Assembly: GCA_035526025.1 (NCBI GenBank)
Contig: DATLDE010000012.1
Coordinates: forward strand, 20,222 to 84,221
Source: Candidatus Limnocylindrales bacterium
Lineage (GTDB): Bacteria; Patescibacteriota; Microgenomatia; Levybacterales; UBA12049
DNA: 64,000 nucleotides
Direction of reading: 5' to 3'
A model generated the notes under the pieces. It searched no databases. It saw only the letters and a list, made by a program, of their open reading frames with translations, and was not told the origin of the DNA. This document shows, one piece after another, positions 1 through 64,000 of the stretch. Made by a program: the position numbers and the translations under genes. The stretch's first letter is position 1, and each line of letters begins with the position of its first letter.

Positions 1-491
1 CTTTCCCAGAGATTCTCAGATTTTACGAGTTTGTAAAGAATTGCCTTATCTTTGTCGGCTAAATAATCTCCCAAGATATATCCGGCAGAGGAATCAACCA
101 AGTCCCAATTATTCACTCGCTTTGTATTCTTAAGATAGAAATCTACAATCTTCTTCTTTTCTTGCGCTGCCTGCCCTGAGCCTGCCGAATGGGAGCTTGC
201 CGAAGCATCGACTGCTTTATTATATTTGTATACTAGAATAAATAGAGCAACCAAACGGATCTCATGGAATTTGTTATTCAACATTTCCGAAAGATCCCTC
301 AATTCTAAATCAATATATTTCCTTGCAATCTTTCTTTGCTCGGGAACAGTAATCCCCAAAAATTCATCCCCTTCCCCATACTGTCCTTTTCCTGTTTTGA
401 AAAACCGTAACAAAAACTTCCCTTTTTCCGGATTCTTTAACTCCATTAATTCTTTTGTAATTTTGGAAAGAAAGATATTGCTATATTTCAT
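1..491 (-). CDS. DNA alkylation repair enzyme (AlkD/AlkC-like HEAT-repeat glycosylase), partial; C-terminus beyond window start
   Basis: Minus-strand translation from ATG (revcomp of 489-491) gives MKYSNIFLSKITKELMELKNPEKGKFLLRFFKTGKGQYGEGDEFLGITVPEQRKIARKY..., matching the family N-terminal signature (PEKAxFLxRFFKTGKGxYGEGDxFLGIxVP). No stop before position 1, so it was missed by the ORF track. Confidence 0.6.
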   Translation of the reverse strand, partial: MKYSNIFLSKITKELMELKNPEKGKFLLRFFKTGKGQYGEGDEFLGITVPEQRKIARKYIDLELRDLSEMLNNKFHEIRLVALFILVYKYNKAVDASASSHSAGSGQAAQEKKKIVDFYLKNTKRVNNWDLVDSSAGYILGDYLADKDKAILYKLVKSENLWE

Positions 492-520
492 TTTCTTAAT
501 TTACCATATCCATTAATGTG

Positions 521-548
521 TTGACACACACAAAAGTAAATATAAAAT
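521..548 (+). promoter_or_regulatory. Sigma70-like promoter (TTGACA-16nt-TAAAAT) immediately upstream of the ATG at 557; likely leaderless transcript
   Basis: TTGACA at 521-526 and TAAAAT at 543-548. The ATG at 557 sits ~8 nt downstream of the -10 with no SD. Confidence 0.35.
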
Positions 549-556
549 GTATTTAG

Positions 557-1738
557 ATGTTTAACAGAAATTTTTGGCTTTTCCTGCTTTTATTTCTTGC
601 ACTTAATATCTTGCTCTATTCTTTCATATCCCTTTATCACCATAAAGTACCATTCAGTTCCGATAATTACAAATCAAATGCATATCATTTTTTATCGGAC
701 CCGCGGAGTGAAACAGATAATGATTTTGTTCTTTTGCGAGCATTGGGACAATACGACGCTCAATGGTATTTGAGAATTGCAACTCACGGATATCCAAAAA
801 ATCCCCCCAATGAAAACGTCAGTCTACAAAATGCACAAAACGGTTTATCTTATGCTTTTTTCCCTCTATATCCAGTCTTATTATCAATAACAGATATCCC
901 TATTCAAAACATCGAGCTGACTGCATTCTTGATATCAAATATACTTATGCTTGCAATTTTTGCAAGCCTTTATTTTGTGATACAAAGTTTTTACAATGTA
1001 AATACAGCCGTAAAAACTATCTTCCTCTTGTTTTTGTTTCCTTTTAGCATTTTTTATAGAAGTTATTTTACTGAAGGATTATTTTTACTTATTCTTATAT
1101 GGTTTTTGTATTTCCTGATAAAAAAACGCTTTATTGTATCTGCGGTTTTTCTGGCACTCACTTGCATCACAAGACCCAATGGACTACTTCTAGCCCCTTT
1201 CTTTTTATTTATTATTGCATATGACTACATATGGGAAAGGATCTCTTTAAAAATATTACTTGTATCTCTTTTAATAAGCGCCGTTCCATTTTCTGGGTGG
1301 CTGTTGTTCTGTTACATAAATACTGGTAGTCCTTTTTACTGGGCTAGTGTTCAATCAAACTGGACAAGTAATCAAAATATTTCTTTTCCCCTATTACATA
1401 ACATCGATACTTTTCTGAGGCTCCCCTCCCTTCCTTTGCATACATTCCACGCTTCAAAATTGGAAACTCTAACAGTTGCTTCAGTAGGCATACTATTGGT
1501 TTTAAGCAGGAAGAAATTAAAACCTGAGCTATGGTGGGTTAGCTTTCTATTTTGGCTATTTCCTCTGCTTTTTAAAGACACAATGTCTTATACCAGATAT
1601 CAAATTGTTTCTTTTCCTCTGTTTCTATATCTTGCCCAAAAAACAAACCGTACAGGATTTATTATCTTACTAATACTTTTTAGTATTGGACTATTGTTAC
1701 TGTCTTTATTTTTTATAAATTGGTATTGGGTGGGATAG
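557..1738 (+). CDS. Polytopic integral membrane protein, putative GT-C-type glycosyltransferase/mannosyltransferase-like
   Basis: 393 aa with ~10 hydrophobic helices, F/L/Y-rich. Looks like a DUF2029/PMT-like envelope glycosyltransferase. Function inferred from topology only. Confidence 0.35.
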   Translation: MFNRNFWLFLLLFLALNILLYSFISLYHHKVPFSSDNYKSNAYHFLSDPRSETDNDFVLLRALGQYDAQWYLRIATHGYPKNPPNENVSLQNAQNGLSYAFFPLYPVLLSITDIPIQNIELTAFLISNILMLAIFASLYFVIQSFYNVNTAVKTIFLLFLFPFSIFYRSYFTEGLFLLILIWFLYFLIKKRFIVSAVFLALTCITRPNGLLLAPFFLFIIAYDYIWERISLKILLVSLLISAVPFSGWLLFCYINTGSPFYWASVQSNWTSNQNISFPLLHNIDTFLRLPSLPLHTFHASKLETLTVASVGILLVLSRKKLKPELWWVSFLFWLFPLLFKDTMSYTRYQIVSFPLFLYLAQKTNRTGFIILLILFSIGLLLLSLFFINWYWVG

Positions 1739-1768
1739 GATATGTTATACTAAGATCAATCTGCTCAT

Positions 1769-2947
1769 ATGAAATTTGTTGATGAAGTTGAAATAAAAAA
1801 TAAAAGAATTCTTCTCCGCGTGGACTTTAACGTTTCTCTTAATCCCAATCACTCAATCGCTGATGACGCACGGATCAAGCAATCCCTCCCAACTATTGAA
1901 TACCTTCTCAAAGGGAATAACAAACTTATACTAATTGCACATCTTGGAGAGCCTGAAAAAAGAAACGCAGCTGATTCCCTGATGCGCGTGAAAAATCGAC
2001 TTCACGAATATCTGCCAAAATACAAGATTAACTTCGTTGAGGATTTTCTAAAAAATCCTGATACAGCAACCCAAAACGATGCAGAGATTACGATGCTTGA
2101 GAATATCAGATTTTATGAAGGTGAAACAAAAAACGATCCGGAATTTGCCAAACAACTTGCAAGCCTGGGTGAGGTCTATGTAAATGACGGATTCAGTGTC
2201 AGTCACCGATCCCATGCTTCTGTCACAGGACTGGCATCTGTCCTCCCCTCTTATGGTGGACTACTTCTCAAAAAAGAAATTACCAATTTAACCAAATTAA
2301 CTGAGCACCCTAAAAAACCTTTTGTTGCCATAATGGGCGGAAAGAAAATCACAACTAAAATAAAGTTCATAAACAAACTCATTACTCTTGCAGATTATTT
2401 GCTTCTGGGCGGTGGACTGGCAAATACTTTTCTCGTTGCAGAAGGAAACAATCTGGGAGATAGTCTAGTCTCAGAAGACGATTTAAAACTCGCAAAACAA
2501 ATCCTCTCGCACGCCAAAAAAGAAAACACACAAATCATATTGCCAAAAGACGGAGTGGTGGCAAACGATATCCATAGTCATACCAGTGAGGTCAGAAAAA
2601 TATCAGAGATCAAACCAAAAGACGAAATTCTTGATATCGGTCCTGAAACAGAAGCGGAGTTTGGTAAAATCATAGATGATGCTGCAACCATTGTCTGGAA
2701 CGGACCAGTGGGTTACATGGAAAATCCGGTATTCAAAAGAGGTACTGACTTTCTTTACTATTCTATAACTGAGAATACTAAAGCCATATCAGTTATAGGA
2801 GGCGGCGACACACTTGCTGCAATTTCCAAAAAAGAATATCTTGATAAAATAACTCACATCTCAACAGGAGGCGGCGCAATGCTTGAATTCATCGAAAACG
2901 GCACCCTCCCCGGCATTGAGGCATTAAATCATGCAGACAGATCTTAA
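1769..2947 (+). CDS. pgk: Phosphoglycerate kinase
   Basis: N-terminal RVDFNVSL motif, FVAIMGGKKITTKI, GGGLANTFL, WNGPVGYMENPVF and GGGDT motifs; 392 aa. Confidence 0.93.
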   Translation: MKFVDEVEIKNKRILLRVDFNVSLNPNHSIADDARIKQSLPTIEYLLKGNNKLILIAHLGEPEKRNAADSLMRVKNRLHEYLPKYKINFVEDFLKNPDTATQNDAEITMLENIRFYEGETKNDPEFAKQLASLGEVYVNDGFSVSHRSHASVTGLASVLPSYGGLLLKKEITNLTKLTEHPKKPFVAIMGGKKITTKIKFINKLITLADYLLLGGGLANTFLVAEGNNLGDSLVSEDDLKLAKQILSHAKKENTQIILPKDGVVANDIHSHTSEVRKISEIKPKDEILDIGPETEAEFGKIIDDAATIVWNGPVGYMENPVFKRGTDFLYYSITENTKAISVIGGGDTLAAISKKEYLDKITHISTGGGAMLEFIENGTLPGIEALNHADRS

Positions 2948-3620
2948 ACTGATTATTGAGCAGATAACTACTAACTCTCTTTTTGCACGACTTAAAGATA
3001 TTCAGCAAAATCATAAAGGTTGGCATGACCATGAAAGCATTTTTGATCACAGTGTAAAAACAGCTGATATTGCCAAAATTGTCTGTGAGGGTGATTTCAT
3101 AACAAATCCTCAAGCAGATCAATTATTTTCAGATTGGATAAATGAAGATCTTTATAGGTTAAAACGCAAAGAGATTGTTGTGCTCACAGCACTTGTTCAT
3201 GATTGCGGCAAAATCCTAAACACTCGCGATGAGGAACAATTCTCAACACTATCTGTCCAAAAACCCAATTATCAAAATCAGAATATATTCCCAGGACATG
3301 AATACTGGGGAGGAGAATTGGTTGTCCCTAAAATTCTTAAGGATACAGATCTTCCCTCAGGGGCCAAACAATTAATCGCATCGGTTGTTAAGCAACATGG
3401 TGTTTTTTCTGATTTTTTTAATTCAAGGAAAGACTGGCCAATTAAAGATCTTATTAATTTTGTTAAATCCCAAGCTGAGGGATATTATATGGAATCATTG
3501 TTCAACATGTATTGTGATGGATTCACAGCTTCTGGATTTTTATATGGCAAAAAAAGAATAGAAGAATTATTTAATGAATCTACTCTGTATATAAAACGTG
3601 AATATTTTATTACTGAATAA
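2931..3620 (+). CDS. HD-domain phosphohydrolase
   Basis: H...HD signature (HDHESIFDHS ... ALVHDCGK). Overlaps the pgk 3' end by 17 nt. Confidence 0.55.
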   Translation: MQTDLKLIIEQITTNSLFARLKDIQQNHKGWHDHESIFDHSVKTADIAKIVCEGDFITNPQADQLFSDWINEDLYRLKRKEIVVLTALVHDCGKILNTRDEEQFSTLSVQKPNYQNQNIFPGHEYWGGELVVPKILKDTDLPSGAKQLIASVVKQHGVFSDFFNSRKDWPIKDLINFVKSQAEGYYMESLFNMYCDGFTASGFLYGKKRIEELFNESTLYIKREYFITE

Positions 3621-3641
3621 TAAATCTGTTATAATTATTTT

Positions 3642-4346
3642 ATGGATATTCTCACCTTTGTGCTTCATCTTGACGAACATCTTACCAACATCGTTAATCA
3701 ATTTGGCACCCTCACTTATGGACTTATTTTTCTTGTCATTTTTGCAGAAACAGGATTTGTCGTCACCCCTTTTCTACCCGGAGATTCACTTCTTTTTGCA
3801 GTCGGTGCACTTTCAGCTTCTGGAATTCTTAATATTTGGATTATTTATTTTTTACTTCTTGCTGCAGCCATACTTGGAGATACTGCCAATTACTGGATCG
3901 GGAAAAGAATAGGACCCAAAGTGTTTTCAAAGAAAAATTCAAGAATATTCAATCAAGAATATCTGGCCAAAACGGAAAATTATTATGCCAAATATGGTGG
4001 GAAAACAATTATTATCGCCCGTTTTCTTCCGATAGTTAGAACTTTCGCTCCCTTTGTTGCAGGTGTGGGAAGAATGAACTACAAAACCTTTTTTCTCTAT
4101 AACGTAATTGGGGGATTTATCTGGGTCACAACTTTTGTTTGGTTAGGGTTTTTCTTCGGGAGAATCCAAATCATAAAAGATAATTTTGAATTTGCAGTAA
4201 TAGGCATAATCCTCTTCTCCTTAATTCCTGTTGTCTATGAATACATTAGCCATAAAAAAGATAAATCCAACCATAAGAAGACTGATAATGAAGTCTCTTA
4301 CAAAGACGTTAAGAAGACATTTGAAAAAGAAAACTTCAAAGATTAA
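3642..4346 (+). CDS. DedA/SNARE-associated family membrane protein
   Basis: Canonical DedA motif GLIFLVIFAETGFVVTPFLPGDSLLFAVGAL with multiple TM helices and a K-rich C-terminal tail. Confidence 0.85.
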   Translation: MDILTFVLHLDEHLTNIVNQFGTLTYGLIFLVIFAETGFVVTPFLPGDSLLFAVGALSASGILNIWIIYFLLLAAAILGDTANYWIGKRIGPKVFSKKNSRIFNQEYLAKTENYYAKYGGKTIIIARFLPIVRTFAPFVAGVGRMNYKTFFLYNVIGGFIWVTTFVWLGFFFGRIQIIKDNFEFAVIGIILFSLIPVVYEYISHKKDKSNHKKTDNEVSYKDVKKTFEKENFKD

Positions 4347-5206
4347 TATTTCGAACTTGCAACGCTGTATGTAATCCCATCCGAGGAGATTCTTATACTT
4401 CCCTGTTTATCTGTCCTAAATGTTTTTATATTACCAGTTTTTAAAAAGCCCAAGATGTTTGGAGCAGGGTGCTTGTATCTATTCTTGTCACCAACTGATA
4501 TGACAGCGAGCTCAGGTTTTGTAACATTTAAAAACTCAGAATCAAACCCAGTACGTGATCCGTGGTGCGGAACTTTCAGTACGTCTATATCTCCTACGAT
4601 ATTATCTACTAAATCCTCTACTCCCTCGCCTGCATCACCTGTTAATAGAAGCTGAAAGTCTTTGTATGATAATAGTCCAACCACTGAATTATCATTTGGG
4701 TCTGTGCTCAGAATTGTCTTGCTCAAATCACAACTCCTAGGCCAAAGAATCTCAAAGCTTACTCCGCTTTTTAAAGAAAATTTATCTCCCTGACAAATAA
4801 AGCGCTTTGGAATCTTTTGGTTATCCAAAATCCCAGCCAATGCCTTATATCCCGAGTCTGATTCCCGAACAAGAGACGATGCGAACGAAAGCACTTTATA
4901 ACTCTTGGCAATACTTATGAGTCCCGTGTAGTGATCTGCATGCGGGTGCGTCAGAATCATCAGCTCAATTTCCCGATCCCAAAAAGGCATGTTTTCGCTT
5001 AGACAAAGCAAGATGCTATTATCAGGTCCACCATCAACTATGATATCTTGTCCCTCAGGAGTCCTGATATATATCCCGTCCCCCTGCCCAACATCACAAA
5101 AAACCACTTTTAGCTTTCCGTTATTAATTTCTTTGTCTTGATAAATAAAAAGCAATAAAAATGATATTAAAAACAACAACGTGAGAAATATTCTCTTTTT
5201 ACTCAT
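4343..5206 (-). CDS. ComEC/Rec2-related metallo-beta-lactamase fold protein (standalone), N-terminal membrane anchor
   Basis: VVFCDVGQGDGIYI ... ILTHPHADHYTGL ... VLKVPHHGS motifs typical of the ComEC C-terminal MBL domain, plus a signal/TM N-terminus. Confidence 0.75.
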   Translation of the reverse strand: MSKKRIFLTLLFLISFLLLFIYQDKEINNGKLKVVFCDVGQGDGIYIRTPEGQDIIVDGGPDNSILLCLSENMPFWDREIELMILTHPHADHYTGLISIAKSYKVLSFASSLVRESDSGYKALAGILDNQKIPKRFICQGDKFSLKSGVSFEILWPRSCDLSKTILSTDPNDNSVVGLLSYKDFQLLLTGDAGEGVEDLVDNIVGDIDVLKVPHHGSRTGFDSEFLNVTKPELAVISVGDKNRYKHPAPNILGFLKTGNIKTFRTDKQGSIRISSDGITYSVASSKY

Positions 5207-5246
5207 TTTCTTTATTGTAAATCAAAAATGAATATTTTCTGCTATA

Positions 5247-6194
5247 ATGTCATTTATGAAAAAGCAAACAAGTAAGAAGTCAGTCAAAAATAAAGCAGTA
5301 GTAAAAAAAACTTTGGCAAGAAAAGTCAAAACACCTGCTAGCAAAATAAAAGCCGTGGAAGCAAAATCAACTGTTAAAGAACAGGTTCTACCAATTGTCT
5401 TTACCGTAATCACAGCAGCTTTCCTGATTGCTGTAATTTATCTTGAGATAATCACGCTAAACATTTTTACCCCAACTGATATCCTGACCAAGATCCAATT
5501 GAGTGATATACTGATAGGGTTGACAATTTATCTTAAGACATCAGTCGACTTTGCAATCTTCATCGGTAATTTGATGGCTTCGTACCATGGATGGAAAAAC
5601 AGGATCTCAATTGAAATAGGAACAGCAGTTGGAAATGCACTGGGAACAGTCATAATACTGGCAATTTGGGATTTCTTTAAAGAAATAAAGCTACTTCTTG
5701 CTGCTATGATCCTTATTGCAGCTCTAGTACTCCTCAAGCTTGCTGAGGAGAGCCTTTCACACGTTAAAGACCAGGAAGTCGGTGCCAAGGAGCGATTATT
5801 GACAATTGCCAAAAGAATTGAAACCGTCCTTTCCCCGATAAATAAATTCCTGCATGGCGGACTAAAATACATAATGCCAAATCTCTCCATGAAGCCTAAG
5901 CTGAATTTAACTTTTTGGGGGTTACTCGCAACATCATTCACAATTCCATTCATCCTCGGGCTTGATGACTTCGCAGGATATGTTCCGGTATTTAATATTG
6001 TTAATGTTTTTGGCTTTTCAATTGGAGTTATTGTCGGACATATGATTTTAAATATTTTTCTTTTCATCTCACCAGCCAACACTATCAAGGCAGTTAAAAA
6101 TCCGGTTGTGTCAGTTCTCGGAAGCCTCGCTTTCATCGGCCTTGCGATTTGGGGATTCTACGAAGTATTCAATATCCTATTCCTGGGTCACTAG
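5247..6194 (+). CDS. Hypothetical integral membrane protein with lysine-rich N-terminus
   Basis: 315 aa with a K-rich N-terminal ~45 aa followed by ~7 TM helices. The antisense ORF 5528..6136 looks non-coding by composition. Confidence 0.4.
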   Translation: MSFMKKQTSKKSVKNKAVVKKTLARKVKTPASKIKAVEAKSTVKEQVLPIVFTVITAAFLIAVIYLEIITLNIFTPTDILTKIQLSDILIGLTIYLKTSVDFAIFIGNLMASYHGWKNRISIEIGTAVGNALGTVIILAIWDFFKEIKLLLAAMILIAALVLLKLAEESLSHVKDQEVGAKERLLTIAKRIETVLSPINKFLHGGLKYIMPNLSMKPKLNLTFWGLLATSFTIPFILGLDDFAGYVPVFNIVNVFGFSIGVIVGHMILNIFLFISPANTIKAVKNPVVSVLGSLAFIGLAIWGFYEVFNILFLGH

Positions 6195-6199
6195 GCTTA

Positions 6200-8902
6200 C
6201 TATTTCTGAGAGAATTTTAAATTTACTTCCCTGTCTTCCGACAAGAGAGTTTCATAAATGACTCTTCCCCCTAAATCAATTGCCCCATTTTCAACGCTGA
6301 TTGCCTTGAATTTGGCAGGGTAAGAGAAGGTCAGCTTATAGGGATCCTCAACCGTTCCGGGTTGCTTAAAAAGCATTGTATTGTATGAAAAAGCAGACGA
6401 GTTGATATTGACTGCTTGGGACGGAAGATATCTTATCTCAACTTTTTTGGTAGTGGATATCGGCACAGTCATAAAAAAAGCTATGACTTCTTTTCCCCCG
6501 ACCTTACTACTCTCTACTTCAACTTCCTGATCTAGTAAAGCATTATTAACAGATCTATTAACTGAATTGGTAACCGCATCAACAATTTCAAGATTTTTCC
6601 CGTCAATTGCAATAGAGCGCAAATCAGCACCATTTGGCAGAAGGAACCTCAAGTAATTTTTGTACTCTCCCCCGAACTTACTATCCTTCTTACTGGTATT
6701 CTCATATGTAATAGTCGCTGTTGCTTCCAATCCTCCGCTATCTGTTACCCTGATGTCTTGCGCAATCGAGCGTTTTAAATAGTAATTTCCTTTATTTGCG
6801 CCTATATTGGCGTCCACTGTGCCGAAGAAATCGGAAAAGGAATTTTGACCGGTTACTTTTATGTCACGAAGCGTGCTTGAAAGATTATTTACTGAGAAAA
6901 CTTCCTGAATTGCCGTATCAGAAAAAGCCATAAGCAAATGTTTTTCTTTAATTGATTTTTCAGCAGCCTTGGAAAGATTAAGATAAGAAAAATTATTTTT
7001 GCTAGAACCTTTATCTATCATGCTGTTAAGAAGTGCTCTTAGAAAATCTTTTTTCTGAGTCGAGCCGGGGAAGAAATTATCCTCTGCGTGCTTCTGGGTC
7101 AGGATATAAAAATTATCTGCGCTGACATCCTCTTTATAATCCTCAACCCTAACTGTTCCTAGTACCTCAAGGATGTTTTTAATGAAATTTGTGTCAATTG
7201 CAATCACACCGTCAACATTTTCCCCAACAGAGCGCATAAGTAGATCTGCAGATGCCGCTGCATTGGTCACAAAATCAACGTCAAAGTTACTGTCTCTCAA
7301 AAACCAGTGAGTTACACCTCCATAACGCTTGAGCCCATATGGCGGCTCTACATGAGTTGTGAGCTTGCCGTCTGCATCATAAACATCATGTATTTTAATC
7401 TGGGGAATTTTCCCGTTTTCTATATCTGCAATTGCGTATGAACCGATGAATCCCCCACCTGGGCGAATTTCCATGTTATTCTGAAACAGAACAAGATACT
7501 TCTTTTTTCCCTCAAAACCTAACAATGTGGGCAGCGTGTCAATCGTGTTCTCAAAAAGAGTCAGCATGAATCCAGCGCTATCAAGTTTTTTTACTACCTC
7601 TTGTGGAAGCTGGTTCTGAGCTTTCATTTCCTCAAGCTTAAGCAAAGAATTCTTGGTATTTGAAAGCGCATTTTGAAACTCAACAGGCGTTATCGGTTTT
7701 TCAGACTGATTATAAATGTCACTAAATGTGTTTAGTGATGCAAATAAATTACCCCCAATTTCTGAGACATGCTTACCAGACCGTAAGCTTTGAACAATAT
7801 TGCTTTTTGTTGCCCCCACAACATCAAGAACAACATAATTCTGCGTTGCGAATTCTGAAGCAGCAAAGGCATTCCGTGAGAACTTTGAATACTCGCTTGC
7901 GCTTTTGAACTTGCCGCTTTCTGCCTGCTTGAGGGCTATAGAAAGCAATATCGCTCCCATGAGAAAAGCGATTAGAATAACTGCAAGCGGCAAGGCAAAA
8001 ACTCCGATAATAACCAGCCAGATCGTTTTGAAGCTAAAACGTTTTTGCGTTGGTGCATCCGTAATCTTTCTCTCAGGAACCGATGACTCCCCTCCCTGAT
8101 GACTTAAGCTAATTTGCCTTAGCCCATTTTCAAGATCATATGACTTGAACACATACTTCCCATCCGCTGGAATAAAGTATTGTGGATTTCTAAGTTTTCT
8201 TTTACTGAAGTCTATTTTTAGAGTAGGGTTAATTTTTTGAAATATCCTGGCAACTGTCATCTCGCTTATTGGGAATCTGGGAAATACAAATATTCTTTTA
8301 TCAATTGTGTCTTGTGAGAAAGCGCTGGCAATTATTACAGCGAGTAGGTCATTGATAAAGACAGGGTACAATTTCCCTATACCCTCATTTGGGATCTCCA
8401 GTCTTCCGTATTTTCTCGCCTGATAAATGAACAGATTAACCATATTTCCGATACTTATCAGCTCATCAAAGACTTCACCATAAACAACAACATGCATTGC
8501 GTGATAAAGATGATTGGAAAGTCTGGCAAAAAGAGATTTGCTACTGTTAAGAAGTGGTGTTAAAAAGAACACTTTTCCTTTTGACGAATTTGCTTTTGTC
8601 ATCAATGCCGGAAGCATTGAAAGAATTTCCTCTTCACCATTATAAAAAACAAAAATGTGTGAGTATGAGTTATCAGGAATAATAGGGGTTTTTTTACGGA
8701 AAGGGATGTGGATAATATTATTGTGAAATTCAAGCTCTTTACCGCTGACCAGAACGACAAGGAATTGCTCTTTTAATTTGTTGGCCAGTGCTGATCCGAC
8801 AAATCCTTTTTTATCAATTACAAGAACTGGTAGGGCATTATTTTCTTCGGTCGCGACAAGACGTGGGCGGTCCCTTTTCATTTCATACTTATCATACAAC
8901 AT
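6200..8902 (-). CDS. Large membrane-anchored protein: cytoplasmic Rossmann-like N-domain + TM + DUF4012-like extracytoplasmic domain
   Basis: 900 aa. N-terminal VIDKKGFVGSALANKL looks like a degenerate SDR glycine-rich motif. A single TM (IWLVIIGVFALPLAVILIAFLMGAILL) is followed by a large domain with a MEIRPGGGFIGSYA motif that resembles DUF4012 (from memory). Confidence 0.5.
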   Translation of the reverse strand: MLYDKYEMKRDRPRLVATEENNALPVLVIDKKGFVGSALANKLKEQFLVVLVSGKELEFHNNIIHIPFRKKTPIIPDNSYSHIFVFYNGEEEILSMLPALMTKANSSKGKVFFLTPLLNSSKSLFARLSNHLYHAMHVVVYGEVFDELISIGNMVNLFIYQARKYGRLEIPNEGIGKLYPVFINDLLAVIIASAFSQDTIDKRIFVFPRFPISEMTVARIFQKINPTLKIDFSKRKLRNPQYFIPADGKYVFKSYDLENGLRQISLSHQGGESSVPERKITDAPTQKRFSFKTIWLVIIGVFALPLAVILIAFLMGAILLSIALKQAESGKFKSASEYSKFSRNAFAASEFATQNYVVLDVVGATKSNIVQSLRSGKHVSEIGGNLFASLNTFSDIYNQSEKPITPVEFQNALSNTKNSLLKLEEMKAQNQLPQEVVKKLDSAGFMLTLFENTIDTLPTLLGFEGKKKYLVLFQNNMEIRPGGGFIGSYAIADIENGKIPQIKIHDVYDADGKLTTHVEPPYGLKRYGGVTHWFLRDSNFDVDFVTNAAASADLLMRSVGENVDGVIAIDTNFIKNILEVLGTVRVEDYKEDVSADNFYILTQKHAEDNFFPGSTQKKDFLRALLNSMIDKGSSKNNFSYLNLSKAAEKSIKEKHLLMAFSDTAIQEVFSVNNLSSTLRDIKVTGQNSFSDFFGTVDANIGANKGNYYLKRSIAQDIRVTDSGGLEATATITYENTSKKDSKFGGEYKNYLRFLLPNGADLRSIAIDGKNLEIVDAVTNSVNRSVNNALLDQEVEVESSKVGGKEVIAFFMTVPISTTKKVEIRYLPSQAVNINSSAFSYNTMLFKQPGTVEDPYKLTFSYPAKFKAISVENGAIDLGGRVIYETLLSEDREVNLKFSQK

Positions 8903-9098
8903 GAAAACTCAAAAATTCAAAGTGAAAAGTTTCACAGATTTAATGTTGCAGGTTGTATAATTTTCATTTATTAGGTTCAGGCATTGATAAAAAATACTAG
9001 AATGGCTTGTGTTGACAATCAAATCTTCCAGAAATTTTCTAGTCCTGGTAAATTAAAGATTCAATAATGAATAGTGTTTTCACGAAGAATTAATCAGT

Positions 9099-10607
9099 CT
9101 ATTTTAAATAGTTTTTATTCTTAACTTTTATCCAACACAAGCCGATTACAAATGCAAATAAGAGTTGACCTTGTTGGAGCGTCAGCCAGTAGTGATCAAA
9201 TATCCCAATTATTAAAATTGCAGAAAGAACTATTAACAAAGTGCTTCTGACTTCTGACTTCTGACTTCTGACTTTGTAAAAGGTTTTTGTTAAAAACCAT
9301 ATAAAAAGTCCCAGCCCGATAAGTCCTGTCTCTGCTGCTACGAGCAAAAATATATTATGAACCGGCTGAAGATAAGTGGAGGTGGTTAAAGGTTTCTGGA
9401 TCTCAGCAAGGCTTGGGAGAAATTGACCAAGCCCAACACCAATTAGGGGAGACTTCCCAATCATCTTAACTGAGGAATCTATAAGGGTTGTTCTTTGAAC
9501 AATCGCCTCATCATTTGTTTTTATATTTGTGAACCTTGATCCAATCGGACTGAATATAAAAATACTAATTATTCCGGATATAAAAATTAAGACCACAGCC
9601 ATCTTAATCTTGAATCTATCCTTTTTTAAGTTCCAAAACGCATCGTGCTCAATTCTACCGTACAGCTGAGCTTCTTCGTCCTTCTCCAGAGGAGGGATTA
9701 GGCGTGAAATCCAAAACCAAATTAAAACTACCATCCACGCTACAATCGCAATTCTGCTCATCGTAAGAAATAAAGCAATTGTGCCAAGCGCAAGTGTTGT
9801 TGCTTGAATTAAGAAGGAAGAATTAAGAATTATGAGATTAATCATTCGCTGGACAAGACTTGCTTCTTGCTTCTTGCTTCCTGCTTCTTTTTTTAACTTT
9901 TGAAACTTCAGTGAAAACAATACCAAGATCATCGCAACCAGCAGATAACCAGCCAAAACGTTTGGATGGGGGAGGGTACCATATGCTCTTAGCACAAGCT
10001 CCCCATTCAACGACGCATTCGCAATTCCTGGTGTGCCTGAATTAAAAGATCTCTCGCCCAAAAAATATAATAGGCGCCCAATTGATCCTTTATTCAAAAA
10101 TTGCGTTATCGCAATTACAGACTCAGTGATTGCCCCAAAGCTTAATGCAAAAATAATTTTTTGGAAAATATTTTTACTTACTATAAATTTGGCGCTGTAG
10201 TACGCTACAAAGGCCATTTCTAGCAATTTGAACAAACTGTAAAGACTTCCTAGTCTTCTTCCAGAAATTAGAATATTAATGACCAGAAACACAACGATAA
10301 ACATAAGGAATAAAAACAACTTAGATTTTTTTAAGTTTTTAGTTTTAAGCTTTAAGTTTGCTCTTGAACCTTTTCCAAATGCCCTAGGTAACCACAATAC
10401 AAAAATAAACAACACGAGAAGGTCGGTAAGATATACGGTGGGGGAGAGATAATCAATTCTGATGCCCCGTACATATGCAAAATCCGGCCAGAAGTGTTTG
10501 CCTAGCTGAGTTGGGATTAAAAAGACTAAGGAGTAAAAAAGAAATGATTCTATTCGAGAAGCTATTGTTGAATCTGGAATTAGAGGTTTGTAATTTTTAA
10601 TTTTCAA
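9099..10607 (-). CDS. O-antigen ligase/polymerase-like polytopic membrane protein (Wzy_C-like); start codon uncertain (TTG)
   Basis: 502 aa with ~12 TM helices and a central large loop, typical of O-antigen ligase-like proteins. The first in-frame start after the stop is TTG. Contains three 7-nt x4 tandem repeat tracts in K-rich loops. Confidence 0.45.
   Translation of the reverse strand: MKIKNYKPLIPDSTIASRIESFLFYSLVFLIPTQLGKHFWPDFAYVRGIRIDYLSPTVYLTDLLVLFIFVLWLPRAFGKGSRANLKLKTKNLKKSKLFLFLMFIVVFLVINILISGRRLGSLYSLFKLLEMAFVAYYSAKFIVSKNIFQKIIFALSFGAITESVIAITQFLNKGSIGRLLYFLGERSFNSGTPGIANASLNGELVLRAYGTLPHPNVLAGYLLVAMILVLFSLKFQKLKKEAGSKKQEASLVQRMINLIILNSSFLIQATTLALGTIALFLTMSRIAIVAWMVVLIWFWISRLIPPLEKDEEAQLYGRIEHDAFWNLKKDRFKIKMAVVLIFISGIISIFIFSPIGSRFTNIKTNDEAIVQRTTLIDSSVKMIGKSPLIGVGLGQFLPSLAEIQKPLTTSTYLQPVHNIFLLVAAETGLIGLGLFIWFLTKTFYKVRSQKSEVRSTLLIVLSAILIIGIFDHYWLTLQQGQLLFAFVIGLCWIKVKNKNYLK
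9244..9274. repeat. Heptanucleotide tandem repeat (CTTCTGA)x4 inside coding sequence (coding sense AAGTCAG x4)
   Basis: Four perfect units read directly from the sequence at 9244-9271. They encode KVRSQKSEVRS in a loop of the membrane protein. Confidence 0.9.
9861..9888. repeat. Heptanucleotide tandem repeat (TGCTTCT)x4, one variant unit, inside coding sequence
   Basis: Read directly from the sequence; encodes KKEAGSKKQEAS. Confidence 0.9.
10329..10356. repeat. Degenerate heptanucleotide tandem repeat (TTTTAAG-like)x4 inside coding sequence
   Basis: Units ttttaag / tttttag / ttttaag / ctttaag; encodes NLKLKTKNLKK. Confidence 0.8.
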
Positions 10608-10698
10608 TTTAAAATTTGAAATGAATATTCAATGTTTTAAATTTAAATTTTCAAGTATTTAAAGTTCAATGAAAATTGAAAATTTCGAATTGAAAATT
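10608..10698. repeat. AT-rich intergenic repeat region (TTGAAAAT/ATTTTCAA direct and inverted repeats)
   Basis: aattttcaatttaaaatttgaaat ... gaaaattgaaaatttcgaattgaaaatttt shows repeated ttgaaaatt motifs in both orientations between jag and the downstream membrane protein gene. Confidence 0.7.
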
Positions 10699-11172
10699 TT
10701 AAGCCTTTGGTTTGATAATAAGTACCCTGTCCCGTCCCGATCCTGCTGATTCAGATGTTACTTCTTCGTCATCTTGGAGTATCATGTGAACTATTCTTCT
10801 CTCCCATGACTTAAGAGATTCTACCACCTGCTCGCTATTTTCTGTCAGTGCTTTCTCACGCATTTGAGCTGCAAGTTTTTCCAGATACTCAGTTCTGTTT
10901 TTCTTATACCCATCAACTTCTATCGAAACTCGTATGAATTCGCCTAATTTTTTGGCAATAATAAGGGAGATGATGAGCTGAAGAGATTCAAGCCCTTCAC
11001 CATGATATCCGATAACCATACCGCTGTCTTTTGTGTCCATAAGGATGTCGAGGGTGTTTTCCTCATTCTGGGTAACTTCAAACGTACCTGTGATTTCAAG
11101 GAGCGAGAAAAGCTTTTCTGTAATTTCCTCAACCTTTTTTAGATCTTTTGCTGTTAGTTTTCCGTCCTTCAT
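10699..11172 (-). CDS. jag: Jag/KhpB-like KH + R3H domain RNA-binding protein (SpoIIIJ-associated protein)
   Basis: 157 aa, ends with an R3H-like region (VIGYHGEGLESLQLIISLI). It lies immediately downstream of yidC, as in the conserved yidC-jag arrangement. Confidence 0.75.
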   Translation of the reverse strand: MKDGKLTAKDLKKVEEITEKLFSLLEITGTFEVTQNEENTLDILMDTKDSGMVIGYHGEGLESLQLIISLIIAKKLGEFIRVSIEVDGYKKNRTEYLEKLAAQMREKALTENSEQVVESLKSWERRIVHMILQDDEEVTSESAGSGRDRVLIIKPKA

Positions 11173-11173
11173 A

Positions 11174-11983
11174 TTATTTTATTCCATCTCTCAGACTGCC
11201 CCAGCCACTGATTCTGTATTGCTGTATAATACCAAAAATTGTGAAAGTATTCCAGTACAAGGATAAACCGATAGGGAATCCAAATGAAAATACACCAATC
11301 ATGATTGGTAAAATATATAGCGTTTGGGACTGGAATGTGCTTGCAAAATCCATTTTTTTCTCTTCTTGTTTTGCAGGAAGATTGGTCTTCTTAGATTTCT
11401 CTTCTGGTGTTTTTGGAACTGCCATCATCTTTGATTGAATGAACTGAGACGCACCTGTAAGAACAGGTACCAGGATTATTGCAAACCCAACCACAGGTAG
11501 TAACTCACGCGGAGTCTTTCCAAGAGGCAAACCAAAAAAATTCTTATCCCACAGTTGCGAGATCTTTAATGAGTCTGTGTAGAGAAGCTTATTGATTTCT
11601 TCTATAGATTTTAAGTTCACAGCCTTCTGAAGAACTCCATAAAGTCCGAAAAAGATAGGGAGCTGAAGAAGAGCTGGAAGACATCCTGCTGCAGGATTTA
11701 GATTGTGCTCTTTGTAAAGAGCCATGGTAGCTGCTTGTTGTCCCTTCATGTCTCCCTTATGTTTTTCTTTAATTTTATTTAGATGAGGTGCAATGTCCTG
11801 CATCTTTTTTTGTGTTTTCATCTGAGAAGCTGTTAATGGATAAAGAAGTAAACGTATAGCTGCTGTAAGAGCAATTATTGAAAATCCCAAAGCATAGGGC
11901 ACATTGACTGAAACCAATCCCTGATAAATCGCAACAAGCGCGTTGGTAATGGGTTGTTGAACTAAAATTGTAAAAATATTCAT
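11174..11983 (-). CDS. yidC: YidC/Oxa1 family membrane protein insertase (short form)
   Basis: 269 aa with 5 TM, conserved YidC core, and a K-rich C-tail. Found in rnpA-yidD-yidC synteny. Confidence 0.85.
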   Translation of the reverse strand: MNIFTILVQQPITNALVAIYQGLVSVNVPYALGFSIIALTAAIRLLLYPLTASQMKTQKKMQDIAPHLNKIKEKHKGDMKGQQAATMALYKEHNLNPAAGCLPALLQLPIFFGLYGVLQKAVNLKSIEEINKLLYTDSLKISQLWDKNFFGLPLGKTPRELLPVVGFAIILVPVLTGASQFIQSKMMAVPKTPEEKSKKTNLPAKQEEKKMDFASTFQSQTLYILPIMIGVFSFGFPIGLSLYWNTFTIFGIIQQYRISGWGSLRDGIK

Positions 11984-12207
11984 ATACTGTATTTAAATTT
12001 GTTTAATTTCAAGGGCTGGCAGGAAATTATGCGCTTCAATGACAAAAAAACTCCCTTTGCGCTTCCTTGTTTTTTAATTACTGAAAGTGCATAGTCAGAA
12101 CAGGTTGGGGAATAACGGCAAAAACTTTTTACTCCAAATACTTGTTTTAATGCAGGAGAGATAAATAATTTATATATTAAGATTAATTTCAATAATAGAT
12201 ATTTCAT
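11980..12207 (-). CDS. yidD: Membrane protein insertion efficiency factor YidD
   Basis: 75 aa; ISPALKQVFGVKSFCRYSPTCSDYA matches the YidD signature (CRFxPTCSxY). Confidence 0.85.
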   Translation of the reverse strand: MKYLLLKLILIYKLFISPALKQVFGVKSFCRYSPTCSDYALSVIKKQGSAKGVFLSLKRIISCQPLKLNKFKYSI

Positions 12208-12533
12208 GTTAAAAGCTTTTTTTCAGTCAGAAGCTTGTGTAAATCTTTGAAGATTATCTCCCGCTTTTTTTCTATTATACCTTTTTCCAAGACAAAAAGC
12301 ATGTCATAACCCAATTTTATTTCATTAATCATTTCTTCTATGCATGACCTAAACACCCGCCTGGTCCTATTTCTGACAACTGCCCTTTTGTCCAGCGCTT
12401 TACGCACAACAAATCCAAAGCGAGATACTGGCAGATCATTTGGGGAGATTCTGATAGTAAAATCCGGAGTTTTAAAAAACGATGAGTTCCTGAATTTCTG
12501 CTTTGCGGGTAAACGATGGACTTTTTGTAACAT
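12204..12533 (-). CDS. rnpA: Ribonuclease P protein component
   Basis: 109 aa basic protein between rpmH and yidD; N-terminal LPAKQKFRNSSFFK is typical of RnpA. Confidence 0.7.
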   Translation of the reverse strand: MLQKVHRLPAKQKFRNSSFFKTPDFTIRISPNDLPVSRFGFVVRKALDKRAVVRNRTRRVFRSCIEEMINEIKLGYDMLFVLEKGIIEKKREIIFKDLHKLLTEKKLLT

Positions 12534-12544
12534 GAAGGAGTTTT

Positions 12545-12679
12545 TTATGCTGAAAGCTTCTTGCGTCCCGTTGCGCGTCTTCTTTTTAAGACTTTTCTTC
12601 CACCGTGGCTTTTCATCAATACTAGAAATCCATGTTTTCTTTTTCTCTTAACCTTTTTGATCTTCGTCATTCTTTCCAT
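12545..12679 (-). CDS. rpmH: 50S ribosomal protein L34 (missed by ORF track, <60 aa)
   Basis: Manual minus-strand translation gives [44 protein letters not shown] with stop TAA at 12545-12547. It matches the L34 consensus (KRKRxHGF ... GRKxLxRRRxKGRKxL). An alternative start ATG lies at 12670. Confidence 0.8.
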
Positions 12680-12790
12680 GAAGGTGAGTATACCATAACA
12701 ATTGACAGTTCACAATTAACAACTTGGGCATTAATTAAGGAGATATATTGTTAAAGGTTAAAAGTTAAATGTCAATTGCTAAACTGCCTC

Positions 12791-12820
12791 TTGACAAAGA
12801 GTTATCCACATTACTACACT
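12791..12820 (+). promoter_or_regulatory. dnaA promoter (TTGACA -35) with a consensus DnaA box TTATCCACA in the spacer (autoregulation site)
   Basis: TTGACA at 12791-12796, TTATCCACA at 12802-12810, TACACT -10-like at 12815-12820; dnaA ATG at 12854. Confidence 0.5.
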
Positions 12821-12853
12821 GGTAAACCTCGCCCGTATTTCTGCTTTTGCATT

Positions 12854-14218
12854 ATGGACATTCATTTAACTACTGTCTGGAACAGCGTATTGGCTGACAT
12901 AAAACCTCAGGTTTCTGATGGTAAATTTGGCACACTTCTTAAGCCAACGGAGTTATTGTCCTTAACTGATGGACTGGCGACTATAAGTGCGCCTTCTCCA
13001 ATAATTATCAATATGTTGAGGGAAAGATTTTTGCCTGAAATCAAAATACTGCTTGAGAAACACTCCAAGATAAAAGATATTTCTATTGTTTTTGTTCCCA
13101 GTGCCTATCAAAAAAAATCTAAAAATACTTCTACAGAGGAGCCTCCGCTTCTGTCAATTGACTCTGAACCAATTGCAAAAGCTCAAACCTCAATTGGTCA
13201 TTTGCCAAGAGTAAGGGCGGATTTTACATTTGAGAACTTTGCTGTATCAGGAAGTAACCAACTGGCTTTTGTGTCAAGCACGACGGTCGCCAAAAACCCT
13301 GGAAAATCGTATAATCCGCTTTTTATCTATGGCCCTGTTGGAGTTGGTAAAACCCATCTTATGAATGCAATAGCCAATGAGGTCTATTCCAATAATCCAA
13401 ATAGGAAAATTATTTATATAACAAGTGAGGAGTTCACAAATGAGGTGGTGGACGCGATCAGACACAATGAAACAGCCCAAATGAAACGACGTTTCCGTTC
13501 AGCACAACTTCTTCTAATAGACGATATACAATTTATAGAGGGTAAGGAAAAGGTTCAGGAAGAGCTTTTTCACACTTTTAATATCTTAATTGATGGTGAA
13601 TCACAAATTGTTCTTTCATCAGACAGGCCGCCTCATGAAATAAAAAAGCTTGAAAAAAGATTATCTTCTCGTTTTGCGGGGGGATTAAGCGTTGATGTTG
13701 GGCCACCTGATTTTGAACTTAAAACTGCAATTATTTTGATAAAAGCGAAAAAATATGGTCATGAAATCCCAATGGATGTAGCAAAGCTCTTGGCTGATAA
13801 CGCACAGGATACGCGTTCGCTTGAAGGACTTTTGCTCAGAATTATAACCCTCTCTACAACAACGGATAAAGAAATTACTTTGGAAATGGCTGAAAGAGCG
13901 ATAGGGGGTGTAACCCAGGAAAGAAGCAAGCATATTCACCCAGATGATGTTATCAATTATGTCTGTGAGTACTACAGAATAAAAACAACACAACTTAAAG
14001 GTCCAAAAAGAGATGCAGCACTTGTAAAAGCCCGGCATGTTGCAATGTACATATTGAAAAACAATCTCAAGCTTACTTTAAAAGATATCGGGGGTTTACT
14101 AGGAGGAAGGGACCACACAACAATTATGCATGGTGTGGAAAAAGTCGAGAAAAGTGTGAATAACAAGGGTGAGATCGTCGAGGATATAATGGGGATTACT
14201 AAATTATTAAGTGGATAA
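12854..14218 (+). CDS. dnaA: Chromosomal replication initiator protein DnaA
   Basis: Start placed at MDIHLTTVWNSVL (typical DnaA N-terminus) rather than the upstream ORF-track start. Carries Walker A GPVGVGKTHL, sensor LLIDDIQF, and the C-terminal DNA-binding helix DHTTIMHGVEKVE. Confidence 0.93.
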   Translation: MDIHLTTVWNSVLADIKPQVSDGKFGTLLKPTELLSLTDGLATISAPSPIIINMLRERFLPEIKILLEKHSKIKDISIVFVPSAYQKKSKNTSTEEPPLLSIDSEPIAKAQTSIGHLPRVRADFTFENFAVSGSNQLAFVSSTTVAKNPGKSYNPLFIYGPVGVGKTHLMNAIANEVYSNNPNRKIIYITSEEFTNEVVDAIRHNETAQMKRRFRSAQLLLIDDIQFIEGKEKVQEELFHTFNILIDGESQIVLSSDRPPHEIKKLEKRLSSRFAGGLSVDVGPPDFELKTAIILIKAKKYGHEIPMDVAKLLADNAQDTRSLEGLLLRIITLSTTTDKEITLEMAERAIGGVTQERSKHIHPDDVINYVCEYYRIKTTQLKGPKRDAALVKARHVAMYILKNNLKLTLKDIGGLLGGRDHTTIMHGVEKVEKSVNNKGEIVEDIMGITKLLSG

Positions 14219-14368
14219 GATCATGATAAAAAAGACATTTAATTTAATCAACATACTGTACCCATTTTTATCAACTTGTTATCCACATATTTCTAAGGTT
14301 AGATTTTCGTGTTTTATTGCTTTTCTCCACTTTTCCCGATACACTACAACAACAACTAAAATTAATAT
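14219..14368. other. Candidate oriC segment: AT-rich dnaA-dnaN intergenic region with DnaA boxes
   Basis: TTATCCACA at 14279-14287, TTATCAACT at 14267-14275, a degenerate box near 14330, and an AT-rich flank, in the classic dnaA-dnaN location. Confidence 0.4.
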
Positions 14369-15475
14369 ATGAAGATAAATATATTAACAATAAACATCCA
14401 GAATAAACTTTCTTTTATTAACCACGCAATATCTCTCAAGAGCCAAATACCTATTCTTCTTAATGTACTTCTTGAAACACAAGATGGAAGTTTAAAAATC
14501 AGCAGTACAGATCTAGAAATAGGAATTGAGGTTTTTGTGCCGGCAACAATTGAAGAAGAGGGGAGTATTACTGTTCCTGCAAAGACATTCATAGAATTAA
14601 TTAGTTCTATTTCAGAGGAAACAATAACACTTGAAACAGACAAAGAAACACTTACAGTTAAAAGTAAAAAAACAAAAAGTCTTTTCCAAACCATAAAAAG
14701 CGATGAATTCCCTAAGTTATATAAAGAAAAAGGAGAGAAATTAGTAACACTCCAGGAAGAAGAGATTCAGAAGGATTTTTCAAGTGTTATATTTGCAGCG
14801 GCTACTGATACAACAAGGCCTGCATTATCTGGAGTTTTGGTAAAAAACGAAGAATCAGGTTTTTTACTAGTGGCAACTGATGGTTATAGACTTTCTCTAA
14901 AACACCATAAAACTCTCAGTAAAAGCACAGCGTCTAATAATATTATTGTCCCGGCAAGAGTTTTTAAAGAATTGATGTCAATCAAAGAAGAAAGTCATGA
15001 TATCGAAGTTTTTACTTCAGTAGAGAGTAGTCAAGTGATATTTTCCCAAGGCAAAACAACTCTTATTGGAAGACTTATTGAGGGAGCATTTCCAAATTAC
15101 GAAAAGATCATACCAACTGATTTTTCAACCAGTGCAGAATTTGACCGCGAAGAAATGCAGAAAGCAGTTAAGATATGCTCCATTTTTGCAAGAGATAGTG
15201 CCAATATAATAAAGCTTTCTTTGAAAAAGGATCATATAGTCGTTTCGTCTCAATCACCATCTATAGGGGAGAACACAGTGACAGTGGAAGGGATATTAAA
15301 AGGTGAAGAAAATGAAATCGCATTCAATGCTCGTTATCTTCAGGATTTATTATCAGGATTATCAAATAATGAGATGGTTTTTGAGATGACAGGACCCCTT
15401 AACCCAGGAGTTTTTAAGATAAAGGATGATATATCATATCTTCATTTGATAATGCCGGTCAGGGTTCAAGGCTGA
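14369..15475 (+). CDS. dnaN: DNA polymerase III beta sliding clamp
   Basis: 368 aa with three-domain clamp architecture, conserved N-terminus MKINIL...LETQDGSLKISSTDLEIGIE, and C-terminal ...MPVRVQG ending at TGA. Confidence 0.9.
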   Translation: MKINILTINIQNKLSFINHAISLKSQIPILLNVLLETQDGSLKISSTDLEIGIEVFVPATIEEEGSITVPAKTFIELISSISEETITLETDKETLTVKSKKTKSLFQTIKSDEFPKLYKEKGEKLVTLQEEEIQKDFSSVIFAAATDTTRPALSGVLVKNEESGFLLVATDGYRLSLKHHKTLSKSTASNNIIVPARVFKELMSIKEESHDIEVFTSVESSQVIFSQGKTTLIGRLIEGAFPNYEKIIPTDFSTSAEFDREEMQKAVKICSIFARDSANIIKLSLKKDHIVVSSQSPSIGENTVTVEGILKGEENEIAFNARYLQDLLSGLSNNEMVFEMTGPLNPGVFKIKDDISYLHLIMPVRVQG

Positions 15476-16080
15476 GCAGGGATATCTTCACCATACTTTT
15501 TCACATACTCCTCAACTTTCATAGGTGAGAAAAGATGATATTCTAAAACCTCATCCCTGCTAGGTTTTGCTATAAAGGCAATACCTAACTCCGGATAAAT
15601 ATATGTTTGAGCTTCAGGGCCATAAAAAATGGAACCTTTAAAAATCCACTTCGCTGGGCCATAACTATCAGTGTAATCTGTTATTTTAACAGGATATCCT
15701 GGACTAATTACAGATCTTTGAAATTGTACATCATGTGTATTCTTTGCATAAATTATATTTGGTCGGGTAGGAACCTTGGACACAAAAGTATATTTAATTG
15801 TTTTGTCTGGAAGAATTTCTTTACTTTGTATACTGGGCATTTCATCCAAAGACTCTTCAATACTTTCTGGTCTGTCCTCGGAAAGTGTTTTATTTGGTAT
15901 AACAAAAGGAGGAGAGTTTTTAGGGGAAGTAGATGGGGTGGGTAGATTCTGTTTTTCTGTGCCTGTGGGACTAAAGATATATGTAAGTGTAGTAATTAAG
16001 AAAATTAAAGGAATAACTGGAATAATAATCCACCTAAATTTAATCAAGTTTTTTTTAAAATTACTAAAAAAAGAATTCAT
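15466..16080 (-). CDS. Hypothetical membrane-anchored, proline-rich protein (last gene of T4SS-like operon)
   Basis: 204 aa; N-terminal TM (IIIPVIPLIFLITTLTYIF), then a P/S-rich linker and a globular domain; no recognised motif. Confidence 0.35.
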   Translation of the reverse strand: MNSFFSNFKKNLIKFRWIIIPVIPLIFLITTLTYIFSPTGTEKQNLPTPSTSPKNSPPFVIPNKTLSEDRPESIEESLDEMPSIQSKEILPDKTIKYTFVSKVPTRPNIIYAKNTHDVQFQRSVISPGYPVKITDYTDSYGPAKWIFKGSIFYGPEAQTYIYPELGIAFIAKPSRDEVLEYHLFSPMKVEEYVKKYGEDIPAQP

Positions 16081-16084
16081 ATTA

Positions 16085-16816
16085 TCAACAACCAGGTTGC
16101 CAAACTGGTAAATAAGGATCTAGTTTTACATCAAGGTGGAAGTGATTCTCATGTCCCTTTTGCTGCATCATGACCATTCCTGATGACCTACCAGAGCCCT
16201 TAGGATCATTTACAAATTCAAGCACATCATTATTAACCGGCTGGTCATTGTACCAAATATTAACGACTTGATCTGTGGCTGCAAAAATCTGACCCAGCTC
16301 AACTGTCGCCGGGCGATTATAAGGACCAAAATTTCCAGTCATGTCTGCAACTCTATCCGCACCGTCTGTCGTTGCAACTAGATCAACAGCTCGTCCCCAT
16401 TTATGTGATGAGTGAGGAGGGTTAGGTCCGTTAAGATCATTTATAAATAAATAACCCCCCGAATGTTTTTGCTTCCATGTTTTTGCTACAGAATAAAGTA
16501 CTGTAATTAATTCCTTCGATCCATATAGGCAATCACCACTAGTGATTAATCTATATGATCCATCGTCAGATTCTGGCATTTTACAGTAACCATCATCACG
16601 GCAAGCAAGCCCGGGGGGAGTTATAAGCCCATTTGGCCCGATTGGGCCAACAGCTGTCTGGCATTCTGGTGGAAGGACTGGTTTTTGGTCACCTATATTG
16701 CCTATTTTTGTAATCACACAATTACTTTTTGCTGTTTGAGCATAAACAATGATGGGTAATACAAGAAAAATGAATAACGCACTAGATGCAATGTAGAAAT
16801 TAATCCTGATTTTCAT
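16085..16816 (-). CDS. Secreted LAS-family zinc metallopeptidase (peptidase M15 / VanY-like D-Ala-D-Ala carboxypeptidase fold), putative cell-wall hydrolase
   Basis: Signal peptide, then HSSHKWGRAVDL (SxHxxGxAxD motif) and ENHFHLDV (HxH motif), characteristic of M15/LAS peptidases. Confidence 0.6.
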   Translation of the reverse strand: MKIRINFYIASSALFIFLVLPIIVYAQTAKSNCVITKIGNIGDQKPVLPPECQTAVGPIGPNGLITPPGLACRDDGYCKMPESDDGSYRLITSGDCLYGSKELITVLYSVAKTWKQKHSGGYLFINDLNGPNPPHSSHKWGRAVDLVATTDGADRVADMTGNFGPYNRPATVELGQIFAATDQVVNIWYNDQPVNNDVLEFVNDPKGSGRSSGMVMMQQKGHENHFHLDVKLDPYLPVWQPGC

Positions 16817-16837
16817 AAATTTATTTAAGTATAAAGC

Positions 16838-17404
16838 CTAACATCCCTCAGCCAAAGGACTAAAAGTATAGTTCTTATCCCTTAATTGACCCAATACATT
16901 TCGGCTTAAATAAAACACCACTGGGAGATCACAAATTCCCTGTTGGCTTAAGCCTTGTGACTTTAACCACGCAGTGGCATCTGCTTTTGCCTGAGCGATA
17001 TCAACAGTAATGATCTCAGCCTGAAACTGATCTGCAGCATTTGTGTAATCAATAATAATTGTTGGAGATCTGTAGAGAACGCCCGAAACTTGTCCTGCTG
17101 GGAGAAGTGACAATAACTTTTCTCTAGCTTCTGTATCGTTTTGTGATAGGGTAGTTTTGTTATTTAGCTTATCCAGCATCTTGCGCGCTGAGTCCTGGTC
17201 ATATTGTATGGGAGGGTTGGTTTTTGCTTCAATTGGTAGGGGTGTTGGCTCAATGGAGGTGGCAGATTCAGGGATGGGGGTAGGAGTAGCTATTTCTTCC
17301 GTCTTTTCTCTTGGAGAAAGCGCAAAGAAAATAACAGCAACCGTAATTATTATTAATATAATTGCAAAAATAACAATGATTACACGTTCTTTTTTAATTG
17401 TCAT
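16838..17404 (-). CDS. Hypothetical bitopic membrane protein (position and size compatible with a VirB8/PrgL-like T4SS component)
   Basis: 188 aa with an N-terminal TM and ~150-aa extracytoplasmic domain, immediately downstream of the VirB1-like hydrolase. The VirB8-like assignment is inference from gene order only. Confidence 0.3.
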   Translation of the reverse strand: MTIKKERVIIVIFAIILIIITVAVIFFALSPREKTEEIATPTPIPESATSIEPTPLPIEAKTNPPIQYDQDSARKMLDKLNNKTTLSQNDTEAREKLLSLLPAGQVSGVLYRSPTIIIDYTNAADQFQAEIITVDIAQAKADATAWLKSQGLSQQGICDLPVVFYLSRNVLGQLRDKNYTFSPLAEGC

Positions 17405-17416
17405 ACTAGTAATACT

Positions 17417-18931
17417 TTAACATGAATATTTTCCCCAGACACTTCTGGCACTTGCCCAATAGCGGAAATTACAACCAAGCAGCTTCATATTGTAATCAAT
17501 TGCCTTTGTTGTCTGTATTTCCCAATTTAAATCTCCCCGGTCATATATCCCATTTTTTCCGGGCTCAGTTGGGGGTTGGCCGGAAGGCTTGCTGCTACCC
17601 ATTTGATATAATCCCCAGGCACCTGCACAATCAAGTGAGCATTGGACTCCAACTGGTGGTGCAAACGCATTGGGGCTAAAACCACTCTCAACAGGGACGA
17701 TCATATCAAACCAGATATTGACAAATTCAGGGTTAGGCTCCTTCGACTGTAGGTGTTTGTAAAGATTGTCTTTGCTGAAATTACACTTGGGATCGCCATA
17801 ATTACCAAGAGGATTCTGCTCAGGGTATTTTGAAAAATTATATTTTCCACCACAATCATCATTTGGTGCTGGGGGCACATAGCCGTCTGAAATAGGCCCT
17901 CCGCCACCCCCTCCGTTTGTAGGGGCAGCATACGGAGTTACTGTTCCCTCAGCTTGGTTAAAAATAACTAAGTCGTTTTTAACTGCGCGAAGTTTTATGG
18001 CCAGTATTGAATTGACATTGCTCAGGATAGCGCCGGGCGAGGCCTGAAAATCTTTTAAGTTCCAAGTAGCAGTTTTTGTTACGGGATCAAATTGTGCGGA
18101 TGGACTTGAATCAACATACTCAGTCCCTTCCGGAATTTTATCAGTAATAACAATATCTATTGCCTGCTCAGGGTATGCAACTGTAATTTCATAGGGAAGT
18201 TCCTGGCCGTTTTGCGCTTCTATAGGACCTGTTTTGGTTATGGTCAGTTTGGGCGCATTGGGATCAGCCTCGCTTGGTCCTCCCATTACGACTACAATTA
18301 AGAACAATATTATTCCAAGCGGAATCATAACTTGACCGACAGGACTGCTTACAATAGCGCCTGCAATTGCAATTTTTTTAAGAGTCTTATGCTTGTCAAG
18401 GAATTGTTTTGCTTTTAAAGCAACCTGGGCTTCAGGTCCTGCTGCCTTTGCAGCTTTATTCACAACCCTATTCACGCTTTTTTTAAGCATTGCCTTGGTT
18501 CGGCTTTCTTCTCCTCCTGCTCGAGGATTTTTTGCAGCTCCCTTGGCGGCACCTTTAGCACCCCCTTTGGCTGCTCCCTGCATTCCCCCTTTGGCTGCTC
18601 CCGCAGCTCCACCGACTGCGGCGCCCCCAGCAGCGCCTGCACCAGCACCTAAGGCTCCGCCTATAGCCGTTCCCACGCCAGGCAATATTGCAGTGCCTAC
18701 CGCTGCGCCTGCTTTTCCACCAAGCTGAGCTCCTTTTTGTGCCCCTTTTACAGCACCCTTTGCTCCTTGAATTGCAGCTTGTTTGCCTGCTTCTTTCGCA
18801 GCTCCGCTTGCAGCACCTTTCGCAGCATTTCCCATACGACTTTTACTGCGTCCTCCTCGCTTGCTTGTAGAGCCTGCGCCTTGTTGGGGATACTGGTCTT
18901 CTTGGGGATCTTGAGAATCTGCTTCACTCAT
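17417..18931 (-). CDS. VirB1/PrgK-like lytic transglycosylase (SLT domain) with long Ala/Gly/Lys-rich disordered cytoplasmic N-terminus and one TM
   Basis: C-terminal VPVESGFSPNAF ... AGAWGLYQM matches the SLT catalytic motif (ES-x-FNP-x-A ... AxGLMQ). The N-terminal ~170 aa are GAKGAAKGA-type low complexity, followed by TM IPLGIILFLIVVVMGG. Confidence 0.6.
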   Translation of the reverse strand: MSEADSQDPQEDQYPQQGAGSTSKRGGRSKSRMGNAAKGAASGAAKEAGKQAAIQGAKGAVKGAQKGAQLGGKAGAAVGTAILPGVGTAIGGALGAGAGAAGGAAVGGAAGAAKGGMQGAAKGGAKGAAKGAAKNPRAGGEESRTKAMLKKSVNRVVNKAAKAAGPEAQVALKAKQFLDKHKTLKKIAIAGAIVSSPVGQVMIPLGIILFLIVVVMGGPSEADPNAPKLTITKTGPIEAQNGQELPYEITVAYPEQAIDIVITDKIPEGTEYVDSSPSAQFDPVTKTATWNLKDFQASPGAILSNVNSILAIKLRAVKNDLVIFNQAEGTVTPYAAPTNGGGGGGPISDGYVPPAPNDDCGGKYNFSKYPEQNPLGNYGDPKCNFSKDNLYKHLQSKEPNPEFVNIWFDMIVPVESGFSPNAFAPPVGVQCSLDCAGAWGLYQMGSSKPSGQPPTEPGKNGIYDRGDLNWEIQTTKAIDYNMKLLGCNFRYWASARSVWGKYSC

Positions 18932-18950
18932 GCTTTAATACTAACAAATA

Positions 18951-21065
18951 TTAAGATTCCGGTAAAACCGATGGACTGGGAGAGGGCGCAGGGGATATCG
19001 GCGACTGTGGTGATGGCGTAGGGCTCGGCTCTGCTGATGGGACTGGGGAAGAGCTGGGGGACGTATCCATAGGTTGAGGCGTGGTCTCAATGCCCGGGGC
19101 TTGTGGCTCAATCGCTGTTGGGCTTGGTGAGATTGTGGTATTGGATAAGATCTCATTCATGTTGGTGCTGATTGCATTGGAGGTAGGAGCTGCTTCTTCG
19201 GCTTTTGTCTGGCTCGCATTTGCAGCAGCGTCTTCCTGTCTCTTCAATAATTCCATAGGATTGGAGGTGATTAATTCATGTTCAAAAGGAGCTGCGAAAA
19301 CCTTCATTGCTACGTGATTTTGTCCTGCAAAGAATAAGCCCTCACCAACGTCAGAGGACAATAAAAGGGCTTTTTCCCCCTCTGATAGATAGAATGTGTC
19401 TGCGATCATATCCACTTCAGCTGTTCCCTGCTTCAAAAGGATCTGAATAGACGAATTGGTTAACACAGCCTTGCCGTATTCATTTTTGAGAAAGTCTTCA
19501 ACGTCTTGAGTAGCAGTGGTCATTCCTAGATAATATTTTCTAGCTCTTTTTGCAATTGAATAAACAAATGACGCTGAGTCCTGGTACTTCATCATGTACC
19601 ATCCCTCGTCCAGTATGAGAATTCGCTTTTTCAAAGTCTTTTTGACTTTTGTCCACACAAAATCGAGAACTATGTGCATGGCAACAGGGCGAAGTTCTTC
19701 TTCAAGATTACGTATCGAAAAAACAGTTAGGGGATTGTTGATCTCAAAATTAGATTGCTGGTTGAAAATACCAGCTGCTGATCCTTTAATGAATTTTTCA
19801 AGCCTGAAAGCCAGATCTTTTGAGGGCTGTGTCTCCATTCCAAGAAGGGTTTTGTACAAATCCTCCATCAGGGGGGGCTGCCTTTTTTGGGTTGCAGGGT
19901 CGGTTGTGATTCCTTTTTGGCGGTAACACTCAATAAGTGCACGATCCAGGATAGCGTCATGTTCTGCATCAAGATCCCCTGTGATAAGCTTTAACAAACC
20001 GTGAAGGGATAGGATTTTAAGTCCCAATTCATTTTCACCCTCTTCAAATACATCAGAAAGATCGAATGGGTTTATCTTTATGTCAGAATTAGATGAGAAC
20101 TCGACTACTTCTCCACCAAGCGCCGGGACCATGGTTCCATATTCTCCCTCAGGATCAATTACGATTACCTCAGCGCCAAGCATAAATTGTCTGGCAATTT
20201 CAAGCTTGATGCAGTATGATTTTCCGGCACCTGATTTACCCAGAACCACCTCGTTTGCGTTTTCTAGCGAGAATCGGTCAAAAATAATGAGTGATCCATT
20301 CTGTTGATTTACCCCGTACATCACTCCTTTATTTTGAGTAAGAATTGCTGATGTGAATGGAAAAGTTGACGCAAGGGATGACGTGTCCATGTTTCGGGTA
20401 ACATACAGCCTGTCTTGTCCCATGGGAAGGGTTGATTTAAATCCTTCCTCCATTTGAAGCGTTGCTGTTTTTCCAGCAAGCAGAAGAGACGCCAGGGTAG
20501 TTTGGAGCTCTTTGGTAGTCTGTTGAAGCTCTGCCAGGTCTGGTGCTGAAACAGTGATATAGAATCCGAATTGGAAAAATCTTTCAATTCCCTTTGCGAG
20601 TTCTTCCTGCAGTCCCAAGGCATCTTCAAGTGCTGCTTCAACCGTTGGATCAGTGACTTTTCCAGCCTCTGCGTCCGATGACAAAGTTGCCTGCATCTCA
20701 CCAATTTTTCGCTTCAAATCGGCCAGCACGTCTGAGCTTGAGGTCGGATAGCAAAACATTGATATATCTAGGGTATGATCATAATCAATAATTGGCTGAA
20801 GCCAACCAGGGGATACATACCGTGGATAGCCTGAGATAAAAAGCGTTGAGTAGAACGCTTCCCCGACTCTTATAAATCTAAAATCAACCTCAACAGAAGA
20901 GGGTGCGATAATATCTATTATTGAGGTCAGTCCTTTTTCGGTTGCTTCAATGCTCTTGCTTACAGGAGGTTGAGCCTGTGCGCCTGCTGTTTTTTTGCTT
21001 TTTACAGGATTTGCTGAAGCAGTTGGTGCTGCTTTGGGAGATTTATTCAAAAAAGGGAGTTTCAT
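18951..21065 (-). CDS. virB4: VirB4/TrbE/CagE-family type IV secretion ATPase with Pro/Ser-rich C-terminal tail
   Basis: Walker A VVLGKSGAGKSY, Walker B ILILDEGW, and conserved TQ...DF (ATQDVEDFL) motifs. 704 aa, of which the C-terminal ~90 aa are SPxP low complexity. Confidence 0.85.
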   Translation of the reverse strand: MKLPFLNKSPKAAPTASANPVKSKKTAGAQAQPPVSKSIEATEKGLTSIIDIIAPSSVEVDFRFIRVGEAFYSTLFISGYPRYVSPGWLQPIIDYDHTLDISMFCYPTSSSDVLADLKRKIGEMQATLSSDAEAGKVTDPTVEAALEDALGLQEELAKGIERFFQFGFYITVSAPDLAELQQTTKELQTTLASLLLAGKTATLQMEEGFKSTLPMGQDRLYVTRNMDTSSLASTFPFTSAILTQNKGVMYGVNQQNGSLIIFDRFSLENANEVVLGKSGAGKSYCIKLEIARQFMLGAEVIVIDPEGEYGTMVPALGGEVVEFSSNSDIKINPFDLSDVFEEGENELGLKILSLHGLLKLITGDLDAEHDAILDRALIECYRQKGITTDPATQKRQPPLMEDLYKTLLGMETQPSKDLAFRLEKFIKGSAAGIFNQQSNFEINNPLTVFSIRNLEEELRPVAMHIVLDFVWTKVKKTLKKRILILDEGWYMMKYQDSASFVYSIAKRARKYYLGMTTATQDVEDFLKNEYGKAVLTNSSIQILLKQGTAEVDMIADTFYLSEGEKALLLSSDVGEGLFFAGQNHVAMKVFAAPFEHELITSNPMELLKRQEDAAANASQTKAEEAAPTSNAISTNMNEILSNTTISPSPTAIEPQAPGIETTPQPMDTSPSSSPVPSAEPSPTPSPQSPISPAPSPSPSVLPES

Positions 21066-21733
21066 TTCTTGTCTCCTCCTGTAACTATTGATGCGCCAAC
21101 AGCGCTTCCAAGTTGTTCAACCTCAATATTGGTCCCATTGTTGTAAATGTCGTAATAAAGCTTTATCAAGTCATCCCGTTCAAGAATTCTTGCTGATACG
21201 GCAAATTTTTGAAGCTGTCCTAGCACTTGCTCTGCTTTAGACTGCAGATTTTTAGCCGCACCTTCAGGAAGAGCAGTGGTCGTTGCTTTTTTGCTTTTCT
21301 GAGTAGTCGCCTTAGCTCCGGACACTCCCATTTCAAGAGATGAAAAGGGAATGACGATATAAAAAGATTTACTCAAAACAACGTTAACTGTGACCATTTC
21401 CTGAACAAAGTCCCGATAATAGCTGATATATGAGCTAAGTTGCGGATTTTTGCTGTTTTTTATAATTTCATCAAGATCCTTAAGGTAATTTGAGATGTCA
21501 ATTCTTTTATTTCTTATTAAGATTTGAATAGGAAAAGAAAGTGAATTAAGAAGAGATGCATAAGAAAAGATTCTTGAATCCTGCTCTCTTTTGGAAAGAA
21601 GCGCGAAGTTACTGGCTGTAATCTCAATTATCAAACATGCTGCCCCGCCCTGTAAAACCACCATGTTATCAACAAAATCTGTTATTTCAGTAAATTTCTG
21701 AGTTGAAGCGTGAATTTTTTGGGCAGCACTCAT
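21062..21733 (-). CDS. Hypothetical cytoplasmic protein in T4SS-like operon
   Basis: 223 aa, no TM, translationally coupled to virB4 (4-nt overlap). No recognisable motif. Confidence 0.4.
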   Translation of the reverse strand: MSAAQKIHASTQKFTEITDFVDNMVVLQGGAACLIIEITASNFALLSKREQDSRIFSYASLLNSLSFPIQILIRNKRIDISNYLKDLDEIIKNSKNPQLSSYISYYRDFVQEMVTVNVVLSKSFYIVIPFSSLEMGVSGAKATTQKSKKATTTALPEGAAKNLQSKAEQVLGQLQKFAVSARILERDDLIKLYYDIYNNGTNIEVEQLGSAVGASIVTGGDKK

Positions 21734-21734
21734 T

Positions 21735-22961
21735 TTAACTAAATAATTCCTTTCTTAATTCTTCTCTTTTGTCATAAGAAATGATTTCAATAGGAAGCAT
21801 GATTTGGCCATTTGCCGTGATGTTGATCTCATCAAATGTGTGGAGCTTTTTAGGATCCTCAAGAGAGATTGTATAAGTGCCAGAGGATAGTGGAGTGGCT
21901 GATGCGAAATTTCCAAGCGTGTTGGTCTTAAAAGCCCTTACGGGATTGTTATCTTTGTCTTTTATCTCGACCAAGATGTTTGGAAGCACGTTGTTTCTTG
22001 AATCTTTTACCATCCCTGAAACAACATTTGGAGTGTCAGATACAAGAATGCCCATTTTTTTATTCAATTCCTTTGGCACACTTCTAACATGGCCAACAGC
22101 TTTGGGTATTTCAGCATCAGGCTTTCTAATCACCTGTGTAATTACAGGGGCTTTCTGGGTGAGCAATTGTGATTTTAATTTAACTATTTCTTGCTCAAGC
22201 ATCTGTTTTTGAGAATGAATTTGTTGAACTTGAGCCTCAAGATCTAATGTTTTCTGGTGAATTGCAGCGAGTGCTTTCGGGTCATGTTGGGCAGACTCGT
22301 CTTTTTTTGCAAATTCAAGCTGTTTTTTAAGCGCTTCCTCTTTTGCCAACAGCACTTGTGGGGATGGGATTTGTGGCGAGGGATTTATTTGATTTGGGCT
22401 TATTGGACTTATCGGATGTGGTGGAGTCGGCTGCAGGGGTGTAGGGGTCAGGCCTGGTGCGGAAGTAGAGAGTGATTTGAGAAATGCAGCTTCTCTTGCA
22501 TCCTGAGGATTATGTATAGATTTTGCGGCGCTGGTGATTAAGATCTTTTGAAGTGCCAAGCCGCGGCTATTGATCATTTGTTGTTGAGGTGTAGATCCGG
22601 GGTGCTCAGTTGCAGGTTTTACAGCTTTTTGCGCATGGAAGCTTGAAAAACTGAATTTATTATCATTTTTATGATAAACATATTGATTTGGTGAAAGCAG
22701 CGCTTTAAAAAAATTTCCGGCCATTACATCAATTGGTCTTCCATCAATTGGAAGGAATGCTGCGATCGCACCGCTTGCGCCTAGAAATGGAATTAAAAAG
22801 GCTTTTATAATTACGCCAAGCAATCCCTTAATGGGCAAGTAGTAAGCTATAAATGCTCCAATTACGCCTACCGCAACATAACCAAATTGTTTAACCGTCA
22901 TAGCTCCAATGAGCTTGAACTGAAATCCTGTTACGTTTTGTGGAATAGGGTGTTGATCCAT
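21735..22961 (-). CDS. PrgI/VirB3-like two-TM N-domain fused to Pro/Gln-rich coiled-coil linker and C-terminal beta-sandwich (CarboxypepD_reg-like) domain
   Basis: N-terminal FQFKLIGAMTVKQFGYVAVGVI ... two TM resembles the PrgI family (VirB3 analog) found upstream of VirB4 in monoderm T4SS. C-terminal SGMVKDSRNNVLPNILVEI ... TYTISL is transthyretin/CarboxypepD_reg-like. Confidence 0.45.
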   Translation of the reverse strand: MDQHPIPQNVTGFQFKLIGAMTVKQFGYVAVGVIGAFIAYYLPIKGLLGVIIKAFLIPFLGASGAIAAFLPIDGRPIDVMAGNFFKALLSPNQYVYHKNDNKFSFSSFHAQKAVKPATEHPGSTPQQQMINSRGLALQKILITSAAKSIHNPQDAREAAFLKSLSTSAPGLTPTPLQPTPPHPISPISPNQINPSPQIPSPQVLLAKEEALKKQLEFAKKDESAQHDPKALAAIHQKTLDLEAQVQQIHSQKQMLEQEIVKLKSQLLTQKAPVITQVIRKPDAEIPKAVGHVRSVPKELNKKMGILVSDTPNVVSGMVKDSRNNVLPNILVEIKDKDNNPVRAFKTNTLGNFASATPLSSGTYTISLEDPKKLHTFDEINITANGQIMLPIEIISYDKREELRKELFS

Positions 22962-23065
22962 GGCGTGCTAAAAAAGTGTATAACGTGAAAAATAGCAATG
23001 CAACTCACACAAAGTAGGTCAAACGAATCATGTTTTGAGGCTAGCGTGTGAAAACTCAGAGGTGA

Positions 23066-23488
23066 TTATTTGCAACCGCCAGTGTTAATCTGGTTGATGT
23101 CTGTAATGCAATCTTTGGAGTTGGTGATATATCCTATGAAGTATATAATTGCAAAAGAAGACATGATAACAATTGTGCCTATTATGGCGTACGTCATAAT
23201 TTGTCTAGCCGCCTGGACTTGCTTTGGGTCCCCACCTGAGGTGACCAATTTAATTCCTGAGTAGATAATAAGTACCAGCGCAACAGCGCCAGCAAACATA
23301 AGAAATGCAGTAACTACGTTTTGAAATATAACAGGCACGCAGCGGAGGCTCGCAACCTCCGTAGTTTTGCCTGAGGTTGTTATTTTGTCGGTGCAGCCTG
23401 ACCAGTCTTTGAACTGCGCAGCAGCAGGCTGTGGTATTGCTGCGGAAATTAAAAAAGCTATAGCAAATGCTAAAAATGTATTTTTCAT
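23066..23488 (-). CDS. Putative T4SS pilin (VirB2/TrbC-like): signal peptide + two hydrophobic helices
   Basis: 140 aa; cleavable signal (AAIPQPAAA-QF), ~40-aa spacer, then helix-loop(GGDPKQVQAARQ)-helix topology typical of VirB2 pilins; first gene of the operon. Confidence 0.4.
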   Translation of the reverse strand: MKNTFLAFAIAFLISAAIPQPAAAQFKDWSGCTDKITTSGKTTEVASLRCVPVIFQNVVTAFLMFAGAVALVLIIYSGIKLVTSGGDPKQVQAARQIMTYAIIGTIVIMSSFAIIYFIGYITNSKDCITDINQINTGGCK

Positions 23489-23529
23489 ATCTAACCTAAG
23501 ACTAGCAAATAAAAATACATAAAAGCAAG

Positions 23530-25743
23530 TTATGGGGATACTTTGTATATTTTAGTATTTTGACTTTGGTAAATAATTTTACTTAACTTCTGAAATTTTT
23601 GCTCAGACAAGGCAGGGTATTTTTGATACTCTAGTGTTCCTATGAAAACGTATTCTACGTCGTACTTTTTAAGTAAAGCCTGAGCCTCTTTTAAATCTAA
23701 TGTTTCATAAAGAGTTTTAATCTCAGCAATTCTGGGGGAGGGGATATCGTAAGTTCCCCGCCAAAGCCATTCGTGAACAGTCCACCCAAGAACAGTCGGC
23801 AGGCCTGTGTTTGCAGATACTCTTGCATAATCAGTGTATGAATCGCCTTGTGCTTCAAGAATTATCGGTTGCTTGGCAACATTTTTTCTTAACCATTCTA
23901 TTGCTTTAAAATCATCCGGATACAGATTTTTAAGATACTTTGTGCCATCAAGCCCCGCAGGTTTCTTAAATTTACCCTTCTCGTCTTTTTGATCAAGCCC
24001 GTAATATGAGTTAATTGCAAGGTATGGATATGTCATGACAAGAGAGATTAGACCAATAACCAATAACAGATAGCTAATAGTTAATAACTTTTTTCCTAGA
24101 TTTATTTTCTTAAGCTTAACACTTGATAGTATTCTGACAATTATATATCCGCATGAAACAGAGAGCATAATGAAGGACTGAAATACAAGCTTGAACATGG
24201 TATTGGCGCGGTAGTGGGCCGGGTAAATATCTTTAAGGTAAATAAATTCAGGCAGGATAATGAGAAATGTCGAAAGCAATATCAGAAGTAAAACAAATGT
24301 ATCTGTTGGGAGAAGTTTTTTTGTGCGATTGATAAAAACCAGAAAAGATATAACAAAAAAATAGAAAAAACCATAGAGTATTAACAGCTGCCACCAGGGT
24401 GAATGTTGACAAAAGTTTTGTTCAAATAAAAATGGACCTATTTTACCGATTTTGGTTAAGAATTCCGGCGCACATAAAATTCCCATGCCAGAGGTAAACG
24501 GTTTGAAAAAGTAATTATAGGGAAGTGAAAATAGCGCAAGGCTTACTGAAGTGATAAAAACTGAAAGAAAAAATACTACTAGATTTTTGTGATAAATCGT
24601 AAATAGAACAAGTATAGATAGAAGCAGGTAAATTCCTCCGTCCCAGGCATTGGTCATATACATAATAGCAAGAAGAAAACCGAGCAGGAGCAGGCCGTAG
24701 ATTCGTTGGTCGAAATATGATAATAATCCCATTCTTGCGTTTTTCTGAACCTGAGAAGAATCAGATTTGGGTTTGGAAATCTCGGAGTTAATAAAGAGCG
24801 ATAGAAGAACAGCTATAGTTAAGAGAACAAATGGGATGTCAAGTACATGTCCATGAAGATCGGCAACTACCCAGGAGTATATTGGAAATTCATGTATCGT
24901 ATTGTGGATAAAACGCGTTGCATTCGGGTACCAATATGAATTCGGGAAAGTAACCGGGAGAAAAGGAAGATCCCAGAAGGGTACTGGTTTGTCATTTGTG
25001 TAGGGTTTGAAAAAACCATAGACAATATGGAGATTTCCTGCAAAAGTTACAAGAAGGGCCGTCAAGAGTCCTGAAACAAATCTTTTTGCTTCTGAGATTT
25101 TTTCACTTTTTTTCATAAAGCTATAGATATTGGCACCTAGTGAAAATGTTTGGGTAAAGCAAAAGGCAAAAATGGTTGAAAGCATTAAATTAAATGTAAT
25201 ATTTGGTGAAAGCGCGCTAATTCTGGTCAAGACCGCAGTTACTAAGTGGCCGAAATAATAATAATTAATAAAAAGCGGTGTCAGCCACATGTCTTTTGGT
25301 GGGAAATAGTCGCTTCTGAGAATCGAGTTTATAAATCCATAATCCATGTATTTCTCAAGACCGTGAATGTCCGGATTAAAAGAGTGAATGTATGCCCACA
25401 GGAATAAGGTCGCCAGGAATAGTAGTTCTTCAAATACAAATATTAAGAAGTTCTGTTTGATAACCAAAAATAAATCTCTTTTACCTGGAGTCAATCCGTA
25501 TATCAAGCTCGCAATTAGAAAAAACATCAGCCAGGAGTTAATTTCGGTAAAGGGTAGGATATGAAGAATTCCAAGTAAAAGAATTACATAAGTCAGGATG
25601 CATAGGCTTAATAATTTGGAAAAAATATATCCTTTGTCAAAGAAGTTTTTAAACAGCAGAAAGGTTAAAGGCAAAAATCCTGTCCCTAGTATAAGGATTG
25701 CCAACCACCATTGTAGAATTGAGCAAATATCAGACGGAAGCAT
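23530..25743 (-). CDS. Chlor_Arch_YYY-domain (DUF2298-like) polytopic membrane protein, putative GT-C-type glycosyltransferase
   Basis: 737 aa, >15 TM, contains the hallmark YYYxG motif (FINYYYFGHL) and a C-terminal soluble domain. Confidence 0.55.
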   Translation of the reverse strand: MLPSDICSILQWWLAILILGTGFLPLTFLLFKNFFDKGYIFSKLLSLCILTYVILLLGILHILPFTEINSWLMFFLIASLIYGLTPGKRDLFLVIKQNFLIFVFEELLFLATLFLWAYIHSFNPDIHGLEKYMDYGFINSILRSDYFPPKDMWLTPLFINYYYFGHLVTAVLTRISALSPNITFNLMLSTIFAFCFTQTFSLGANIYSFMKKSEKISEAKRFVSGLLTALLVTFAGNLHIVYGFFKPYTNDKPVPFWDLPFLPVTFPNSYWYPNATRFIHNTIHEFPIYSWVVADLHGHVLDIPFVLLTIAVLLSLFINSEISKPKSDSSQVQKNARMGLLSYFDQRIYGLLLLGFLLAIMYMTNAWDGGIYLLLSILVLFTIYHKNLVVFFLSVFITSVSLALFSLPYNYFFKPFTSGMGILCAPEFLTKIGKIGPFLFEQNFCQHSPWWQLLILYGFFYFFVISFLVFINRTKKLLPTDTFVLLLILLSTFLIILPEFIYLKDIYPAHYRANTMFKLVFQSFIMLSVSCGYIIVRILSSVKLKKINLGKKLLTISYLLLVIGLISLVMTYPYLAINSYYGLDQKDEKGKFKKPAGLDGTKYLKNLYPDDFKAIEWLRKNVAKQPIILEAQGDSYTDYARVSANTGLPTVLGWTVHEWLWRGTYDIPSPRIAEIKTLYETLDLKEAQALLKKYDVEYVFIGTLEYQKYPALSEQKFQKLSKIIYQSQNTKIYKVSP

Positions 25744-26291
25744 TATTGTTTATCATTGAATATCATCTTGATTTTGGAAATTGCAAAGATATTCTCTGAA
25801 ATAACTTTATCAATCTGATCCTGATTAAGCCAAAAAAATTTTGTTTTTACGTTGTATTTTGCAACGTGCTTGAGCAGAGACAGGTCGTCATCAACATAAA
25901 TATTGAGCCTAAGTCTCTTAATAACATCATTTTTGAATTCATGAGGCTGTTGATTGCCGAAATTGAAATACAGTTCATCAAATACCTTGTCCAGATCATA
26001 ACGTTTGACGAGCTTTAGAGTTCTTTTTTCTAAAAATTTAAAACGGCTTGAGATAAGATAAAGCTTATTGTTTTTTTTGGGGATGTTTCTAAGAAATTCA
26101 AGATTCTCTTTGATAGCAGGACGAAGAAGCGGAAAATGGCTGATTCTTCTAAATACTTGTTCAGGATAGGCAGGTATTCTGTAAAGCAAGCCACCATTGT
26201 CCTTTTTTTTATATAATTTATCAATTAATTTGGGCGAGACAAGAGGGGGATAGTCAATAAAAACTTTATCTAAGTCAAAGCCAATATTCAT
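25743..26291 (-). CDS. HAD-superfamily hydrolase-like protein
   Basis: N-terminal FDLDKVF (DxDx[TV] motif I), ISSR (motif II) and YVDDD (motif IV-like). Confidence 0.45.
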   Translation of the reverse strand: MNIGFDLDKVFIDYPPLVSPKLIDKLYKKKDNGGLLYRIPAYPEQVFRRISHFPLLRPAIKENLEFLRNIPKKNNKLYLISSRFKFLEKRTLKLVKRYDLDKVFDELYFNFGNQQPHEFKNDVIKRLRLNIYVDDDLSLLKHVAKYNVKTKFFWLNQDQIDKVISENIFAISKIKMIFNDKQ

Positions 26292-26296
26292 AGTTA

Positions 26297-27340
26297 TTAA
26301 AATCGTGAAATTAGATTTAGTATCTTGAAATTCCAGCCAACTCTGTGTGTATTGCCGATTTTTCCATGAACACTTTTTCTATTCTGCTTGTACCAGAGAT
26401 AACTCTCAAGAAACAGATCCTGATTTGATTTTTTAGGCTGCCAGTGCAAAAGTTTTTTTGCTTTTTCAACTGAAACATACGAATCAACAGGCATAGTTTT
26501 GTAATGCCAGGCCGCAATTGGTGAAAGGCGTAGGACCTCAAGCGCTTGAAGAATGAACTGGGATGGCAAGGTAGGAAGCCCAGTGATTTTTGATTTGGAC
26601 TTAGTTTGCTTAATTACATATCCCAAGTCAGATTTCCATGTACCGAATTTTTCAGCTCCTATGTTGAAAATCTCGCCATTTACACGTGTTGTTAGTGCTT
26701 TTTCTATGGCATCAGCAATATCTGTAACTGCCAGTAGTTGATATTTATTATTTCCATCTCCAAGTATAAAAACCCGTTTGTCAGTATAGATTGCCTCAAA
26801 CCACAACTCAAAAACCCCTAGTCTTTCAGTTCCCAGGAAAGTTTTTGGACGGATGATATTTACTTGCAGGCCCTTTTTCTGATACTCCATGCATAGCTTT
26901 TCTCCCTCAATTTTTGATATACCATAGTGTCCGATTGGGTCAAGGGGTGATGTTTCGGTTTCTGGGAGGTGTTTGGGGACACCATAGACAGCTGTACTGG
27001 AGATGAAAACAAGACGTTTTATCTTATTTTTTAAGGCAGATGATAATATGTTTCTTGTGCCATCAATATTTACTGAAAATATTACTTTTTTATCAACTTG
27101 GATGGGAAGAGCGGCCGCTGCGTGAACTATATAATCCTGGCCAATCAAGGCTTTGTTAATTATTTTGGAATCTCTTATGTCACCTAGTACAACTTTTACC
27201 TTGCCAATCAAATCTTCCGCGTCTAGTTCTGCTAGGTCAAAAAGTGTAACAACGTACTTTTCTTTTAAAAACTTACGGGCTAAATGAACGCCCAAAAATC
27301 CCGTTCCGCCTGTAATGAGAACCTTTTTTGTCATGTGCAT
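26297..27340 (-). CDS. NAD-dependent epimerase/dehydratase (extended SDR)
   Basis: KKVLITGGTGFLGVHLARKF Rossmann motif and catalytic YGISK (YxxxK). Confidence 0.8.
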   Translation of the reverse strand: MHMTKKVLITGGTGFLGVHLARKFLKEKYVVTLFDLAELDAEDLIGKVKVVLGDIRDSKIINKALIGQDYIVHAAAALPIQVDKKVIFSVNIDGTRNILSSALKNKIKRLVFISSTAVYGVPKHLPETETSPLDPIGHYGISKIEGEKLCMEYQKKGLQVNIIRPKTFLGTERLGVFELWFEAIYTDKRVFILGDGNNKYQLLAVTDIADAIEKALTTRVNGEIFNIGAEKFGTWKSDLGYVIKQTKSKSKITGLPTLPSQFILQALEVLRLSPIAAWHYKTMPVDSYVSVEKAKKLLHWQPKKSNQDLFLESYLWYKQNRKSVHGKIGNTHRVGWNFKILNLISRF

Positions 27341-27401
27341 TCATTGTACTATTTTGGGGATTGCTGAAGCAAGAGAGGCATCTCTGAAATTAATTTAAAA
27401 A

Positions 27402-29096
27402 CTATTTTGTTTTCAAAATTACCTTGTCAAACAGTTCCATGTTTTTGTAAAACACTTTTTCACTACTCATTAAGTATTGGGTTGAATAATCGTTCAAAAT
27501 GCTCTCAGAAGATAAGTTAGTGAAATTCTGAGGAAGGACGATTAGAATATATGATTCGGAGGCATTTCTGGTGAGCAGCTCTTTAAGTTGTTCTGCGGAT
27601 GTAATGTCAATTATCTGATGCTTTTGAGTAAGATAGGGAAGAGGGTGTACACTGTTAATGGCTGGCCAAACAGTATTGCCAAGGAAAAAGGTAATTGTAG
27701 GTCTATCAACCGGAGCATTGATAATCTTTTGTGCCTCCCACGCACGAAACTCATTGATATAAAGTGTTTTTTCCCAAATGTTTTGAACGAAGTATAGCTG
27801 CAAATTGTAGATTGCAAAACCAACACATATCATGACAACAAATCCTTTTGCTATTTGTTTTCCAAGGGTTTTTTGTATCAATTGGGCAGCTTTGGTTATT
27901 CCACTGGCGGTAAGTAAGATAATGATCGGTACAACAGACATTAAGCGGTGAGTGTAGTTGATCTCTGTAAGCAATGCGCTATTGAAAAAAGGAATACCCA
28001 AAATTGCAGCAATTAAGAGGAGGAAATTGGCATTTTTTATATTTCTAATCACAAAATAAAGCCCGATTAAAAATAGTAATGAAAAGGGCAGAACAAGAAA
28101 CGGCCCACCATAATGATAATGAAAATTGATCGGCTCATAAATATATGCCAGAAGAGAGTGCGCATAATTTGTAATCAAATGTAAAAATTCATTTCCCGCG
28201 CTTGTAACCTGCGCAGTTCCAGCTGCAAATGCTTCAGTAGGTCTGGTCTTGAAAACTACGAGTTCAGGCCCGATAGCGATTAGAAAGAAAGAAAGAAAAG
28301 TGATTATTGAGCGGAGGCGATTGGTTTGTGACCTTTGAGACATAATGAAGATTATCGTTGTTAGTAATACGATCGCTCTTAAACCGCTATAGAAATGAAG
28401 CCCAAATCCAAGCGTTATTGCAAGTAAGATAATGGAATAAATCGAGCGGCGTTGTATATAGACAGAAAAGACGAGTAAAATCACAAGCGCATAAAAACTG
28501 TCAAAAAGATTAAGAAACTCAGTGCGGCTGAAATGAATATGGACATGATATGTAGCAAGAAGAAGCATCGCAACAAGCCCTGTTTTTTTATCAAACAATT
28601 TTTTGGCAAGAAAATATATGAGGATTATCGAACAAACCCCAAAGAATGCTGAGAAAAAGCGGACTTTTAACACGGGGTTACTAAAAAGCAGATGCGGAAT
28701 AGTGGATAAAGCAAAAAAGAAATTATTAATTCCGGCATAGTATCCAAAAAAATCAGCTAGTTCCCCTGTTAAGATTTTTTGGGGAAAAAATCCGGTATCT
28801 TTTGCTTCATCATGGGTCAATATGGGAATTGTGCTGAGGCTTGCAAATCGGACTAAAATGCCAAGCAGTAAGATGCTTAAAAAATCCCAATGCTTTCTGA
28901 GTAATTTTTTCAGATGGAATTTTTGAGGCAGGAAGCTTGGCAGCTTTTCATTATGGAGTATAAAGCCCAGGGAATAGACAATGGATATGAGCCAAAGCAT
29001 CAGAGAGGGAAGAGAGCGTGTAGGATTTTGGGAATATAAAAAAATTGAGAGAAAAGACGAGAGAAGAATGACAGACAGAAAGAGTATATTTCCCAT
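27402..29096 (-). CDS. GT-C fold glycosyltransferase (family 39 / ArnT-PMT-like), paralog 1
   Basis: 564 aa, ~12 TM N-terminal half plus C-terminal soluble domain; architecture of polyprenol-P-sugar dependent GT39/GT83 enzymes. Confidence 0.5.
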   Translation of the reverse strand: MGNILFLSVILLSSFLSIFLYSQNPTRSLPSLMLWLISIVYSLGFILHNEKLPSFLPQKFHLKKLLRKHWDFLSILLLGILVRFASLSTIPILTHDEAKDTGFFPQKILTGELADFFGYYAGINNFFFALSTIPHLLFSNPVLKVRFFSAFFGVCSIILIYFLAKKLFDKKTGLVAMLLLATYHVHIHFSRTEFLNLFDSFYALVILLVFSVYIQRRSIYSIILLAITLGFGLHFYSGLRAIVLLTTIIFIMSQRSQTNRLRSIITFLSFFLIAIGPELVVFKTRPTEAFAAGTAQVTSAGNEFLHLITNYAHSLLAYIYEPINFHYHYGGPFLVLPFSLLFLIGLYFVIRNIKNANFLLLIAAILGIPFFNSALLTEINYTHRLMSVVPIIILLTASGITKAAQLIQKTLGKQIAKGFVVMICVGFAIYNLQLYFVQNIWEKTLYINEFRAWEAQKIINAPVDRPTITFFLGNTVWPAINSVHPLPYLTQKHQIIDITSAEQLKELLTRNASESYILIVLPQNFTNLSSESILNDYSTQYLMSSEKVFYKNMELFDKVILKTK

Positions 29097-29794
29097 TATT
29101 GTGCTCTTCTTAATTTATACAATCCTAAAATGTTCCGCAAGGCGATATCGAAAATCTTATTGGATTTGTAAACTTGGGTGCTGCCATTGAGTCGCTCTCT
29201 GTGGTTGATGGGGAGTTCATGGACTGCTATATTTTTCTTTACACACATACCGATAAACCCCCACCAAAAGCCTTCTTTTAGAAAACGTAAGTAGGGAATG
29301 TGGGGATGAACCGTTGCTTTTTTAAATAACACAAAAGGGGCACTGGGATCATGGATGTTATTGGGAAAGAGAAAAGTAAATAATTGTTTAAATGCCTTCG
29401 AAAATAACTTTCGCTGAAGTGGGTCAGCTCTATTTGTACGGTGCCCAATCAGAATTGGCGCTTTATGTTTTTTATCCCAAAATTTCGTGAAATCCTTAGG
29501 GTCACACTGACCGTCAGAATCAATACAGAGAATATACTCAGACTTCGCAGCTACAATTCCATCAATAACCGCGCCACCATATCCTCTGCGCTTTTGCTTC
29601 TGGCTAAGTATAATAGGGAATTTTTTACCTAATTTCTTAAGTAACTCTTTTGTTCCGTCCGTTGATCCGTCCTCACAAATTACAAAAGAAAAAGAAAGTT
29701 TTTGCTGCTTAAGCATTTGTTGCCATTCCTTAAGGACTGTTTCAATCGTATCTTTTTCATTATAAACCGGTAAGATGATATTTAATTTATACAT
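29096..29794 (-). CDS. GT2 polyprenol-phosphate glycosyltransferase (DPM1/ArnC/GtrB-like)
   Basis: ILPVYNEKDTIETVL ... CEDGSTDGT ... IDSDGQCDP (GT2 DxD-containing motifs); 232 aa. Confidence 0.8.
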   Translation of the reverse strand: MYKLNIILPVYNEKDTIETVLKEWQQMLKQQKLSFSFVICEDGSTDGTKELLKKLGKKFPIILSQKQKRRGYGGAVIDGIVAAKSEYILCIDSDGQCDPKDFTKFWDKKHKAPILIGHRTNRADPLQRKLFSKAFKQLFTFLFPNNIHDPSAPFVLFKKATVHPHIPYLRFLKEGFWWGFIGMCVKKNIAVHELPINHRERLNGSTQVYKSNKIFDIALRNILGLYKLRRAQ

Positions 29795-29797
29795 GTC

Positions 29798-30841
29798 CTA
29801 GAGGGTCTCCACCTGTAATGGTTTTTCGCTGATAAACCATTCAATTGTGCTCTCAAGCCCGCGTCTTAGATCATACTGCGGCTGCCACCTGAGAATCTTT
29901 TTGGCTTTTGTGTTATTAAGTGCCCGTGTCTTCACTCCTTCCGGTTTGGTTTTATCAAATATTATTTTTTTAGGGTGCCAATTTATAATATCAAAAATCA
30001 TTTCCACCACTTCTTTTATAGTATAACGGGTGCTCGTGCCAAGATTGATTACATCACCATTTGTGATTTTCTCACAAGCGGCAAGGGTTCCGGATGCTAT
30101 GTCATCAACATAGGTGAAATCACGGTCTTGATTGCCCGAACCCCACACGATATATGGATCCTGCCGCTCCACTGCGCGTCTTATAAGCATGATTATTGCA
30201 TGGGTGTCGTTTTCCCAAGGGCCATAGGCTGTTACATAGCGTGCCCCCGATCCCTTCAGTCCATACTGTTTGTTATATGCTTTTAGGGTCATTTCTCCCA
30301 TTAATTTTGCCCATCCATATTCCTGGTCTGCATTTGCCCAGTTATTTTTAATTGCGTCAGTTTCTTTTAACAAATAAGTTGAGTCATATTCTTTTTGTAA
30401 ATCATGAGGGTAAACACATGCACTGGATGCAAAAAATACCCTGTCAATGCCACAGGCAGAAGAAGCTTTTATGACATTTTGGTTTATTGCAAAACCCTCT
30501 GAGCAATCCGCAGGATGGGTGTCAATATAGCCGCGGCCGCCAAAATTGGCTGCCAGGTGGAAGACAATATCGTGGTCTTTGATTGTTTCAATGGCAACTG
30601 AAAAATGTTCATAATTGGCATTAACAAACCGGTGGCCTTTATTGGCTGATAATCCTGTCTTTGTTTTTCTCCATTTGAGGTCATTTTCTTTCCAAACTCT
30701 CTGAATATTTTGCAGGCTACCAGATGACAGATTGTCACCGATTGTTGTTATAGCACCTTTTTTAATTAGCTGGTTAATAAGGGCTGATCCGATAAAGCCC
30801 GCACCACCGGTTACCAACACCCGCTTTCCTTCATAGAACAT
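29798..30841 (-). CDS. NAD-dependent epimerase/dehydratase (nucleotide-sugar modifying SDR)
   Basis: KRVLVTGGAGFIGSALINQL and catalytic YGWAK (YxxxK). Confidence 0.8.
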   Translation of the reverse strand: MFYEGKRVLVTGGAGFIGSALINQLIKKGAITTIGDNLSSGSLQNIQRVWKENDLKWRKTKTGLSANKGHRFVNANYEHFSVAIETIKDHDIVFHLAANFGGRGYIDTHPADCSEGFAINQNVIKASSACGIDRVFFASSACVYPHDLQKEYDSTYLLKETDAIKNNWANADQEYGWAKLMGEMTLKAYNKQYGLKGSGARYVTAYGPWENDTHAIIMLIRRAVERQDPYIVWGSGNQDRDFTYVDDIASGTLAACEKITNGDVINLGTSTRYTIKEVVEMIFDIINWHPKKIIFDKTKPEGVKTRALNNTKAKKILRWQPQYDLRRGLESTIEWFISEKPLQVETL

Positions 30842-30857
30842 ATCAGATCATTATAGA

Positions 30858-32558
30858 TTATCTTTTCTTGAAAATCATTACTTTCGGATGGTCATAGACT
30901 GTAAATGATTCATCTGCGCTTTCGTCATTGATTGGGATATTGAAAATCGGGATGTTTGGGTAATTTGTGAATTCTGCAACTTTTTGAAAGGGGGAATTTC
31001 CGGCAAACAGATTTTTGTAATAAGTTGCAGTCATGGGAAAGCAGCTATTTATAGGCAAGGACCTGCAGTCAGTTAATTTAAGAAGGGGCGTGTAGAGTCT
31101 GTTGGAGGCAATTATCACGTAATCAGCTTGCTGAAGCTGGGTATTTATCTGTGCCCACTTCATTTCAGTATCCGGGTCATAGAGATTAAGAGTTAACATT
31201 TGGTAATTTGACTGAATAGCAAGTGGCAATCCGTCGTCCCAGTGTTCAATTGCAATGACTTTTCCAACCGGGATATTTTGCCTAATCCAGAAAGTTGCAT
31301 CAACTCTGGTATTATTTCTGGTGTAAATATTTAAAAAAGTCAAAGGCCATATTACGCTTATAACTAAAAACAAATAACCAACAACAATACGAGTGTTTTT
31401 GGATTGGATGCTAACAATAATTCTATAAACTAATAATGCGGCGAACAATGCAAGGAGCGGATAGAGGGGCAGCATGTAGCGCATGAATCCTACCGAGAAT
31501 CTTCCAACAACAATTAAGTAAGATAGGAAAAATACAAAAATAATAAATTCTTTTGCAAATTGGGAATTGCGTTCTTTTTTGAAAATGAGAAACGTAAAGT
31601 AAATTAAACCTGAGAATGCGAGAGTGCCAAGTACCGGGCCTAGTCCCCAGAAGAAAACATTTTTAAGTTCATAGATATAGGGAATTTTTCCTACATACTG
31701 AAGAGTATAGGGAAAATAAAATGGGTTTTTGGTAAGTTCTGATTGCTGGAGGGTTTGGGACCAGAAGCTTTGGAAATCTATCAAAGCGTAGGGTTCAAAG
31801 AATGCAAAGGTTAAGAAAGTTACTAACACGATAGCTACGCCATGCGTAAGAATACGTTTTATGGAAGCAGGCATAAGAGGGAGCCAGTGCTTAATTTTAT
31901 GGGGACTTTTCATAAATATCAAAAGAAAATCGGCTGTCAGAGTGAGCCCGATTGATAAAATTAAAACAACTGCGCTTATTTTTGTCGCAAGCGCTAAGCC
32001 AAATAAAAATCCTACCATCAGTGATCTGGTAAGCGAAGGCTTTTCATAAAAGCGCAAAAGTGAATAAAGCGTTGCGAGGGTAAAGCAGGTCAGAAGAGTA
32101 TCAACTGCGAAGAAGTGGGAAAGCTGGATTGGCAGGACGCTTATTGTGTAGAAAAAAGCCGCCAATAGACCTGAAGGTGTATTGAATAATTTGCGGGCAA
32201 TTTTATAGATTAAAAAAACCGAAAAAAGATCAGCAAGAGCGGACAACACCCGTCCAACAAGATGGAGTGAGGGATAATGACTAAGTGTGGGATCCAAAAC
32301 GCTTAAAGAGTCTCCTGTGACACGCAGGAGATACATAGGGAAAGATCCGTAAGCGAAGAATTTAGGATTCCAGGAGCTTTGGGGAGAAAGAAAGTAATTG
32401 ACGTTATTTGGAAATTTTAATTTATCAACTGCCATGAGTATGGCCCGTTCATCAGGATGCAATTGATGCCCGCTATCCCAATTGATATTATAAAAGCGGA
32501 AAGTCGCCGCAAGGAGAAGAATTAAAACTAGAATTAACTTATCTTTGGAAAATTTCAT
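30858..32558 (-). CDS. GT-C fold glycosyltransferase (family 39-like), paralog 2
   Basis: 566 aa polytopic membrane protein with a DE-containing first loop (LHPDERAIL, as in the PMT/ArnT DE motif) and a C-terminal soluble domain. Confidence 0.55.
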   Translation of the reverse strand: MKFSKDKLILVLILLLAATFRFYNINWDSGHQLHPDERAILMAVDKLKFPNNVNYFLSPQSSWNPKFFAYGSFPMYLLRVTGDSLSVLDPTLSHYPSLHLVGRVLSALADLFSVFLIYKIARKLFNTPSGLLAAFFYTISVLPIQLSHFFAVDTLLTCFTLATLYSLLRFYEKPSLTRSLMVGFLFGLALATKISAVVLILSIGLTLTADFLLIFMKSPHKIKHWLPLMPASIKRILTHGVAIVLVTFLTFAFFEPYALIDFQSFWSQTLQQSELTKNPFYFPYTLQYVGKIPYIYELKNVFFWGLGPVLGTLAFSGLIYFTFLIFKKERNSQFAKEFIIFVFFLSYLIVVGRFSVGFMRYMLPLYPLLALFAALLVYRIIVSIQSKNTRIVVGYLFLVISVIWPLTFLNIYTRNNTRVDATFWIRQNIPVGKVIAIEHWDDGLPLAIQSNYQMLTLNLYDPDTEMKWAQINTQLQQADYVIIASNRLYTPLLKLTDCRSLPINSCFPMTATYYKNLFAGNSPFQKVAEFTNYPNIPIFNIPINDESADESFTVYDHPKVMIFKKR

Positions 32559-33130
32559 GACTTCAAACTTGTGGTTTTCGGTTTTGTTATTAGTAAAACC
32601 ATCAATAAATTAATAATTACAATGTAAAGAGGATATGAAAAATCTTTAATTGCATATGCGGAAAGTGCAAGCAGGTTGAAAGCTCCTGCGACAGAATCTA
32701 GCAGGAAAAAACTCCATACTTCTGTATTTGGTTTGTGATAAGTTTTGATAATTGTTGGAATCATGCCCGTAAAGTCTGCGAAAATGGCAAAATACAACGC
32801 GATCACTGGATTGTTTGTTGTTTGCCATAAAATAATTCCAGCAATAGCGATAATCAGACAGGCTACATCGGTTTTTGTCCATCCACCCATTCCATACTTA
32901 AAACTAAGTACAAAAACAATAATTGATTGTAATAGCGAAACCCCAGCAAGCCAAACTGCAACATTGTTATGCTGGGCTATTAATGAGGCTGCTGCAAGAG
33001 TATTAATTAGAAGCAGAACAAATCGAGTAGTGCGATGTGGCTTCGCATCGCCTCTTAAAATAGCTTTGGAGTAAATGATTGGAGAGATTACAGGGAGAGC
33101 GGTGCTTATTATTAGGAAAATTGTTTTCAT
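32555..33130 (-). CDS. Small polytopic membrane protein (6 TM), function unknown
   Basis: 191 aa hydrophobic protein, translationally coupled between two GT-C genes. Confidence 0.4.
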   Translation of the reverse strand: MKTIFLIISTALPVISPIIYSKAILRGDAKPHRTTRFVLLLINTLAAASLIAQHNNVAVWLAGVSLLQSIIVFVLSFKYGMGGWTKTDVACLIIAIAGIILWQTTNNPVIALYFAIFADFTGMIPTIIKTYHKPNTEVWSFFLLDSVAGAFNLLALSAYAIKDFSYPLYIVIINLLMVLLITKPKTTSLKS

Positions 33131-33150
33131 CTTACTACAAATTGTAGCAT

Positions 33151-34959
33151 TTATTTGCTGGCTTTTTTAAATATCATTACCGTTGGGCGGTCAAAAACCA
33201 TTGCAGTTTCTTCAAATCTAAATACAGGGTCGTTAAGGTAGGTGATGCGGCAGAAAATATCACATGGTGTTTGATATATCTTTTCCCATTGTTCGCTATT
33301 TATTAATTCGGAATAGAACAAATGTCCATTGGGGAATTTAGCCCTTTTTGGCAAACGGGAAATGAGAAGTCTTTGGCTTGGTAAAATCATATATTCTGTT
33401 GAGCTCAAATCTTCTTTGAGTTTTTGTTGCGTAAACTCAGGTGAGTTATTGTCCAGCTCATAAAAATTAAACATATTAATAGGATCGCTAAAATTAAAGG
33501 GTATCAGTCCCAAATCATAAGGTTCACTCATAACCTTAGAACTAAAAGGTATATTTAATTTTGCAAATTCACTAGCAATAACTCTTGTGTCCGGTCTTGC
33601 AAAAGCTGTTATAAAATATGAAACTCCGAACAGAATATTTAAACCTAAAAAAATACTAAATACTAAATACCTAATTCTTAATACTTGTTTCTTTCTATCC
33701 ACCAAATCCCATAAGTGCGCAAACGCAAGGGATAGCGTTAAGTACATGAATGGGAGCGCGGGTACTATGTAGCGGGTCCATTTGGCAAAAAGAACCGCTT
33801 GAGGTAAGAAAAGGGTTAAGAAATAAAAATTAAGAAGTAAGAGCGGCACGCTTTTGGTCTTAGCCGCTTGGAATAATAGATACAAGAATGCTGGCACAAA
33901 CATGGCTGTGAGTAGAGGATTTAAAATGAATGGGAAAATCCTATTAAATTGAAAAATAATCGGAATTGTGTCGTAAAACCCTTGGGTATAAAAAACAGGA
34001 AGTGAGCCGAGGGCGAGACCCGATTCATACTTCATGCTATTAAGAAATGATTGATAGTCAAAGTGGACAAAGGGATTGCTGATAAAATAAGTTGCTGTCG
34101 CAACGGCAGCAAAAAATAATATACGGATTATAGCTTTAGTAAAGCGTTTCATGTGGAGAGATAATGTGTTTTTTGGGTCATTATGTTTTGTTCGAAAAGT
34201 TGCATGGTAATATTGAAAATCCTTGTAAAGAATAGCAATAATTGGCAAAGGAAGGATCAGAATGTGAGAAATTTTTGTGGCAATAAGTATCCCGCTTATT
34301 ATCGCGAGAAGAAAAATATTGGATGCAGTAAGCTTCTCTATGCAGCGTAAGCAAAGCCAGAAGAGGAGTGTAGTGAAAAATGTCAGCCACATTTCAAACG
34401 TTCCGAAATGTGCGAATTGAATAAAGCCAACGCTAAATGCCGCAAAAAATGCAGCCAAAAGGCCAGTTTTCGTACCCTTCAAATTTTTACCGATAAGATA
34501 GAGCAAGGGGATAAGAAGTGTTGAAAAAAAAGCGGAGTAAACCCGACTTATGACTATTGCCTGCTCAAAAGATGATTTACAATCAGCAATTAACAATTGA
34601 CAGGACGTAAAAAAGTTATAAATAAGGCCAGAAAAATAAATTGCATAAATAGGCAAAGAACCATAAGCAAAAAAATTAGGATTCATTTGCTCTGGAAATC
34701 TTAACTGCGCAACGGCAGTTGCGATATTACGCTCATCAGGGTGGAAATAAAATGGAGCCCCCCAGTTGAGATTGTAAAATCTCAAACAAACACCGATTAA
34801 AATTAAAGCTAATAAGACAATGTTTATTATTCGAGCTTGTCGAGAACTTCTCGATTCGCTTTGCTCACTCGAAGAAGATGGCATAGACTTTATTGTAGTA
34901 GCTTTCAGCCTCGTTGACAAATGGCTTATAAGATGATATATTTCAGCCCATGGCATCAT
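33151..34959 (-). CDS. GT-C fold glycosyltransferase (family 39-like), paralog 3
   Basis: 602 aa with FHPDERNIA (DE motif in first loop), many TM, and a C-terminal soluble domain ending ...VMIFKK like paralog 2 (...VMIFKKR). Confidence 0.55.
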   Translation of the reverse strand: MMPWAEIYHLISHLSTRLKATTIKSMPSSSSEQSESRSSRQARIINIVLLALILIGVCLRFYNLNWGAPFYFHPDERNIATAVAQLRFPEQMNPNFFAYGSLPIYAIYFSGLIYNFFTSCQLLIADCKSSFEQAIVISRVYSAFFSTLLIPLLYLIGKNLKGTKTGLLAAFFAAFSVGFIQFAHFGTFEMWLTFFTTLLFWLCLRCIEKLTASNIFLLAIISGILIATKISHILILPLPIIAILYKDFQYYHATFRTKHNDPKNTLSLHMKRFTKAIIRILFFAAVATATYFISNPFVHFDYQSFLNSMKYESGLALGSLPVFYTQGFYDTIPIIFQFNRIFPFILNPLLTAMFVPAFLYLLFQAAKTKSVPLLLLNFYFLTLFLPQAVLFAKWTRYIVPALPFMYLTLSLAFAHLWDLVDRKKQVLRIRYLVFSIFLGLNILFGVSYFITAFARPDTRVIASEFAKLNIPFSSKVMSEPYDLGLIPFNFSDPINMFNFYELDNNSPEFTQQKLKEDLSSTEYMILPSQRLLISRLPKRAKFPNGHLFYSELINSEQWEKIYQTPCDIFCRITYLNDPVFRFEETAMVFDRPTVMIFKKASK

Positions 34960-35723
34960 CTATTGAAGCAATACTTGCATACCAACAAGCACAAGCAGAG
35001 CCTGACAGAGCTCAAGAGATTAGTCGGTTAAGAGATGTTATTAAGCGTGCAAAAGAAGATGGAGTGATCGATGAAAGCTTGCCCCCGACACGTGTAGCGA
35101 CAGCAAGGGAAGAAAGGGATAGGCTTACGCGGGAGGTTCAAGATCGCGCACGCGCAACCTATATGTTGTTAGAAGGTGTGAGAACTCCAACAAATGAGGA
35201 CATGGAGGCATTAAGAGGTGCTAGGGTTTTTGATATTGAACCTGTTTCGCTAGGGAGATTGGTAGAAGATCATCCAGAGCATTTTAAACGAGGTCAAATG
35301 GATATTCTTGATGGACGTAGACGTAGTGAGCTTAAGAATTATGTGCCCCCTGCAATGGCAGTTGTCATGAGATTTGATGTCCTAGATCATCCACGTGGTC
35401 AGGGTGAACAGGGTTTTCTAAAAGTTTTAAATGCAGTTGATGATTACTCAGAAAGTGAGATTAAGCCACGAAATGCTGATGCTCAGGCGGTTCTGTTGCC
35501 TGCATCAGCACTTGCTCAAATAGACATTAGCCTTGCGGCAGAAGGTAAGGCACTATTTTCCAGCCATTGCACGAGCGTATTAGATAATTATGGCGCTATG
35601 CGTATTGGGCGTGGTGGACCAGCGGGGAGATTGGTTGTAGGTGATTGGGTTGATGGGCTTGCGGGAGTCCATGTACGAATCACTCCTGGAATAGTATTTC
35701 CCAAAAATAGATCCTCCCAATAA
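34950..35723 (+). CDS. Hypothetical cytoplasmic Arg/Glu-rich protein encoded on a GC-rich (~46%) segment; probable horizontally acquired gene
   Basis: 257-aa ORF, the only long ORF in this segment. Compositionally distinct from flanking genes (R-rich rather than K-rich; GC well above the ~35% background). Confidence 0.45.
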   Translation: MASSIEAILAYQQAQAEPDRAQEISRLRDVIKRAKEDGVIDESLPPTRVATAREERDRLTREVQDRARATYMLLEGVRTPTNEDMEALRGARVFDIEPVSLGRLVEDHPEHFKRGQMDILDGRRRSELKNYVPPAMAVVMRFDVLDHPRGQGEQGFLKVLNAVDDYSESEIKPRNADAQAVLLPASALAQIDISLAAEGKALFSSHCTSVLDNYGAMRIGRGGPAGRLVVGDWVDGLAGVHVRITPGIVFPKNRSSQ

Positions 35724-35737
35724 TTCAGAGTTCTAAA

Positions 35738-36985
35738 TTATGAATTCTGAATTAGGTCTGCTACTTTTTCTCCCATCTCAATTGCGTAGTTGGTGCCGCG
35801 GTCCCATGGATAGACCATATCCATATTGGCGAGATAAACATTTTTAATTGGAGTTACAAATTCAGGTTTAATTCTTGAATAATTAATAGGAAAGACAGGT
35901 TGGGCGAAGTAGCCAAGGAACATTTCGTAGTCAATTATATTTTTTTTCAGATCATACTCAGGATTTATTCTTTGAAGATAGGGCGTGAACTTTTTGAGTA
36001 TTTCCTTTTTATCCATTTTCAAAAGCGGATGGTCAATCGGCAAATAATTTACAAGCCACATCAAATTTTGTCCACCGTAGTGCTTGGGATCTACAAAATT
36101 GGTATGCTGGACAACTCCGACAAAGGGAAATTCAGAATCACTGACATTTAGCCAGTAGCTTTTCTTAAGAAACTTTTCCTTTGTGACGAGAAGCATGTTA
36201 AAGGCATGAAGATGGGGGATTTGGTTGATTTTGTCTTTGTAGTGATCAGGCAAATCAGGGAACATTTTCACAAATACAGCAAGAGGCGTAGTGACAATTA
36301 CTTTGTCAAACTTAGATATTAATTCCGGATTAAATGATTTACCAAGATTTATTGTTGCACCGTTTTCCTTTATTTTCTCAGCCAATTTTTCAGATAGACT
36401 CTGGTATCCACCTCCCAGATAGCCCAAGGAAAAAGTCCTTTTGTAAATGCGTGCCCAGAACCAAGCCATGTTAACTGTTTCTGCAAAAGGGCCAAACTTA
36501 CCGTTTAGAAGTGGTTTCCATACTTTTTGCCACACCTCTTCTCCGTAGTATTTTCGGATCCAATCACGGGCCGTGGTTTTTTCAAATTTAACAGCTATTT
36601 GTGGGGGAATAGATTTTAGGACAAGGCTTACAAAGCCCAATCTGATTCTGGAGACAAACGAAAGCGGTTTGAGATTTAATATGTCAAAAGGTGAGTTTAG
36701 GGGATAGATTTTATTTTCCAAAAATACATCAGTCCTGGGTTTTTTGAAAAAAAGATCATCACCAAGGCCAACTTCTTTTATAAGATTTATTGCATAGCTA
36801 TCATTTGCAAACCAGTGGTGATAGTGTTTTTCCAAAGACCATTCCCAATTTTTATTTTTAAATCCTACCGCAAGCCCGCCAACTCTATTTTCTTTTTCAA
36901 AAACAGTGACGTCATGTCCTTTTTCTGTGAGCCTTAAAGCTGCCGTAAGGCCTGTAAAACCCGCTCCTATTATTGCAATTTTCAT
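35738..36985 (-). CDS. FAD-dependent oxidoreductase (amine-oxidase / UDP-galactopyranose-mutase-like superfamily)
   Basis: MKIAIIGAGFTGLTAALRL...VTVFEKENRVGGLA dinucleotide-binding motif; 415 aa. The UGM-like possibility rests on its position in the glycosylation cluster and is inference. Confidence 0.7.
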   Translation of the reverse strand: MKIAIIGAGFTGLTAALRLTEKGHDVTVFEKENRVGGLAVGFKNKNWEWSLEKHYHHWFANDSYAINLIKEVGLGDDLFFKKPRTDVFLENKIYPLNSPFDILNLKPLSFVSRIRLGFVSLVLKSIPPQIAVKFEKTTARDWIRKYYGEEVWQKVWKPLLNGKFGPFAETVNMAWFWARIYKRTFSLGYLGGGYQSLSEKLAEKIKENGATINLGKSFNPELISKFDKVIVTTPLAVFVKMFPDLPDHYKDKINQIPHLHAFNMLLVTKEKFLKKSYWLNVSDSEFPFVGVVQHTNFVDPKHYGGQNLMWLVNYLPIDHPLLKMDKKEILKKFTPYLQRINPEYDLKKNIIDYEMFLGYFAQPVFPINYSRIKPEFVTPIKNVYLANMDMVYPWDRGTNYAIEMGEKVADLIQNS

Positions 36986-37015
36986 ATTTTAGATTATTAA
37001 CTTGAAGATATTTTA

Positions 37016-38434
37016 TCAGATAAGTAAGAAGATTAATCCCCCAATTCCGATGGTTAATATAGTTCCAATTATCCCCAAGATCAATGCTGAACTCCCGCTT
37101 GCAGGAATTGGTGGAATTGTTATGACAGTAGATGGTGAAAGGACCGGAGCGGAAATTATAAGTGTAGGCGCTATAACAATAGCAGTAGGTTGTGTTGAGG
37201 GCGCAAGAGTTGGTATGACAGTTGCCGTTGGAGCTTGAGTGGCTATGGGAGCTGTGACAGAAGGCGCAGGCCTTGTCGTGGGAGTTGGGGTAGTAGCTGA
37301 GGCTGGGGAAATTGATGGTTCTGTAAACTGACTGCCTTCTGCGAATACTGTAAACGAGCGAGTTAATGTCTGAAGGATGCCCTGCGCGTTTAGTGTTTTT
37401 ATTGTGATTTTATGAACTCCAGGTTCTAGCTTTGTATTCGGGCGGAATTGCCAGTTGCCATTCTGGTCTGATTGTACGGTTGCTGTGATCGGATCTGATT
37501 GGATGGTGATCTCAACATCGCTTTGAGGCAAAGCTTTGCCTTCAAATAGAGGCTGTTGATCTTCAAATTTTTCATTACTTGTTGGGGTAAGAATTTGAGG
37601 GCCAGACTGAGTGGTTTCTCCTTCCGGAAGTGCCGGGAATTCAGGAATTTTTGCTGATTCACTTGCTGATGAGGAGCCCACCTGTTCAATTGTAAAGTCG
37701 TAGTCTTTGGAAAGAATTATTGGTGGAATTGAGTCTGCCAAATTTGCAAAAAACGAAATTTTAGATTGCAACACTGAGTCATTTATCGTCATTGTTAGAA
37801 TGGATTTGTCATCAAGCTCAAGTGATCCTGATAAATCATTTTTTAATAATTTTTGGATGGTAAATTCATACTTGCCATCTGGTTTAACAAGCGATGATAT
37901 AAGTTGTGAGTCACTTGTTTTCAGATATGCTATAGCTTCATTTGGAGCCTTTGTTCCATCAATTGTTATAGCGCCTTTTACGGTAATGGACTTTGGAAGA
38001 GAAGTTCCCGCATTTGACGCAGTTGTTAATTCATAAGGAACACTATCTTTTTGAAAAATGCCATCACCTGAAATAACTGAAAAGAAGTACTTTGTTCCCG
38101 GATCAAGGCCGGTTAGATTGATGTAATGAGCCACATGTTGGGCAGGGGATTGAGCGTCGCGGGTATCAAATCCGACTTGACCAAGGCTTATATCTTTTCC
38201 ATATGACACGCTTCCAATAACGCTAGCATCTGTCGTAAAAGAAATAGTAGCCGAATTGTCAGTTATATTACTTATTTCTACATTTTTAGGAGTGTTGCCA
38301 AGCGCTGCCTTGCCCTCAAAGAGCACTACATTACCACTAAGCCAAAAGATAGAACCAATAGAAAGCAGTAGCACAAAAAACCCCAAAAATCTAGGTATTG
38401 GCTTGTTCCAGATCTTGTTATCGTTAAATGTCAT
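37016..38434 (-). CDS. Cell-surface protein: N-terminal anchor/signal, FN3-like + Ig-like (Big) domains, Pro/Thr-rich stalk, C-terminal TM anchor
   Basis: ATISFTTDASVIGSVSYG...YFFSV FN3-like; later DVEITIQSDP...HKITIKT Ig-like; C-terminal TPTPTTRPAPS linker and hydrophobic end ALILGIIGTILTIGIGGLIFLLI. Confidence 0.5.
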   Translation of the reverse strand: MTFNDNKIWNKPIPRFLGFFVLLLSIGSIFWLSGNVVLFEGKAALGNTPKNVEISNITDNSATISFTTDASVIGSVSYGKDISLGQVGFDTRDAQSPAQHVAHYINLTGLDPGTKYFFSVISGDGIFQKDSVPYELTTASNAGTSLPKSITVKGAITIDGTKAPNEAIAYLKTSDSQLISSLVKPDGKYEFTIQKLLKNDLSGSLELDDKSILTMTINDSVLQSKISFFANLADSIPPIILSKDYDFTIEQVGSSSASESAKIPEFPALPEGETTQSGPQILTPTSNEKFEDQQPLFEGKALPQSDVEITIQSDPITATVQSDQNGNWQFRPNTKLEPGVHKITIKTLNAQGILQTLTRSFTVFAEGSQFTEPSISPASATTPTPTTRPAPSVTAPIATQAPTATVIPTLAPSTQPTAIVIAPTLIISAPVLSPSTVITIPPIPASGSSALILGIIGTILTIGIGGLIFLLI

Positions 38435-38769
38435 TGTCCTTGTATTTGAAAAGAATCTTTTGGCGAAGGCAGTTGGGCAGGTGTGTCGGCCGAAGGGGAC
38501 GTTTGTATGGGTTGATTAGGATTAGTGCTCGCTGAGCCGCTTGCGGAATCAAGTTGGTATACTGGAATTACTTTTTTCCGAGTTTTAATCTTATCAAGTG
38601 ACTGGGTATTAAAAGCGGGATCAATTGGCGTGATTTGTAATTGTAAATCAGGTTCAATCGTTGAGTCCGCTCTGCCATGATAAATGTTAAAGCCTATCCA
38701 TAATGCAACAACTACAAATATCGATATTGAAATCCAAAGTAGGTCTTTTTGAGCTCTATTTTTTTTCAT
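38431..38769 (-). CDS. Small bitopic membrane protein downstream of pilO (possible PilP-like component)
   Basis: 112 aa, N-terminal TM, P/S/Q-rich C-terminal region; operonic with pilN-pilO. Confidence 0.35.
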   Translation of the reverse strand: MKKNRAQKDLLWISISIFVVVALWIGFNIYHGRADSTIEPDLQLQITPIDPAFNTQSLDKIKTRKKVIPVYQLDSASGSASTNPNQPIQTSPSADTPAQLPSPKDSFQIQGQ

Positions 38770-38785
38770 TTTTTTTTAGGTCAGA

Positions 38786-39400
38786 TTAATACTTGAAATA
38801 AGCTTTTCCCCTGAGATTTAAAATTAGCTGATTTGAGTCCGATGACTTACTAAGAGTAATTGATTCTACTGTCAGGACCCTACTGATATTGGTTAAATCT
38901 TTTGAAAAATCTATTAACTCTTGGTAGCTTCCCTCAGCCTCAAGTGAAAATCCAAAAGATAAAATTGCCTTACTCTTATTTGGAGTCAAAGGAGCCTCTG
39001 ACAAATCCAGTGATTTAATGGATATTTTTTTTTCTTTTGCCAAACCCAGTATTTCCCCTGCAAGAATTGGAGCCTTAGGGTTATTTGGTATCGCTTCCTG
39101 AAGCAGGGGCAAATCTGATTCAATTATTTTATATTGTTGCTGGAGGGAGTCCAGATTTTGAATTTTTGTTTTTAGATTTGCATAAACAAGATGACTATCA
39201 GCCAGTTGCTTTTTTAGCTTTACAATAGTTGAAATCGTTGGATTTATGGCAAAAATTCCAAAGAAGGACATTGCGAAAAAAGTAAGAATTAAGGTAGTTA
39301 TTATACGGGTATTTTCCTGTTTCATGCTTGGTAAGAGCTTTAGGTACTCGCGGTACCTGGCAATAGATGTGGTATTTAAGAAGTTTTTTGGGATTTTCAT
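38786..39400 (-). CDS. pilO: PilO-like type IV pilus assembly protein
   Basis: 204 aa; N-terminal TM, then coiled coil and ferredoxin-like C-domain, overlapping the pilN stop by 4 nt. Confidence 0.45.
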   Translation of the reverse strand: MKIPKNFLNTTSIARYREYLKLLPSMKQENTRIITTLILTFFAMSFFGIFAINPTISTIVKLKKQLADSHLVYANLKTKIQNLDSLQQQYKIIESDLPLLQEAIPNNPKAPILAGEILGLAKEKKISIKSLDLSEAPLTPNKSKAILSFGFSLEAEGSYQELIDFSKDLTNISRVLTVESITLSKSSDSNQLILNLRGKAYFKY

Positions 39401-39945
39401 AGTTTGGTGCCAAGTTGTTCAATTCGAGCTGTAATATCTGCATTTATTAAAGAGCTACTTGTTTTGGTCTCAATACTGCCTATGCTTACAGAGACAATTC
39501 CTGGGTAGTTTTTGAGGGTATTAACAAAAAGAGTCAGGGCATTTCCGTTAGGCGCTTGTGCCTCAATTTTTACAGTGCCACTTGAAATAACTAATTTTTT
39601 GAATGTGATTTTTGCTCGTCCCATCTCGATAATGTCAGATAAGATGAGGGAAGCATTATTGTTTTTATTTCCATATGTTTCGGTTAGAGCGAGTCTTGTT
39701 TGGATGTCGCGGAAAGCTTGTTCTTTCTGATACTGCTGAACAATAGTGCTATTATATTTAATATTGTCATGGAGATCTATGATTTTCATGTCAATAGAGA
39801 ACCTGTAAATGAATGTCCCTAGAGCAAGCGTTTCTGTGAGTATGATAAGGAGCCTTCCAATAGTTAAGGCCCACCCCAAAAATTGATCTACAAAGCCACC
39901 GTTTTTATTGGGAAGCAGGTTTATGGATTTTATTTTTTCTGCCAT
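39397..39945 (-). CDS. pilN: PilN-like type IV pilus assembly protein
   Basis: Canonical N-terminal INLLP motif (MAEKIKSINLLPNK), then TM and coiled coil; 182 aa. Confidence 0.55.
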   Translation of the reverse strand: MAEKIKSINLLPNKNGGFVDQFLGWALTIGRLLIILTETLALGTFIYRFSIDMKIIDLHDNIKYNSTIVQQYQKEQAFRDIQTRLALTETYGNKNNNASLILSDIIEMGRAKITFKKLVISSGTVKIEAQAPNGNALTLFVNTLKNYPGIVSVSIGSIETKTSSSLINADITARIEQLGTKL

Positions 39946-40118
39946 AGCGACAAATCGCTAACTTTTAGCGACTACTTTTAGCATATGTAAAGCGAATTAA
40001 AAAGTCAAAGAAAAAATGGAGGAGTCTGGAAATTAGAGTTTGCTTATGCTATACTCGTGTTAATCCCAAAACTTTTCGTAAAAAACGAGAAGACGAGGGA
40101 TGATTTTTTTATAAATTT

Positions 40119-42245
40119 ATGGCTGATCAATCAAGAAACGTACCGCTAGATAAAATCCGTAACATCGGCATTATTGCCCACATTGACGCTGGAAAAACTA
40201 CCACAACTGAGCGAATTCTGTTTTATACGGGAAAAACCTATAAAATCGGGGATATTGATGAGGGTAATACTCAGATGGACTGGATGGAGCAGGAAAAAGA
40301 GCGAGGAATCACTATCGTTTCAGCCGCAACCACTGCTTTCTGGACACATGCTCAGAATCCAACAGATCCTTACCGCATTAACATAATTGATACACCAGGA
40401 CACGTTGATTTTACAGCAGAGGTTGAGCGCTCTCTACGTGTTCTTGATGGAGGGATTACAGTTCTTGACGCCGAAGAGGGTGTTCAGTCACAGTCAGAGA
40501 CGGTATGGCGCCAAGCTGATAAATACAAGGTTCCACGTCTTTGCTTTGTTAACAAAATGGACAAATTGGGTGCTGATTTTCTTTACACAGTTGGTACTAT
40601 TGAAGACCGACTCGGTGCAAATTGTGCCATAATGGTTCTTCCAATTGGTGCTGAGAACACATATGTCGGAAACGTAGATCTTCTTTCGCGCAAATCTTAC
40701 ACTTGGAACTCTGAAGAGTTGGGAGCAAAATATGATGTAAAAGACGAGGTCCCAGAGGACATGAAGGACAAGGTTGAGGAGTACAGGTCTAAATTAATTG
40801 AAAAGATTTCAGAAACAGACGATGCGTTACTTGAAAAATATCTTGGAGGAGAAGAGCCAACAGTTGACGAGCTTAAGGCAGCACTCCGCGCCGCTGTTAT
40901 TGCATATAAGTTAGTTCCGATTTATGCAGGTACGTCACTAAGAAATAAAGGCGTACAGCCACTTCTTGATGCAGTTATAGATTATCTCCCCTCACCTGTT
41001 GATCTTAAAGAGGTAAAAGGTCTTCATCCCAAGACTGGTGAGGCAGTGCTTCGTCAATTAGTTCCTGATGAAGCATTTTCAGGACTGGCTTTTAAAATTC
41101 AGAATGATCCACACGTTGGTAAGCTTTCGTATTTTAGAGTGTATTCAGGAACTTTGGTTTCTGGTTCATATATCTACAACAGCACAAAAGGTGTTAGAGA
41201 GCGCGTTGGTCGGATACTTCTTATGCATGCCAACAACCGCGAAGAGGTTAAGGAAGCCTATGCTGGAGAAATTGTCGCAATTGTAGGCCTTAAAGACACT
41301 ATAACAGGAGACACTCTTTGTGATGAGGCCAAGCCAATTGTTCTAGAGCAGATTACGTTCCCTGAGCCTGTTATCTCACTTGCAATTGAACCAAAAACAA
41401 AATCAGACCAGGAGAAGCTTGGGTTCTCTATAAAAAGACTAACTGAGGAAGACCCGACTTTCTCTGTTAAATCCAACCCGGAAACAGGCCAGACTATCAT
41501 CTCAGGAATCGGAGAGCTTCAGCTTGAGATTATGGTTGACAGGATGAAGCGGGAATTTGGTGTAGAGGCCAACGTCGGTGCTCCTATGGTTGCTTATAAA
41601 GAAACAATTGAGGCTGAGACTGAGGCTGAGGGAAAATACATCAAGCAGTCAGGGGGTCGCGGACAATACGGCCATTGTTACTTGCGTGTGACACCTGTTC
41701 CACGAGGAGAGGGATACTCATTTGTTAATGCCATAAAAGGTGGAGCGATCCCAGCTGAATTTGTCAAAGCTGTTGAAAAGGGAGCCAAAGAAACTCTTGA
41801 AAACGGTGTGCTTCTTGGATATCCACTGATTGATGTCAAAGTTACCTGTTATGACGGATCTTATCACGATGTTGATTCAAGTGAGATTGCATTTAAAATC
41901 GCGGCAAGTCAGGCAATCCAGGCTGCTACCAAAAAAGCTGGTATCACCCTTCTTGAGCCTATTATGAAAGTTGAAGTTACAACTCCATCTGATTATATGG
42001 GAGAAGTAATTGGGGACTTGTCATCAAAAAGAGCACAGATACTAGGATCTGAGGAGAAAAATAAAGCAACGATTATCATGGCTATGGTTCCTCTTGCTGA
42101 ATTTTCAGGATATGCCACACAGCTTCGATCACTCACTCAGGGAAGAGCTCACTACTACATGGAACCTTCTCACTACGAAGCAGTGCCCAAGAACATTGTC
42201 GAAGGCCTCCTCGCCAAGTCCACATTTACAGGAAGAGTAGAGTAA
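40119..42245 (+). CDS. fusA: Translation elongation factor G
   Basis: G1 motif [24 protein letters not shown], and full five-domain length of 708 aa. Confidence 0.97.
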
Positions 42246-42265
42246 AAACTCCATACATCCCATAG

Positions 42266-42294
42266 TTGACAGCAAGTATTTTATATTATATAAT
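42266..42294 (+). promoter_or_regulatory. Textbook sigma70 promoter TTGACA-17nt-TATAAT placed so that transcription would start at or next to the ATG at 42301 (leaderless)
   Basis: TTGACA at 42266-42271, TATAAT at 42289-42294, ATG at 42301, no SD. Confidence 0.45.
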
Positions 42295-42300
42295 ACAGCT

Positions 42301-42591
42301 ATGATTAGAGAGCGTGAACCCTTTGTGGGTCCTATGATGGGCCAATTTAGATTGGAAAGAGTGGATGCTATGGAGCAGGCTGCAGGTGAATTTGATATGC
42401 CCTTTGAGCGCATAGCAGTTGAAGGCGAGACCTTGTTGACTGACACTGGAAAAAGAATTGATATTATGCAAGGTCATATGTTTGTGAGCGTTGGTACCGG
42501 CCTAGAAGGTTGGCTTACTCGATTTTGGAAACGGGTTGATGAGATATCACCTAAAGCCCCTCCAATAAAAGTATCCCAAGGGAAAATCTAA
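42301..42591 (+). CDS. Hypothetical small protein, GC-elevated (~45%), Arg/Glu-rich; first gene of the fusA-tuf insertion
   Basis: 96-aa ORF with a perfect upstream promoter and composition unlike the host background; no recognised motif. Confidence 0.35.
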   Translation: MIREREPFVGPMMGQFRLERVDAMEQAAGEFDMPFERIAVEGETLLTDTGKRIDIMQGHMFVSVGTGLEGWLTRFWKRVDEISPKAPPIKVSQGKI

Positions 42592-42625
42592 AAGACCGAA
42601 AAACCACACTAAAGTTTAATTAATA

Positions 42626-42697
42626 ATAGAAAGTAAAAGTTATATCAGTTATAATATCCTCATGTCTACTGTTCTCGGGGTTTTTGCACATCCAGAT
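42626..42697 (+). repeat. Direct repeat copy A: duplicated promoter + first 12 codons of the PIG-L deacetylase gene (MSTVLGVFAHPD then stop)
   Basis: ~80% identity (first 14 nt, TATAAT box, and codons 1-12 nearly identical) to 43245-43316. Confidence 0.8.
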
Positions 42698-42733
42698 ATT
42701 TCATAACTTCTCCAAAAGTGCTATAATTTAGTC

Positions 42734-43009
42734 ATGTCACTCAAGTTCCCAATCACTATCAAAATCATCTACGAAAAAGAGTCAAAGGATGCACCATTTG
42801 TCGCATATATTCCTGAATTTGATGTTTCATCATGTGGTAAAACAGAAGAGGAAGCAAAAAGCAATGTAAAAGAAGTGCTGGAAATTACCCTTGAAACAGT
42901 CAAAAAGCAGAATAAGCTTGAAGAATTTTTGAAAGAAGCAGGAGTTTCTGTCAAAAAGCCAAGTCTATTCCCCAAAATCAGTTTTGAGCCATTTGTGTTC
43001 TCTGCCTAA
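42734..43009 (+). CDS. hicB: Type II toxin-antitoxin system HicB-family antitoxin (UPF0150-type, short)
   Basis: 91 aa; ITIKIIYEKESKDAPFVAYIPEFDVSSCGKTEEEAKSNVKEVLEITLE is typical of the HicB RNase-H-like fold; immediately followed by hicA. Confidence 0.65.
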   Translation: MSLKFPITIKIIYEKESKDAPFVAYIPEFDVSSCGKTEEEAKSNVKEVLEITLETVKKQNKLEEFLKEAGVSVKKPSLFPKISFEPFVFSA

Positions 43010-43240
43010 ATGCCTGCAATAAAGCCAATTCATCATAAAAAATTAGTAGAGTTTTTTGAAAAGTCAGGTTGGAAGTATGAGCGGACTAAAGGTGATCATA
43101 TAATTTTCACCAAAAAGGGATATCTCAGGCCAGTGGTAATTCCAATGTATAAAACAATTCCGGTTTTTATAATCAAAAACAATCTGAGAACCGCAAAGAT
43201 AAGTAATGAGGAATACTTCAAGGGATTAAAATTAAATTAG
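43010..43240 (+). CDS. hicA: Type II toxin-antitoxin system HicA-family mRNA interferase toxin
   Basis: 76 aa; KKLVEFFEKSGWKYERTKGDHIIFTKKG...PVVIPMYKTIP matches the HicA/YcfA family (GSHH-type region as GDHI). Confidence 0.7.
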   Translation: MPAIKPIHHKKLVEFFEKSGWKYERTKGDHIIFTKKGYLRPVVIPMYKTIPVFIIKNNLRTAKISNEEYFKGLKLN

Positions 43241-43244
43241 ACCA

Positions 43245-43316
43245 ATAGAAAGTAAAAGGGAGTTCCGCTATAATATTCTCATGTCTACAGTTCTCGGAGT
43301 ATTTGCGCATCCGGAT
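43245..43316 (+). repeat. Direct repeat copy B: native promoter/5' end of PIG-L deacetylase gene
   Basis: Pairs with 42626-42697. Confidence 0.8.
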
Positions 43317-43934
43317 GATGAAGCTTTTTTTACAGGCGGTACGCTTGCCACACTTGCCAAAGAGCACGATGTCTATACGATTTGTATCACAGATGGTGCT
43401 GCTGGGGAGAATAGTAGCAATAAAGAAGGCGAACTCTCAGAAATTAGGCGCGATGAGCTTCTGGATGCTGGAAAAATTCTCGGTGTAAAACAGACTTTTT
43501 TCCTAGACTATAAAGATGGAACTCTCTCAAACAATCTCTATCATGATATCGCAGAGAAGATACAAAAAATTACAGATGAACTGAAGCCTGAATTGCTCCT
43601 TACATTTGAGCTCCGGGGTATATCAGGACATATTGATCATATGGCGACATCTGTGATCACCTCCTATGTTTTTGAGAAGGCAGAATACATAAAAGAGCTT
43701 TGGTATTTCTGTAATACAGAGCAAATTAAAGAAACAGTTGGAGATTATTATATTTTTTGGCCACCAGGATACAAAGATTCTGATATCTCAAAGACTATTG
43801 ATATCTCTCCTGTTTGGGACACAAAAGTCTCAGCGATGATAGCTCACAACTCTCAAATGCATGATGTGATGCGTATTCTCAAGCGTGCTGAAACCCTGCC
43901 AAAAGAAGAAAATTTCATAATAATTAAAAAATAA
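43281..43934 (+). CDS. PIG-L/LmbE family N-acetylglucosaminyl deacetylase
   Basis: VFAHPDDEAFFTGGTLA ... HIDH motifs; TATAAT 10 nt upstream of the ATG (leaderless-like). Confidence 0.8.
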   Translation: MSTVLGVFAHPDDEAFFTGGTLATLAKEHDVYTICITDGAAGENSSNKEGELSEIRRDELLDAGKILGVKQTFFLDYKDGTLSNNLYHDIAEKIQKITDELKPELLLTFELRGISGHIDHMATSVITSYVFEKAEYIKELWYFCNTEQIKETVGDYYIFWPPGYKDSDISKTIDISPVWDTKVSAMIAHNSQMHDVMRILKRAETLPKEENFIIIKK

Positions 43935-43938
43935 CAGT

Positions 43939-44331
43939 ATGGCTTTTTCAAAATATAGAATTCTCATATATTCAGAAAATCCGGACAAGCTGATGGAATT
44001 TTATCGTGATGTCTTGGGCTTTGAACTGCTTGAACATTTAGATATTCCAGGAGACTATGGCTATATGCTTAGGGTTATTGATGATCTCTGGGTTTGGATT
44101 GGCAAGCACTCTGAAATTAAAGGAAAAGCCAAGGAAAATTTCAGGCATTTATTTAATCTTTATCCAGAAGAAGGAGTTGGATACTGGTTTAATAAAATCA
44201 AGAATAGTCCTCAAGTGAAAATTATTGCTGAGCCATTTTTGGCTCCTTTCTCAACTCCTGACAATCAGGTTTGGTTCTGTACTTTTCTTGATCCAGAAGG
44301 AAATTGCTGGCAATTTGTGGGTAAGAAGTAG
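43939..44331 (+). CDS. VOC/glyoxalase-bleomycin resistance family protein
   Basis: 130 aa; N-terminal ...LMEFYRDVLGFEL pattern typical of the VOC fold. Confidence 0.5.
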   Translation: MAFSKYRILIYSENPDKLMEFYRDVLGFELLEHLDIPGDYGYMLRVIDDLWVWIGKHSEIKGKAKENFRHLFNLYPEEGVGYWFNKIKNSPQVKIIAEPFLAPFSTPDNQVWFCTFLDPEGNCWQFVGKK

Positions 44332-44349
44332 AAAAGGTATAATAGGGAA

Positions 44350-45447
44350 ATGAAAAAGTTTCTTTTTCTGATGTCCCTGCTGGTGGTTTTTCTGTTTTTT
44401 GGCTTTAAAGTTGTTCGGCAGAATGTAAAAAATGATCTAGCCGCTCCAGTCTCTCTTCCCTCCCCAACGCCCATCCAGACATCTATTAAAAACGTAAAAG
44501 GAGTTCGTAGCGCGGATATTAAAAAGTCTATTTTTGTGCCTTATTGGGGGCTAAATGGCGAGGATATTGAGGATAAGTACGATAGCTATTTATACTTTGG
44601 AGTAGTCCCGACAAGATCAGGCATAAATAAGAAAGAAGCAGGGTATATAGGTATAGATAAATTTTTAAAAGTAACTCCAAAAAGCTCTGAGAAAAAACTA
44701 GTTATTCGGATGCTAGATCCTGACATAACCTTTCCGGTTTTGAAGGATACCGCAGCACAAAAAGTTGTTATTCGTGACAGCTTAAGGATTGCGATAGAGC
44801 ATGGATTTTCAGGAGTAGTTCTTGATCTGGAAGTTTCTGCGGTTCCATTTGACTCTCTCATTAAGCAGATAAATGAATTTAGCAAATTATTTTATGAGGA
44901 ATCAAAAGATAAAGACTTGGGTTTTGCAATCATGTTTTATGGTGATACTTTTTACAGAATTCGCCCCTTTGACATAAAAGCTTTATCAGCAAATGCGGAT
45001 GAATTTTTAATCATGAGCTATGATTTCAGCAAAAGTCGTGGAAATCCAGGTCCTAATTTCCCGCTTCGGGGTAAAGAAGTTTATGGCTACGATATGACAA
45101 CTATGATTGATGATTTTTCACGATATCTGCCAGATGAAAAGACAACTATTGTCTTTGGTTTATATGGTTATGATTGGGAAGTTGATGACAAGGGGAATGC
45201 AGTTGGAACAGGGGAGGCGAAATCCTATCAAAAAATAAGCAAGGAATTTTTAGGAAAATGTGAATACAAAGAGTGCAGTGTTAAGAGCAAGAATGATTCA
45301 AGGGAAACTGAGATTCGCTATACAGATAGCGAGAATAAAAAGCATATTGTCTGGTTTGAGGATATGGAATCAGTTTCCGCAAAACAGAATTTCTTAAAAG
45401 CAAAGGGGATTAGCAATTTTTCTTTCTGGGCCTACTCGTATTTTTAA
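44350..45447 (+). CDS. Secreted glycoside hydrolase family 18-like protein (degenerate DxDxE motif)
   Basis: Signal peptide; GFSGVVLDLE (GH18 DGxDxDWE-like region retaining D-x-E) and LIMSYDF (MxYD motif). Confidence 0.45.
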   Translation: MKKFLFLMSLLVVFLFFGFKVVRQNVKNDLAAPVSLPSPTPIQTSIKNVKGVRSADIKKSIFVPYWGLNGEDIEDKYDSYLYFGVVPTRSGINKKEAGYIGIDKFLKVTPKSSEKKLVIRMLDPDITFPVLKDTAAQKVVIRDSLRIAIEHGFSGVVLDLEVSAVPFDSLIKQINEFSKLFYEESKDKDLGFAIMFYGDTFYRIRPFDIKALSANADEFLIMSYDFSKSRGNPGPNFPLRGKEVYGYDMTTMIDDFSRYLPDEKTTIVFGLYGYDWEVDDKGNAVGTGEAKSYQKISKEFLGKCEYKECSVKSKNDSRETEIRYTDSENKKHIVWFEDMESVSAKQNFLKAKGISNFSFWAYSYF

Positions 45448-47700
45448 TTACTCAACAATTTCACTTACTTCAACGGCTGTTAAGCCAGTCCTTAACAAAG
45501 GCTTATCAAATACTGGAGGAGCAGGAGTGTAATTTGGTTCCTGATCAAGTTGCCTGAAGTAAAAAACAACGTTTAGGTAATTATCAGGTTCAGGCAAAAA
45601 CGTAAGCGGGAGAATTTGCTCTGAAGTTGCCTGATCGAAAAAGGATATGAATACATAAGGACTGTTAGTCTTGGTCTTGCCAACCCGTACTAGGTCTTTT
45701 ATTTCTTTTTCATTTAATCCAAGTTTTTTAGCATATTCTCTGAGCACTTTTTCTATCTCTGTTTTTTTAGTAATAGATCCGCGGGTAGGGGGATTGAGTT
45801 TCCTTAGGTTTGAAAGATAGTCATAGTTAATGGCTTGATATGAGTTTCCGTTAATCAGCATTTTCCCATTGTTCCCTAGGGTAACATCATAACCGCTATT
45901 GTAAGAAGGTTTATCATTATAAACTGCTGTTAAGATCTGAACTCTCACGTTTTGGCCCTCATTTCCGTATAAATACAGAGGCGATTGGTTGCATTTTCCT
46001 TCTGCTCTGAGTTGGACCCTTCTATCCATAATGCACTGGTTGCGGTTATAGCCCATTATTCCACACTGCTCAAGTGCCAATGAGGTACAATTTACGGTTT
46101 TAGTTAATTTATAGGTCTGACGGGTGGGCACTGGACCTGTGGGAATAGGCGTTGGGATTGGTTTTGTCTGTTGCTCTTGTCTTTTTATAGTTAGAGACGG
46201 TTTGAAAAGAAAGGTTTTAAGTTGAAGATTTTCCTGAGATGGTTTATCTGAATAAAGATCAATAATTGTTACATTGGGATCTGATGGGTTTCCGCCTTGT
46301 GCATATGCTTTCATGCCGAGCACCTTTTGAAAATAATTTGAGGGAAGAGTTGTGACATACTGAAAATGTGTGTCGCTTACCGGGATTCTGAAGGCTTGAT
46401 TAGTTTTGGGATCGAAATTGAAAAGCTGTGTCAGTGATGGCGCGTACACTTCTCCTAAATTCCCTAGGCTTGATGCAGAATCGTCAATTGTTGCAATTAG
46501 ATATTTATCAGTAGTAAAGCTTGAAACAAGGGAATTGGATCCTGGAATTTTCAATCTGTTTGGTTTTTGACTTGTAAGATCGTATCTAAAAAGTCCATTT
46601 TTGTTTTCGATTTTTGAAATTACAGTAATCATAATGTTATTTGACGCTCCGCCCCATTCCGCTGTTGGATAAATGTCATTGTTTGATAGGTTAGTGAGCT
46701 TCCTGCGAGCTAGAGTTGACGTGTCTAGAAGCTCAATTGTGTTAGGAGTTAAAAGAGCCTGGCGAAATCCCTCCGGAGCCGCTTTACCATCACCATTCTT
46801 ACCATCATATCCTGCAAAAACAAGAAACTTTCCATCATGCGATAAGGATGGCTGCGTTCCATAAGAGCCTTCTTTCATTTGGTCCAGTTCCCTCTTATTG
46901 CTGCCTGTAAAATCGGAAACACCCATTCCGTATGCCCAGCCTGCTCCGCCGTTGGGGTCATTTGGCAGGAATTTATCCGTAAATACTTTTCCGTCATTAA
47001 GTATGGCCCGGGGATAATGAATTGGCTCGGTTGCCAGCTCGTCGTACAATAGCTGTTTATTGCCCGGAGTGGATAATTTAACTGCAAATACCCGGGAGCG
47101 GCCACCTTGTAATACTTCAGATCTAGGCGCAAATCTTACTTCCCAAATTACCATGTATTCTTTGTTGGGAGAAAGAATATAGTCATCAATTCCAAATCCC
47201 GGGGAGGCAGTAACTAGTGTCTTTGATGACTTTTCTTTTATCTGAAAACTTGTGATTTGCGTTCCATAATCTCTGTTATCAGTTTGATTAATAAATATCA
47301 AATTTTCAGGGGATAATACGCTGACTTTTTTGATATTAAAAGGGAGAGTTGCGATTTGAGCTGATTTATTTGATAGAAGGTCAATTGATGTTATTACAGA
47401 TTGTTCACCCTTCCACGACCCGTACACAATCGTATTTGAGGTCTTAAATTTCTCGATTATTGCTTGATTTTCTTTTTGTTTTTGGGCTGATGTTTTTGGG
47501 CTTTGCGAGTTTTCCTGTACGGTATTTATCTCATCTTCATTTTTGATAGAAGTTTTTGTTGAAAATAAAAGGATTGTAAAGACAAATATAAGCGCAAGAA
47601 ATACAATACCAGAAGTCAAAAGAATTGTTTTTTTTGAAAATCTCCCGTGTTTAGGGATTGATTCAGGGGATTCTGGGTTAGTTATGTAAGTTTCGGACAT
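45448..47700 (-). CDS. Large membrane-anchored surface protein, beta-propeller (PD40/TolB-like) region + Cys-containing C-terminal domain; paralog A
   Basis: 750 aa; N-terminal TM; LSHDGKFLVFAGYDGKNGDG PD40-like repeats; conserved C-terminal ~200 aa shared with the upstream paralog. Confidence 0.55.
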   Translation of the reverse strand: MSETYITNPESPESIPKHGRFSKKTILLTSGIVFLALIFVFTILLFSTKTSIKNEDEINTVQENSQSPKTSAQKQKENQAIIEKFKTSNTIVYGSWKGEQSVITSIDLLSNKSAQIATLPFNIKKVSVLSPENLIFINQTDNRDYGTQITSFQIKEKSSKTLVTASPGFGIDDYILSPNKEYMVIWEVRFAPRSEVLQGGRSRVFAVKLSTPGNKQLLYDELATEPIHYPRAILNDGKVFTDKFLPNDPNGGAGWAYGMGVSDFTGSNKRELDQMKEGSYGTQPSLSHDGKFLVFAGYDGKNGDGKAAPEGFRQALLTPNTIELLDTSTLARRKLTNLSNNDIYPTAEWGGASNNIMITVISKIENKNGLFRYDLTSQKPNRLKIPGSNSLVSSFTTDKYLIATIDDSASSLGNLGEVYAPSLTQLFNFDPKTNQAFRIPVSDTHFQYVTTLPSNYFQKVLGMKAYAQGGNPSDPNVTIIDLYSDKPSQENLQLKTFLFKPSLTIKRQEQQTKPIPTPIPTGPVPTRQTYKLTKTVNCTSLALEQCGIMGYNRNQCIMDRRVQLRAEGKCNQSPLYLYGNEGQNVRVQILTAVYNDKPSYNSGYDVTLGNNGKMLINGNSYQAINYDYLSNLRKLNPPTRGSITKKTEIEKVLREYAKKLGLNEKEIKDLVRVGKTKTNSPYVFISFFDQATSEQILPLTFLPEPDNYLNVVFYFRQLDQEPNYTPAPPVFDKPLLRTGLTAVEVSEIVE

Positions 47701-47714
47701 GATACTATTTTTAA

Positions 47715-49949
47715 TTATTCAACGATTTCACTAATTTCTATAGCTGTAAACCCTGATCTGTTTATAGGTTTCTCAAAAGTCTGTGGAATTGGTGAATAAT
47801 TAGGTTTTGTATTAAGCAGTTTGAAATAAAACACAACATTTAGATAATTATCTGGGGTAGGGGCAAATGAAAGGGGGAGTATGTTGGTTGATGTTTCGTG
47901 ATCAAAGAAAGATATAAATACGTATGGAGTTGTTACTTTATTCTTTCCTGATTTTACCAAATAATCTGTTTCTTTCGTATTTAGCCCTAATTTTTTGGAG
48001 TATTCTCGAAGAACCCTCTCAACTCCCATGCGTGGCACTATGGTTCCTTTGGTAGGTGGATTTATCCTTCTGAGGTTGGAGCGGTAGTCGTAATTTAGTC
48101 CTTCATAGCTTTGTCCATTGACCAGCATTTTACCCTCTTCTTGGAGGGTTACACTATATCCATCAGAGTATTTTGGTATATCGTTATAAATTGTTGCCTG
48201 CACCCTAACTTTTACCTGTTCCCCAGTTGACCCATATAAATAGAGAGGTGATTTGTTGCATACGGCTTCAGGAGTTCCTTTGGTTGCCCTATTTGCATCC
48301 CACGCTTTGCTATGACAGTCTCTGAATCCATCTGAGTCTTCCTGATAACCCATCGCAAGGCATTGCTCTGTTGCAAGGTCCCGACAGGAAACAGTTTTTG
48401 TAAGAGTCGGAAGGCTGCGTACTGGTGTAGGAGCATTTGGGGTATTTGGAGGAGTTGTTGGTTTTGGGGGTGTACTTTGCTGTTTTTCCCTGACTGGTGC
48501 AAGTGCTGGTTTCATCAAAAATGTTTTAAGCTGGAGATTTTCCTGCGATGGCTTGTCAGAATAAAGGTCAATTATGGTCACATTGGGTTGTCCGGGGTTG
48601 CCTCCTTGAGCATATGCAATCCCTAATACATTTTGAAAATAATTTGACGGGAGTACTGTAATGAATTGCGCCAGAGAATTTCCAAGCCTGATGTTCTGCA
48701 GATCTCCTGTGGTACTGTCTTGAGTATAAAGTGTTGTTAGGGAAGCAGCATATTCTTCGCCAAGATTTGCAAGTGATGATCTTGAATCATCCGATATTCC
48801 AATAAGAGATATGGTTGGTGATAAATTACTGATAAAGGCGTAAGGAGGTTGAGAATTTTCTGGGAGAATAACTTTTTTCAAAGATTTTGAAGAGGTGTTA
48901 TATGTAAATAATCCGCTCTCGCCATCTATTTTTGAAAGGAGGGTTACGATGATACTTCCCGAAAGATTGTCCCAGAAAACATTTGAATATATATTGCTGT
49001 TTGGAAGATTTTCAAGTCTACTTCTTTGAAGCGTTGTTGTATTGAGTAGCTCAACTGTATTGGGAGTCAGAAGAGCCTGACGTATCCCGCCTTTTATAAC
49101 TTTTCCATCTCCAAGTGATCCGTCATACCCTGCAAAAACCAGCGAATTTCCATCAGGAGACAGGAAAGGTTGGGTCCCGTAGGTCCCATGGACCATTGAT
49201 TCGACGTCCTTTTTGTTGCTTCCGTCAAAATCAATAACACCCATTCCGTATGCCCATCCCATGCCTGAACTAGGATCATTTGGGAGGAATTTATCGGTGA
49301 ATACTTTTCCGTTATTAAGTATGGCTTTTGGATAATGGATAGGTGTCGTATTGGCAACCTCATCATAAAGTAAGCGTTTCAGAGATGGGTTAGAAAGATC
49401 CACTGCATAAACCCGAGATCTTCCTCCTTGTAGAATTTCTGACCCGCTTGCAAAGGATACCTCCCAAATGGCCATGAATTTCTTGTTTGGGGAGAGTATG
49501 TAATCATCAATTCCAAATCCATTGTCGGCTGGAATGTTTGCTTTTTCTTTTTTATCTTTTAGCTCATAAATTTTAATTTGTTTTCCGTGGTCACGTATAT
49601 TTGTATCATCAATATAGGCAAGTGAATTGGAATTAAGGACGCTTACTTTTTTGATGCTGATTGGCAAGGAAGCTATAACTGATGAGTTTAGGCTACTCAA
49701 ATCTACAGCAGTGATCTCAGAATTTGAGCCGGTCCAGCTTCCATACACAATTGTATTAGGGGCTATTGGCCTAGTATTACCCGAAGGAGTAGGTCTTTGA
49801 GCTTGGTTTGGATCAACTGGATTACCTGAGTTTGGGTTGTTCCGAACTGTCGTAAAACCTGCAGCGCCTAGAACTAGGACGATAACTATGAATGCAATCC
49901 ACCCCAAGGGGTTTGTGCGGGGAGTTTGGGCAGCCTCGTTTTTATCCAT
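47715..49949 (-). CDS. Large membrane-anchored surface protein, paralog B (tandem duplicate of 45448..47700)
   Basis: 744 aa; collinear similarity with paralog A, e.g. IVYGSWTGSNSEITAVDL vs IVYGSWKGEQSVITSIDL, and C-termini ...GFTAIEISEIVE vs ...GLTAVEVSEIVE. Confidence 0.55.
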   Translation of the reverse strand: MDKNEAAQTPRTNPLGWIAFIVIVLVLGAAGFTTVRNNPNSGNPVDPNQAQRPTPSGNTRPIAPNTIVYGSWTGSNSEITAVDLSSLNSSVIASLPISIKKVSVLNSNSLAYIDDTNIRDHGKQIKIYELKDKKEKANIPADNGFGIDDYILSPNKKFMAIWEVSFASGSEILQGGRSRVYAVDLSNPSLKRLLYDEVANTTPIHYPKAILNNGKVFTDKFLPNDPSSGMGWAYGMGVIDFDGSNKKDVESMVHGTYGTQPFLSPDGNSLVFAGYDGSLGDGKVIKGGIRQALLTPNTVELLNTTTLQRSRLENLPNSNIYSNVFWDNLSGSIIVTLLSKIDGESGLFTYNTSSKSLKKVILPENSQPPYAFISNLSPTISLIGISDDSRSSLANLGEEYAASLTTLYTQDSTTGDLQNIRLGNSLAQFITVLPSNYFQNVLGIAYAQGGNPGQPNVTIIDLYSDKPSQENLQLKTFLMKPALAPVREKQQSTPPKPTTPPNTPNAPTPVRSLPTLTKTVSCRDLATEQCLAMGYQEDSDGFRDCHSKAWDANRATKGTPEAVCNKSPLYLYGSTGEQVKVRVQATIYNDIPKYSDGYSVTLQEEGKMLVNGQSYEGLNYDYRSNLRRINPPTKGTIVPRMGVERVLREYSKKLGLNTKETDYLVKSGKNKVTTPYVFISFFDHETSTNILPLSFAPTPDNYLNVVFYFKLLNTKPNYSPIPQTFEKPINRSGFTAIEISEIVE

Positions 49950-50083
49950 AGTATACTAATATTGTTATGCAATATAGATTCTTTGTCAAGCATTTTTCCC
50001 TCTTGACGGTATAAAAAAAATATTGTATCATTACATTCATCTCATTCTCATTGAGAACTGGGATTTATTTTTTTGTATTAACT

Positions 50084-51268
50084 ATGGCAGACACAAAATT
50101 TAACAGAAGCAAACCACACGTAAACATCGGAACAATCGGTCACGTCGATCACGGCAAGACCACTCTATCTGCTGCAATTGCAACAGTTCTCTCCAAAGCA
50201 GGTGGGGGAAAAGCAATGAAATATGAAGATATCGATAATGCCCCTGAAGAAAAAGCCCGCGGAGTCACAATTAACATTTCCCACTTAGAGTATGAAACAG
50301 AAAAACGCCATTACGCTCACATTGATGCTCCAGGACACGCTGATTATGTTAAGAATATGATTACAGGAGCTGCTCAAATGGACGGAGCAATTCTAGTTGT
50401 ATCAGCACCAGATGGACCTATGCCTCAGACTAGAGAGCACATCCTTCTAGCAAAGCAAGTTGGAGTTCCATCAATTTTAGTTTTTCTTAACAAATGTGAC
50501 ATGGTTGATGATGAAGAGCTTCTTGATTTAGTTGAGATGGAAGTCCGTGAACTTCTTAACAAATACGAATTCCCAGGTGACACAACTCCTATCATCCGTG
50601 GATCTGCGCTTAAAGCGCTTGAAGGTGATGCTGCTGCAGAAGCTGCAATAACAGAACTGATGAAAACAGTTGATGAGTATATTCCAACACCTGAGCGCGC
50701 GCTAGATAAGCCATTCCTGATGCCTGTTGAAGATGTTTTCTCAATTAAAGGACGTGGAACTGTTGTAACAGGAAGAATTGAAAGAGGAGTTGTAAAGGTG
50801 AATGAAGCTGTTTCAGTAGTCGGACTTGATAAAAATAAAGAATCAGTGGTAACAGGAGTAGAGATGTTCAAGAAACAGCTTGAAGATGGACAAGCAGGAG
50901 ATAATGTAGGATTACTTTTGAGAGGACTTGAAAAAACAGATGTTGAACGCGGACAAGTTATCGCAAAGCCAGGAAGCATCACTCCTCATACAGAATTTGA
51001 AGCAGAAGCATATATCCTTACAAAAGAAGAAGGAGGACGTCACACACCTTTCTTTACAGGATATCGACCGCAATTCTATATCAGAACAACCGATGTTACT
51101 GGAACCGCAACTCTTCCAACAGGCGTTGAGATGGTAATGCCAGGTGATAACACAAAAATGACAGTCAAGCTTATTGTGCCAGTTGCTCTTGAAGAAGGAG
51201 TCAGATACGCGATCAGAGAAGGTGGAAAGACAGTTGGAGCAGGAGTTATTACAAAGATTATTAAGTAA
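50084..51268 (+). CDS. tuf: Translation elongation factor Tu
   Basis: [39 protein letters not shown] motifs; start placed at the ATG at 50084 rather than the upstream TTG of the ORF track. Confidence 0.97.
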
Positions 51269-51281
51269 AAAACTTAATAAG

Positions 51282-51304
51282 AACCCGGGAAACCGGGTTT
51301 TTTG
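51282..51304 (+). terminator. Rho-independent terminator after tuf
   Basis: aacccgg-GAAA-ccgggtt perfect 7-bp stem with tetraloop, followed by a T5 run. Confidence 0.7.
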
Positions 51305-51330
51305 TTCTTTAAAAGTTTGTTAGGAGACAT

Positions 51331-51639
51331 ATGCCGAAAGGAAGAATCAGAGTCAGATTAAAAAGTTATGACGCACGCGTCTTAGATGCTTGTTGTCAGC
51401 AAATTCTTGATTCCGTAATCAGAACAGGCGCCAAAGTTATTGGTCCAGTTCCGCTTCCAACAGACAGATCCCTATACGCTGTAAACAAATCACCTTTTAT
51501 TGACAAAGACGCAAGAGATCATTTCGAAATTAGAGTTCATAAAAGGCTGATTGATATTATGTCGCCAACAGACAAAACTATTGACAGTTTGACAAATCTA
51601 TCACTCCCAGCAGGAGTTGATGTTGAGTTGAAAATGTAG
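51331..51639 (+). CDS. rpsJ: 30S ribosomal protein S10
   Basis: MPKGRIRVRLKSYDARVLD...; SD AGGAG 8 nt upstream. Confidence 0.95.
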   Translation: MPKGRIRVRLKSYDARVLDACCQQILDSVIRTGAKVIGPVPLPTDRSLYAVNKSPFIDKDARDHFEIRVHKRLIDIMSPTDKTIDSLTNLSLPAGVDVELKM

Positions 51640-51755
51640 TTTTAATTTAATAATAGATGCCCAAAACAATTAAATACATGGTAGATCGATTAAAAATGCT
51701 TAAGCTAAGCCACCCCGATTAGAGGGGATCAGATCACAAAGGATTGTGAAATATG

Positions 51756-51787
51756 ATGATAGCCTTAAGGGGTTATCATTTTTTTTT
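51756..51787 (+). terminator. Strong intrinsic terminator/attenuator hairpin 30 nt upstream of rplC, inside the S10 operon
   Basis: atgatagcc-ttaagg-ggttatcat: 9-bp stem (one G.U pair), 6-nt loop, followed by 8 T. Confidence 0.55.
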
Positions 51788-51816
51788 GACGAAAAAACAA
51801 AACAAATAAAATTATT

Positions 51817-52746
51817 ATGATAAGTACACTAATTGGACAAAAATTAAATCAAGCACAGGACTTTTACCAAAATGGCAAAAGAGTCCCTGTCACAGAAATT
51901 GTAGTGTCTGAAAATGTTGTTTTACAAGTTAAAACAACCGACAAGGATTCATATTCTGCTATTCAGCTTGGGTATGGCAACAAGAAAAAGCCGATCAAGG
52001 CTCTGTTAGGGCACTCAAAAAAAGCTGGAGTAAAGCATGCGCCATTAAAAGCTCGGGAAGTATCAGTTAAAGATGTAGCAGAAGACGAGATGCCTAAAAC
52101 CGGTGATTTGATCAAAGTTGACGCTGTATTCAAGCCAGGAGATATAGTCCAGGTTAGCGGAATTTCAAAAGGAAAGGGTTTTGCAGGAGGAGTTAAGAGA
52201 CATGGTTTTAAAGGGGGCCCCAAGACTCATGGTCAGTCAGACAGGCACCGAGCTCCTGGATCAATCGGTCAGGGAACAACTCCTGGAAGAGTATATAAGG
52301 GAAAAAGAATGGCTGGTCGTATGGGTTCTGACACCGTGACGCTTAAAAACTTAACAGTAGTTGATGTGGATGCTGATAATAACAGGCTCTATATCAGTGG
52401 TCTTGTGCCAGGACACAGAAATTCGTTGGTATATGTCACAAAGACTGGTGAGAGAAAAAACTTTGTTCAACTCCTTTCATCATTTGAAAAAGAAGAAGCA
52501 GAGTCAAACGCAGCTGAGGCAAAAGCTGCAGAAGAGGCAGCCAAGGTAGTCGAGGAAGCGCCTGTTGTTGAGACGCCAGCTGAAGAAGCAAAAGTTGATG
52601 AAGCGGTAGCCGAAGAAGCACCAACAAATGAAGAAAAAACTGAAGCAGCAGCAGGCTCAGCTGATGAGAAAGTTGTTGAGGAAGAAAAGCCAGCTGAGGT
52701 AATAGAAGATGCACCTATTGAAAAGGAGGAAAAGAAAGATGCCTAA
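51817..52746 (+). CDS. rplC: 50S ribosomal protein L3 with ~100-aa acidic Glu/Ala/Lys-rich C-terminal extension
   Basis: L3 core (MISTLIGQKLNQAQDFYQNGKRVPVTEIV ... GKGFAGGVKRHGFKGGPKTHGQS) plus an EEAESNAAEAKAAEEAAK... tail. Confidence 0.9.
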   Translation: MISTLIGQKLNQAQDFYQNGKRVPVTEIVVSENVVLQVKTTDKDSYSAIQLGYGNKKKPIKALLGHSKKAGVKHAPLKAREVSVKDVAEDEMPKTGDLIKVDAVFKPGDIVQVSGISKGKGFAGGVKRHGFKGGPKTHGQSDRHRAPGSIGQGTTPGRVYKGKRMAGRMGSDTVTLKNLTVVDVDADNNRLYISGLVPGHRNSLVYVTKTGERKNFVQLLSSFEKEEAESNAAEAKAAEEAAKVVEEAPVVETPAEEAKVDEAVAEEAPTNEEKTEAAAGSADEKVVEEEKPAEVIEDAPIEKEEKKDA

Positions 52747-53548
52747 GGAAAGTTCAAAGTTGAAAGTTCAAAGCGCAAAGCCAAAAAAGCTGCCAGTAAA
52801 GAGCAAAACTGTAGCAGCTAAAAAAACGCCAGTTGTTAAAAAAGAGGCAACAGTTAAAGCTGTCACGCCAGTTGTAAAAGCAAAGGTTGTTGAGAAAAAG
52901 GAAAACTCTCTCTCAATAAGTGTTTATGATCTTCAAGGAAAAGTGTCTGGTAAGGTATCTCTGAGCTCTGAGATCTTTGGACAACCGATAAATAAAAAAC
53001 TTCTCGCACAAGCTGTAAGAGTTTATCAGGCAAATAAAAGACAAGGAAATGCGTCAACAAAAACCAGGGGAGAAGTAGACGGATCAACACGCAAGATTTA
53101 TAGACAAAAAGGAACAGGAAATGCGCGTCACGGATCACTCAGAGCACCTATCTTTGTAAAGGGTGGAATAGTACATGGGCCAAAGCCACGGGATTTTAAT
53201 CTTGAACTCCCAAAAAAGATGAGAAGAAAAGCGCTTTTATCAGCACTTTCCGGAAAATTTGCAGATTCAGAGATAAGAGTTGTGTCAGGATTTGAAAAAA
53301 TTGATGCAAAGACAAAGGGATTTGCAGTAGTTCTTAAGAGCCTTACTCTTGATTCCAAAAAAGGCAAATTGTTACTTATTACACCAGACAGTTTTGAAAG
53401 CGTAAAAAGAGCTTCCGGAAATATAACTGGCGTAAATAGTACCTCAGCAAATAGGCTTAATGCTCTTGAGGTTTTAAGACACAAGAATTTATTGATTGCA
53501 AAAGAATCAATTGCTGAGATGGAGAAATTTTTATTAAAAAATGAATAA
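52739..53548 (+). CDS. rplD: 50S ribosomal protein L4 with ~65-aa Lys-rich N-terminal extension
   Basis: Start ATG at 52739 overlaps the rplC stop (ATGCCTAA), with SD AAGGAGGA upstream. L4 core from ...SVYDLQGK. Confidence 0.85.
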   Translation: MPKESSKLKVQSAKPKKLPVKSKTVAAKKTPVVKKEATVKAVTPVVKAKVVEKKENSLSISVYDLQGKVSGKVSLSSEIFGQPINKKLLAQAVRVYQANKRQGNASTKTRGEVDGSTRKIYRQKGTGNARHGSLRAPIFVKGGIVHGPKPRDFNLELPKKMRRKALLSALSGKFADSEIRVVSGFEKIDAKTKGFAVVLKSLTLDSKKGKLLLITPDSFESVKRASGNITGVNSTSANRLNALEVLRHKNLLIAKESIAEMEKFLLKNE

Positions 53549-53867
53549 TATTAATCAAAACGTAATCATAAAACCAATTGTTACTGAGAAATCAATGCAG
53601 GGAAACTTAGGAAAATACACTTTTTTGGTTGCGCATTCTGCAACAAAAGCTGAGATCAGAAGTGCTTTTAAAAAGTTTTTTTCAGTAAATATCGTTTCGA
53701 TCTCAACAAGCAAGGTAAAGGGAAAAAGAAAAAGAATCGGTGCAAGAAGAGTTGAGGTAAATGATTCATTAACTAAGAAAGCAACAATCCTTTTGAAAAA
53801 AGGTGAAAAGTTATCAATTTTTGAATCAGGAGAAGACAAGAAAGAGAACAAAAAGAAAAAGAAATAA
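53541..53867 (+). CDS. rplW: 50S ribosomal protein L23
   Basis: IIKPIVTEKSM...YTFLVAHSATKAEIRSAF; K-rich C-tail. Confidence 0.9.
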   Translation: MNNINQNVIIKPIVTEKSMQGNLGKYTFLVAHSATKAEIRSAFKKFFSVNIVSISTSKVKGKRKRIGARRVEVNDSLTKKATILLKKGEKLSIFESGEDKKENKKKKK

Positions 53868-53894
53868 TACATTCGGCAAGCTCAGTATAAAATT

Positions 53895-54650
53895 ATGAAA
53901 AGCTTAAAAACTATTAAAAAGAAAAATTCAGGCAGAGATGCAAGCGGACAGGTAGCTGTTAGGCATCAGGGCGGACAGCATAAGAGATTTTTAAGAGCAA
54001 TTGATTTTAAAAGAGACAAGATTGGAATAAAGGGAAAAGTTATAGCAATTGAATACGATCCCAACAGAAGTTGTGATATCGCACTTGTTCAATATACAGA
54101 CGGCGAGAAGCGATACATATTGAGTCCCTCAGGACTGAAGATAAATGATATAATAAGATCCGGTAAAAATTCAGATGTGTCTTTGGGTAATTCGCTGACA
54201 CTTGCTGAGATGCCAGTTGGGACGATAGTTCACAATATAGAGATCACACCCGGAAAGGGTGGTCAGATCGCAAGAGGGGCCGGAACAGGCGCAATCGTAA
54301 CAGCCAAAGAAGGAGAATTTGCACATCTTAAGTTGCCATCAGGCGAGATGCGTAAATTCAGAATGGATGCACAAGCTACGATAGGACAACTTGGTAATGC
54401 TGATTGGAAAAATGAAGTAATTGGAAAAGCAGGAAGAGCCAGGAACATGGGAAGACGTCCAACCGTCCGAGGAGTGGCTCAAAATCCAAGATCTCACCCA
54501 CATGGTGGAGGAGAAGGACGATCTGGAATTGGTATGCCAGGACCAAAAACATATGCAGGTAGGTCAGCAGTTGGAAATACAAGAAAGAAGAAGAAGTACT
54601 CAGATAAATATATTCTAAAGAGAAGAAAAACAAAGAGGGGACAGAAATAA
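53895..54650 (+). CDS. rplB: 50S ribosomal protein L2 (N-terminally short)
   Basis: [14 protein letters not shown]...[25 protein letters not shown]...GGGEGR. An in-frame stop 27 nt upstream of the ATG precludes a longer N-terminus. Confidence 0.9.
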
Positions 54651-54651
54651 T

Positions 54652-54936
54652 ATGGGAAGAAGTATTAAAAAAGGACCATACATAGACGAAAAATTGATGA
54701 AGAAGGTTATGCTGCAAAAAGCAGGCAGTAACCGGGATGGAATTAAGACTTGGGCAAGAGCTTGCCAAATTCCACCAGAGTTCGTAGGACACACATTTAT
54801 GGTCCATAATGGTAAGAACTTCATAAAAGTCCTAGTTAGTGAAAATATGGTCGGTTACAGGCTTGGTGAATTCGCGCCAACAAGAACATTTAGAGGTCAT
54901 GGAAAAGTTGTTTCAAGAGAGGTAAGTAAGACTTAA
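54652..54936 (+). CDS. rpsS: 30S ribosomal protein S19
   Basis: [12 protein letters not shown]...[15 protein letters not shown]. Confidence 0.95.
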
Positions 54937-54940
54937 TACT

Positions 54941-55405
54941 ATGCAAGTAAGAGCAGTAGCAAAATCAGTTAGAATGAGTCCAAGAAAAATTCGCTTAGTT
55001 GCGGACGCGATAAGGCAGCTTTCAATAGCTGATGCTTTTCAGATTCTTGAAGCAACCCAGAATAGAGCAGCTGGTCCGATTTCAAAGACTCTTGAGTCAG
55101 CAGTTGCGAATGCAGTCACAAATAACAACTTGGACAAACAAAATTTGATAATTGAGAGTATCATGGTCAATGAAGGGCAGGCTTTAAAAAGATTCCATCC
55201 CTCATCCCGCGGACGAGTGCATCCTTACAAAAAAAGAAGCAGTCACATCACAATTGTTTTGAAGGAAAAAGCTGTTAAAAAAGTAGCAGTTGCAAAAGTA
55301 GACAATAAACAAGCAAAAAAAGATGATAAAAAAGAAACAGTATTTGTTAAGAAGACAAAAGATAAATCCATTCGGCAAGCTCAGGACAAGGGAGGTAATA
55401 AATAA
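54941..55405 (+). CDS. rplV: 50S ribosomal protein L22 with K-rich C-terminal extension
   Basis: MQVRAVAKSVRMSPRKIRLVADAIRQLSIADAFQILE... Confidence 0.93.
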   Translation: MQVRAVAKSVRMSPRKIRLVADAIRQLSIADAFQILEATQNRAAGPISKTLESAVANAVTNNNLDKQNLIIESIMVNEGQALKRFHPSSRGRVHPYKKRSSHITIVLKEKAVKKVAVAKVDNKQAKKDDKKETVFVKKTKDKSIRQAQDKGGNK

Positions 55406-56049
55406 TGGGACAGAAAATTAATCCACACGTCGTCAGACTTGGAAATGTATTTAGCTGGTCAAGCCGCTGGTTTGATGAGAAAAAGTACAAAGAAACGCTT
55501 TTTCAGGACTATACTCTTCGAAAAATGCTTATGGACAAGCTAAGAGGAGCTGGAGTTGCAAAAGTTGAGATTGAGCGATCAATCAACAGTTTGAAAATTA
55601 TTATCTTTGTTTCGCGTCCCGGAATAGTTATCGGACGAGGGGGATCTGGACTTGAAGACTTGAAAAAAAGCATTACAAAGTTCTTTATCAAGCAAAAAGG
55701 ATCAAATATGCCAAAGCTTGATATAAGAGTAGAGCCTGTAAAAGAGCCAAATCTTGATTCGTATTTGGTAGCAACAAATATCTCAGATCAGCTGATAAGA
55801 CGATTACCATACAAGAGAGTCCTAAATAGCACAGCAGAGCGCGTTATGGGATCTGGTGCAAAGGGAGTAAAGATCTTGTTGGCTGGAAGAATTGCAGGCT
55901 CAGAAATTGCAAGACGTGAGAAAATAAGGCTTGGAACTGTTCCATTATCAACCATAAGAGAGAATATCGCATACTCAAGCTACGCATGCTTGACCAAAAA
56001 AGGATATATCGGAATAAAGGTTTGGATCAACAAACCAGAGGAGAAATAA
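55405..56049 (+). CDS. rpsC: 30S ribosomal protein S3
   Basis: [14 protein letters not shown]... KH domain; SD GGGAGG upstream. Confidence 0.95.
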
Positions 56050-56053
56050 AATT

Positions 56054-56467
56054 ATGTTAATGCCAAGAAGACAAAAGTATAGAAAGCAAATGAGAGGAAG
56101 CATGAAAGGAAATGCGCTGCGGGGCATTAAGCTTTCATTTGGAGACTTTGGACTCCAAACCCTTGAGACTGCCTGGATATCTGCAAGACAAATTGAAGCT
56201 GGAAGACGGGCTATCACTCACTATACGCAAAGAGGTGGAAGGGTCTGGATCAGGATATTTCCTGATAAGCCGATCAGCAAGAAGCCAGCTGAAGTTAGAA
56301 TGGGTGGAGGAAAAGGTGATACGCATGAGTATGTTGCACCAGTCAGGCCTGGCAGAATGCTCTTTGAGATATCAGGTGTAACACATGAAATAGCAAAAGA
56401 AGCTTTGAGACTTGCGTCACATAAATTACCAGTTAAAACAAGATTTGTATTTAAAGGAGAAAGATAA
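56054..56467 (+). CDS. rplP: 50S ribosomal protein L16
   Basis: [15 protein letters not shown]... Confidence 0.95.
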
Positions 56468-56470
56468 ATT

Positions 56471-56731
56471 ATGAAATTAAATATTAAAAAAGAATTACAC
56501 ACTAAATCATTAGCTGAGCTGAGAGCTCAACTGAAAGTGGCAAAAGAGGAAAAACGCGTACTGAATCTTGATCACGAGATGGGAAAATTAAAAAACACCA
56601 GTGCGGTTAATCAGAAAAGAGTTGAAATTGCCGTGATCAGCACAATTATAAAAGAGAAAACAACTGAAGCCGAAGCGCTTGCAGCAAAAGCATTAGTCAG
56701 TGAAATTAAAGAAAAAGGAGGTAAAAAATGA
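56471..56731 (+). CDS. rpmC: 50S ribosomal protein L29
   Basis: LHTKSLAELRAQLKVAKEEKRVLNL... Confidence 0.85.
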   Translation: MKLNIKKELHTKSLAELRAQLKVAKEEKRVLNLDHEMGKLKNTSAVNQKRVEIAVISTIIKEKTTEAEALAAKALVSEIKEKGGKK

Positions 56732-56970
56732 GTAAAGTATTAGTAGGAAAAGTAGTATCTATAAAAATGACAGACACTGTGCTTGTGGAGGTAACCCGAA
56801 GAACCCCTCACAAGCTATACGGAAAGCTAATAAAGAGAAGCAAGAAATTTAAAGTTGCTTTGAATGGACTCGCACCAGTTATCGGTAATACTGTAAAGAT
56901 TGAAGAAACCAAACCAGTTTCAAAAGAAAAGTATTTTAAATTGATTGAGATTGAGGAGAAAAAAATATGA
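56728..56970 (+). CDS. rpsQ: 30S ribosomal protein S17
   Basis: [30 protein letters not shown]... Confidence 0.9.
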
Positions 56971-57341
56971 TACAGCTTAGAAGCATAATAAATAGCGCAG
57001 ATAACTCGGGAGCCAAGCAACTTGCCGTGATACACGTTTATGGTGGATCAAAGCATAAATTTGCCAGAATTGGGGATGTTATCCACTGCGTTGTAAAAGA
57101 AGCTGCACCAAACGGGCAGGTAAAAGATAGTGAGATGGTAAAATGCGTTGTTGTCAGAACCAGAAAAGAATTCAGACGAGCTGACGGGTCATATATCCGC
57201 TTCTCAGATAACGCAGCTGTAGTAATTGACAATGCCAAGGATAAAAACGTTCGAGGAACTAGGATCTTTGGCCCAATTGCAAGAGAAGTAAAAGATCGCG
57301 GATTTGCAAAAATTGCCAGTATGGCAACAGAAGTTTTATAG
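56967..57341 (+). CDS. rplN: 50S ribosomal protein L14
   Basis: [24 protein letters not shown]... Confidence 0.95.
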
Positions 57342-57351
57342 AAATAAATAT

Positions 57352-57657
57352 ATGAAATTAATAAAAGGAGACATAGTTAAAGTAGTAGCAGGAAAAGATA
57401 GCGGTAAAACCGGCAAGATTGAGCGAACAGACTCTAAAAAGGGAAGAGTTCTTGTTGAAGGTGTCAATCAATACAAGAGACACATTAAAGCTAAGATGGC
57501 TGGTCAGAAATCAGAAATTATCACGATTACAAAGAGCTTGCCAGTATCAAATGTTGCATTGCTTTGTCCGAAATGCAAAAAGCAGACAAGAATAGGCTAC
57601 AAGGTCTTAAAAGAAGGAAAAAGCAGAATTTGCAAGAAATGTAATAAAGAAATATGA
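57352..57657 (+). CDS. rplX: 50S ribosomal protein L24 (KOW) with C-terminal CxxC...CxxC zinc-ribbon-like extension
   Basis: Start placed at MKLIKGDIVKVVAGKDSGKTGKI (ATG at 57352; the ORF-track start at 57304 overlaps rplN). C-terminal CPKCKKQTRIGYKVLKEGKSRICKKC. Confidence 0.85.
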   Translation: MKLIKGDIVKVVAGKDSGKTGKIERTDSKKGRVLVEGVNQYKRHIKAKMAGQKSEIITITKSLPVSNVALLCPKCKKQTRIGYKVLKEGKSRICKKCNKEI

Positions 57658-58208
57658 CAGACTTACGAAAAAGATACACAGAAGACATGGTTACAAAACT
57701 TCAGAAAAAACTGAATGTTAAAAATCCAATGAGTGTTCCAAAGCTCTCAAAGATAGTTATCAACATGGGTGTTAAAGACGCTGTTGCTGACAAAAAGAAC
57801 ATTGATAAGATGAGCACTGTTCTGACACAAATTACAGGACAAAAAGTCAAAGTGACACGTGCTAAAAAAGCTATTGCTAGTTTTAAGCTTAGAATTGGTG
57901 ACCCGATTGGTCTAGTTGCAACTCTTAGAGGGGCAAGAATGTATGATTTTTATGACAAAGTAGTCAAAATTGTCCTTCCAAGAATAAAAGACTTCAGAGG
58001 AGTCAAAAGAACAAGTTTTGATAAATCAGGAAATTATACTTTGGGACTTCGTGAATATTCTGTATTTCCAGAAATTGATCCGGGAAGTGTCGAGAAGCTT
58101 CAGGGAATGGAAGTGGTTATTGTAACAACAGCAAAAAACACAAATGATTCGTTGGCGCTTCTTGAAGAATTAGGTATGCCTTTTACGAAGGAGGCAGCAA
58201 AAGAGTAA
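57654..58208 (+). CDS. rplE: 50S ribosomal protein L5
   Basis: ...PKLSKIVINMGV...; 184 aa. Confidence 0.93.
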   Translation: MTDLRKRYTEDMVTKLQKKLNVKNPMSVPKLSKIVINMGVKDAVADKKNIDKMSTVLTQITGQKVKVTRAKKAIASFKLRIGDPIGLVATLRGARMYDFYDKVVKIVLPRIKDFRGVKRTSFDKSGNYTLGLREYSVFPEIDPGSVEKLQGMEVVIVTTAKNTNDSLALLEELGMPFTKEAAKE

Positions 58209-58255
58209 TAATAGGAGAAAGTGTGCTATAATCGTGCGTAGCAAAATATAATAAT

Positions 58256-58441
58256 ATGGCTAAGAAATCAAACGTAGTTCAATCAGCAAAAAAACCAAAA
58301 TTCTCGAGTAGAATTGTTAATCGCTGTGGAATTTGCGGAAGATATCGTGGCTATTACAGAAGATTTGGATTGTGCAGAATTTGTTTTAGAGAAAGAGCGA
58401 TGAAAGGAGAATTGCCAGGCGTGCTAAAAGCCAGCTGGTAA
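58256..58441 (+). CDS. rpsZ: 30S ribosomal protein S14 type Z (zinc-binding)
   Basis: 61 aa; [20 protein letters not shown]. Confidence 0.93.
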
Positions 58442-58449
58442 ATAAATAT

Positions 58450-58830
58450 ATGTATCATGACTTTGTTATTCAACTAAAAAATGCGGCAATGGCTCGTAAA
58501 AAAGATATCGTAACGCCATACGCGAACCTAAATAAAGCAATTGCAAAAGCGCTTATTAAAGAAGGGTTTTTGGAGACTGTTAAAGAAGAGACAGAGGATG
58601 GCAAAAAATCTCTTACTGTTCGTCTTCGCTACCAAAGACGAAAGCCGGCTATTACTGATTTATTGCTTATCTCGAAACCATCTCTTCGAAAATATGTAAC
58701 AACTGGCGAGATCGCAAGAATTCAGGGAAAAGCAACAGTTGCAATTCTTTCAACAAACACAGGCGTAATATCAGGAAGGGAGGCAATAAAGAAGGGCGTT
58801 GGAGGCGAGCTATTATTCAAGATCTGGTAA
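58450..58830 (+). CDS. rpsH: 30S ribosomal protein S8
   Basis: 126 aa; ...LKNAAMARKKDIV...IAKALIKEGFL... Confidence 0.9.
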   Translation: MYHDFVIQLKNAAMARKKDIVTPYANLNKAIAKALIKEGFLETVKEETEDGKKSLTVRLRYQRRKPAITDLLLISKPSLRKYVTTGEIARIQGKATVAILSTNTGVISGREAIKKGVGGELLFKIW

Positions 58831-58934
58831 CAGGTTTTGTTTAAACTTAGTAACCAGCCTTAATATCAAAGATTAAAAATCAAATATTAAAAATATTTTT
58901 GATCTTTTATATTTAATTTTTTATTTTTTAACAT

Positions 58935-59489
58935 ATGTCAAAAGTCGGAAAATTACCAATCACTATTGCCAATGGAGTTAACCTCACTGATTCTGAAAAA
59001 TCTGTACAGGTAACAGGACCTAAAGGATCAGCAACTGTAAATAAGCCTGAAGGACTTGATCTTGCAGTAAATGAGGGAATAGCAGTAGTGAGCGCTAAGG
59101 ATCCAAATGACAAAAAAATAAGAGCAATGTTCGGGATGTTCAGAGCCAATTTAGCAAACGCTGTAAAAGGAGTAGACACAGGATTTGAAAAAAAACTTGA
59201 GATGACAGGAGTTGGATATCGAGCAGTTATTCAGGGAGCTGATCTGGTTCTCTCAGTTGGTTACTCACATCCTGTAAAATTCAGCCCAAAAGAGGGAATA
59301 AAATTGGCAGTTGCAGATAATGTGATTTCAGTATTGGGAATAGATAAAGCAATGGTTGGGGAAATGGCTGCTGAAATAAGAGCAGTCCGCCCACCAGAAC
59401 CATACAAAGGAAAAGGAATAAGGTATCAGGGAGAATATATTAGAAGAAAAGCCGGTAAGGCAGCAAAAGCAGCAGGAGCAACCAAATAA
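58935..59489 (+). CDS. rplF: 50S ribosomal protein L6
   Basis: MSKVGKLPITIANGVNLT...VTGPKG. Confidence 0.93.
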   Translation: MSKVGKLPITIANGVNLTDSEKSVQVTGPKGSATVNKPEGLDLAVNEGIAVVSAKDPNDKKIRAMFGMFRANLANAVKGVDTGFEKKLEMTGVGYRAVIQGADLVLSVGYSHPVKFSPKEGIKLAVADNVISVLGIDKAMVGEMAAEIRAVRPPEPYKGKGIRYQGEYIRRKAGKAAKAAGATK

Positions 59490-59493
59490 TAAT

Positions 59494-59838
59494 ATGAATA
59501 TTAAAACTACAAGACTCAAAAGACAAACAAGAATCAGAAAAAAAGTAAGTGCAAGTTCAGACCGTGTGAGACTTTCTGTATTCCGTTCAAACAAGTATAT
59601 CTATGCACAGATAATTGATAAAAATGGTGACACTTTGATGGGAATTTCTGAAAAAGCATTAGCAGCAAAAGGAAAGGTCACACCAACAGAACGGGCAAAA
59701 GAGCTTGGAGTAGCAATTGCAAAGTTGGCGCTTTCCAAAAAAGTCAAAGAAGTAGCTTTTGATAAAGGAAGATTCTCATATCATGGAAGAGTTGAAGCTG
59801 TTGCAACTGGTGCAAGAGAAGGAGGGTTGAAATTCTAA
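59494..59838 (+). CDS. rplR: 50S ribosomal protein L18
   Basis: ...RLSVFRSNKYIYAQIID... Confidence 0.9.
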   Translation: MNIKTTRLKRQTRIRKKVSASSDRVRLSVFRSNKYIYAQIIDKNGDTLMGISEKALAAKGKVTPTERAKELGVAIAKLALSKKVKEVAFDKGRFSYHGRVEAVATGAREGGLKF

Positions 59839-60347
59839 TGAGACAACGACCACAAAATCGATTAAATTCAACACCTAGTGAATTTGAGGAACTGATTGTT
59901 CAGATCAATAGAGTTTCTAAGAAAACAAAGGGTGGAAATAAAGTTGGTTTCTCAGCGCTGACTGTAGTAGGGGACAAAAAGGGAAAAGTAGGCGTAGGGC
60001 TTGGTAAAGCTCCAGACGTTGCGGCTGCAATTCGTAAGGGAATCTCACAAGCAAAAAAACACTTGGTTGATGTGCCACTTGTTAATGGTTCAATTCCTTT
60101 TAGAATTGACATAAAGCTAGGTGCTGCAAGAATCATGCTTAAGCCTGCTCCTCATGGATCAGGGGTTATTGCAGGTGGATCTGTGAGAAGTGTCGTGACC
60201 TTAGCTGGAATTGAGAATATCTCATCCAAAGTCTTGGGCACAAGAAACAAAATCAGCAATATCTATGCAACGCTTGAAGCTTTGAGACGAGTTAGTGAAA
60301 GAGGCCAGAAGCAAAAAGACAGATTGGAAGCAAAAGGAAAGAATTAA
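59838..60347 (+). CDS. rpsE: 30S ribosomal protein S5
   Basis: ...ELIVQINRVSKKTKGGNKVGFSALTVVGD... Confidence 0.93.
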   Translation: MRQRPQNRLNSTPSEFEELIVQINRVSKKTKGGNKVGFSALTVVGDKKGKVGVGLGKAPDVAAAIRKGISQAKKHLVDVPLVNGSIPFRIDIKLGAARIMLKPAPHGSGVIAGGSVRSVVTLAGIENISSKVLGTRNKISNIYATLEALRRVSERGQKQKDRLEAKGKN

Positions 60348-60352
60348 AATAT

Positions 60353-60790
60353 ATGAACTTAAATAATCTTGAAAAAATAACAACTAAAAAGAAACGACGC
60401 GTAGGGCTAGGTCACGGTTCAGGACGTGGAAAAACCAGTGGACGGGGAACTAAAGGTCAAAAAGCCAGAGGAGATGTGCCGCTAGATTTTGAGGGAGGAG
60501 CGCTTCCTCTTATAAAGCGTCTTCCATTTCTCCGGGGAAAAGGAAAAAACAAAACATTTAGAAAAGATCCATATGTTATAAATGTTGGTCTTTTGAATAC
60601 GCTTCCAAAAAATTCAACTGTTGATATTGAAAGTCTTGCAAAACTAAGACTTGTAAATCTTGAGGACGCAACTAAAAACGGCGTTAAGATATTGGGAGAT
60701 GGGGAACTATCTGTAGCGCTGACTGTTAAGCTTCCTGCATCAAAAAGCGCTATTGAGAAAATTACAAAAGCAGGAGGAAGCGTAGTTTAG
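60353..60790 (+). CDS. rplO: 50S ribosomal protein L15 (follows S5 directly; no L30 gene)
   Basis: ...RRVGLGHGSGRGKTSGRGTKGQKAR... Confidence 0.9.
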   Translation: MNLNNLEKITTKKKRRVGLGHGSGRGKTSGRGTKGQKARGDVPLDFEGGALPLIKRLPFLRGKGKNKTFRKDPYVINVGLLNTLPKNSTVDIESLAKLRLVNLEDATKNGVKILGDGELSVALTVKLPASKSAIEKITKAGGSVV

Positions 60791-60867
60791 TAATTAGTAT
60801 TTTGTATTTAGTAATTTCTTGTTTTACTCTATACTAGATATTAGCTACGAAACATCTTTCCAAGAAC

Positions 60868-62154
60868 ATGAATAGCTTTCTCGACACTCTCAAAAATGCA
60901 TTTAGGTCCCAAGACATCAGAAAGAGGATCCTCTTTACCCTCGGCATATTTCTTGTATTTAGATTCCTAGCACATATTCCGGTATCAGGAGTTGATGTAG
61001 TAGCTCTTAAAAATCTTTTTGCGGGCAATCAATTTTTGGGATTATTAAATATTTTCTCTGGCGGAACCCTGGCCAATTTCTCAATTATGGCCCTTGGGCT
61101 TAATCCATACATTAACGCATCAATTATTCTCCAGCTTTTGACTATGGTTTTTCCAAAGCTTGAAGAGCTCTCAAAAGAAGGAGAGTCAGGGAGAAGGAAG
61201 ATCAATCAATATACGAGATTTTTGACAATTCCACTTGCAGCTCTTCAGGCTATTGGAATGTATGCCTTGTTAAGAAGTCAGGGAATTGTGACAACTCTTC
61301 AGCCTATTACTTTCGTTGCGTTTATTGCAACGCTGGTCGCGGGGACAATGTTTTTGGTTTGGCTTGGGGAACTTATTACAGAACGAGGAGTGGGAAATGG
61401 AATATCTCTTATGATTTTTGCTGGTATCGTAGGAGGCTTCCCTGTGTTATTTGGACAGACTATTTCAACAGCAACTGCTGAAAATTCACTAAGTCTTATT
61501 ACTCTTGTTGGGCTTGGGTTGGTTGTTGTAGCAGCTGTTATCCTGATGACTGAGGCAACCAGGCAAATTACAGTTTTCTATGCAAAAAGAGTCCGCGGAA
61601 ATAAGATGAGTGGGGGAGAGTCTACTCACCTTCCATTAAGACTAAATCAAGCAGGGGTTATACCTATTATTTTTGCGGTATCAATTGTTTTATTGCCCTC
61701 TCTTCTTGCTAATTTTTTCCAGGCTTCCAAGAACCCGCTTTTAGCTGGATTTGCACAAAACGTAAATATTTGGTTTGCACCAAGTAGTATTCCATATAAT
61801 GTGTTATATTTTCTTTTGGTTGTTGGTTTCACTTTTTTCTATACTGCTATTGTATTTAATCCTAAAAAAATCTCAGAAGAGATCCAGAAGCATGGAGGAT
61901 TTATACCAGGTATAAGACCAGGTGGGCCAACGACTAAATACCTTAATTATATTTTAACAAGAATAACTCTAGCGGGCGCATCCTTTCTAGGTATCATAGC
62001 AATTCTTCCTGAAATCGCTAGATCAATAACCGGGGTGCAAACTCTTTTAATTGGAGGTACAAGTATTTTGATTATTGTCAGCGTGGTTTTGGAAACATTT
62101 AAGGCAATTGAAGCAAAACTCGTAATGCGTAATTACGAAAGCTTTCTGAAATAA
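60868..62154 (+). CDS. secY: Preprotein translocase subunit SecY
   Basis: 428 aa, 10 TM, conserved SecY core; follows rplO. Confidence 0.93.
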
Positions 62155-62156
62155 TT

Positions 62157-62696
62157 ATGAAGATAATTCTTATTGGAATCCAAGGATCAGGCAAATCTAC
62201 ACAAGGCACACTTCTGTCTAAAAAACTCGGCGTACCATATCTTTCAACAGGACATATTTTCCGTTCCATGGCCAAGGAACATACTCCACTTGGCAGGCAG
62301 ATAAAAGTTGTTATGAATGCAGGCCTTCTTATATCTGATGCCAAGACCCTGAAAATTGTAAGCGAGTACTTGGGAAGAATCGAATACAAAGACGGCTATA
62401 TTCTTGATGGTTTTCCAAGGACATTGGGGCAAGTAAAAGCATTCAAAAATGGAATTGATAAGGTTGTTTATTTAAAAATAACAGATAAAGAAGCTCTTTG
62501 GAGAATATCAGGACGGGACGGAGAGGCTAGAGAGGACGAAACCCTGATGGCTGTTCGGAAAAGAATTGACTCATTTCATAAATTTACAGAGCCTGTTCTT
62601 GAGCATTATAAGAAGAAAGGTAACCTCATAGAAATTGATGGTGAACAAAAGGTTGAAAAAATCCACAAAGAGATAATGCAAAAGCTTAAAAAATAA
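62157..62696 (+). CDS. adk: Adenylate kinase (short form, no zinc lid)
   Basis: MKIILIGIQGSGKSTQG P-loop; 179 aa. Confidence 0.88.
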   Translation: MKIILIGIQGSGKSTQGTLLSKKLGVPYLSTGHIFRSMAKEHTPLGRQIKVVMNAGLLISDAKTLKIVSEYLGRIEYKDGYILDGFPRTLGQVKAFKNGIDKVVYLKITDKEALWRISGRDGEAREDETLMAVRKRIDSFHKFTEPVLEHYKKKGNLIEIDGEQKVEKIHKEIMQKLKK

Positions 62697-63388
62697 TGGC
62701 TGAGAATAAAGGATTTGTGATAGCAATTGATGGACCCGTCGCCTCAGGTAAAGGAGCTTTAGCTGCACAGCTTGCTAAAAAGCTTAAAGGATTCTATCTA
62801 TATACCGGTGCAATGTATAGAAGCGTTGCTTTCTTATGCATCGAAAAAGGAATTGATCTGGAAAATGAGAGCGATGTCGAATCAGTTTTATCAGATCTTA
62901 ATATAGAACTTGAAAACGACAGAGTAATACTTAACGGGCAAGATGTAACTGAAAGACTGAATGAGCCAGATACCGCAAGCGGTTCATCAGTTGTTGGGGT
63001 TTATCCAAATGTAAGGCAAGTAGCAGTTCTCAAGCAGCAGGAAATAGGGGAAAAAGCAATAAAAAATGGCAAGATAGTGGTTGCAGAGGGGCGTGACATA
63101 GGAACGGTGGTTTTTCCAAATGCGGCGGCTAAAATTTATCTAACAGCAAGACCGGAAATACGTGCAAAGAGACGGATGGAACAATTTATTACCCAGAAAA
63201 AAGATTTGACCAAGGAGCTGCAAAACTTAAAAACCAGGGATAAAAGAGATACCGAGCGGGAAGTAGGTCCTTTACCATCTGATCCTGAAAATCTAGGATA
63301 TTTTATTTTGGATAATTCAGATTTAACAGAAGACCAGACTATGGAAAAAGTACTTGGGGAACTTAAAAAGCGGAATTTAATAATATGA
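62696..63388 (+). CDS. cmk: Cytidylate kinase
   Basis: VIAIDGPVASGKGALAAQLAKKL; 230 aa; its TGA stop overlaps the map ATG (ATGA). Confidence 0.85.
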   Translation: MAENKGFVIAIDGPVASGKGALAAQLAKKLKGFYLYTGAMYRSVAFLCIEKGIDLENESDVESVLSDLNIELENDRVILNGQDVTERLNEPDTASGSSVVGVYPNVRQVAVLKQQEIGEKAIKNGKIVVAEGRDIGTVVFPNAAAKIYLTARPEIRAKRRMEQFITQKKDLTKELQNLKTRDKRDTEREVGPLPSDPENLGYFILDNSDLTEDQTMEKVLGELKKRNLII

Positions 63389-64000
63389 TAGATATTAAAA
63401 CAAAAAAAGAATTAGAAATAATGAAAACCGGAGGGCATATGCTTGCCGAAGTTCTAAATGATGTAATGAATGCAATAAAGCCTGGGGTTACGGAATTGGA
63501 ACTAGATCAGTTGGCTGAGAAGCTGATAAGGCAAAAAGGCGGTGAGCCGGGGTTTAAAAAAGTAAGAGGATATCATCACAGTATCTGCATGTCCACAAAT
63601 GATGTTGTGGTTCATGGAATTCCAGGGGGTTATGTAATCAAAGAAGGGGACGTGGTAGGGGTTGATTGCGGGGTATATTACAAAGGTTTTCATACGGATA
63701 TGGCTGAAACAATTCTCGTTTCAAGTCAAAAGTCAAAAGTCAAAAGTCAAAAGAATGTGGAGAAATTTTTAGAGGTTGGGAAGCAGGCGCATGAGGTGGG
63801 TGTAAAAGTAGCAGTAATAGGTAATAGAGTAGGTCATATTTCAAAAGCTATTCAGGATATTGTTGAGAGAGAATCAGGATACTCAGTCGTTCGCAGCCTG
63901 ATCGGTCATGGAGTGGGACGCGCGCTTCATGAGGATCCAGAAGTGCCAGGCTATTTGGTAGGTAGAATTGAAAAAACACCACTACTTCAGGAAGGTATGA
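63385..64000 (+). CDS. map: Methionine aminopeptidase type I, partial (C-terminus beyond window)
   Basis: MIDIKTKKELEIMKTGGHMLAEVL...GYHHSICMSTNDVVVHGIP...DCGVYYKGFHTDMAET; contains an in-frame heptamer repeat insertion. Confidence 0.85.
   Translation, partial: MIDIKTKKELEIMKTGGHMLAEVLNDVMNAIKPGVTELELDQLAEKLIRQKGGEPGFKKVRGYHHSICMSTNDVVVHGIPGGYVIKEGDVVGVDCGVYYKGFHTDMAETILVSSQKSKVKSQKNVEKFLEVGKQAHEVGVKVAVIGNRVGHISKAIQDIVERESGYSVVRSLIGHGVGRALHEDPEVPGYLVGRIEKTPLLQEGM
63723..63753 (+). repeat. Heptanucleotide tandem repeat (AAGTCAA)x4 + AAG inside map coding sequence
   Basis: Read directly from the sequence; encodes SQKSKVKSQK, inserted where MAPs normally have a short conserved loop. Confidence 0.9.

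Follow-up and report, generated by a model that had tools for sequence, protein, structure and literature searches.

An orphan, probably retired member of a CPR-restricted family of DGR variable proteins in a glycosylation cluster

Genes and promoters at the ORF257 locus

We analyzed a 64,000-nt stretch of a Patescibacteria genome of ~1 Mb, hereafter the window, in which a single gene, ORF257, interrupts a glycosylation cluster. The source assembly has locus tag VM077_04615, and identical proteins are found in sequencing run SRR8554898. ORF257 (34950-35723, plus strand) runs from an ATG at 34950 to a TAA at 35721-35723 and encodes a soluble protein of 257 aa (28.4 kDa, pI 5.8) that is a divergent member of the family described below. 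There is no ORF of at least 60 aa on the opposite strand beneath it, and every other ORF of at least 150 aa between 15466 and 39945 lies on the minus strand. The initial annotation of this DNA, which had described a single 257-aa ORF antiparallel to its neighbors, is confirmed on both counts: ORF257 is the sole plus-strand gene in a long minus-strand block. The same annotation had contrasted a GC content of ~46% with flanks at ~35%. The GC excess is borne out by a windowed profile (45.6-45.8% for ORF257 versus a window mean of 38.6%, sd 3.2% for 774-bp windows; z = 2.2), while the flanks are in fact at 36-38%. Only 1.9% of same-size windows reach the GC of ORF257, the others lying at ~17.5-20 kb, 40.5-41 kb (EF-G) and 51.5 kb. 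The reported use of Arg instead of Lys and abundance of Asp/Glu is likewise real, with Arg at 10.5% versus 3.9 +/- 1.9% in the window genes, Lys at 3.1% versus 8.7 +/- 3.0%, and Asp+Glu at 15.2% versus 10.1 +/- 3.6%.

Diverging from ORF257 is a GT-C glycosyltransferase gene of the Pfam PMT_2 family (33151-34884, minus strand). Its start most likely corresponds to Met26 of a 602-aa ORF (ATG 34884-34882, minus strand), as judged from related sequences: the GT-Cs of relatives start ~17 aa ahead of an LRFYNLNWG motif and align to the long ORF only from residue ~49. A start at Met26 would set the two genes 65 bp apart, with divergent promoters in the gap, so that the 10-nt overlap of start regions described initially applies to the longest GT-C ORF only. 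Two back-to-back promoters are predicted here. A sigma-70-type promoter for ORF257 (34914-34942, plus strand) consists of TTGACA, a 17-nt spacer and TATATT, matching the consensus at 11 of 12 positions with a TG before the -10 box; this box ends 7 nt ahead of the ATG, so the mRNA would be leaderless or nearly so. The GT-C promoter (34892-34920, minus strand; TTGTCA, 17 nt, TACAAT; 10/12 matches) has a -35 box overlapping that of ORF257 and a -10 box ending 7 nt before the ATG at 34884. A similar geometry is widespread in the family, since at 9/10 family loci the ATG has a -10-like box 7-16 nt ahead of it and TTGACA or TTGATA further upstream. A CTTATAG motif in the spacer was considered as a family-specific operator and set aside; the gene starting at 49949 has a similar extended promoter, and the window contains no more near matches to the motif than chance would give.

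On the other side, ORF257 converges with a gene of the FAD amine-oxidase family (35738-36985, minus strand; Pfam Amino_oxidase, E=4e-32), with 14 nt between the two stops. A 13-nt inverted repeat (35721-35754) spans both stop codons (35721-35723 and 35738-35740), its arms being 92% complementary and 8 nt apart with an RNAfold energy of -16.1 kcal/mol. A terminator scan gave no call at this repeat, which may act as a weak bidirectional terminator.

An accessory insertion shared with a distant relative

Comparison with related loci indicates how the slot looks when empty. In the three closest relatives (L001, L002 and L024; oxidase 80-84% identical), the oxidase gene abuts the GT-C gene with gaps of 23-66 bp, and in L001 the oxidase stop and GT-C start overlap at ATGAGTAA; oxidase and GT-C are predicted to be translationally coupled in these closest relatives. 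Whether relatives lack the segment had been posed initially as a check on its acquisition, and all three are without ORF257. More broadly, no family member was found in 33 related glycosylation-cluster loci, and the reading of ORF257 as an accessory insertion holds up on this comparison of gene orders.

One locus from another Gottesmanbacteria genome (GCA_038254115.1), L034, carries a family homologue only 22-28% identical to ORF257 in the identical slot. Its promoter arrangement is also identical, with the -10 box ending 7 nt before an independently called GT-C GTG start at 9947. Flanking genes of the two loci are 45-67% identical (EF-G 95%), and the presence of so diverged a homologue in the same slot shows the insertion to be old. 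A homing endonuclease or other selfish gene was entertained as an explanation for the shared site and dropped, given the link of the family to diversity-generating retroelements (DGRs) and the low identity of the syntenic copies. Elsewhere, family members occur in a suf operon, in the infB-rpsO-pnp region, upstream of nusA, beside toxin-antitoxin genes and next to GAPDH, contexts too diverse for a conserved neighborhood or guilt by association to inform on function.

A CPR-restricted protein family with a conserved alpha/beta domain

An exhaustive phmmer search of a 1.84-billion-protein library returned 56 matches to ORF257 at E<=1e-3 and 17 at E<=1e-10, among them P0025, the DGR-linked target protein of L042 (E=4.2e-9). 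Alignment by hhalign to a family profile built without the window sequence gave 99.6% probability (E=4.7e-25), and BLASTP against the DGR-linked target of L049 gave E=2e-15 with no gap across the variable repeat (VR). In a word-indexed protein search the single protein had matched only itself, and the family alignment added only P0029; the classification of ORF257 as an ORFan, which that search alone would suggest, is overturned by the exhaustive one. From these matches the family is rare (~56 clusters) and restricted to CPR/Patescibacteria. Neither ORF257 nor the full set of 57 family members had a consistent match in Pfam, NCBIfam, PHROGs or PADLOC, and PDB sequence searches returned chance-level matches only (6h9l, E=0.2; 4nbu, E=1.5). 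The earlier statement that no domain is recognizable therefore stands for these resources, while the accompanying view that the role is open is superseded by assignment to a family of DGR variable proteins.

With the family alignment, AlphaFold2 models ORF257 at pLDDT 89.4 and pTM 0.81, whereas the model from the single sequence (pLDDT 39) is useless. Residues 1-63 (34950-35138) form an N-terminal region that is poorly conserved and of variable length across the family; in the model, long helices are predicted at residues 2-15, 18-36 and 47-75. Residues 64-252 (35139-35705), the span matched by both phmmer and hhalign, form a conserved alpha/beta domain with the variable residues in its predicted C-terminal strands and loops. 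Of the 42 columns conserved at 75% or more, ORF257 has the consensus residue in 32, with P80, F112, P133, S167, P184, D192, D212 and G220-R221 among them. Foldseek searches of PDB and BFVD with the pLDDT-89 model returned no C-type lectin or other structural match, and the analogy with ligand binding accordingly derives from the DGR association alone. ORF257 belongs to the three most diverged members of the family, with the L034 copy in first place. The longest branches of a neighbor-joining tree belong to the window copy and the other loci with decayed homing sites, and the grouping of these copies may reflect long-branch attraction.

Linkage of the family to DGRs

The identity of the family is indicated by loci in which the gene is followed by recognizable DGR components. 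In six family loci (L042, L049, L050, L053, L057 and L058), the final ~40 codons of the gene, its VR, recur 250-350 bp downstream as a template repeat (TR), which is marked by a second, partial family-HMM match (profile positions ~180-225); a reverse transcriptase (RT) gene lies ~400 bp further on and was found after the repeat in 5/6 of these loci. Although A makes up 25% of TR bases, 90/128 VR/TR mismatches across the six loci fall at TR adenines. Within the repeat cores essentially all mismatches are at adenines, with the differences mostly in AAY codons. The L053 RT matches Pfam RVT_1 at E=3.5e-24, and the RTs of L053 and L058 carry LGNLTSQ and YADD. Together, the terminal repeat, the adenine-biased mismatches and the DGR-type RT identify the family as DGR variable proteins, which the ultra-small CPR bacteria hypermutate by means of the RT. 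Where the name of a family locus is informative, it mostly points to a groundwater metagenome.

VR/TR homology stops at CCGCGGTAGT, which encodes the conserved C-terminus PAVVFLRK. This sequence and a conserved 27-nt element after the stop codon presumably constitute the homing site, whose requirements we read from conservation. The homing core CCGCGGTAGTGTT is intact (13/13) in all six TR-bearing loci and also in L038, L045, L046, L048, L055 and L056, for which the available sequence contains no TR, while the post-stop element scores 19-27/27 in the five TR-bearing loci scored. Because several family members, L038 and L055 among them, have no RT within 10 kb yet retain a perfect core and post-stop element, trans-targeting probably occurs in the family. 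In a further set of loci (the window, L034, L041, L043, L044 and L054), only 7-9/13 core positions match.

DGR elements kept and lost in the window copy

In ORF257, residues 214-250 (35589-35699, plus strand) align codon for codon and without gaps to active VRs, and the scaffold IGR..P...L.V..W.....G..V...P.IVF is retained. The recognition elements are not. The homing-site-like core CTGGAATAGTATT (35686-35698, plus strand) matches CCGCGGTAGTGTT at 8/13 positions, the syntenic L034 core at 9/13, and the post-stop element of the window copy scores 12/27, no better than chance (mean 12, 95th percentile 14). There is no TR for ORF257 in the 64-kb window, the best self-BLAST match being 27 nt at E=0.067, and a six-frame family-HMM search of the window matched ORF257 alone. 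No RT was found in the window by phmmer with the L053 RT, nor any RVT_1 in the gene list for the 10 kb upstream of it. Eight of the ten clearest variable codons of the window copy end in a pyrimidine, a pattern that either descent from AAY codons or the codon bias of the host could produce. The window and L054 have the variant CCTGGAATAGT in common.

Fate of ORF257 and alternative explanations

We consider ORF257 to be an orphan, probably retired member of a CPR-restricted family whose typical members are DGR variable proteins, an interpretation in which we have good though not complete confidence. In the general scheme of the family, a sigma-70 promoter precedes a gene of ~200-255 aa with a C-terminal VR, followed by the TR and then the RT. 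Long ago, ORF257 and its promoter would have entered the glycosylation cluster together as a cassette, settling between the FAD oxidase gene and the first GT-C gene. Loss of the TR, the RT and an intact homing site would then have frozen its C-terminal surface, leaving a gene that presumably now evolves as an ordinary, fast-diverging one and, by analogy with other DGR variable proteins, may encode a soluble ligand-binding protein of fixed specificity. The compact bidirectional promoter of the cassette appears to drive the GT-C gene too, as a leaderless mRNA, and may replace the translational coupling of the relatives. Function has likely been retained, as suggested by the 32/42 consensus residues, the confident model (pLDDT 89.4) and the promoter conserved with L034.

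A bolder version, which we regard as rather improbable, would make the family a previously undescribed VR scaffold (non-CLec or a very divergent CLec) of CPR-specific DGRs, with the window and L034 copies as a hypermutable binder domesticated to fixed specificity and tied by the bidirectional leaderless promoter to the GT-C operon, for example as an envelope-linked sensor or partner; or else CCTGGAATAGT in the window and L054 would represent a second homing specificity, with hypermutation in trans ongoing.

Continued activity in itself, whereby ORF257 is diversified in trans by a DGR (RT and TR) elsewhere in the genome that may use a variant homing sequence, is in our judgment unlikely. Non-adjacent, remote DGR targets do exist (PMC5758913), family members such as L038 and L055 keep full recognition elements with no RT within 10 kb, L054 shares the variant CCTGGAATAGT, and 8/10 variable codons in the window copy are pyrimidine-ended. 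However, the window core is mismatched at 5/13 positions with a post-stop element at chance, whereas the TR-bearing loci score 13/13 (n=6) and 19-27/27 (the five scored), respectively. The 64 kb contain no TR-like sequence, the 14 nt to the oxidase stop leave no room for a downstream recognition sequence, and the syntenic L034 copy is equally decayed. Somewhat less plausible still is that ORF257 is a functionless relic, a pseudogene in the making that is still open by chance. All DGR cis elements are gone, the protein is one of the three most diverged in the family, and the gene lies antisense within an operon. Against this, a frame of 257 codons would be unlikely to last in an AT-rich genome without selection; beyond the preserved consensus residues and the confident AlphaFold2 model, the 11/12 promoter has the same geometry in L034 despite ~25% protein identity, and codon periodicity is strong (GC1 > GC2 > GC3).

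We find it hard to favor a third alternative, in which ORF257 serves GT-C glycosylation as a dedicated accessory factor or regulator, its relatives being linked to DGRs only incidentally. Both the window and L034 copies lie between the oxidase and a PMT_2 GT-C, the L039/L040 copy is within a GT4/GT2/PMT_2 cluster, the L043 copy adjoins a type IV pilus operon, and the common bidirectional promoter could couple expression of ORF257 and the GT-C; yet other members reside in the unrelated contexts listed above, from the suf operon to GAPDH, and the 33 related glycosylation clusters do without a family member.

At the codon level, GC1, GC2 and GC3 of ORF257 are 0.638, 0.440 and 0.296, and GC3 in the window genes is 0.325 +/- 0.039, so the GC excess is confined to the first two positions and has amino-acid content as its source. 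In a leave-one-out synonymous-codon score, ORF257 (0.096; mean 0.097) ranks 27/50. A GC3 at or below the host mean and average codon usage leave recent transfer from a high-GC donor unsupported. All family members examined are on contigs of 35-45% GC and all have the Arg-over-Lys bias; in each of the six loci where flanking sequence exceeds 1.5 kb, the gene surpasses its own contig by 2-8 GC points, the 1.2-kb L036 contig being the exception. High GC and richness in Arg, Asp and Glu are therefore a family amino-acid trait and not the signature of a donor genome. Hallmarks of mobility were also lacking at ORF257, with no tRNA gene in the window, no flanking direct repeats and no integrase (its neighbors being the oxidase and GT-C genes), and viral contigs yielded no member of the family, which leaves no evidence for a phage-borne family.

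The proposal of the initial annotation, a recent acquisition from a high-GC, for example actinobacterial, donor with composition still unadapted, appealed to the 45.8% GC against flanks of ~37%, the Arg preference and the absence of the gene from the three closest relatives, but it is already contradicted and has next to no probability in view of the low GC3 and ordinary codon usage, the host-type sigma-70 promoter and a leaderless start like that of other window genes, the missing tRNA, integrase and direct repeats, the 22-28% identical homologue in the L034 slot, the CPR-like contigs of 35-45% GC with a like bias on which every examined homologue lies, and viral contigs without any homologue.

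Implications

For the detection of genomic islands, this case illustrates that a GC anomaly in an AT-rich genome can be purely an amino-acid effect, and that GC3 and codon usage tell such an effect apart from foreign origin. A family of ~56 clusters that has no Pfam model can now be described as CPR DGR variable proteins, with the VR scaffold, the 13-nt homing core and the 27-nt post-stop element as directly searchable features. It presents three states side by side: DGR-linked genes, probable trans targets with intact recognition elements, and copies whose recognition elements have decayed, the last including two copies (the window and L034) at one chromosomal slot across a deep divergence. 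These two are a concrete case for the fate of a hypermutable protein after hypermutation stops. The role of soluble, domain-less CPR DGR targets is an open question (PMC8144416), and a frozen copy of fixed sequence is easier to use in ligand studies than a hypervariable one.

Comparison with known DGR variable proteins

Among the DGR variable proteins, an already described kind, ORF257 is a new member and an orphan. The closest described systems are the CPR/Patescibacteria variable proteins of DGR clade 2 (Roux et al. 2021, PMC8144416) and the 'UVR' classes of VR (Wu et al. 2018, PMC5758913). The DGRs of CPR bacteria make up a clade of their own, and a recognizable domain is usually absent from their targets (PMC8144416). 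A number of the VR classes of CPR are unclassified, and targets not adjacent to the RT have been described (PMC5758913). As in those targets, the family has a C-terminal VR, variable AAY-templated codons set among scaffold residues and an RT with the [LIV]GxxxSQ motif, and ORF257 is similarly a small soluble protein that lacks transmembrane segments, a signal peptide and any recognizable domain; it is unlike them in having no TR or RT in the window and no intact homing site. A motif search of the literature for the family among published UVR and protein clusters, outside the supplementary tables, gave no match.

The prototypes Mtd of Bordetella phage BPP-1 and TvpA of Treponema denticola share with the family the logic of VR, TR and RT, adenine-specific mutagenesis, a GC-rich IMH at the gene end as the 3' limit of variation and, according to the predicted ORF257 model, an alpha/beta domain whose C-terminal strands and loops hold the variable residues. 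No sequence or Foldseek similarity to them is detectable, however, and the family differs in having no avd gene between target and RT, in a VR ending in PAVVFLRK and not in the usual CLec endings, and in proteins that are neither phage tail fibers nor lipoproteins. Remote DGR targets, of which the Treponema DGR has seven (PMC5758913), resemble ORF257 in lying far from any RT among unrelated chromosomal genes. Whereas such targets keep an IMH and a VR matching the TR except at adenines, ORF257 has lost both the IMH and the post-stop element.

Reading frame and composition of ORF257

The GC-rich gene ORF257 (34950-35723, + strand) is a frame of 257 codons, as initially annotated, with no ORF of at least 60 aa on the opposite strand beneath it. 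It is the sole + strand gene among those of at least 150 aa within 15466-39945 and so does run antiparallel to its neighbors. Its GC content of 45.6-45.8% agrees with the ~46% first reported, while the flanks lie at 36-38% instead of ~35% (window mean 38.6%). The discontinuity persists in the GC profile: z is 2.2 among same-length windows, and only 1.9% of these reach that GC, some of them at 17-20 kb and in the gene for EF-G. The described preference for Arg over Lys and wealth of Asp/Glu also hold among the 50 window genes: Arg is the highest of all at 10.5% (mean 3.9%), with Lys at 3.1% (mean 8.7%) and Asp+Glu at 15.2% (mean 10.1%).

The initial annotation took these features for a recent import, perhaps from a high-GC organism. 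Such an import would raise GC at third codon positions; ORF257 has a GC1 of 0.638 (the window maximum), a GC2 of 0.440 and a GC3 of 0.296, slightly under the window-gene mean of 0.325 +/- 0.039. Its leave-one-out synonymous-codon score is average (0.096, mean 0.097; rank 27 of 50), and its main Arg codon is AGA, as in the host. The composition is therefore not a donor signature, and the GC excess is a by-product of a protein rich in Ala, Gly, Arg, Asp, Glu and Val. No tRNA genes were found in the window, and no direct repeats around ORF257.

An old occupant of a variable slot

ORF257 adjoins a FAD amine-oxidase-family gene (35738-36985, - strand; hereafter the oxidase), and its other neighbors are PMT_2 GT-C glycosyltransferases. 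The oxidase, used as a query on species-representative genomes, recovered 33 loci; those sensibly labelled are Gottesmanbacteria, Daviesbacteria or Microgenomates. Relatives do lack the segment: no ORF257 relative occurs in any of the 33, a family HMM search included. In the three closest loci (L001, L002 and L024; oxidase 80-84% identical) the oxidase adjoins the GT-C with a gap of 23-66 bp, and at the L001 junction (L001:4350-4373) the oxidase stop overlaps the GT-C start as ATGAGTAA. The slot is also empty in Daviesbacteria, and in 14 more distant Gottesmanbacteria-type loci it holds a UbiA-type prenyltransferase of ~306 aa with an ALRPNQWIKN motif, on the operon strand. The interval between the oxidase and the first GT-C (window 34885-35737) is a hot spot of gene gain and loss, being empty, occupied by the prenyltransferase or, in the window and in a second genome, L034, occupied by a homolog of the target proteins of diversity-generating retroelements (DGRs).

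In L034 (GCA_038254115.1) this homolog, P0029 (271 aa as called), lies on the + strand between a PMT_2 GT-C (-) and the oxidase (-), and the downstream order of Big_13 protein, PilO and EF-G is common to both genomes. Identity between window and L034 is 95% for EF-G, 53% and 67% for the GT-Cs, 45% for the oxidase and 49-60% for other neighbors; ORF257 and P0029 are 22-28% identical. Each of the two exceeds its own contig by 7-8 GC points and has Arg well over Lys. Arg exceeds Lys in all seven family genes examined, and outside these two the GC excess is smaller, ~2-4 points (none on the 1.2-kb L036 contig). A same-slot homolog at such divergence, together with a composition bias across the family, means that the insertion is old and its odd composition a family trait, and contradicts recent import.

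Of seven window genes compared, five are closer to L001 and the two GT-Cs are closer to L034; the region is therefore mosaic. Within 30858-36985, the window oxidase is 84% identical to L001 and 45% to L034, and the adjacent GT-C is 53% identical to L034 and 43% to L001, which suggests that the glycosylation cluster has undergone recombination or an exchange of cassettes.

The NCBI label of the MAG, 'Candidatus Limnocylindrales' (Chloroflexota), conflicts with its gene content and its sensibly labelled syntenic relatives, which indicate Gottesmanbacteria/Microgenomates, members of the ultra-small candidate-phyla bacteria (CPR). Because of those relatives the label is doubtful and probably reflects mis-binning or mis-classification; several relatives themselves carry implausible labels (Lysobacterales, Saccharimonadales, 'uncultured Gammaproteobacteria'). 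The gene list ~1-6 kb before the window start includes a 1710-aa alpha-2-macroglobulin-like protein with intein/HINT matches.

Divergent promoters and convergent stops

A + strand promoter with 11 of 12 consensus matches precedes ORF257: TTGACA (34914-34919), 17 nt, TATATT (34937-34942), and 7 nt to the ATG at 34950. On the - strand, TTGTCA (34920-34915) is followed by 17 nt, TACAAT (34897-34892), and 7 nt to an ATG at 34884-34882, which is Met26 of the 602-aa GT-C ORF (33151-34959, - strand). The two form a compact bidirectional arrangement and are both present in L034 with identical spacings, the - strand promoter ending 7 nt ahead of the independently called GTG start of the L034 GT-C. In relatives the GT-C starts ~17 residues ahead of LRFYNLNWG, and its alignment with the long ORF does not begin until residue ~49 of the latter. 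The 602-aa ORF is thus probably over-extended by 25 codons, and the 10-nt start overlap initially described appears to be a longest-ORF artefact, given the promoter position and the relatives' starts. The ~60 bp conserved between window and L034 are best read as promoter, not as GT-C N-terminus.

Many other window genes likewise have a TATAAT-like -10 box at 6-8 nt from the ATG and no Shine-Dalgarno sequence (for example upstream of 43281, 44350, 557 and 49949). This genome thus seems to make common use of leaderless mRNAs, and that of ORF257 is probably leaderless. Nine of ten family loci have TTGACA or TTGATA together with a -10-like box that lies within 7-16 nt of the ATG or other start, so the family gene travels with its own host-type promoter. 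The ORF257 cassette may supply the GT-C promoter, having brought an independent one in place of the translational coupling of oxidase and GT-C in relatives.

The ORF257 and oxidase stops are convergent and 14 nt apart, and an inverted repeat spans both (35721-35754; 13 nt, 8-nt loop, 92% complementary, RNAfold -16 kcal/mol). A terminator scan called no canonical terminator at these stops, and L034 has no counterpart of the repeat.

A family of DGR variable proteins

As the initial annotation held, no domain is recognisable: searches of Pfam, NCBIfam, PHROG, PADLOC and PDB sequences gave no match, and a word-indexed protein search returned nothing beyond the ORF257 protein itself. ORFan status was ruled out by an exhaustive HMMER search, which covered 1.84 billion cluster representatives: 56 proteins reach E<=1e-3, and 17 reach E<=1e-10. 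Matches are mostly 200-255 aa long and 28-39% identical, covering ORF257 residues ~65-252. In the family alignment a variable N-terminus precedes a conserved domain, with a consensus of roughly LR..TYELL..VREP...E...L, LRDY.PP, MLPAT..AQAD and ARALD, closing with VGR..P...L.V..W.A..G...VGA.PAVVFLRK. AlphaFold2 with this alignment (pLDDT 89.4, pTM 0.81; pLDDT 39 without it) predicts long N-terminal helices (1-75) and an alpha/beta domain with five short strands at the end; Foldseek searches of PDB and BFVD returned no analogue of this model. The protein is probably cytoplasmic, because its N-terminus is not hydrophobic and the longest run of hydrophobic residues numbers 6.

The genomic contexts of family genes vary widely: they lie in a GT4/GT2/PMT_2 cluster, next to MazE-PIN and Avd-like genes, after an HTH gene, convergent with a type IV pilus operon, or adjoining PIN, nusA, GAPDH or dprA. 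Insertion into housekeeping operons recurs: two copies are directly upstream of nusA (L042, L057), one lies between the infB region and rpsO-pnp (L055:7093-13344), and one in a suf operon follows sufC-like and sufB genes and precedes a 193-aa SufBD fragment and sufS (L054:7580-12514).

A reverse transcriptase (RT) downstream of the family gene was first seen in two loci. In self-comparisons the 3' end of the gene, the variable repeat (VR), recurs between gene and RT (L042: 114 bp at 83%; L053: 68 bp at 87%). In L042, L049, L050, L053, L057 and L058 the family HMM picks up this additional partial copy, which spans profile positions ~180-225 and is followed by an RT in five of the six. Across these loci 90 of 128 mismatches between gene and downstream repeat fall at adenines of the downstream copy, and in the repeat cores nearly every mismatch does so, mostly within AAY codons. 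The RTs match RVT_1 and contain LGNLTSQ and YADD. The layout is regular: gene, 250-350 bp, template repeat (TR, 70-170 bp), ~400 bp, RT. From the repeats with adenine mismatches, the RTs and this layout, the loci are DGRs and the family, to which ORF257 belongs, is their variable protein. No family members were found in viral contigs.

Some loci depart from this layout. The target gene at L053:9524-10415 shifts reading frame within the VR, either a sequencing error or an inactivating product of mutagenic homing. The TR-like repeat at L057:8846-9124 shows adenine-specific mismatches but is followed by a 108-aa minus-strand ORF and nusA in place of an RT; the RT may have been lost or act from elsewhere. 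Avd-like genes are DGR accessory proteins; on the CPR contig L038 (3327-13794) three 23S_rRNA_IVP/bAvd-like genes, a Fic gene, an intein-containing DNA ligase and a MazE-PIN pair surround the family gene, yet no RT occurs within 10 kb.

State of the window copy

ORF257 aligns with active VRs without gaps, keeps the scaffold IGR..P...L.V..W.....G..V...P.IVF, and has the consensus residue in 32 of 42 columns conserved at >=75%. No TR-like repeat or RT was found within the 64-kb window, or in the gene list for 10 kb upstream, and its recognition elements have decayed. VR/TR homology in all active loci ends with the 13-mer CCGCGGTAGTGTT, encoding PAVVF, which is exact in all six TR-bearing loci and in six loci without a TR in the available sequence, including L038 and L055 (10 kb each side), probable trans targets. 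In the window only 8/13 positions match, in L034 9/13, and in L041, L043, L044 and L054 7-9/13. The 27-nt element right after the stop, TAGGTAATTGGAATCTTGGAAATTTTG, scores 19-27/27 in the DGR-linked loci scored, 20-26/27 in four perfect-core loci without a TR found (15/27 in L055), and 10-13/27, the chance level, in the window, L034, L041, L043, L054, L039 and L037.

For the copies at L038:10001-10759, L055:9818-10474, L045, L046 and L048, neither a TR nor an RT occurs in the flanking sequence available (up to 10 kb per side), yet all of them keep the exact core and all except L055 the post-stop element. A distant DGR probably diversifies these copies in trans. In a distance tree the window, L034, L041 and L043 members are long branches grouping together, and both ORF257 and P0029 belong to the three members with the lowest similarity to the rest of the family. 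Our reading of these sequences is that decayed copies of this type have left the DGR cycle and are now ordinary, fast-diverging genes. The window copy has nevertheless kept an intact frame, and its core and promoter are conserved, which argues for continued use. The C-terminal strands of ORF257 may form a ligand-binding surface, by analogy with other DGR variable proteins, and this putative surface would now be fixed.

ORF257 is a newly recognised orphan member of the CPR DGR variable proteins. It stands out as an apparently frozen copy kept at one chromosomal slot across deep divergence, in a family so far without a detectable fold relative. CPR DGRs form their own clade, their targets usually have no transmembrane or conserved domain, and VR domains that are still uncharacterised are expected to represent new variants of C-type lectins (PMC8144416); several CPR VR classes are still unclassified (PMC5758913). 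The family loci fit these published descriptions.

Follow-up and report, generated by a model that had tools for sequence, protein, structure and literature searches.

Eight open reading frames separate fusA and tuf in the 64-kb window, which is the whole stretch of DNA that was analyzed (Table 1). Both flanking genes encode the canonical elongation factors and not paralogues of them. fusA scored 1052 bits against the EF-G model TIGR00484 (cut-off 659), the complete set of EF-G domains was detected with Pfam, and the EF-G2 and Tet-protection models stayed below their cut-offs; tuf scored 740 bits against TIGR00485 (cut-off 522). The tuf start was placed at the ATG at 50084 because the TIGR00485 match begins at residue 12 of the TTG ORF, and the same start is used in relatives. 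The interval between the fusA stop codon and tuf is therefore 42246-50083, or 7,838 bp, and the two genes are separated as first described. The contents of the gap also agree with the sequence-only reading that preceded this analysis: orf96, a hicB-hicA pair, a PIG-L gene, a VOC gene, a GH18-like gene and two minus-strand paralogues.

Table 1. Features of the fusA-tuf region, in the numbering of the window
Feature	Position	Strand	Size	Description	Basis
fusA promoter-like site	40027..40055	+		TGGAAA-17-TATACT, extended -10 (TGc)	promoter scan
fusA	40119..42245	+	708 aa	canonical EF-G, free-standing	TIGR00484, Pfam
orf96 promoter-like site	42266..42294	+		perfect TTGACA-17-TATAAT, 12/12 consensus matches	scan
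orf96	42301..42591	+		small protein, rare ~90-aa family	
73-nt direct repeat, left copy	42625..42697	+	73 nt	relic: PIG-L promoter and first 12 codons	
hicB-like antitoxin candidate	42734..43009	+	91 aa	N-terminal UPF0150/HicB-like domain only	
hicA predicted toxin	43010..43240	+	76 aa		PF07927
73-nt direct repeat, right copy	43244..43316	+	73 nt	working PIG-L promoter and gene 5' end	
PIG-L family deacetylase	43281..43934	+	217 aa		PF02585, 108 bits
VOC/glyoxalase-fold protein	43939..44331	+	130 aa		PF00903
GH18-like protein	44350..45447	+		N-terminal hydrophobic anchor or signal	PF00704, 68 bits
Surface-protein paralogue A	45448..47700	-	750 aa		structure model, homologues
Surface-protein paralogue B	47715..49949	-	744 aa	53% identical to A	
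tuf promoter-like site	50003..50031	+		TTGACG-17-TATCAT	scan
tuf	50084..51268	+	394 aa	EF-Tu	TIGR00485
Terminator-like hairpin	51279-51302			between tuf and rpsJ	terminator scan
rpsJ	51331-51639			downstream of tuf	

In a str operon, rpsL and rpsG lie on the same strand directly upstream of fusA, and tuf lies directly downstream, typically within 600 bp. Neither arrangement is found here. tblastn with the B. subtilis S12 and S7 queries detected no rpsL or rpsG anywhere in the 64-kb window, and the genes upstream of fusA form a minus-strand pilus cluster with PilO/PilN-like members; the str operon is therefore broken on both sides of fusA. The S10 operon does follow tuf, with rpsJ succeeded by rplC (51817) and rplD (52709). 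The sequence-only reading had overlooked both the absence of rpsL-rpsG and the upstream pilus cluster.

The closest genomes to the window are Levybacteria or Patescibacteria metagenome-assembled genomes (MAGs), and the window is a Candidatus Levybacteria (CPR) contig, from a very small, uncultured bacterium. At 51 of 61 loci with tuf downstream of fusA the gap was <600 bp, as expected from the claim that the two genes are usually adjacent. In all eight GTDB species representatives with an EF-G at least 72% identical, tuf either lies 2.4-7.6 kb from fusA or is missing from the adjacent 10 kb; more distant genomes mostly have a gap of <600 bp. The spacing between rpsG and fusA is also expanded, to 1.2-7.1 kb, at the related loci L003 and L005-L008, whereas no rpsL-rpsG occurs within 10 kb of fusA in the window, L001, L002 or L004. 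The flanks are syntenic in these relatives, with the pilus cluster upstream and tuf-rpsJ-rplC-rplD downstream.

Comparison of fusA-tuf synteny gave a divided result: a PIG-L/VOC/GH18 core is common to relatives, whereas orf96, hicBA and, in part, the surface-protein pair are not. The GH18-like gene is the most widely shared occupant of the gap, present in 10 relatives (L001, L002, L003, L004, L083, L090 and L092-L095) and usually located right before tuf, down to ~80% EF-G identity (L002, L003 and L004). PIG-L orthologues adjoin fusA in L001 (92%), L090 (91%), L092 (89%), L093, L094, L083, L095 and L002. The VOC gene is found in the gap in 4-5 relatives (L001, L090, L092 and L093) and is absent from L083, L094, L002 and L004. 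All three genes occupy the same place in L001, with 63-92% identity to those of the window. The PIG-L protein falls below the NCBIfam equivalog cut-offs for BshB2 (90.9 bits, cut-off 195), BshB1 (67.5 bits, cut-off 182) and MshB (60.7 bits, cut-off 224), and the scores support a predicted membership of the general PIG-L family, not a role as bacillithiol or mycothiol deacetylase. VOC is probably co-transcribed with PIG-L because it starts 4 nt past the PIG-L stop codon. GH18 enzymes have a catalytic DGxDxDxE (DxxDxDxE) motif; the GH18-like protein reads F-S-G-V-V-L-D-L-E at this position, with only the last Asp and the Glu kept.

The two minus-strand genes form a 4.5-kb pair (B then A) that sits exactly between the GH18 stop codon and the tuf promoter. 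Paralogue A comprises a TM helix, a beta-propeller, a Pro-rich linker and a C-terminal alpha/beta domain; the mean pLDDT of its AlphaFold model is 75, with propeller residues 89-453 mostly >85. Foldseek returned generic propellers, and an attempt to assign a function to the paralogues from the structure model yielded nothing more specific than this fold. Paralogue A has 135 homologues, the named sources of which are mostly Levybacteria or Patescibacteria. Paralogue B gave a weak PD40 match, and no Pfam match beyond this sub-threshold repeat and no PDB sequence match were obtained for either protein. The pair recurs in the same place and orientation in L083/L084 (70% and 62% identity), a single surface gene is present in L090 and one of 578 aa in L095; L001, L002, L004, L092 and L093 have none in the gap, and in L001 the tuf promoter comes directly after the GH18 stop codon. 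Across relatives, the GH18/tuf junction is thus either empty or occupied by one or two surface-protein genes. Surface genes also occur at a galT...WecG-MreB locus in L081 (the same genome as L001), L085, L089 and L091, and in the surface-gene tree the two locations are intermixed. The window does not include the galT/MreB locus, which was sought to tell whether the surface genes had been copied or moved.

At the fusA/PIG-L junction, nine related genomes are either empty or carry one of five different cargos. The junction is empty (32-51 bp) in L001, L094 and L095; L083 carries a 207-aa ORF, L090 a GNAT gene, L092 and L093 a 120/127-aa ORF, and the window orf96 plus hicBA. orf96 is found at this junction in the window only and is absent in L001, L083, L090 and L092-L095. 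It had no match in Pfam, NCBIfam or PHROG, and 11 matches at E<=0.001 among 1.84 billion representatives, one of which is the query itself. The five homologues that were retrieved have a common motif; four are 89-101 aa long and the fifth 232 aa. orf96 was also considered as a fragment of the neighboring L083 cargo; the two have no similarity, and orf96 belongs to a rare small-protein family. A weak pairwise match (E 9e-4) tentatively relates it to a 91-aa ORF in the L092 gap.

The predicted toxin HicA matched PF07927 with 40.4 bits (cut-off 27) over profile positions 2-58 of 58. The Gly-x-His of HicA toxins has a catalytic role, and residues 28-30 of the window protein are G-D-H at this conserved position. 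The best of its 849 homologues, with the query excluded, are 74-80% identical, and the named sources are Patescibacteria. The upstream hicB candidate, the stop codon of which abuts the hicA start, scored 23.7 bits against PF21748 (UPF0150-like), below the cut-off of 27.3, and matched PHROG 497 "HicB-like" at 2e-5; its sole PDB sequence match is a weak one to TTHA1756 (E = 0.68), and no C-terminal DNA-binding domain was detected in it. A 91-aa gene is also located directly upstream of hicA in L087 and L088 (hicA 78% and 77% identical), and the pair has both the toxin domain and the conserved bicistronic organization of HicAB modules. Among the relatives examined, the window alone has hicBA in the fusA-tuf gap.

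The hicBA genes are flanked by the two copies of a 73-nt direct repeat, which are 84% identical. The left copy, a remnant of the start of PIG-L, now reads MSTVLGVFAHPDIS*, and the 36-nt coding part of the repeat is present at these two sites only (0 expected). When the copies were aligned with the native junctions of L001 and L083, the left copy resembled the L083 allele and the right copy the L001 allele. The promoter-region motif AATAGAAAGTAAAAG was considered as a dispersed repeat; it is confined to the two 73-nt copies.

Promoter-like sites were located ahead of fusA, orf96 and tuf. The fusA site has a compatible spacing, and across the window, L001, L090 and L083 its -10 does not vary and its -35 is conserved; TTGCTT, the -35 element originally proposed, lies only 4 nt from TATACT and does not qualify. 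The tuf site was correctly recognized but is not new: it is near-identical in L090 and L001, and relatives without an adjacent insert have the same promoter. The orf96 -10 ends 6 nt upstream of the ATG. The PIG-L promoter (TAGAAA-17-TATAAT) is likewise 6 nt upstream of its ATG, and this TATAAT-N6-ATG arrangement is conserved in 8 species. Perfect TATAAT-N6-ATG is seen at orf96, hicB, PIG-L and GH18, and 12 of the 70 gene starts have a TATAAT-like box 4-9 nt ahead of them, compared with 4.2% of all ATGs. This suggests that most plus-strand units in the gap have a compact promoter, with TATAAT 6 nt before the ATG, and may produce leaderless transcripts. The terminator scan detected no terminator-like hairpin in the fusA/orf96 spacer, nor in the one that separates GH18 from the gene after it. 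fusA and tuf, and probably rpsJ as well, have the look of separate transcription units; monocistronic expression in this region is a prediction from sequence, as are the promoters and the leaderless starts. A literature search returned nothing specific on leaderless genes or a split str operon in CPR.

We consider it probable (roughly 0.78) that the gap reflects an ancient break of the str operon across the Levybacteria clade and is now a zone in which genes are gained, lost and replaced at multiple sites. With a conserved predicted promoter driving fusA and another driving tuf, the short stretches from stop codon to promoter would be free to accept DNA. The 7.8 kb of the window would then be a stack of at least five separately acquired units. 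The GH18-like gene would be the oldest; PIG-L would form a second unit, with VOC added later, and the B-A pair, placed exactly between the GH18 stop codon and the tuf promoter, a third. A fourth, hicBA, may have entered in an event that duplicated 73 nt spanning the promoter and 5' end of PIG-L, and PIG-L would have stayed intact because of this duplication; orf96 would be the fifth. The anatomy of the locus, the distribution of its genes among relatives, the breakpoints and the absence of mobile-element signatures are directly observed. From the missing element signatures and the one duplication scar, we infer that the units came by recombination of taken-up or intragenomic DNA, either illegitimate or aided by short or flanking homology, and not by an integrase. 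The break presumably persists through weak selection for operon continuity in small, presumably slow-growing cells.

The part of the earlier proposal that concerned gene-content turnover inside a normally conserved neighborhood is borne out by the variation of the fusA/PIG-L and GH18/tuf junctions among relatives. We regard the interval as a genuine hotspot of gene turnover within a decayed str operon, though one of an ordinary kind, in the sense that it varies more than the conserved flanks do. About the same distance separates the window, L001 and L083 from one another (fusA 81-83% nucleotide identity), and the parsimony-informative sites of fusA split 23/16/20, a trichotomy that does not order the gains and losses. 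The VOC gene and the surface pair group these three loci in conflicting ways; because of this, some "insertions" may be losses elsewhere or replacements by between-species recombination.

The retention of GH18 beside tuf, and of PIG-L beside GH18, across deep divergence could be due to selection rather than neutral accumulation. If the placement itself were selected, envelope genes would be kept beside highly expressed translation genes that are coupled to growth rate, and envelope synthesis would thereby follow growth, for instance via read-through or local chromosome context. The persistence of GH18 in the gap, usually right before tuf, to ~80% EF-G identity fits this explanation, as do the linkage of PIG-L and GH18 in 8 genomes, the lack of a terminator-like hairpin after fusA and after GH18, and the recurrence among close relatives of surface-exposed or envelope-related genes (PIG-L, GH18-like and the propeller pair). 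However, each unit has its own promoter-like site, and the surface genes are encoded on the other strand and, in other species, occupy another locus. The fusA/PIG-L cargo is also functionally unrelated (a toxin-antitoxin pair, GNAT and small ORFs), and the gaps of more distant relatives hold unrelated two-component system and lipid synthesis genes. We view selected placement as unlikely.

A more elaborate mechanism, which we consider improbable, is that the stop/promoter boundaries act as landing pads for small self-contained cassettes captured without an integrase via short homology. Each cassette would consist of a compact leaderless promoter and one or two ORFs and the homology would be to the promoter and gene start already resident at the site; on this view, a Campbell-type single crossover with circular or taken-up DNA would have left the 73-nt duplication around hicBA as its scar. 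If true, this would amount to integron-like cassette capture by competence and host recombination alone in CPR bacteria.

The sequence-only reading corresponds to one recent insertion, a genomic island or integrative element of ~7.8 kb that entered between fusA and tuf when these were adjacent and that is marked by a shift in composition. Consistent with this, the gap holds a toxin-antitoxin pair, opposite-strand genes break the same-strand run, and none of the relatives examined has orf96 or hicBA; close relatives vary in the presence of orf96, hicBA and the surface genes but not in that of PIG-L or GH18. However, no integrase, recombinase or transposase was found in the 8 gap ORFs with Pfam, NCBIfam or PHROG, nor any integrase or transposase domain in 30 gap ORFs scanned from relatives; the products of these ORFs are of ordinary kinds, such as lipid-synthesis enzymes, a two-component system and PHP. 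The window has no tRNA genes and no Rfam families, PHROG matches in the gap were to the toxin-antitoxin pair, PIG-L and GH18 only, with no phage-family signal, and no direct repeat joins the two ends at 42.25 kb and 50.0 kb, where att-like repeats had been suspected. The supposed compositional shift was not found either: GC is 0.385 in the interval versus 0.386 in the rest of the window, and no gap gene deviates by >2 sd in GC or GC3. orf96, described as GC-rich, is mildly so (0.443, z = 1.8) but not anomalous, fusA being similar at 0.435. The units differ in phylogenetic distribution, with GH18 and PIG-L extending down to ~80% EF-G identity and PIG-L, VOC and GH18 in the same place in L001, and the tuf promoter predates the surface-gene insertion. 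The synteny data largely refute the single-island reading, which we consider very improbable. Least probable of all is an artefact of assembly or binning in which fusA and tuf were wrongly joined to unrelated sequence in a chimeric metagenome contig: the NCBI label of the MAG (Candidatus Limnocylindrales) conflicts with its Levybacteria affinity and L001, the closest complete genome, has frameshift errors, but fusA...PIG-L...GH18...tuf with the upstream pilus cluster is found in independent ENA, NCBI and several JGI assemblies (L001, L083, L084, L090 and L092-L095), the junction of the B-A pair at the GH18 stop codon recurs in L083 and L084, and there is no GC discontinuity.

A split str operon is reportedly also present in Rickettsia prowazekii, where fusA and a single tuf are said to occupy separate loci, far apart from each other as a result of recombination between two tuf copies, and tuf is said to be joined to the S10 operon. 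The window is similar in that fusA and tuf are predicted not to be co-transcribed, rpsJ directly follows tuf and the genome is small and reduced; unlike in Rickettsia, gene order and orientation are kept, and the separation is a local accumulation of 2-8 kb. Chromosomal hotspots and flexible genomic islets are likewise said to combine core-gene flanks with differing accessory genes. The fusA-tuf gap resembles them in having different accessory genes at the same site between conserved flanks, often with no recognizable mobile element, and a toxin-antitoxin pair among the window cargo. It differs in its small scale, with single-gene units of 0.3-4.5 kb and several insertion points within 8 kb, and in that species with ~80% nucleotide identity are compared here instead of strains.

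In Gammaproteobacteria, translation operons are separated by multigene insertions of non-mobile genes, and the neutral target proposed for insertion is the space from the last stop codon to the next promoter (Brandis, Cao and Hughes 2019, PMC6735719). As in that translation/transcription operon supercluster, the genes found here between conserved translation genes are ordinary and not related to mobility. The surface pair, between the GH18 stop codon and the tuf promoter, and the junction cargos, between the fusA stop codon and the PIG-L promoter, correspond to the same kind of target, and the former illustrates cleanly, in a natural setting, how an insertion can fall exactly into such a space. 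In contrast, the Levybacteria breaks fall inside the str operon (fusA/tuf and rpsG/fusA) and not between operons, and they occur in a CPR lineage with many alternative cargos at the same site.

One of the most conserved bacterial gene neighborhoods has decayed across a whole CPR lineage. No new kind of element or mechanism is revealed by the gap, but binning and annotation methods that assume str/S10 synteny should be applied to CPR genomes with caution. The gaps of the broken operon hold different genes in related species and offer a useful marker region for comparing Levybacteria.

The hicBA pair can be compared with type II HicAB modules. Its putative antitoxin differs from them in being 91 aa long and below the model cut-off, with no recognizable C-terminal DNA-binding domain. 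It is like them in having a HicA above the Pfam threshold and a small abutting HicB-like gene, and in other Patescibacteria the pair of 91-aa and 76-80-aa genes is found at unrelated loci beside other toxin-antitoxin systems.

The fusA and tuf genes of the str operon (rpsL-rpsG-fusA-tuf) are both canonical and are separated by 7,838 bp (42246–50083), with the size and open reading frame (ORF) content given in the sequence-only reading. The tuf profile match begins at residue 12 of a TTG-initiated ORF; therefore, the true start is the downstream ATG, which aligns with tuf of relatives. The gene is followed by a terminator-like hairpin and then by rpsJ, rplC, and rplD. A second break, which the earlier reading overlooked, lies 5′ of fusA: rpsL and rpsG are absent from the entire 64-kb window, and a PilO/PilN-like pilus cluster on the minus strand occupies the region upstream of fusA.

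Features of the fusA-tuf interval and its surroundings (window positions; TATAAT column, last nucleotide of the box)
Feature	Position	Strand	Length	TATAAT end	Remarks
Pilus cluster	33151–39945	-			PilN-like, PilO, 112-aa ORF, Ig/fn3-domain protein, amine oxidase, PMT_2 glycosyltransferase
Embedded ORF	34950–35723	+			no family match
fusA promoter (predicted)	40027–40055				TGGAAA-17-TGcTATACT
fusA	40119–42245				TIGR00484, 1052 bits
orf96	42301–42591	+		42294	no family match
Repeat, left copy (relic)	42625–42697		73 nt
hicB-like	42734–43009	+	91 aa	42727
hicA	43010–43240	+	76 aa
Repeat, right copy	43244–43316		73 nt
PIG-L	43281–43934	+	217 aa	43274
VOC	43939–44331	+	130 aa
GH18-like	44350–45447	+	365 aa	44343
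Surface paralog A	45448–47700	-	750 aa
Surface paralog B	47715–49949	-	744 aa		53% identical to A
tuf	start (ATG) 50084				TIGR00485, 740 bits
Terminator-like hairpin	51279–51302				3′ of tuf
rpsJ-rplC spacer	51640–51816		177 nt
Terminator-like hairpin	51755–51780				within spacer
Promoter-like site	51786–51815				TTGACG-18-AATTAT
L3 ORF	51817–52746		309 aa		Pfam coverage, residues 86–187 only
L4 ORF	52709–53548		279 aa		Pfam coverage, residues 83–273 only

The closest relatives by EF-G are Candidatus Levybacteria and Patescibacteria MAGs, and the best GTDB species representative is L001 (OY970292.1, a 1.14-Mb chromosome; 95% identity). EF-G, tuf, rpsJ, and local synteny all assign the contig to Candidatus Levybacteria (CPR). 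The NCBI name on the source MAG proteins (VM077_04680/04685, 96.9-kb contig) is "Candidatus Limnocylindrales bacterium" (Chloroflexota), and because this conflicts with the Levybacteria placement, the contig is probably mis-binned or mislabeled.

The tuf gene lies downstream of fusA in 61 of 80 species-representative loci, 51 of them with a gap of <600 bp. None of the eight representatives whose EF-G is 72% or more identical to that of the window fits this pattern; six have gaps of 2.4, 6.9, 5.0, 3.5, 7.6, and 4.7 kb, and L006 and L007 have no tuf within 10 kb of fusA. The rpsG-fusA junction is expanded (1.2–7.1 kb) in L003 and L005–L008, and rpsL-rpsG was not found in the 10 kb upstream of fusA in L001, L002, and L004. 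The break therefore characterizes the clade and is not a single-strain event. Gap genes of the distant members are ordinary chromosomal genes, some lipid related (CDP-alcohol phosphatidyltransferase, CarS-like, and DAG kinase) and others not (PHP, AP endonuclease, histidine kinase plus response regulator, PvlArgDC, EamA, and MazG). Splits between fusA and tuf are known in reduced genomes, e.g., Rickettsia.

Surface-protein homologs and a search of metagenomes for PIG-L supplied additional relatives.

Gene order between fusA and tuf in the window and its relatives (square brackets, surface genes; round brackets, empty junction)
Locus	EF-G identity to window	Arrangement
Window		fusA, orf96, relic, hicBA, PIG-L, VOC, GH18, [A, B, minus strand], tuf
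L090	97%	fusA, GNAT, PIG-L, VOC, GH18, [A only], tuf
L001	95%	fusA, (32 bp), PIG-L, VOC, GH18, tuf
L083/L084	94%	fusA, 207-aa ORF, PIG-L, GH18, [A, B], GDSL lipase, tuf
L093	94%	fusA, 127-aa ORF, PIG-L, VOC, GH18, tuf
L092	93%	fusA, 120-aa ORF, PIG-L, VOC, 91-aa ORF, GH18, tuf
L094	93%	fusA, (32 bp), PIG-L, GH18, contig end
L095	85%	fusA, (51 bp), PIG-L, ICMT-like, GH18, [578-aa surface homolog], contig end
L002	82%	GH18 directly 5′ of tuf; different genes after fusA
L004	80%	GH18 directly 5′ of tuf; different genes after fusA

Both flanks are syntenic in the tabulated relatives, the pilus genes on the upstream side and tuf-rpsJ-rplC-rplD on the downstream side. These arrangements indicate that GH18, and then PIG-L, are old residents; VOC is apparently younger than both. 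The surface genes are patchy among relatives, and orf96 and hicBA occur only in the window among the genomes compared. These distributions contradict each other: by VOC, the window belongs with L001, L090, L092, and L093; by the surface pair, it belongs with L083; and fusA gives no branching order for the window, L001, and L083 (81–83% nucleotide identity; informative sites 23/16/20). Whatever the tree, repeated gain, loss, or replacement is required. The 91-aa ORF between VOC and GH18 in L092 (3416–3691, minus strand) bears a weak likeness to orf96 (pairwise E 9e-4) and shares its C-terminal motif FWK+V; a rare orf96 family may recur here as cargo at other positions and strands. In L001 (14502–15992), the complete genome nearest to the window, tuf aligns to the window protein at 73% from residue 28 only and rpsJ aligns in two overlapping frames, which looks like indel errors in a long-read assembly.

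The tuf promoter, ...ttttccctcttgacg..., comes immediately after the GH18 stop codon in L001. The window has the stop of surface gene A (45448) directly against that of GH18 (45445–45447), and the tuf promoter sequence seen in L001 picks up again at ~49984; the 4.5-kb surface pair therefore occupies precisely the space from a stop codon to the promoter that follows it. L083 shows an identical abutting junction. Where fusA|PIG-L is empty, the PIG-L TATAAT box lies ~15–35 nt past the fusA stop, and every cargo found at this junction lies between the fusA stop and the PIG-L promoter.

The hicBA cassette is bracketed by a 73-nt direct repeat (copies 84% identical) comprising the PIG-L promoter and the initial 12 codons of the gene; its coding portion is confined to these two sites, versus 0 expected by chance. 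The left copy reads MSTVLGVFAHPDIS-stop. Close to the -10, its bases agree with the L083 allele (cagTTATAAT), and the right copy has those of the L001/L090 allele (ccgCTATAAT). The duplication left PIG-L intact and placed a copy of its predicted promoter upstream of hicBA. Units of 91-aa hicB and 76–80-aa hicA are found at unrelated loci in other Patescibacteria, adjoining other TA systems; the best HicA identity outside the source contig is 74–80%, so no recent donor was found.

Surface protein A was modeled with an N-terminal transmembrane helix (23–46), a well-predicted beta-propeller (89–453), a disordered Pro-rich linker, and a C-terminal alpha/beta domain (572–750). PDB comparisons returned generic propellers only (oligogalacturonate lyase, TolB, and prolyl oligopeptidase), pointing to no function. 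Among 135 homologs, those with a named source are mostly from Levybacteria or other Patescibacteria. A galT...WecG-MreB locus away from tuf holds surface genes in L081 (the L001 genome), L085, L089, and L091, with a B-then-A tandem in L085 as in the window. In a distance tree, the L090 gap copy clusters with the L089 and L091 galT-locus copies (69–70% identity), outside the group of window and L083 gap copies (61–65%). The genes diverge fast (~60% identity between species with 97% identical EF-G), and more than once they have moved to another locus or been replaced.

Promoter predictions were revised in part. The -35 claimed for fusA (TTGCTT) is only 4 nt from the -10; a site with compatible spacing is conserved in four species. 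The proposed tuf promoter, TTGACG-17-TATCAT, is a genuine consensus match but not a new one, being nearly identical in L001 and L090. Each gene is thus predicted to have its own conserved promoter. A perfect TATAAT ends exactly 6 nt 5′ of the ATG in orf96, hicB, PIG-L, and GH18; the window has five such cases in total. TATAAT-like boxes 4–9 nt before the start precede 12 of 70 gene starts, one of them at 3642, versus 4.2% of all ATG triplets. The arrangement is conserved for PIG-L in eight species and for GH18 in four, and the L090 GNAT gene is preceded by TATAAT-N6-GTG. These spacings suggest that the gap units are leaderless and self-contained and that the lineage commonly makes leaderless mRNAs, for which no CPR literature was found. 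VOC starts 4 nt past PIG-L, and the two are probably co-transcribed.

The interval had been read as a single accessory insertion at an integration hotspot, marked by a compositional shift. Turnover among relatives agrees with part of this, but the block is old, layered, and without a mobile-element signature. GC content is 0.385 in the interval versus 0.386 in the remaining window, all gap genes lie <2 sd from the window's genes in GC and GC3, and orf96 (GC 0.443) is near fusA (0.435). The claimed compositional shift is thus wrong, as is the claimed fusA -35. No att-like repeat pairs one end of the interval with the other, the window holds no tRNA genes or Rfam families, and Pfam, NCBIfam, and PHROG profiles gave no integrase/transposase or phage-structural signal among the gap ORFs. 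The earlier reading is therefore partly supported: judged by cargo differences between related genomes, the interval is a turnover hotspot.

Our best reading is that the str operon decayed first and that small promoter-bearing units then built up and were exchanged piecemeal; they would enter at stop-codon/promoter boundaries without element-encoded recombinases, a mechanism we infer. The closest described parallel is in Gammaproteobacteria, where non-mobile multigene insertions separate translation operons and the stop-to-promoter space is argued to be a neutral target (PMC6735719). Unlike that case, the Levybacteria break is inside an operon, on both sides of fusA, and clade-wide within a CPR lineage, and the fusA|PIG-L junction of nine related genomes is either empty or carries one of five distinct cargos. 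The gap is a fresh example of phenomena already known, and its significance is modest.

Further observations concern the neighboring regions. The pilus cluster is syntenic in L001, L002, L004, L083, and L093–L095, and its embedded plus-strand ORF is locally the most GC-rich gene (0.456, z = 2.1). The hairpins after tuf and in the rpsJ-rplC spacer, the latter followed by the promoter-like site, mean that the S10 operon may be split too. In the L001 genome, rplJ-rplL lies ~250 kb from fusA, and in place of rpoB-rpoC it precedes an aminotransferase gene and unrelated genes (L081; OY970292.1, 574–597 kb); the translation/transcription supercluster therefore seems fragmented genome-wide, beyond fusA-tuf. 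The L3 and L4 ORFs greatly exceed the usual ~210 aa and are long in relatives as well (322–333 and 255–273 aa, respectively), which may reflect lineage-specific extensions or mis-set starts.

Follow-up and report, generated by a model that had tools for sequence, protein, structure and literature searches.

The two direct repeats that bracket a putative toxin-antitoxin operon, hicBA, in the 64,000-nt stretch of DNA analyzed here (the window) are probably the displaced (copy A) and live (copy B) starts of a PIG-L deacetylase gene, left when hicBA, carrying its own promoter, recombined into codon 12/13 of that gene by a route that uses no recombinase, homology-facilitated illegitimate recombination (HFIR) followed by homologous exchange. 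Judging from its closest genomes, the window belongs to Candidatus Levybacteria (Levyibacteriota), within the CPR. The CPR, or Patescibacteria, have tiny genomes with few recognizable mobile elements, and their gain and exchange of accessory genes are poorly understood. Beyond what the first-pass annotation of this locus had described, comparison with related loci indicated that cassettes separated by stubs of the deacetylase gene are stacked at a hotspot between fusA and PIG-L, and that these cassettes are shared and reshuffled among Levybacteria species.

The duplication itself was directly observed. A repeat search identified copies A and B (Table 1) as a 73-nt ungapped direct repeat with 84% identity (61/73) and a spacing of 619 nt from one copy to the other. 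The first-pass annotation had reported two segments of 72 bp and about 80% identity at the hicBA borders (42626-42697 and 43245-43316); the segments and their location were confirmed, and their length is corrected to 73 nt. That annotation had also raised AT-rich composition as a possible source of the identity. The top ungapped self-diagonal score in the 3-kb region 41500-44500 was 37, whereas 60 dinucleotide-preserving shuffles averaged 12 and never exceeded 14, which placed the repeat far above the composition-matched background and ruled out chance or AT bias as its origin. In addition, the 14-mer ATAGAAAGTAAAAG occurs twice in the 64 kb, both times within the copies, versus 0.11 occurrences expected by chance, and no other non-genic repeat of at least 40 nt was found in the window. 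An assembly artefact was ruled out by an independent Logan contig with the same gene order and by a locus from another sample (L091) with the same stub-hicB junction.

Table 1. Features of the fusA-PIG-L locus in the window.
Feature	Position	Strand	Remarks
fusA (EF-G), conserved left flank of the variable slot	40119..42245	+	708-aa ORF
First-slot cassette: perfect TTGACA-17-TATAAT promoter (42266-42294) and orf96 (42301-42591)	42246..42624	+	
Copy A: probable displaced promoter TAGAAA-17-TATAAT (42627-42655) and PIG-L codons 1-12	42625..42697	+	nhmmer E=1.5e-11
Stub ORF MSTVLGVFAHPDIS*, 14 codons + TAA	42662..42706	+	
hicBA operon, probable insert: own promoter (42700-42727), hicB (42734-43009), hicA (43010-43240)	42698..43243	+	
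Copy B: live promoter (43246-43274) and codons 1-12, running on into PIG-L	43244..43316	+	
PIG-L/LmbE-family deacetylase, anchor gene	43281..43934	+	PF02585, 108 bits
Right flank: glyoxalase-fold gene (43939-44331) and GH18 gene (44350-45447)	43939..45447	+	

Each copy has the promoter TAGAAA-17-TATAAT, a 6-nt gap, ATG and the codons MSTVLGVFAHPD, in agreement with the earlier report of a TATAAT box and the first 12 PIG-L codons in both. The similarity ends after GAT (codon 12), placing the breakpoint of copy A between 42697 and 42698, and copy A then continues ATT TCA TAA. The upstream copy had been called a dead stub of 13 codons; it does have the character of a displaced stub, with a frame of 14 sense codons followed by TAA. 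A fainter similarity between the copies extends about 20 nt farther upstream (42610 and 43225), and at 43225 this extension may be native hicA 3' sequence. There is a likeness between the end of hicA (TTAAAATTAAATTAG) and the DNA that precedes the promoter in the relative L095 (TTAAACTTTAATTAAG), with a possible right-side match of 13/15 (TTAAA.TT.AATTA). As other HicA proteins likewise end ..LKL, this likeness could be a patch of junctional homeology and not part of the duplication. A by-eye likeness of AGTAAAAG, which lies in the repeats, to the fusA stop region (GAGTAAAAG in the relative L001) was too short for testing and was dropped.

All five coding differences between the copies are synonymous and at third positions, a pattern with P=0.0015 under neutrality of the whole set. 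However, just two or three of these changes arose on the stub branch, and the pattern thus says little about whether the stub was recently live; for the most part, it results from change in the live allele. The stub changes are G-to-A at fourfold sites (GCG to GCA and CCG to CCA), as expected from neutral decay under AT bias. Since blocks of differing ancestry make up the window (see below), the five differences are largely attributable to allelic exchange and less to simple decay after duplication.

The DNA between the repeats measures 546 bp, in keeping with the hicB-hicA module of about 550 bp reported previously, and the antitoxin gene does come first, as had been noted. The two genes are co-oriented, with the hicA ATG directly following the hicB stop, and the operon has a promoter of its own (TTCATA-16-TG-TATAAT) that starts two bases past the breakpoint. 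HicA matched PF07927 (HicA_toxin) with 40.4 bits against a cut-off of 27 over residues 10-64 of 76. The 91-aa HicB scored 23.7 bits against PF21748 (UPF0150), under the cut-off of 27.3, and its homologues, some of them with 79-81% identity, are named HicB by NCBI and JGI. Sequence searches of PDB and NCBIfam produced no significant match for either protein. An AlphaFold model of HicB from 27 homologues (pLDDT 64) had as its best fold match TTHA0281 (probability 0.99, rmsd 2.2 Å over 55 columns) and also resembled the N-domain of B. pseudomallei HicB, 6g1c (probability 0.90, rmsd 1.7 Å), with both matches non-significant (E-values 0.14-1). Neither an RHH nor an HTH DNA-binding domain was detected in HicB by Pfam, and residues 74-91 of the model were without structure (pLDDT <50). 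Based on these comparisons, the module is a putative hicB-hicA toxin-antitoxin pair with the antitoxin first and a short HicB without a recognizable DNA-binding domain. It resembles HicAB type II modules in that a single operon encodes both a HicA_toxin protein (PF07927) and a small HicB/UPF0150-like partner, and in a pairing that is conserved across CPR lineages, and differs in its gene order and in the 91-aa HicB without a detectable RHH or HTH. The hicB-hicA pairing was retained in L091, L092-94 and L102-111, which represent three different contexts and several CPR lineages. No flanking repeats were found around hicBA in the Roizmanbacteria loci (L102-111) or in L092-94, which ruled out the flanking duplication as a general trait of this hicBA family.

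The slot between fusA and PIG-L sits inside what most bacteria have as the fusA-tuf operon. We compared 17 loci in which fusA lies upstream of an orthologous PIG-L gene: the window, L001, L003-L008, L089, L091 and L095-L101. The content of the interval was different in nearly every one of them, from a promoter alone of 32-51 bp in L001 and L005 (32 bp between the two genes in L001) to several genes in L006-L008, L096 and L100. Other intervals held a GNAT-like gene (L003), a 111-aa gene (L004), a 120/127-aa family (L089 and L101), a 157/158-aa family (L099 and L091, in which orf157 and orf158, respectively, are related), or orf170 with a GH1 gene (L098). This diversity between two conserved genes shows that the slot is a hotspot. 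In L095 the interval contains orf96, a single promoter and an intact PIG-L gene. Orf96 belongs to no known family, its searches against PDB and NCBIfam returned nothing significant, and it has no homology to orf158 of L091.

The relatives also supplied empty sites. L095 is colinear with the window over 40117-42697, from fusA to the twelfth stub codon, and colinearity resumes at 43225 and carries on into PIG-L; the first of these stretches ends exactly at the end of stub A (42697), at which point the L095 gene is intact, and copy A matches the live L095 5' end at 66 of 73 positions. The relatives L095, L001, L089 and L099 are without hicBA, and the duplicated segment is present as one copy each in these four, in L101 and in others, which was the outcome proposed earlier for loci lacking the module. 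Together, the colinearity up to 42697 and the single copies in relatives support insertion of hicBA into codon 12/13, and with it the earlier suggestion that the pair entered the 5' end of the deacetylase gene, which kept or regained an intact copy. A degenerate 30-nt pattern of codons 3-12, run against metagenomes, yielded ten loci, nine of them unrelated high-GC PIG-L genes and only L089 useful.

The junction between stub and hicBA is not private to the window genome but is shared by L091, which lies on a 463-kb contig from another sample and has the order fusA, orf158, stub1, hicB, hicA, stub2, GH1, PIG-L. In L091, the GAT|ATTT junction of stub1 and the hicB promoter that follows are as in the window, and the stub-hicBA-stub unit has 84% identity between the two over 677 nt (85% nt in the hicBA module). 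Stub1 of L091 has decayed: its -10 reads TTTTAAT, 22 nt are deleted and the frame is shifted. The hicBA genes and their TG-TATAAT promoter are intact there. Stub2, part of the second stub-cassette pair, has a Pro-to-Leu change and reaches about codon 16, after which GH1 sequence begins. The same stub-GH1 junction was found without hicBA in L098 (fusA, orf170, stub, GH1, PIG-L), and both the L098 stub and L091 stub2 carry disabling changes. The L091 stub2 and live gene differ in Ser codon 2 (TCT and AGT, respectively) and match at 54 of 73 positions; they belong to different allele classes.

Searching with an nhmmer profile built from 13 live 5' ends identified only four stubs, one in the window, two in L091 and one in L098 (E 2e-8 to 3e-12), and no extra 5' copies elsewhere in the window or in the other compared loci. 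The stubs represent only two independent junction types, in 3/17 loci. The hicBA cassette ends at about +36 and its duplication reaches upstream to at least -37, whereas the GH1 cassette ends at about +46 and reaches to about -18. A third junction was considered in L003, where an 18-nt repeat (TATAATATYCNCATGAGT) surrounds the GNAT gene, and was rejected, as the repeat is mostly the general TATAAT-N6-ATG pattern (nhmmer E=0.26).

The blocks of the window have differing ancestry. The window fusA has 95% aa and 80-83% nt identity to those of the Levybacteria loci. Across pairs, fusA has 80-85% nt identity with dS of 1.4 to 1.9, and the compared genomes are therefore well-separated species. Relative to L095, the window has 80% identity in fusA, 89-92% over 42246-42697 with the non-coding DNA included, and 79% in the PIG-L body. 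Orf96 is common to the window and L095 only (90.6% aa, 89% nt), with a dS of 0.40 compared to 1.94 for fusA. Relative to L091, dS is 0.80 in hicB and 1.36 in fusA, and PIG-L and GH18 are saturated. The window PIG-L gene is close to that of L001 (89.4% nt, dS 0.50 versus 1.42 in fusA), and this identity drops at the PIG-L/glyoxalase boundary. Based on these values, three blocks of the window (orf96 with stub A, stub-hicBA-stub, and PIG-L) are much younger than the fusA divergence.

The edges of these blocks fall within the repeated promoter/5' units or at their borders. At least one natural crossover must therefore have occurred within the 5' PIG-L/stub homology, where the orf96 block ends on its right side. 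Stub A has seven differences from the live L095 copy, whereas L091 stub1 has about 18, and indels, relative to A. Stub A is thus better kept than a neutral relic of the age of the shared junction, which fits its being a member of the young orf96 block. Among the 17 loci, only copies A and B and the live L095 copy have AATAGAAAGTAAAAG and the Leu codon CTC, and these three match one another at 61-66 of 73 positions, compared to 55 for A versus L091 stub1 and 59 for B versus stub2. For this likeness, resident duplication or later homogenization or replacement would fit better than a 5' end from a foreign donor. Copy B is L001-like from about -22 onward, into the PIG-L body. An attempt to describe copy B as a chimera from sites informative between L095 and L001 was abandoned, as it was confounded upstream of about -32, where L001 is fusA coding sequence; the L001-like PIG-L body was retained.

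Hallmarks of mobile elements were absent from the locus. No recombinase or transposase family was identified among 46 ORFs that together span nearly the whole window, no tRNA gene was found, there were no inverted repeats at the cassette ends (42698 and 43243), and no attC-like structure was detected, the repeat being a direct copy of a gene start. Transposon and IS target-site duplications are short, at 2-15 bp. The first-pass annotation had likened the repeats to a target-site or recombination scar; the recombination scar stands, and a duplication of the transposase type was rejected based on the repeat of 73 nt, its divergence, and the missing terminal inverted repeats and transposase. An integron cassette was rejected as well, given that no recombinase family was in the window, that the repeat is a gene-start copy and that the hicBA and GH1 junctions differ (about +36 and +46). 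So was an integrative element of the e14/icd type, since the cargo is hicBA only and no integrase was found in the 46 ORFs. These results, along with the repeat-free hicBA elsewhere and the differing breakpoints, argue against transposon, integron and integrative element.

HFIR, described in Acinetobacter, S. pneumoniae and P. stutzeri in studies cited within PMC5361080 and PMC3240628, combines one homologous anchor with one illegitimate junction and depends on no function encoded by an element. HFIR exactly predicts a stub of recipient origin beside donor cargo and a donor gene start. We propose that an incoming fragment of cargo, promoter and PIG-L would pair with the resident PIG-L body as homologous anchor, while its other end would join illegitimately, in a one-sided event, just past the conserved HPD codons. 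The resident promoter and first codons would be left behind as the 14-codon stub, and the deacetylase would stay functional through the intact promoter and 5' end that the new arrangement supplied or retained. The resulting unit of stub, cargo and live 5' end would then offer conserved homology on both sides of the cargo, by which RecA-type homologous recombination between diverged Levybacteria could move cassettes, combine them (as in L091) or delete them. Recombination of stub with live gene would delete the cassette and regenerate a state like that of L095 or L098.

While HFIR is known from naturally transformable bacteria, for Levybacteria we infer from sequence both the pathway (HFIR then homologous recombination) and the directions of transfer, as well as uptake of the DNA by competence. 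Such uptake is plausible given that type IV pilus genes (PilO) adjoin fusA and that natural competence, with integration of the DNA through homologous recombination, is known from another CPR lineage, the Saccharibacteria (PMC10633639).

The closest known counterparts are the displacement arrays of V. cholerae T6SS effector-immunity loci and of Rhs/CDI orphans, for which Kirchberger et al. (2017) proposed HFIR followed by homologous recombination (PMC5361080). These arrays likewise involve homology-anchored DNA, an orphaned gene piece, repeated events and mosaic loci, and no integrase. Their serial orphans between cassettes have an equivalent in L091 (stub1, hicBA, stub2, GH1, live gene). An allelic difference between orphan and live copies, as expected of such arrays, was seen in L091, and mosaic edges in the blocks of the window, yet copies A and B of the window have derived features in common, and L095 has these as well. 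The orphaned anchor pieces, serial stacking, mosaic locus and missing integrase thus match the locus to displacement arrays, and we regard it as a variant of these known arrays and not as a new mechanism. The differences lie in what is displaced and carried. The known arrays displace the 3' ends of toxins along with immunity genes, and selection for immunity explains why these are retained (PMC5361080), whereas here the displaced pieces are a promoter and 12-16 N-terminal PIG-L codons, the cargo (a toxin-antitoxin pair and GH1) is unrelated to the anchor, and the hosts are CPR.

The e14 and phage 21 insertions in E. coli icd (icdA/icdC) provide a second comparison, as there the insert brings a replacement gene end and the displaced end is kept as a pseudo-fragment. 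Here too 12 codons are duplicated, the live copy is intact and the differences are synonymous (5/5, compared to 10/12 SNPs between the icd ends; PMC4759930). The e14 element differs in having its own integrase, an 11-bp core, replacement of the 3' end and a prophage of tens of kb, while in the window the 5' end and promoter are duplicated, the cargo is 546 bp, and neither integrase nor core site was found. Integron arrays are similar in having a fixed chromosomal platform, small single-function cassettes with a repeated element between them, and promoters directed into those cassettes. They differ from this locus, which has no IntI or attC, a repeat that is a gene-start copy, new cassettes that enter beside the anchor gene, and breakpoints that vary.

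Other origins of the repeats were weighed against recombination of incoming DNA. About 73-90 bp of the resident promoter and 5' end might have been duplicated in place, with hicBA captured between two initially identical copies and the live gene diverging later by allelic exchange; replication slippage, template switching or staggered-end break repair could each have produced such a duplication. We consider this order of events unlikely, though deserving of serious attention. It would account for the restriction of AATAGAAAGTAAAAG and CTC to A, B and the live L095 copy with their 61-66/73 matches, and for the rare ACG codon 3 that the L098 stub shares with its live copy, and the L001-like sequence of copy B from about -22 into the PIG-L body is consistent with later replacement. 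It would, however, need two separate events of duplication plus capture, with different end points, and it sits poorly with L091, in which the live 5' end is clearly of another allele than stub2 (AGT versus TCT; 54/73). Moreover, similarity within a genome can also arise by gene conversion.

A function for the stub, as an extra promoter and leader peptide that drives or regulates hicBA and is conserved for that role, is compatible with an origin by insertion, and would suit both the condition of the window stub (intact -35/-10, 6-nt spacing, an open 14-codon frame and zero non-synonymous changes) and the 91-aa HicB without a recognizable DNA-binding domain. We nevertheless think it improbable, as the orthologous stub1 of L091 is degraded (TTTTAAT, 22-nt deletion, frameshift) next to an intact hicBA with its own promoter, and as L091 stub2 and the L098 stub have also been disabled. 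It is very doubtful, too, that a recombinase encoded elsewhere targets a site in the PIG-L 5' end (codons 10-13, for instance, hold the palindrome CATCCGGATG) and integrates cassettes there as circles, each bringing a new promoter and N-terminus for the gene. The hicBA and GH1 entry points do fall within about 10 nt of each other, beside this perfect 10-bp palindrome that is kept in live copies, Pro-11 is CCG in 12/16 loci versus 14% CCG among the Pro codons of the genome, the arrays look like cassette arrays, and e14/icd offers a precedent (PMC4759930). Against such a system, the 46 window ORFs include no recombinase family, the breakpoints and the upstream extent of duplication are unequal between the hicBA and GH1 cassettes, attC-like and inverted-repeat structures are missing, and the same hicBA family occurs in other CPR genomes without a flanking duplication. 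Recombination of hicBA into codon 12/13, by HFIR and then homologous exchange, is the reading that we prefer.

The locus provides a sequence-resolved example in which a toxin-antitoxin pair, a glycosidase and hypothetical genes are stacked beside a conserved gene, split by orphan gene starts, and reshuffled between species so far apart that synonymous sites in their core genes are saturated. Judging from this pattern, homologous recombination together with one-sided illegitimate recombination, plausibly following uptake of DNA, would be enough to account for the flux of accessory genes. Going further, we speculate, with considerable reservation, that the fusA-PIG-L junction might be an integrase-free, RecA-dependent platform for gene capture, with the stubs as portable homology arms and possibly as outward promoters. 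The nucleotide conservation of the PIG-L 5' end, including its palindrome, would then keep the platform recombinogenic across species, and the junction, if this speculation is correct, would be a functional analogue of the integron in reduced CPR genomes. As to the anchor itself, the likeness of the PIG-L product to BshB2 was only sub-cut-off, and BshB/MshB model scores were far under their cut-offs. For annotation, the 14-codon stub ORF is best labeled a pseudogene fragment rather than a gene, and orphan 5' stubs of this kind offer a simple marker for such hotspots in metagenomes.

Analysis of the 5' end of the PIG-L deacetylase gene suggested that it is under constraint at the nucleotide level. 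Codons 10–13 of the live gene in the window (43305–43320, GCGCATCCGGATGATG) make a perfect 10-bp palindrome, CATCCGGATG. Across the window and 15 further live PIG-L 5' ends, Pro-11 was encoded by CCG in 12 of the 16 loci and by CCA in none; across this genome CCG accounts for just 14% of proline codons and CCA for 38%. The sole CCA at this position was in dead stub A, the displaced copy upstream of hicB-hicA. In addition, PIG-L codon identity was higher over the first 22 codons (0.64) than over the remainder (approximately 0.51). Such constraint may serve leaderless translation or RNA structure, or preserve a site for recombination or restriction.

A shared promoter architecture was found at five local starts, those of orf96 (a cargo gene of the fusA–PIG-L slot), the stub, hicB, PIG-L and GH18, in each of which exactly 6 nt separate TATAAT from the downstream ATG. 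No Shine-Dalgarno sequence was present at any of these five starts. This arrangement suggests that leaderless or near-leaderless mRNAs would be the local rule.

Comparison of window positions 43281–44331 with the syntenic loci L001, L099 and L095 showed that the PIG-L allele common to the window and L001 has a dS of 0.5, versus 1.4 for fusA. The adjoining glyoxalase gene does not share that recent ancestry (dS 1.3) and is wholly missing in L095 and in L091, another such locus. PIG-L itself therefore acts as an exchangeable block.

Further features were identified in the fusA–PIG-L slot of relatives. In the window, L095 and L098 the promoter region of the orf96/orf170 type contains CCCATAGTTGACA. 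Downstream of the fusA stop, L091 (4324–4350, compared with window 42246–42275 and L099 55–85) retains the start of that region, CTATCCCATAG, and then changes over to ATTTACTTTTTAA, the promoter of the orf157/158 cassette, as in L099; L091 carries another small scar here. In two relatives, L089 and L101, a conserved non-coding stretch of approximately 200 nt, containing hairpins and a U-tract, lies 5' of the 120/127-aa cargo gene, and a strong terminator hairpin lies 3' of that gene, immediately before the PIG-L promoter. This stretch is a candidate small RNA or leader.

Coordinates of the features
Feature	Sequence	Positions	Strand
TATAAT-6 nt-ATG, orf96	window	42289–42303	
TATAAT-6 nt-ATG, stub	window	42650–42664	
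TATAAT-6 nt-ATG, hicB	window	42722–42736	
TATAAT-6 nt-ATG, PIG-L	window	43269–43283	
TATAAT-6 nt-ATG, GH18	window	44337–44352	
Cluster with TraG/VirB4-like ATPase and PrgI-family protein	window	16838–22961	minus
TraG/VirB4-like P-loop ATPase	window	18951–21065	minus
PrgI-family protein	window	21735–22961	minus
Conserved non-coding region before the 120/127-aa cargo gene	L089	1713–1925	
Conserved non-coding region before the 120/127-aa cargo gene	L101	4323–4537	
Tandem paralogue, 750 aa	window	45448–47700	minus
Tandem paralogue, 744 aa	window	47715–49949	minus

Elsewhere in the window, the ATPase/PrgI cluster looks like the type IV secretion system of Patescibacteria, a relative of the conjugation machinery of monoderms (PMC12102498), and this putative system represents a possible alternative route of DNA exchange. 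As dnaA and dnaN are located at 12776–15475, the window is near a replication origin.

The NCBI source organism for a HicB identical to that of the window (P0001) is 'Candidatus Limnocylindrales bacterium', and the syntenic relatives are all Levybacteria/Patescibacteria; the MAG was probably mis-binned or mislabelled.

Between GH18 and tuf are two tandem paralogues with common segments of 79–85% nucleotide identity, neither matching a Pfam family. L001 lacks both, its GH18 being followed directly by tuf, and L095 and L097 have one gene of this kind each.
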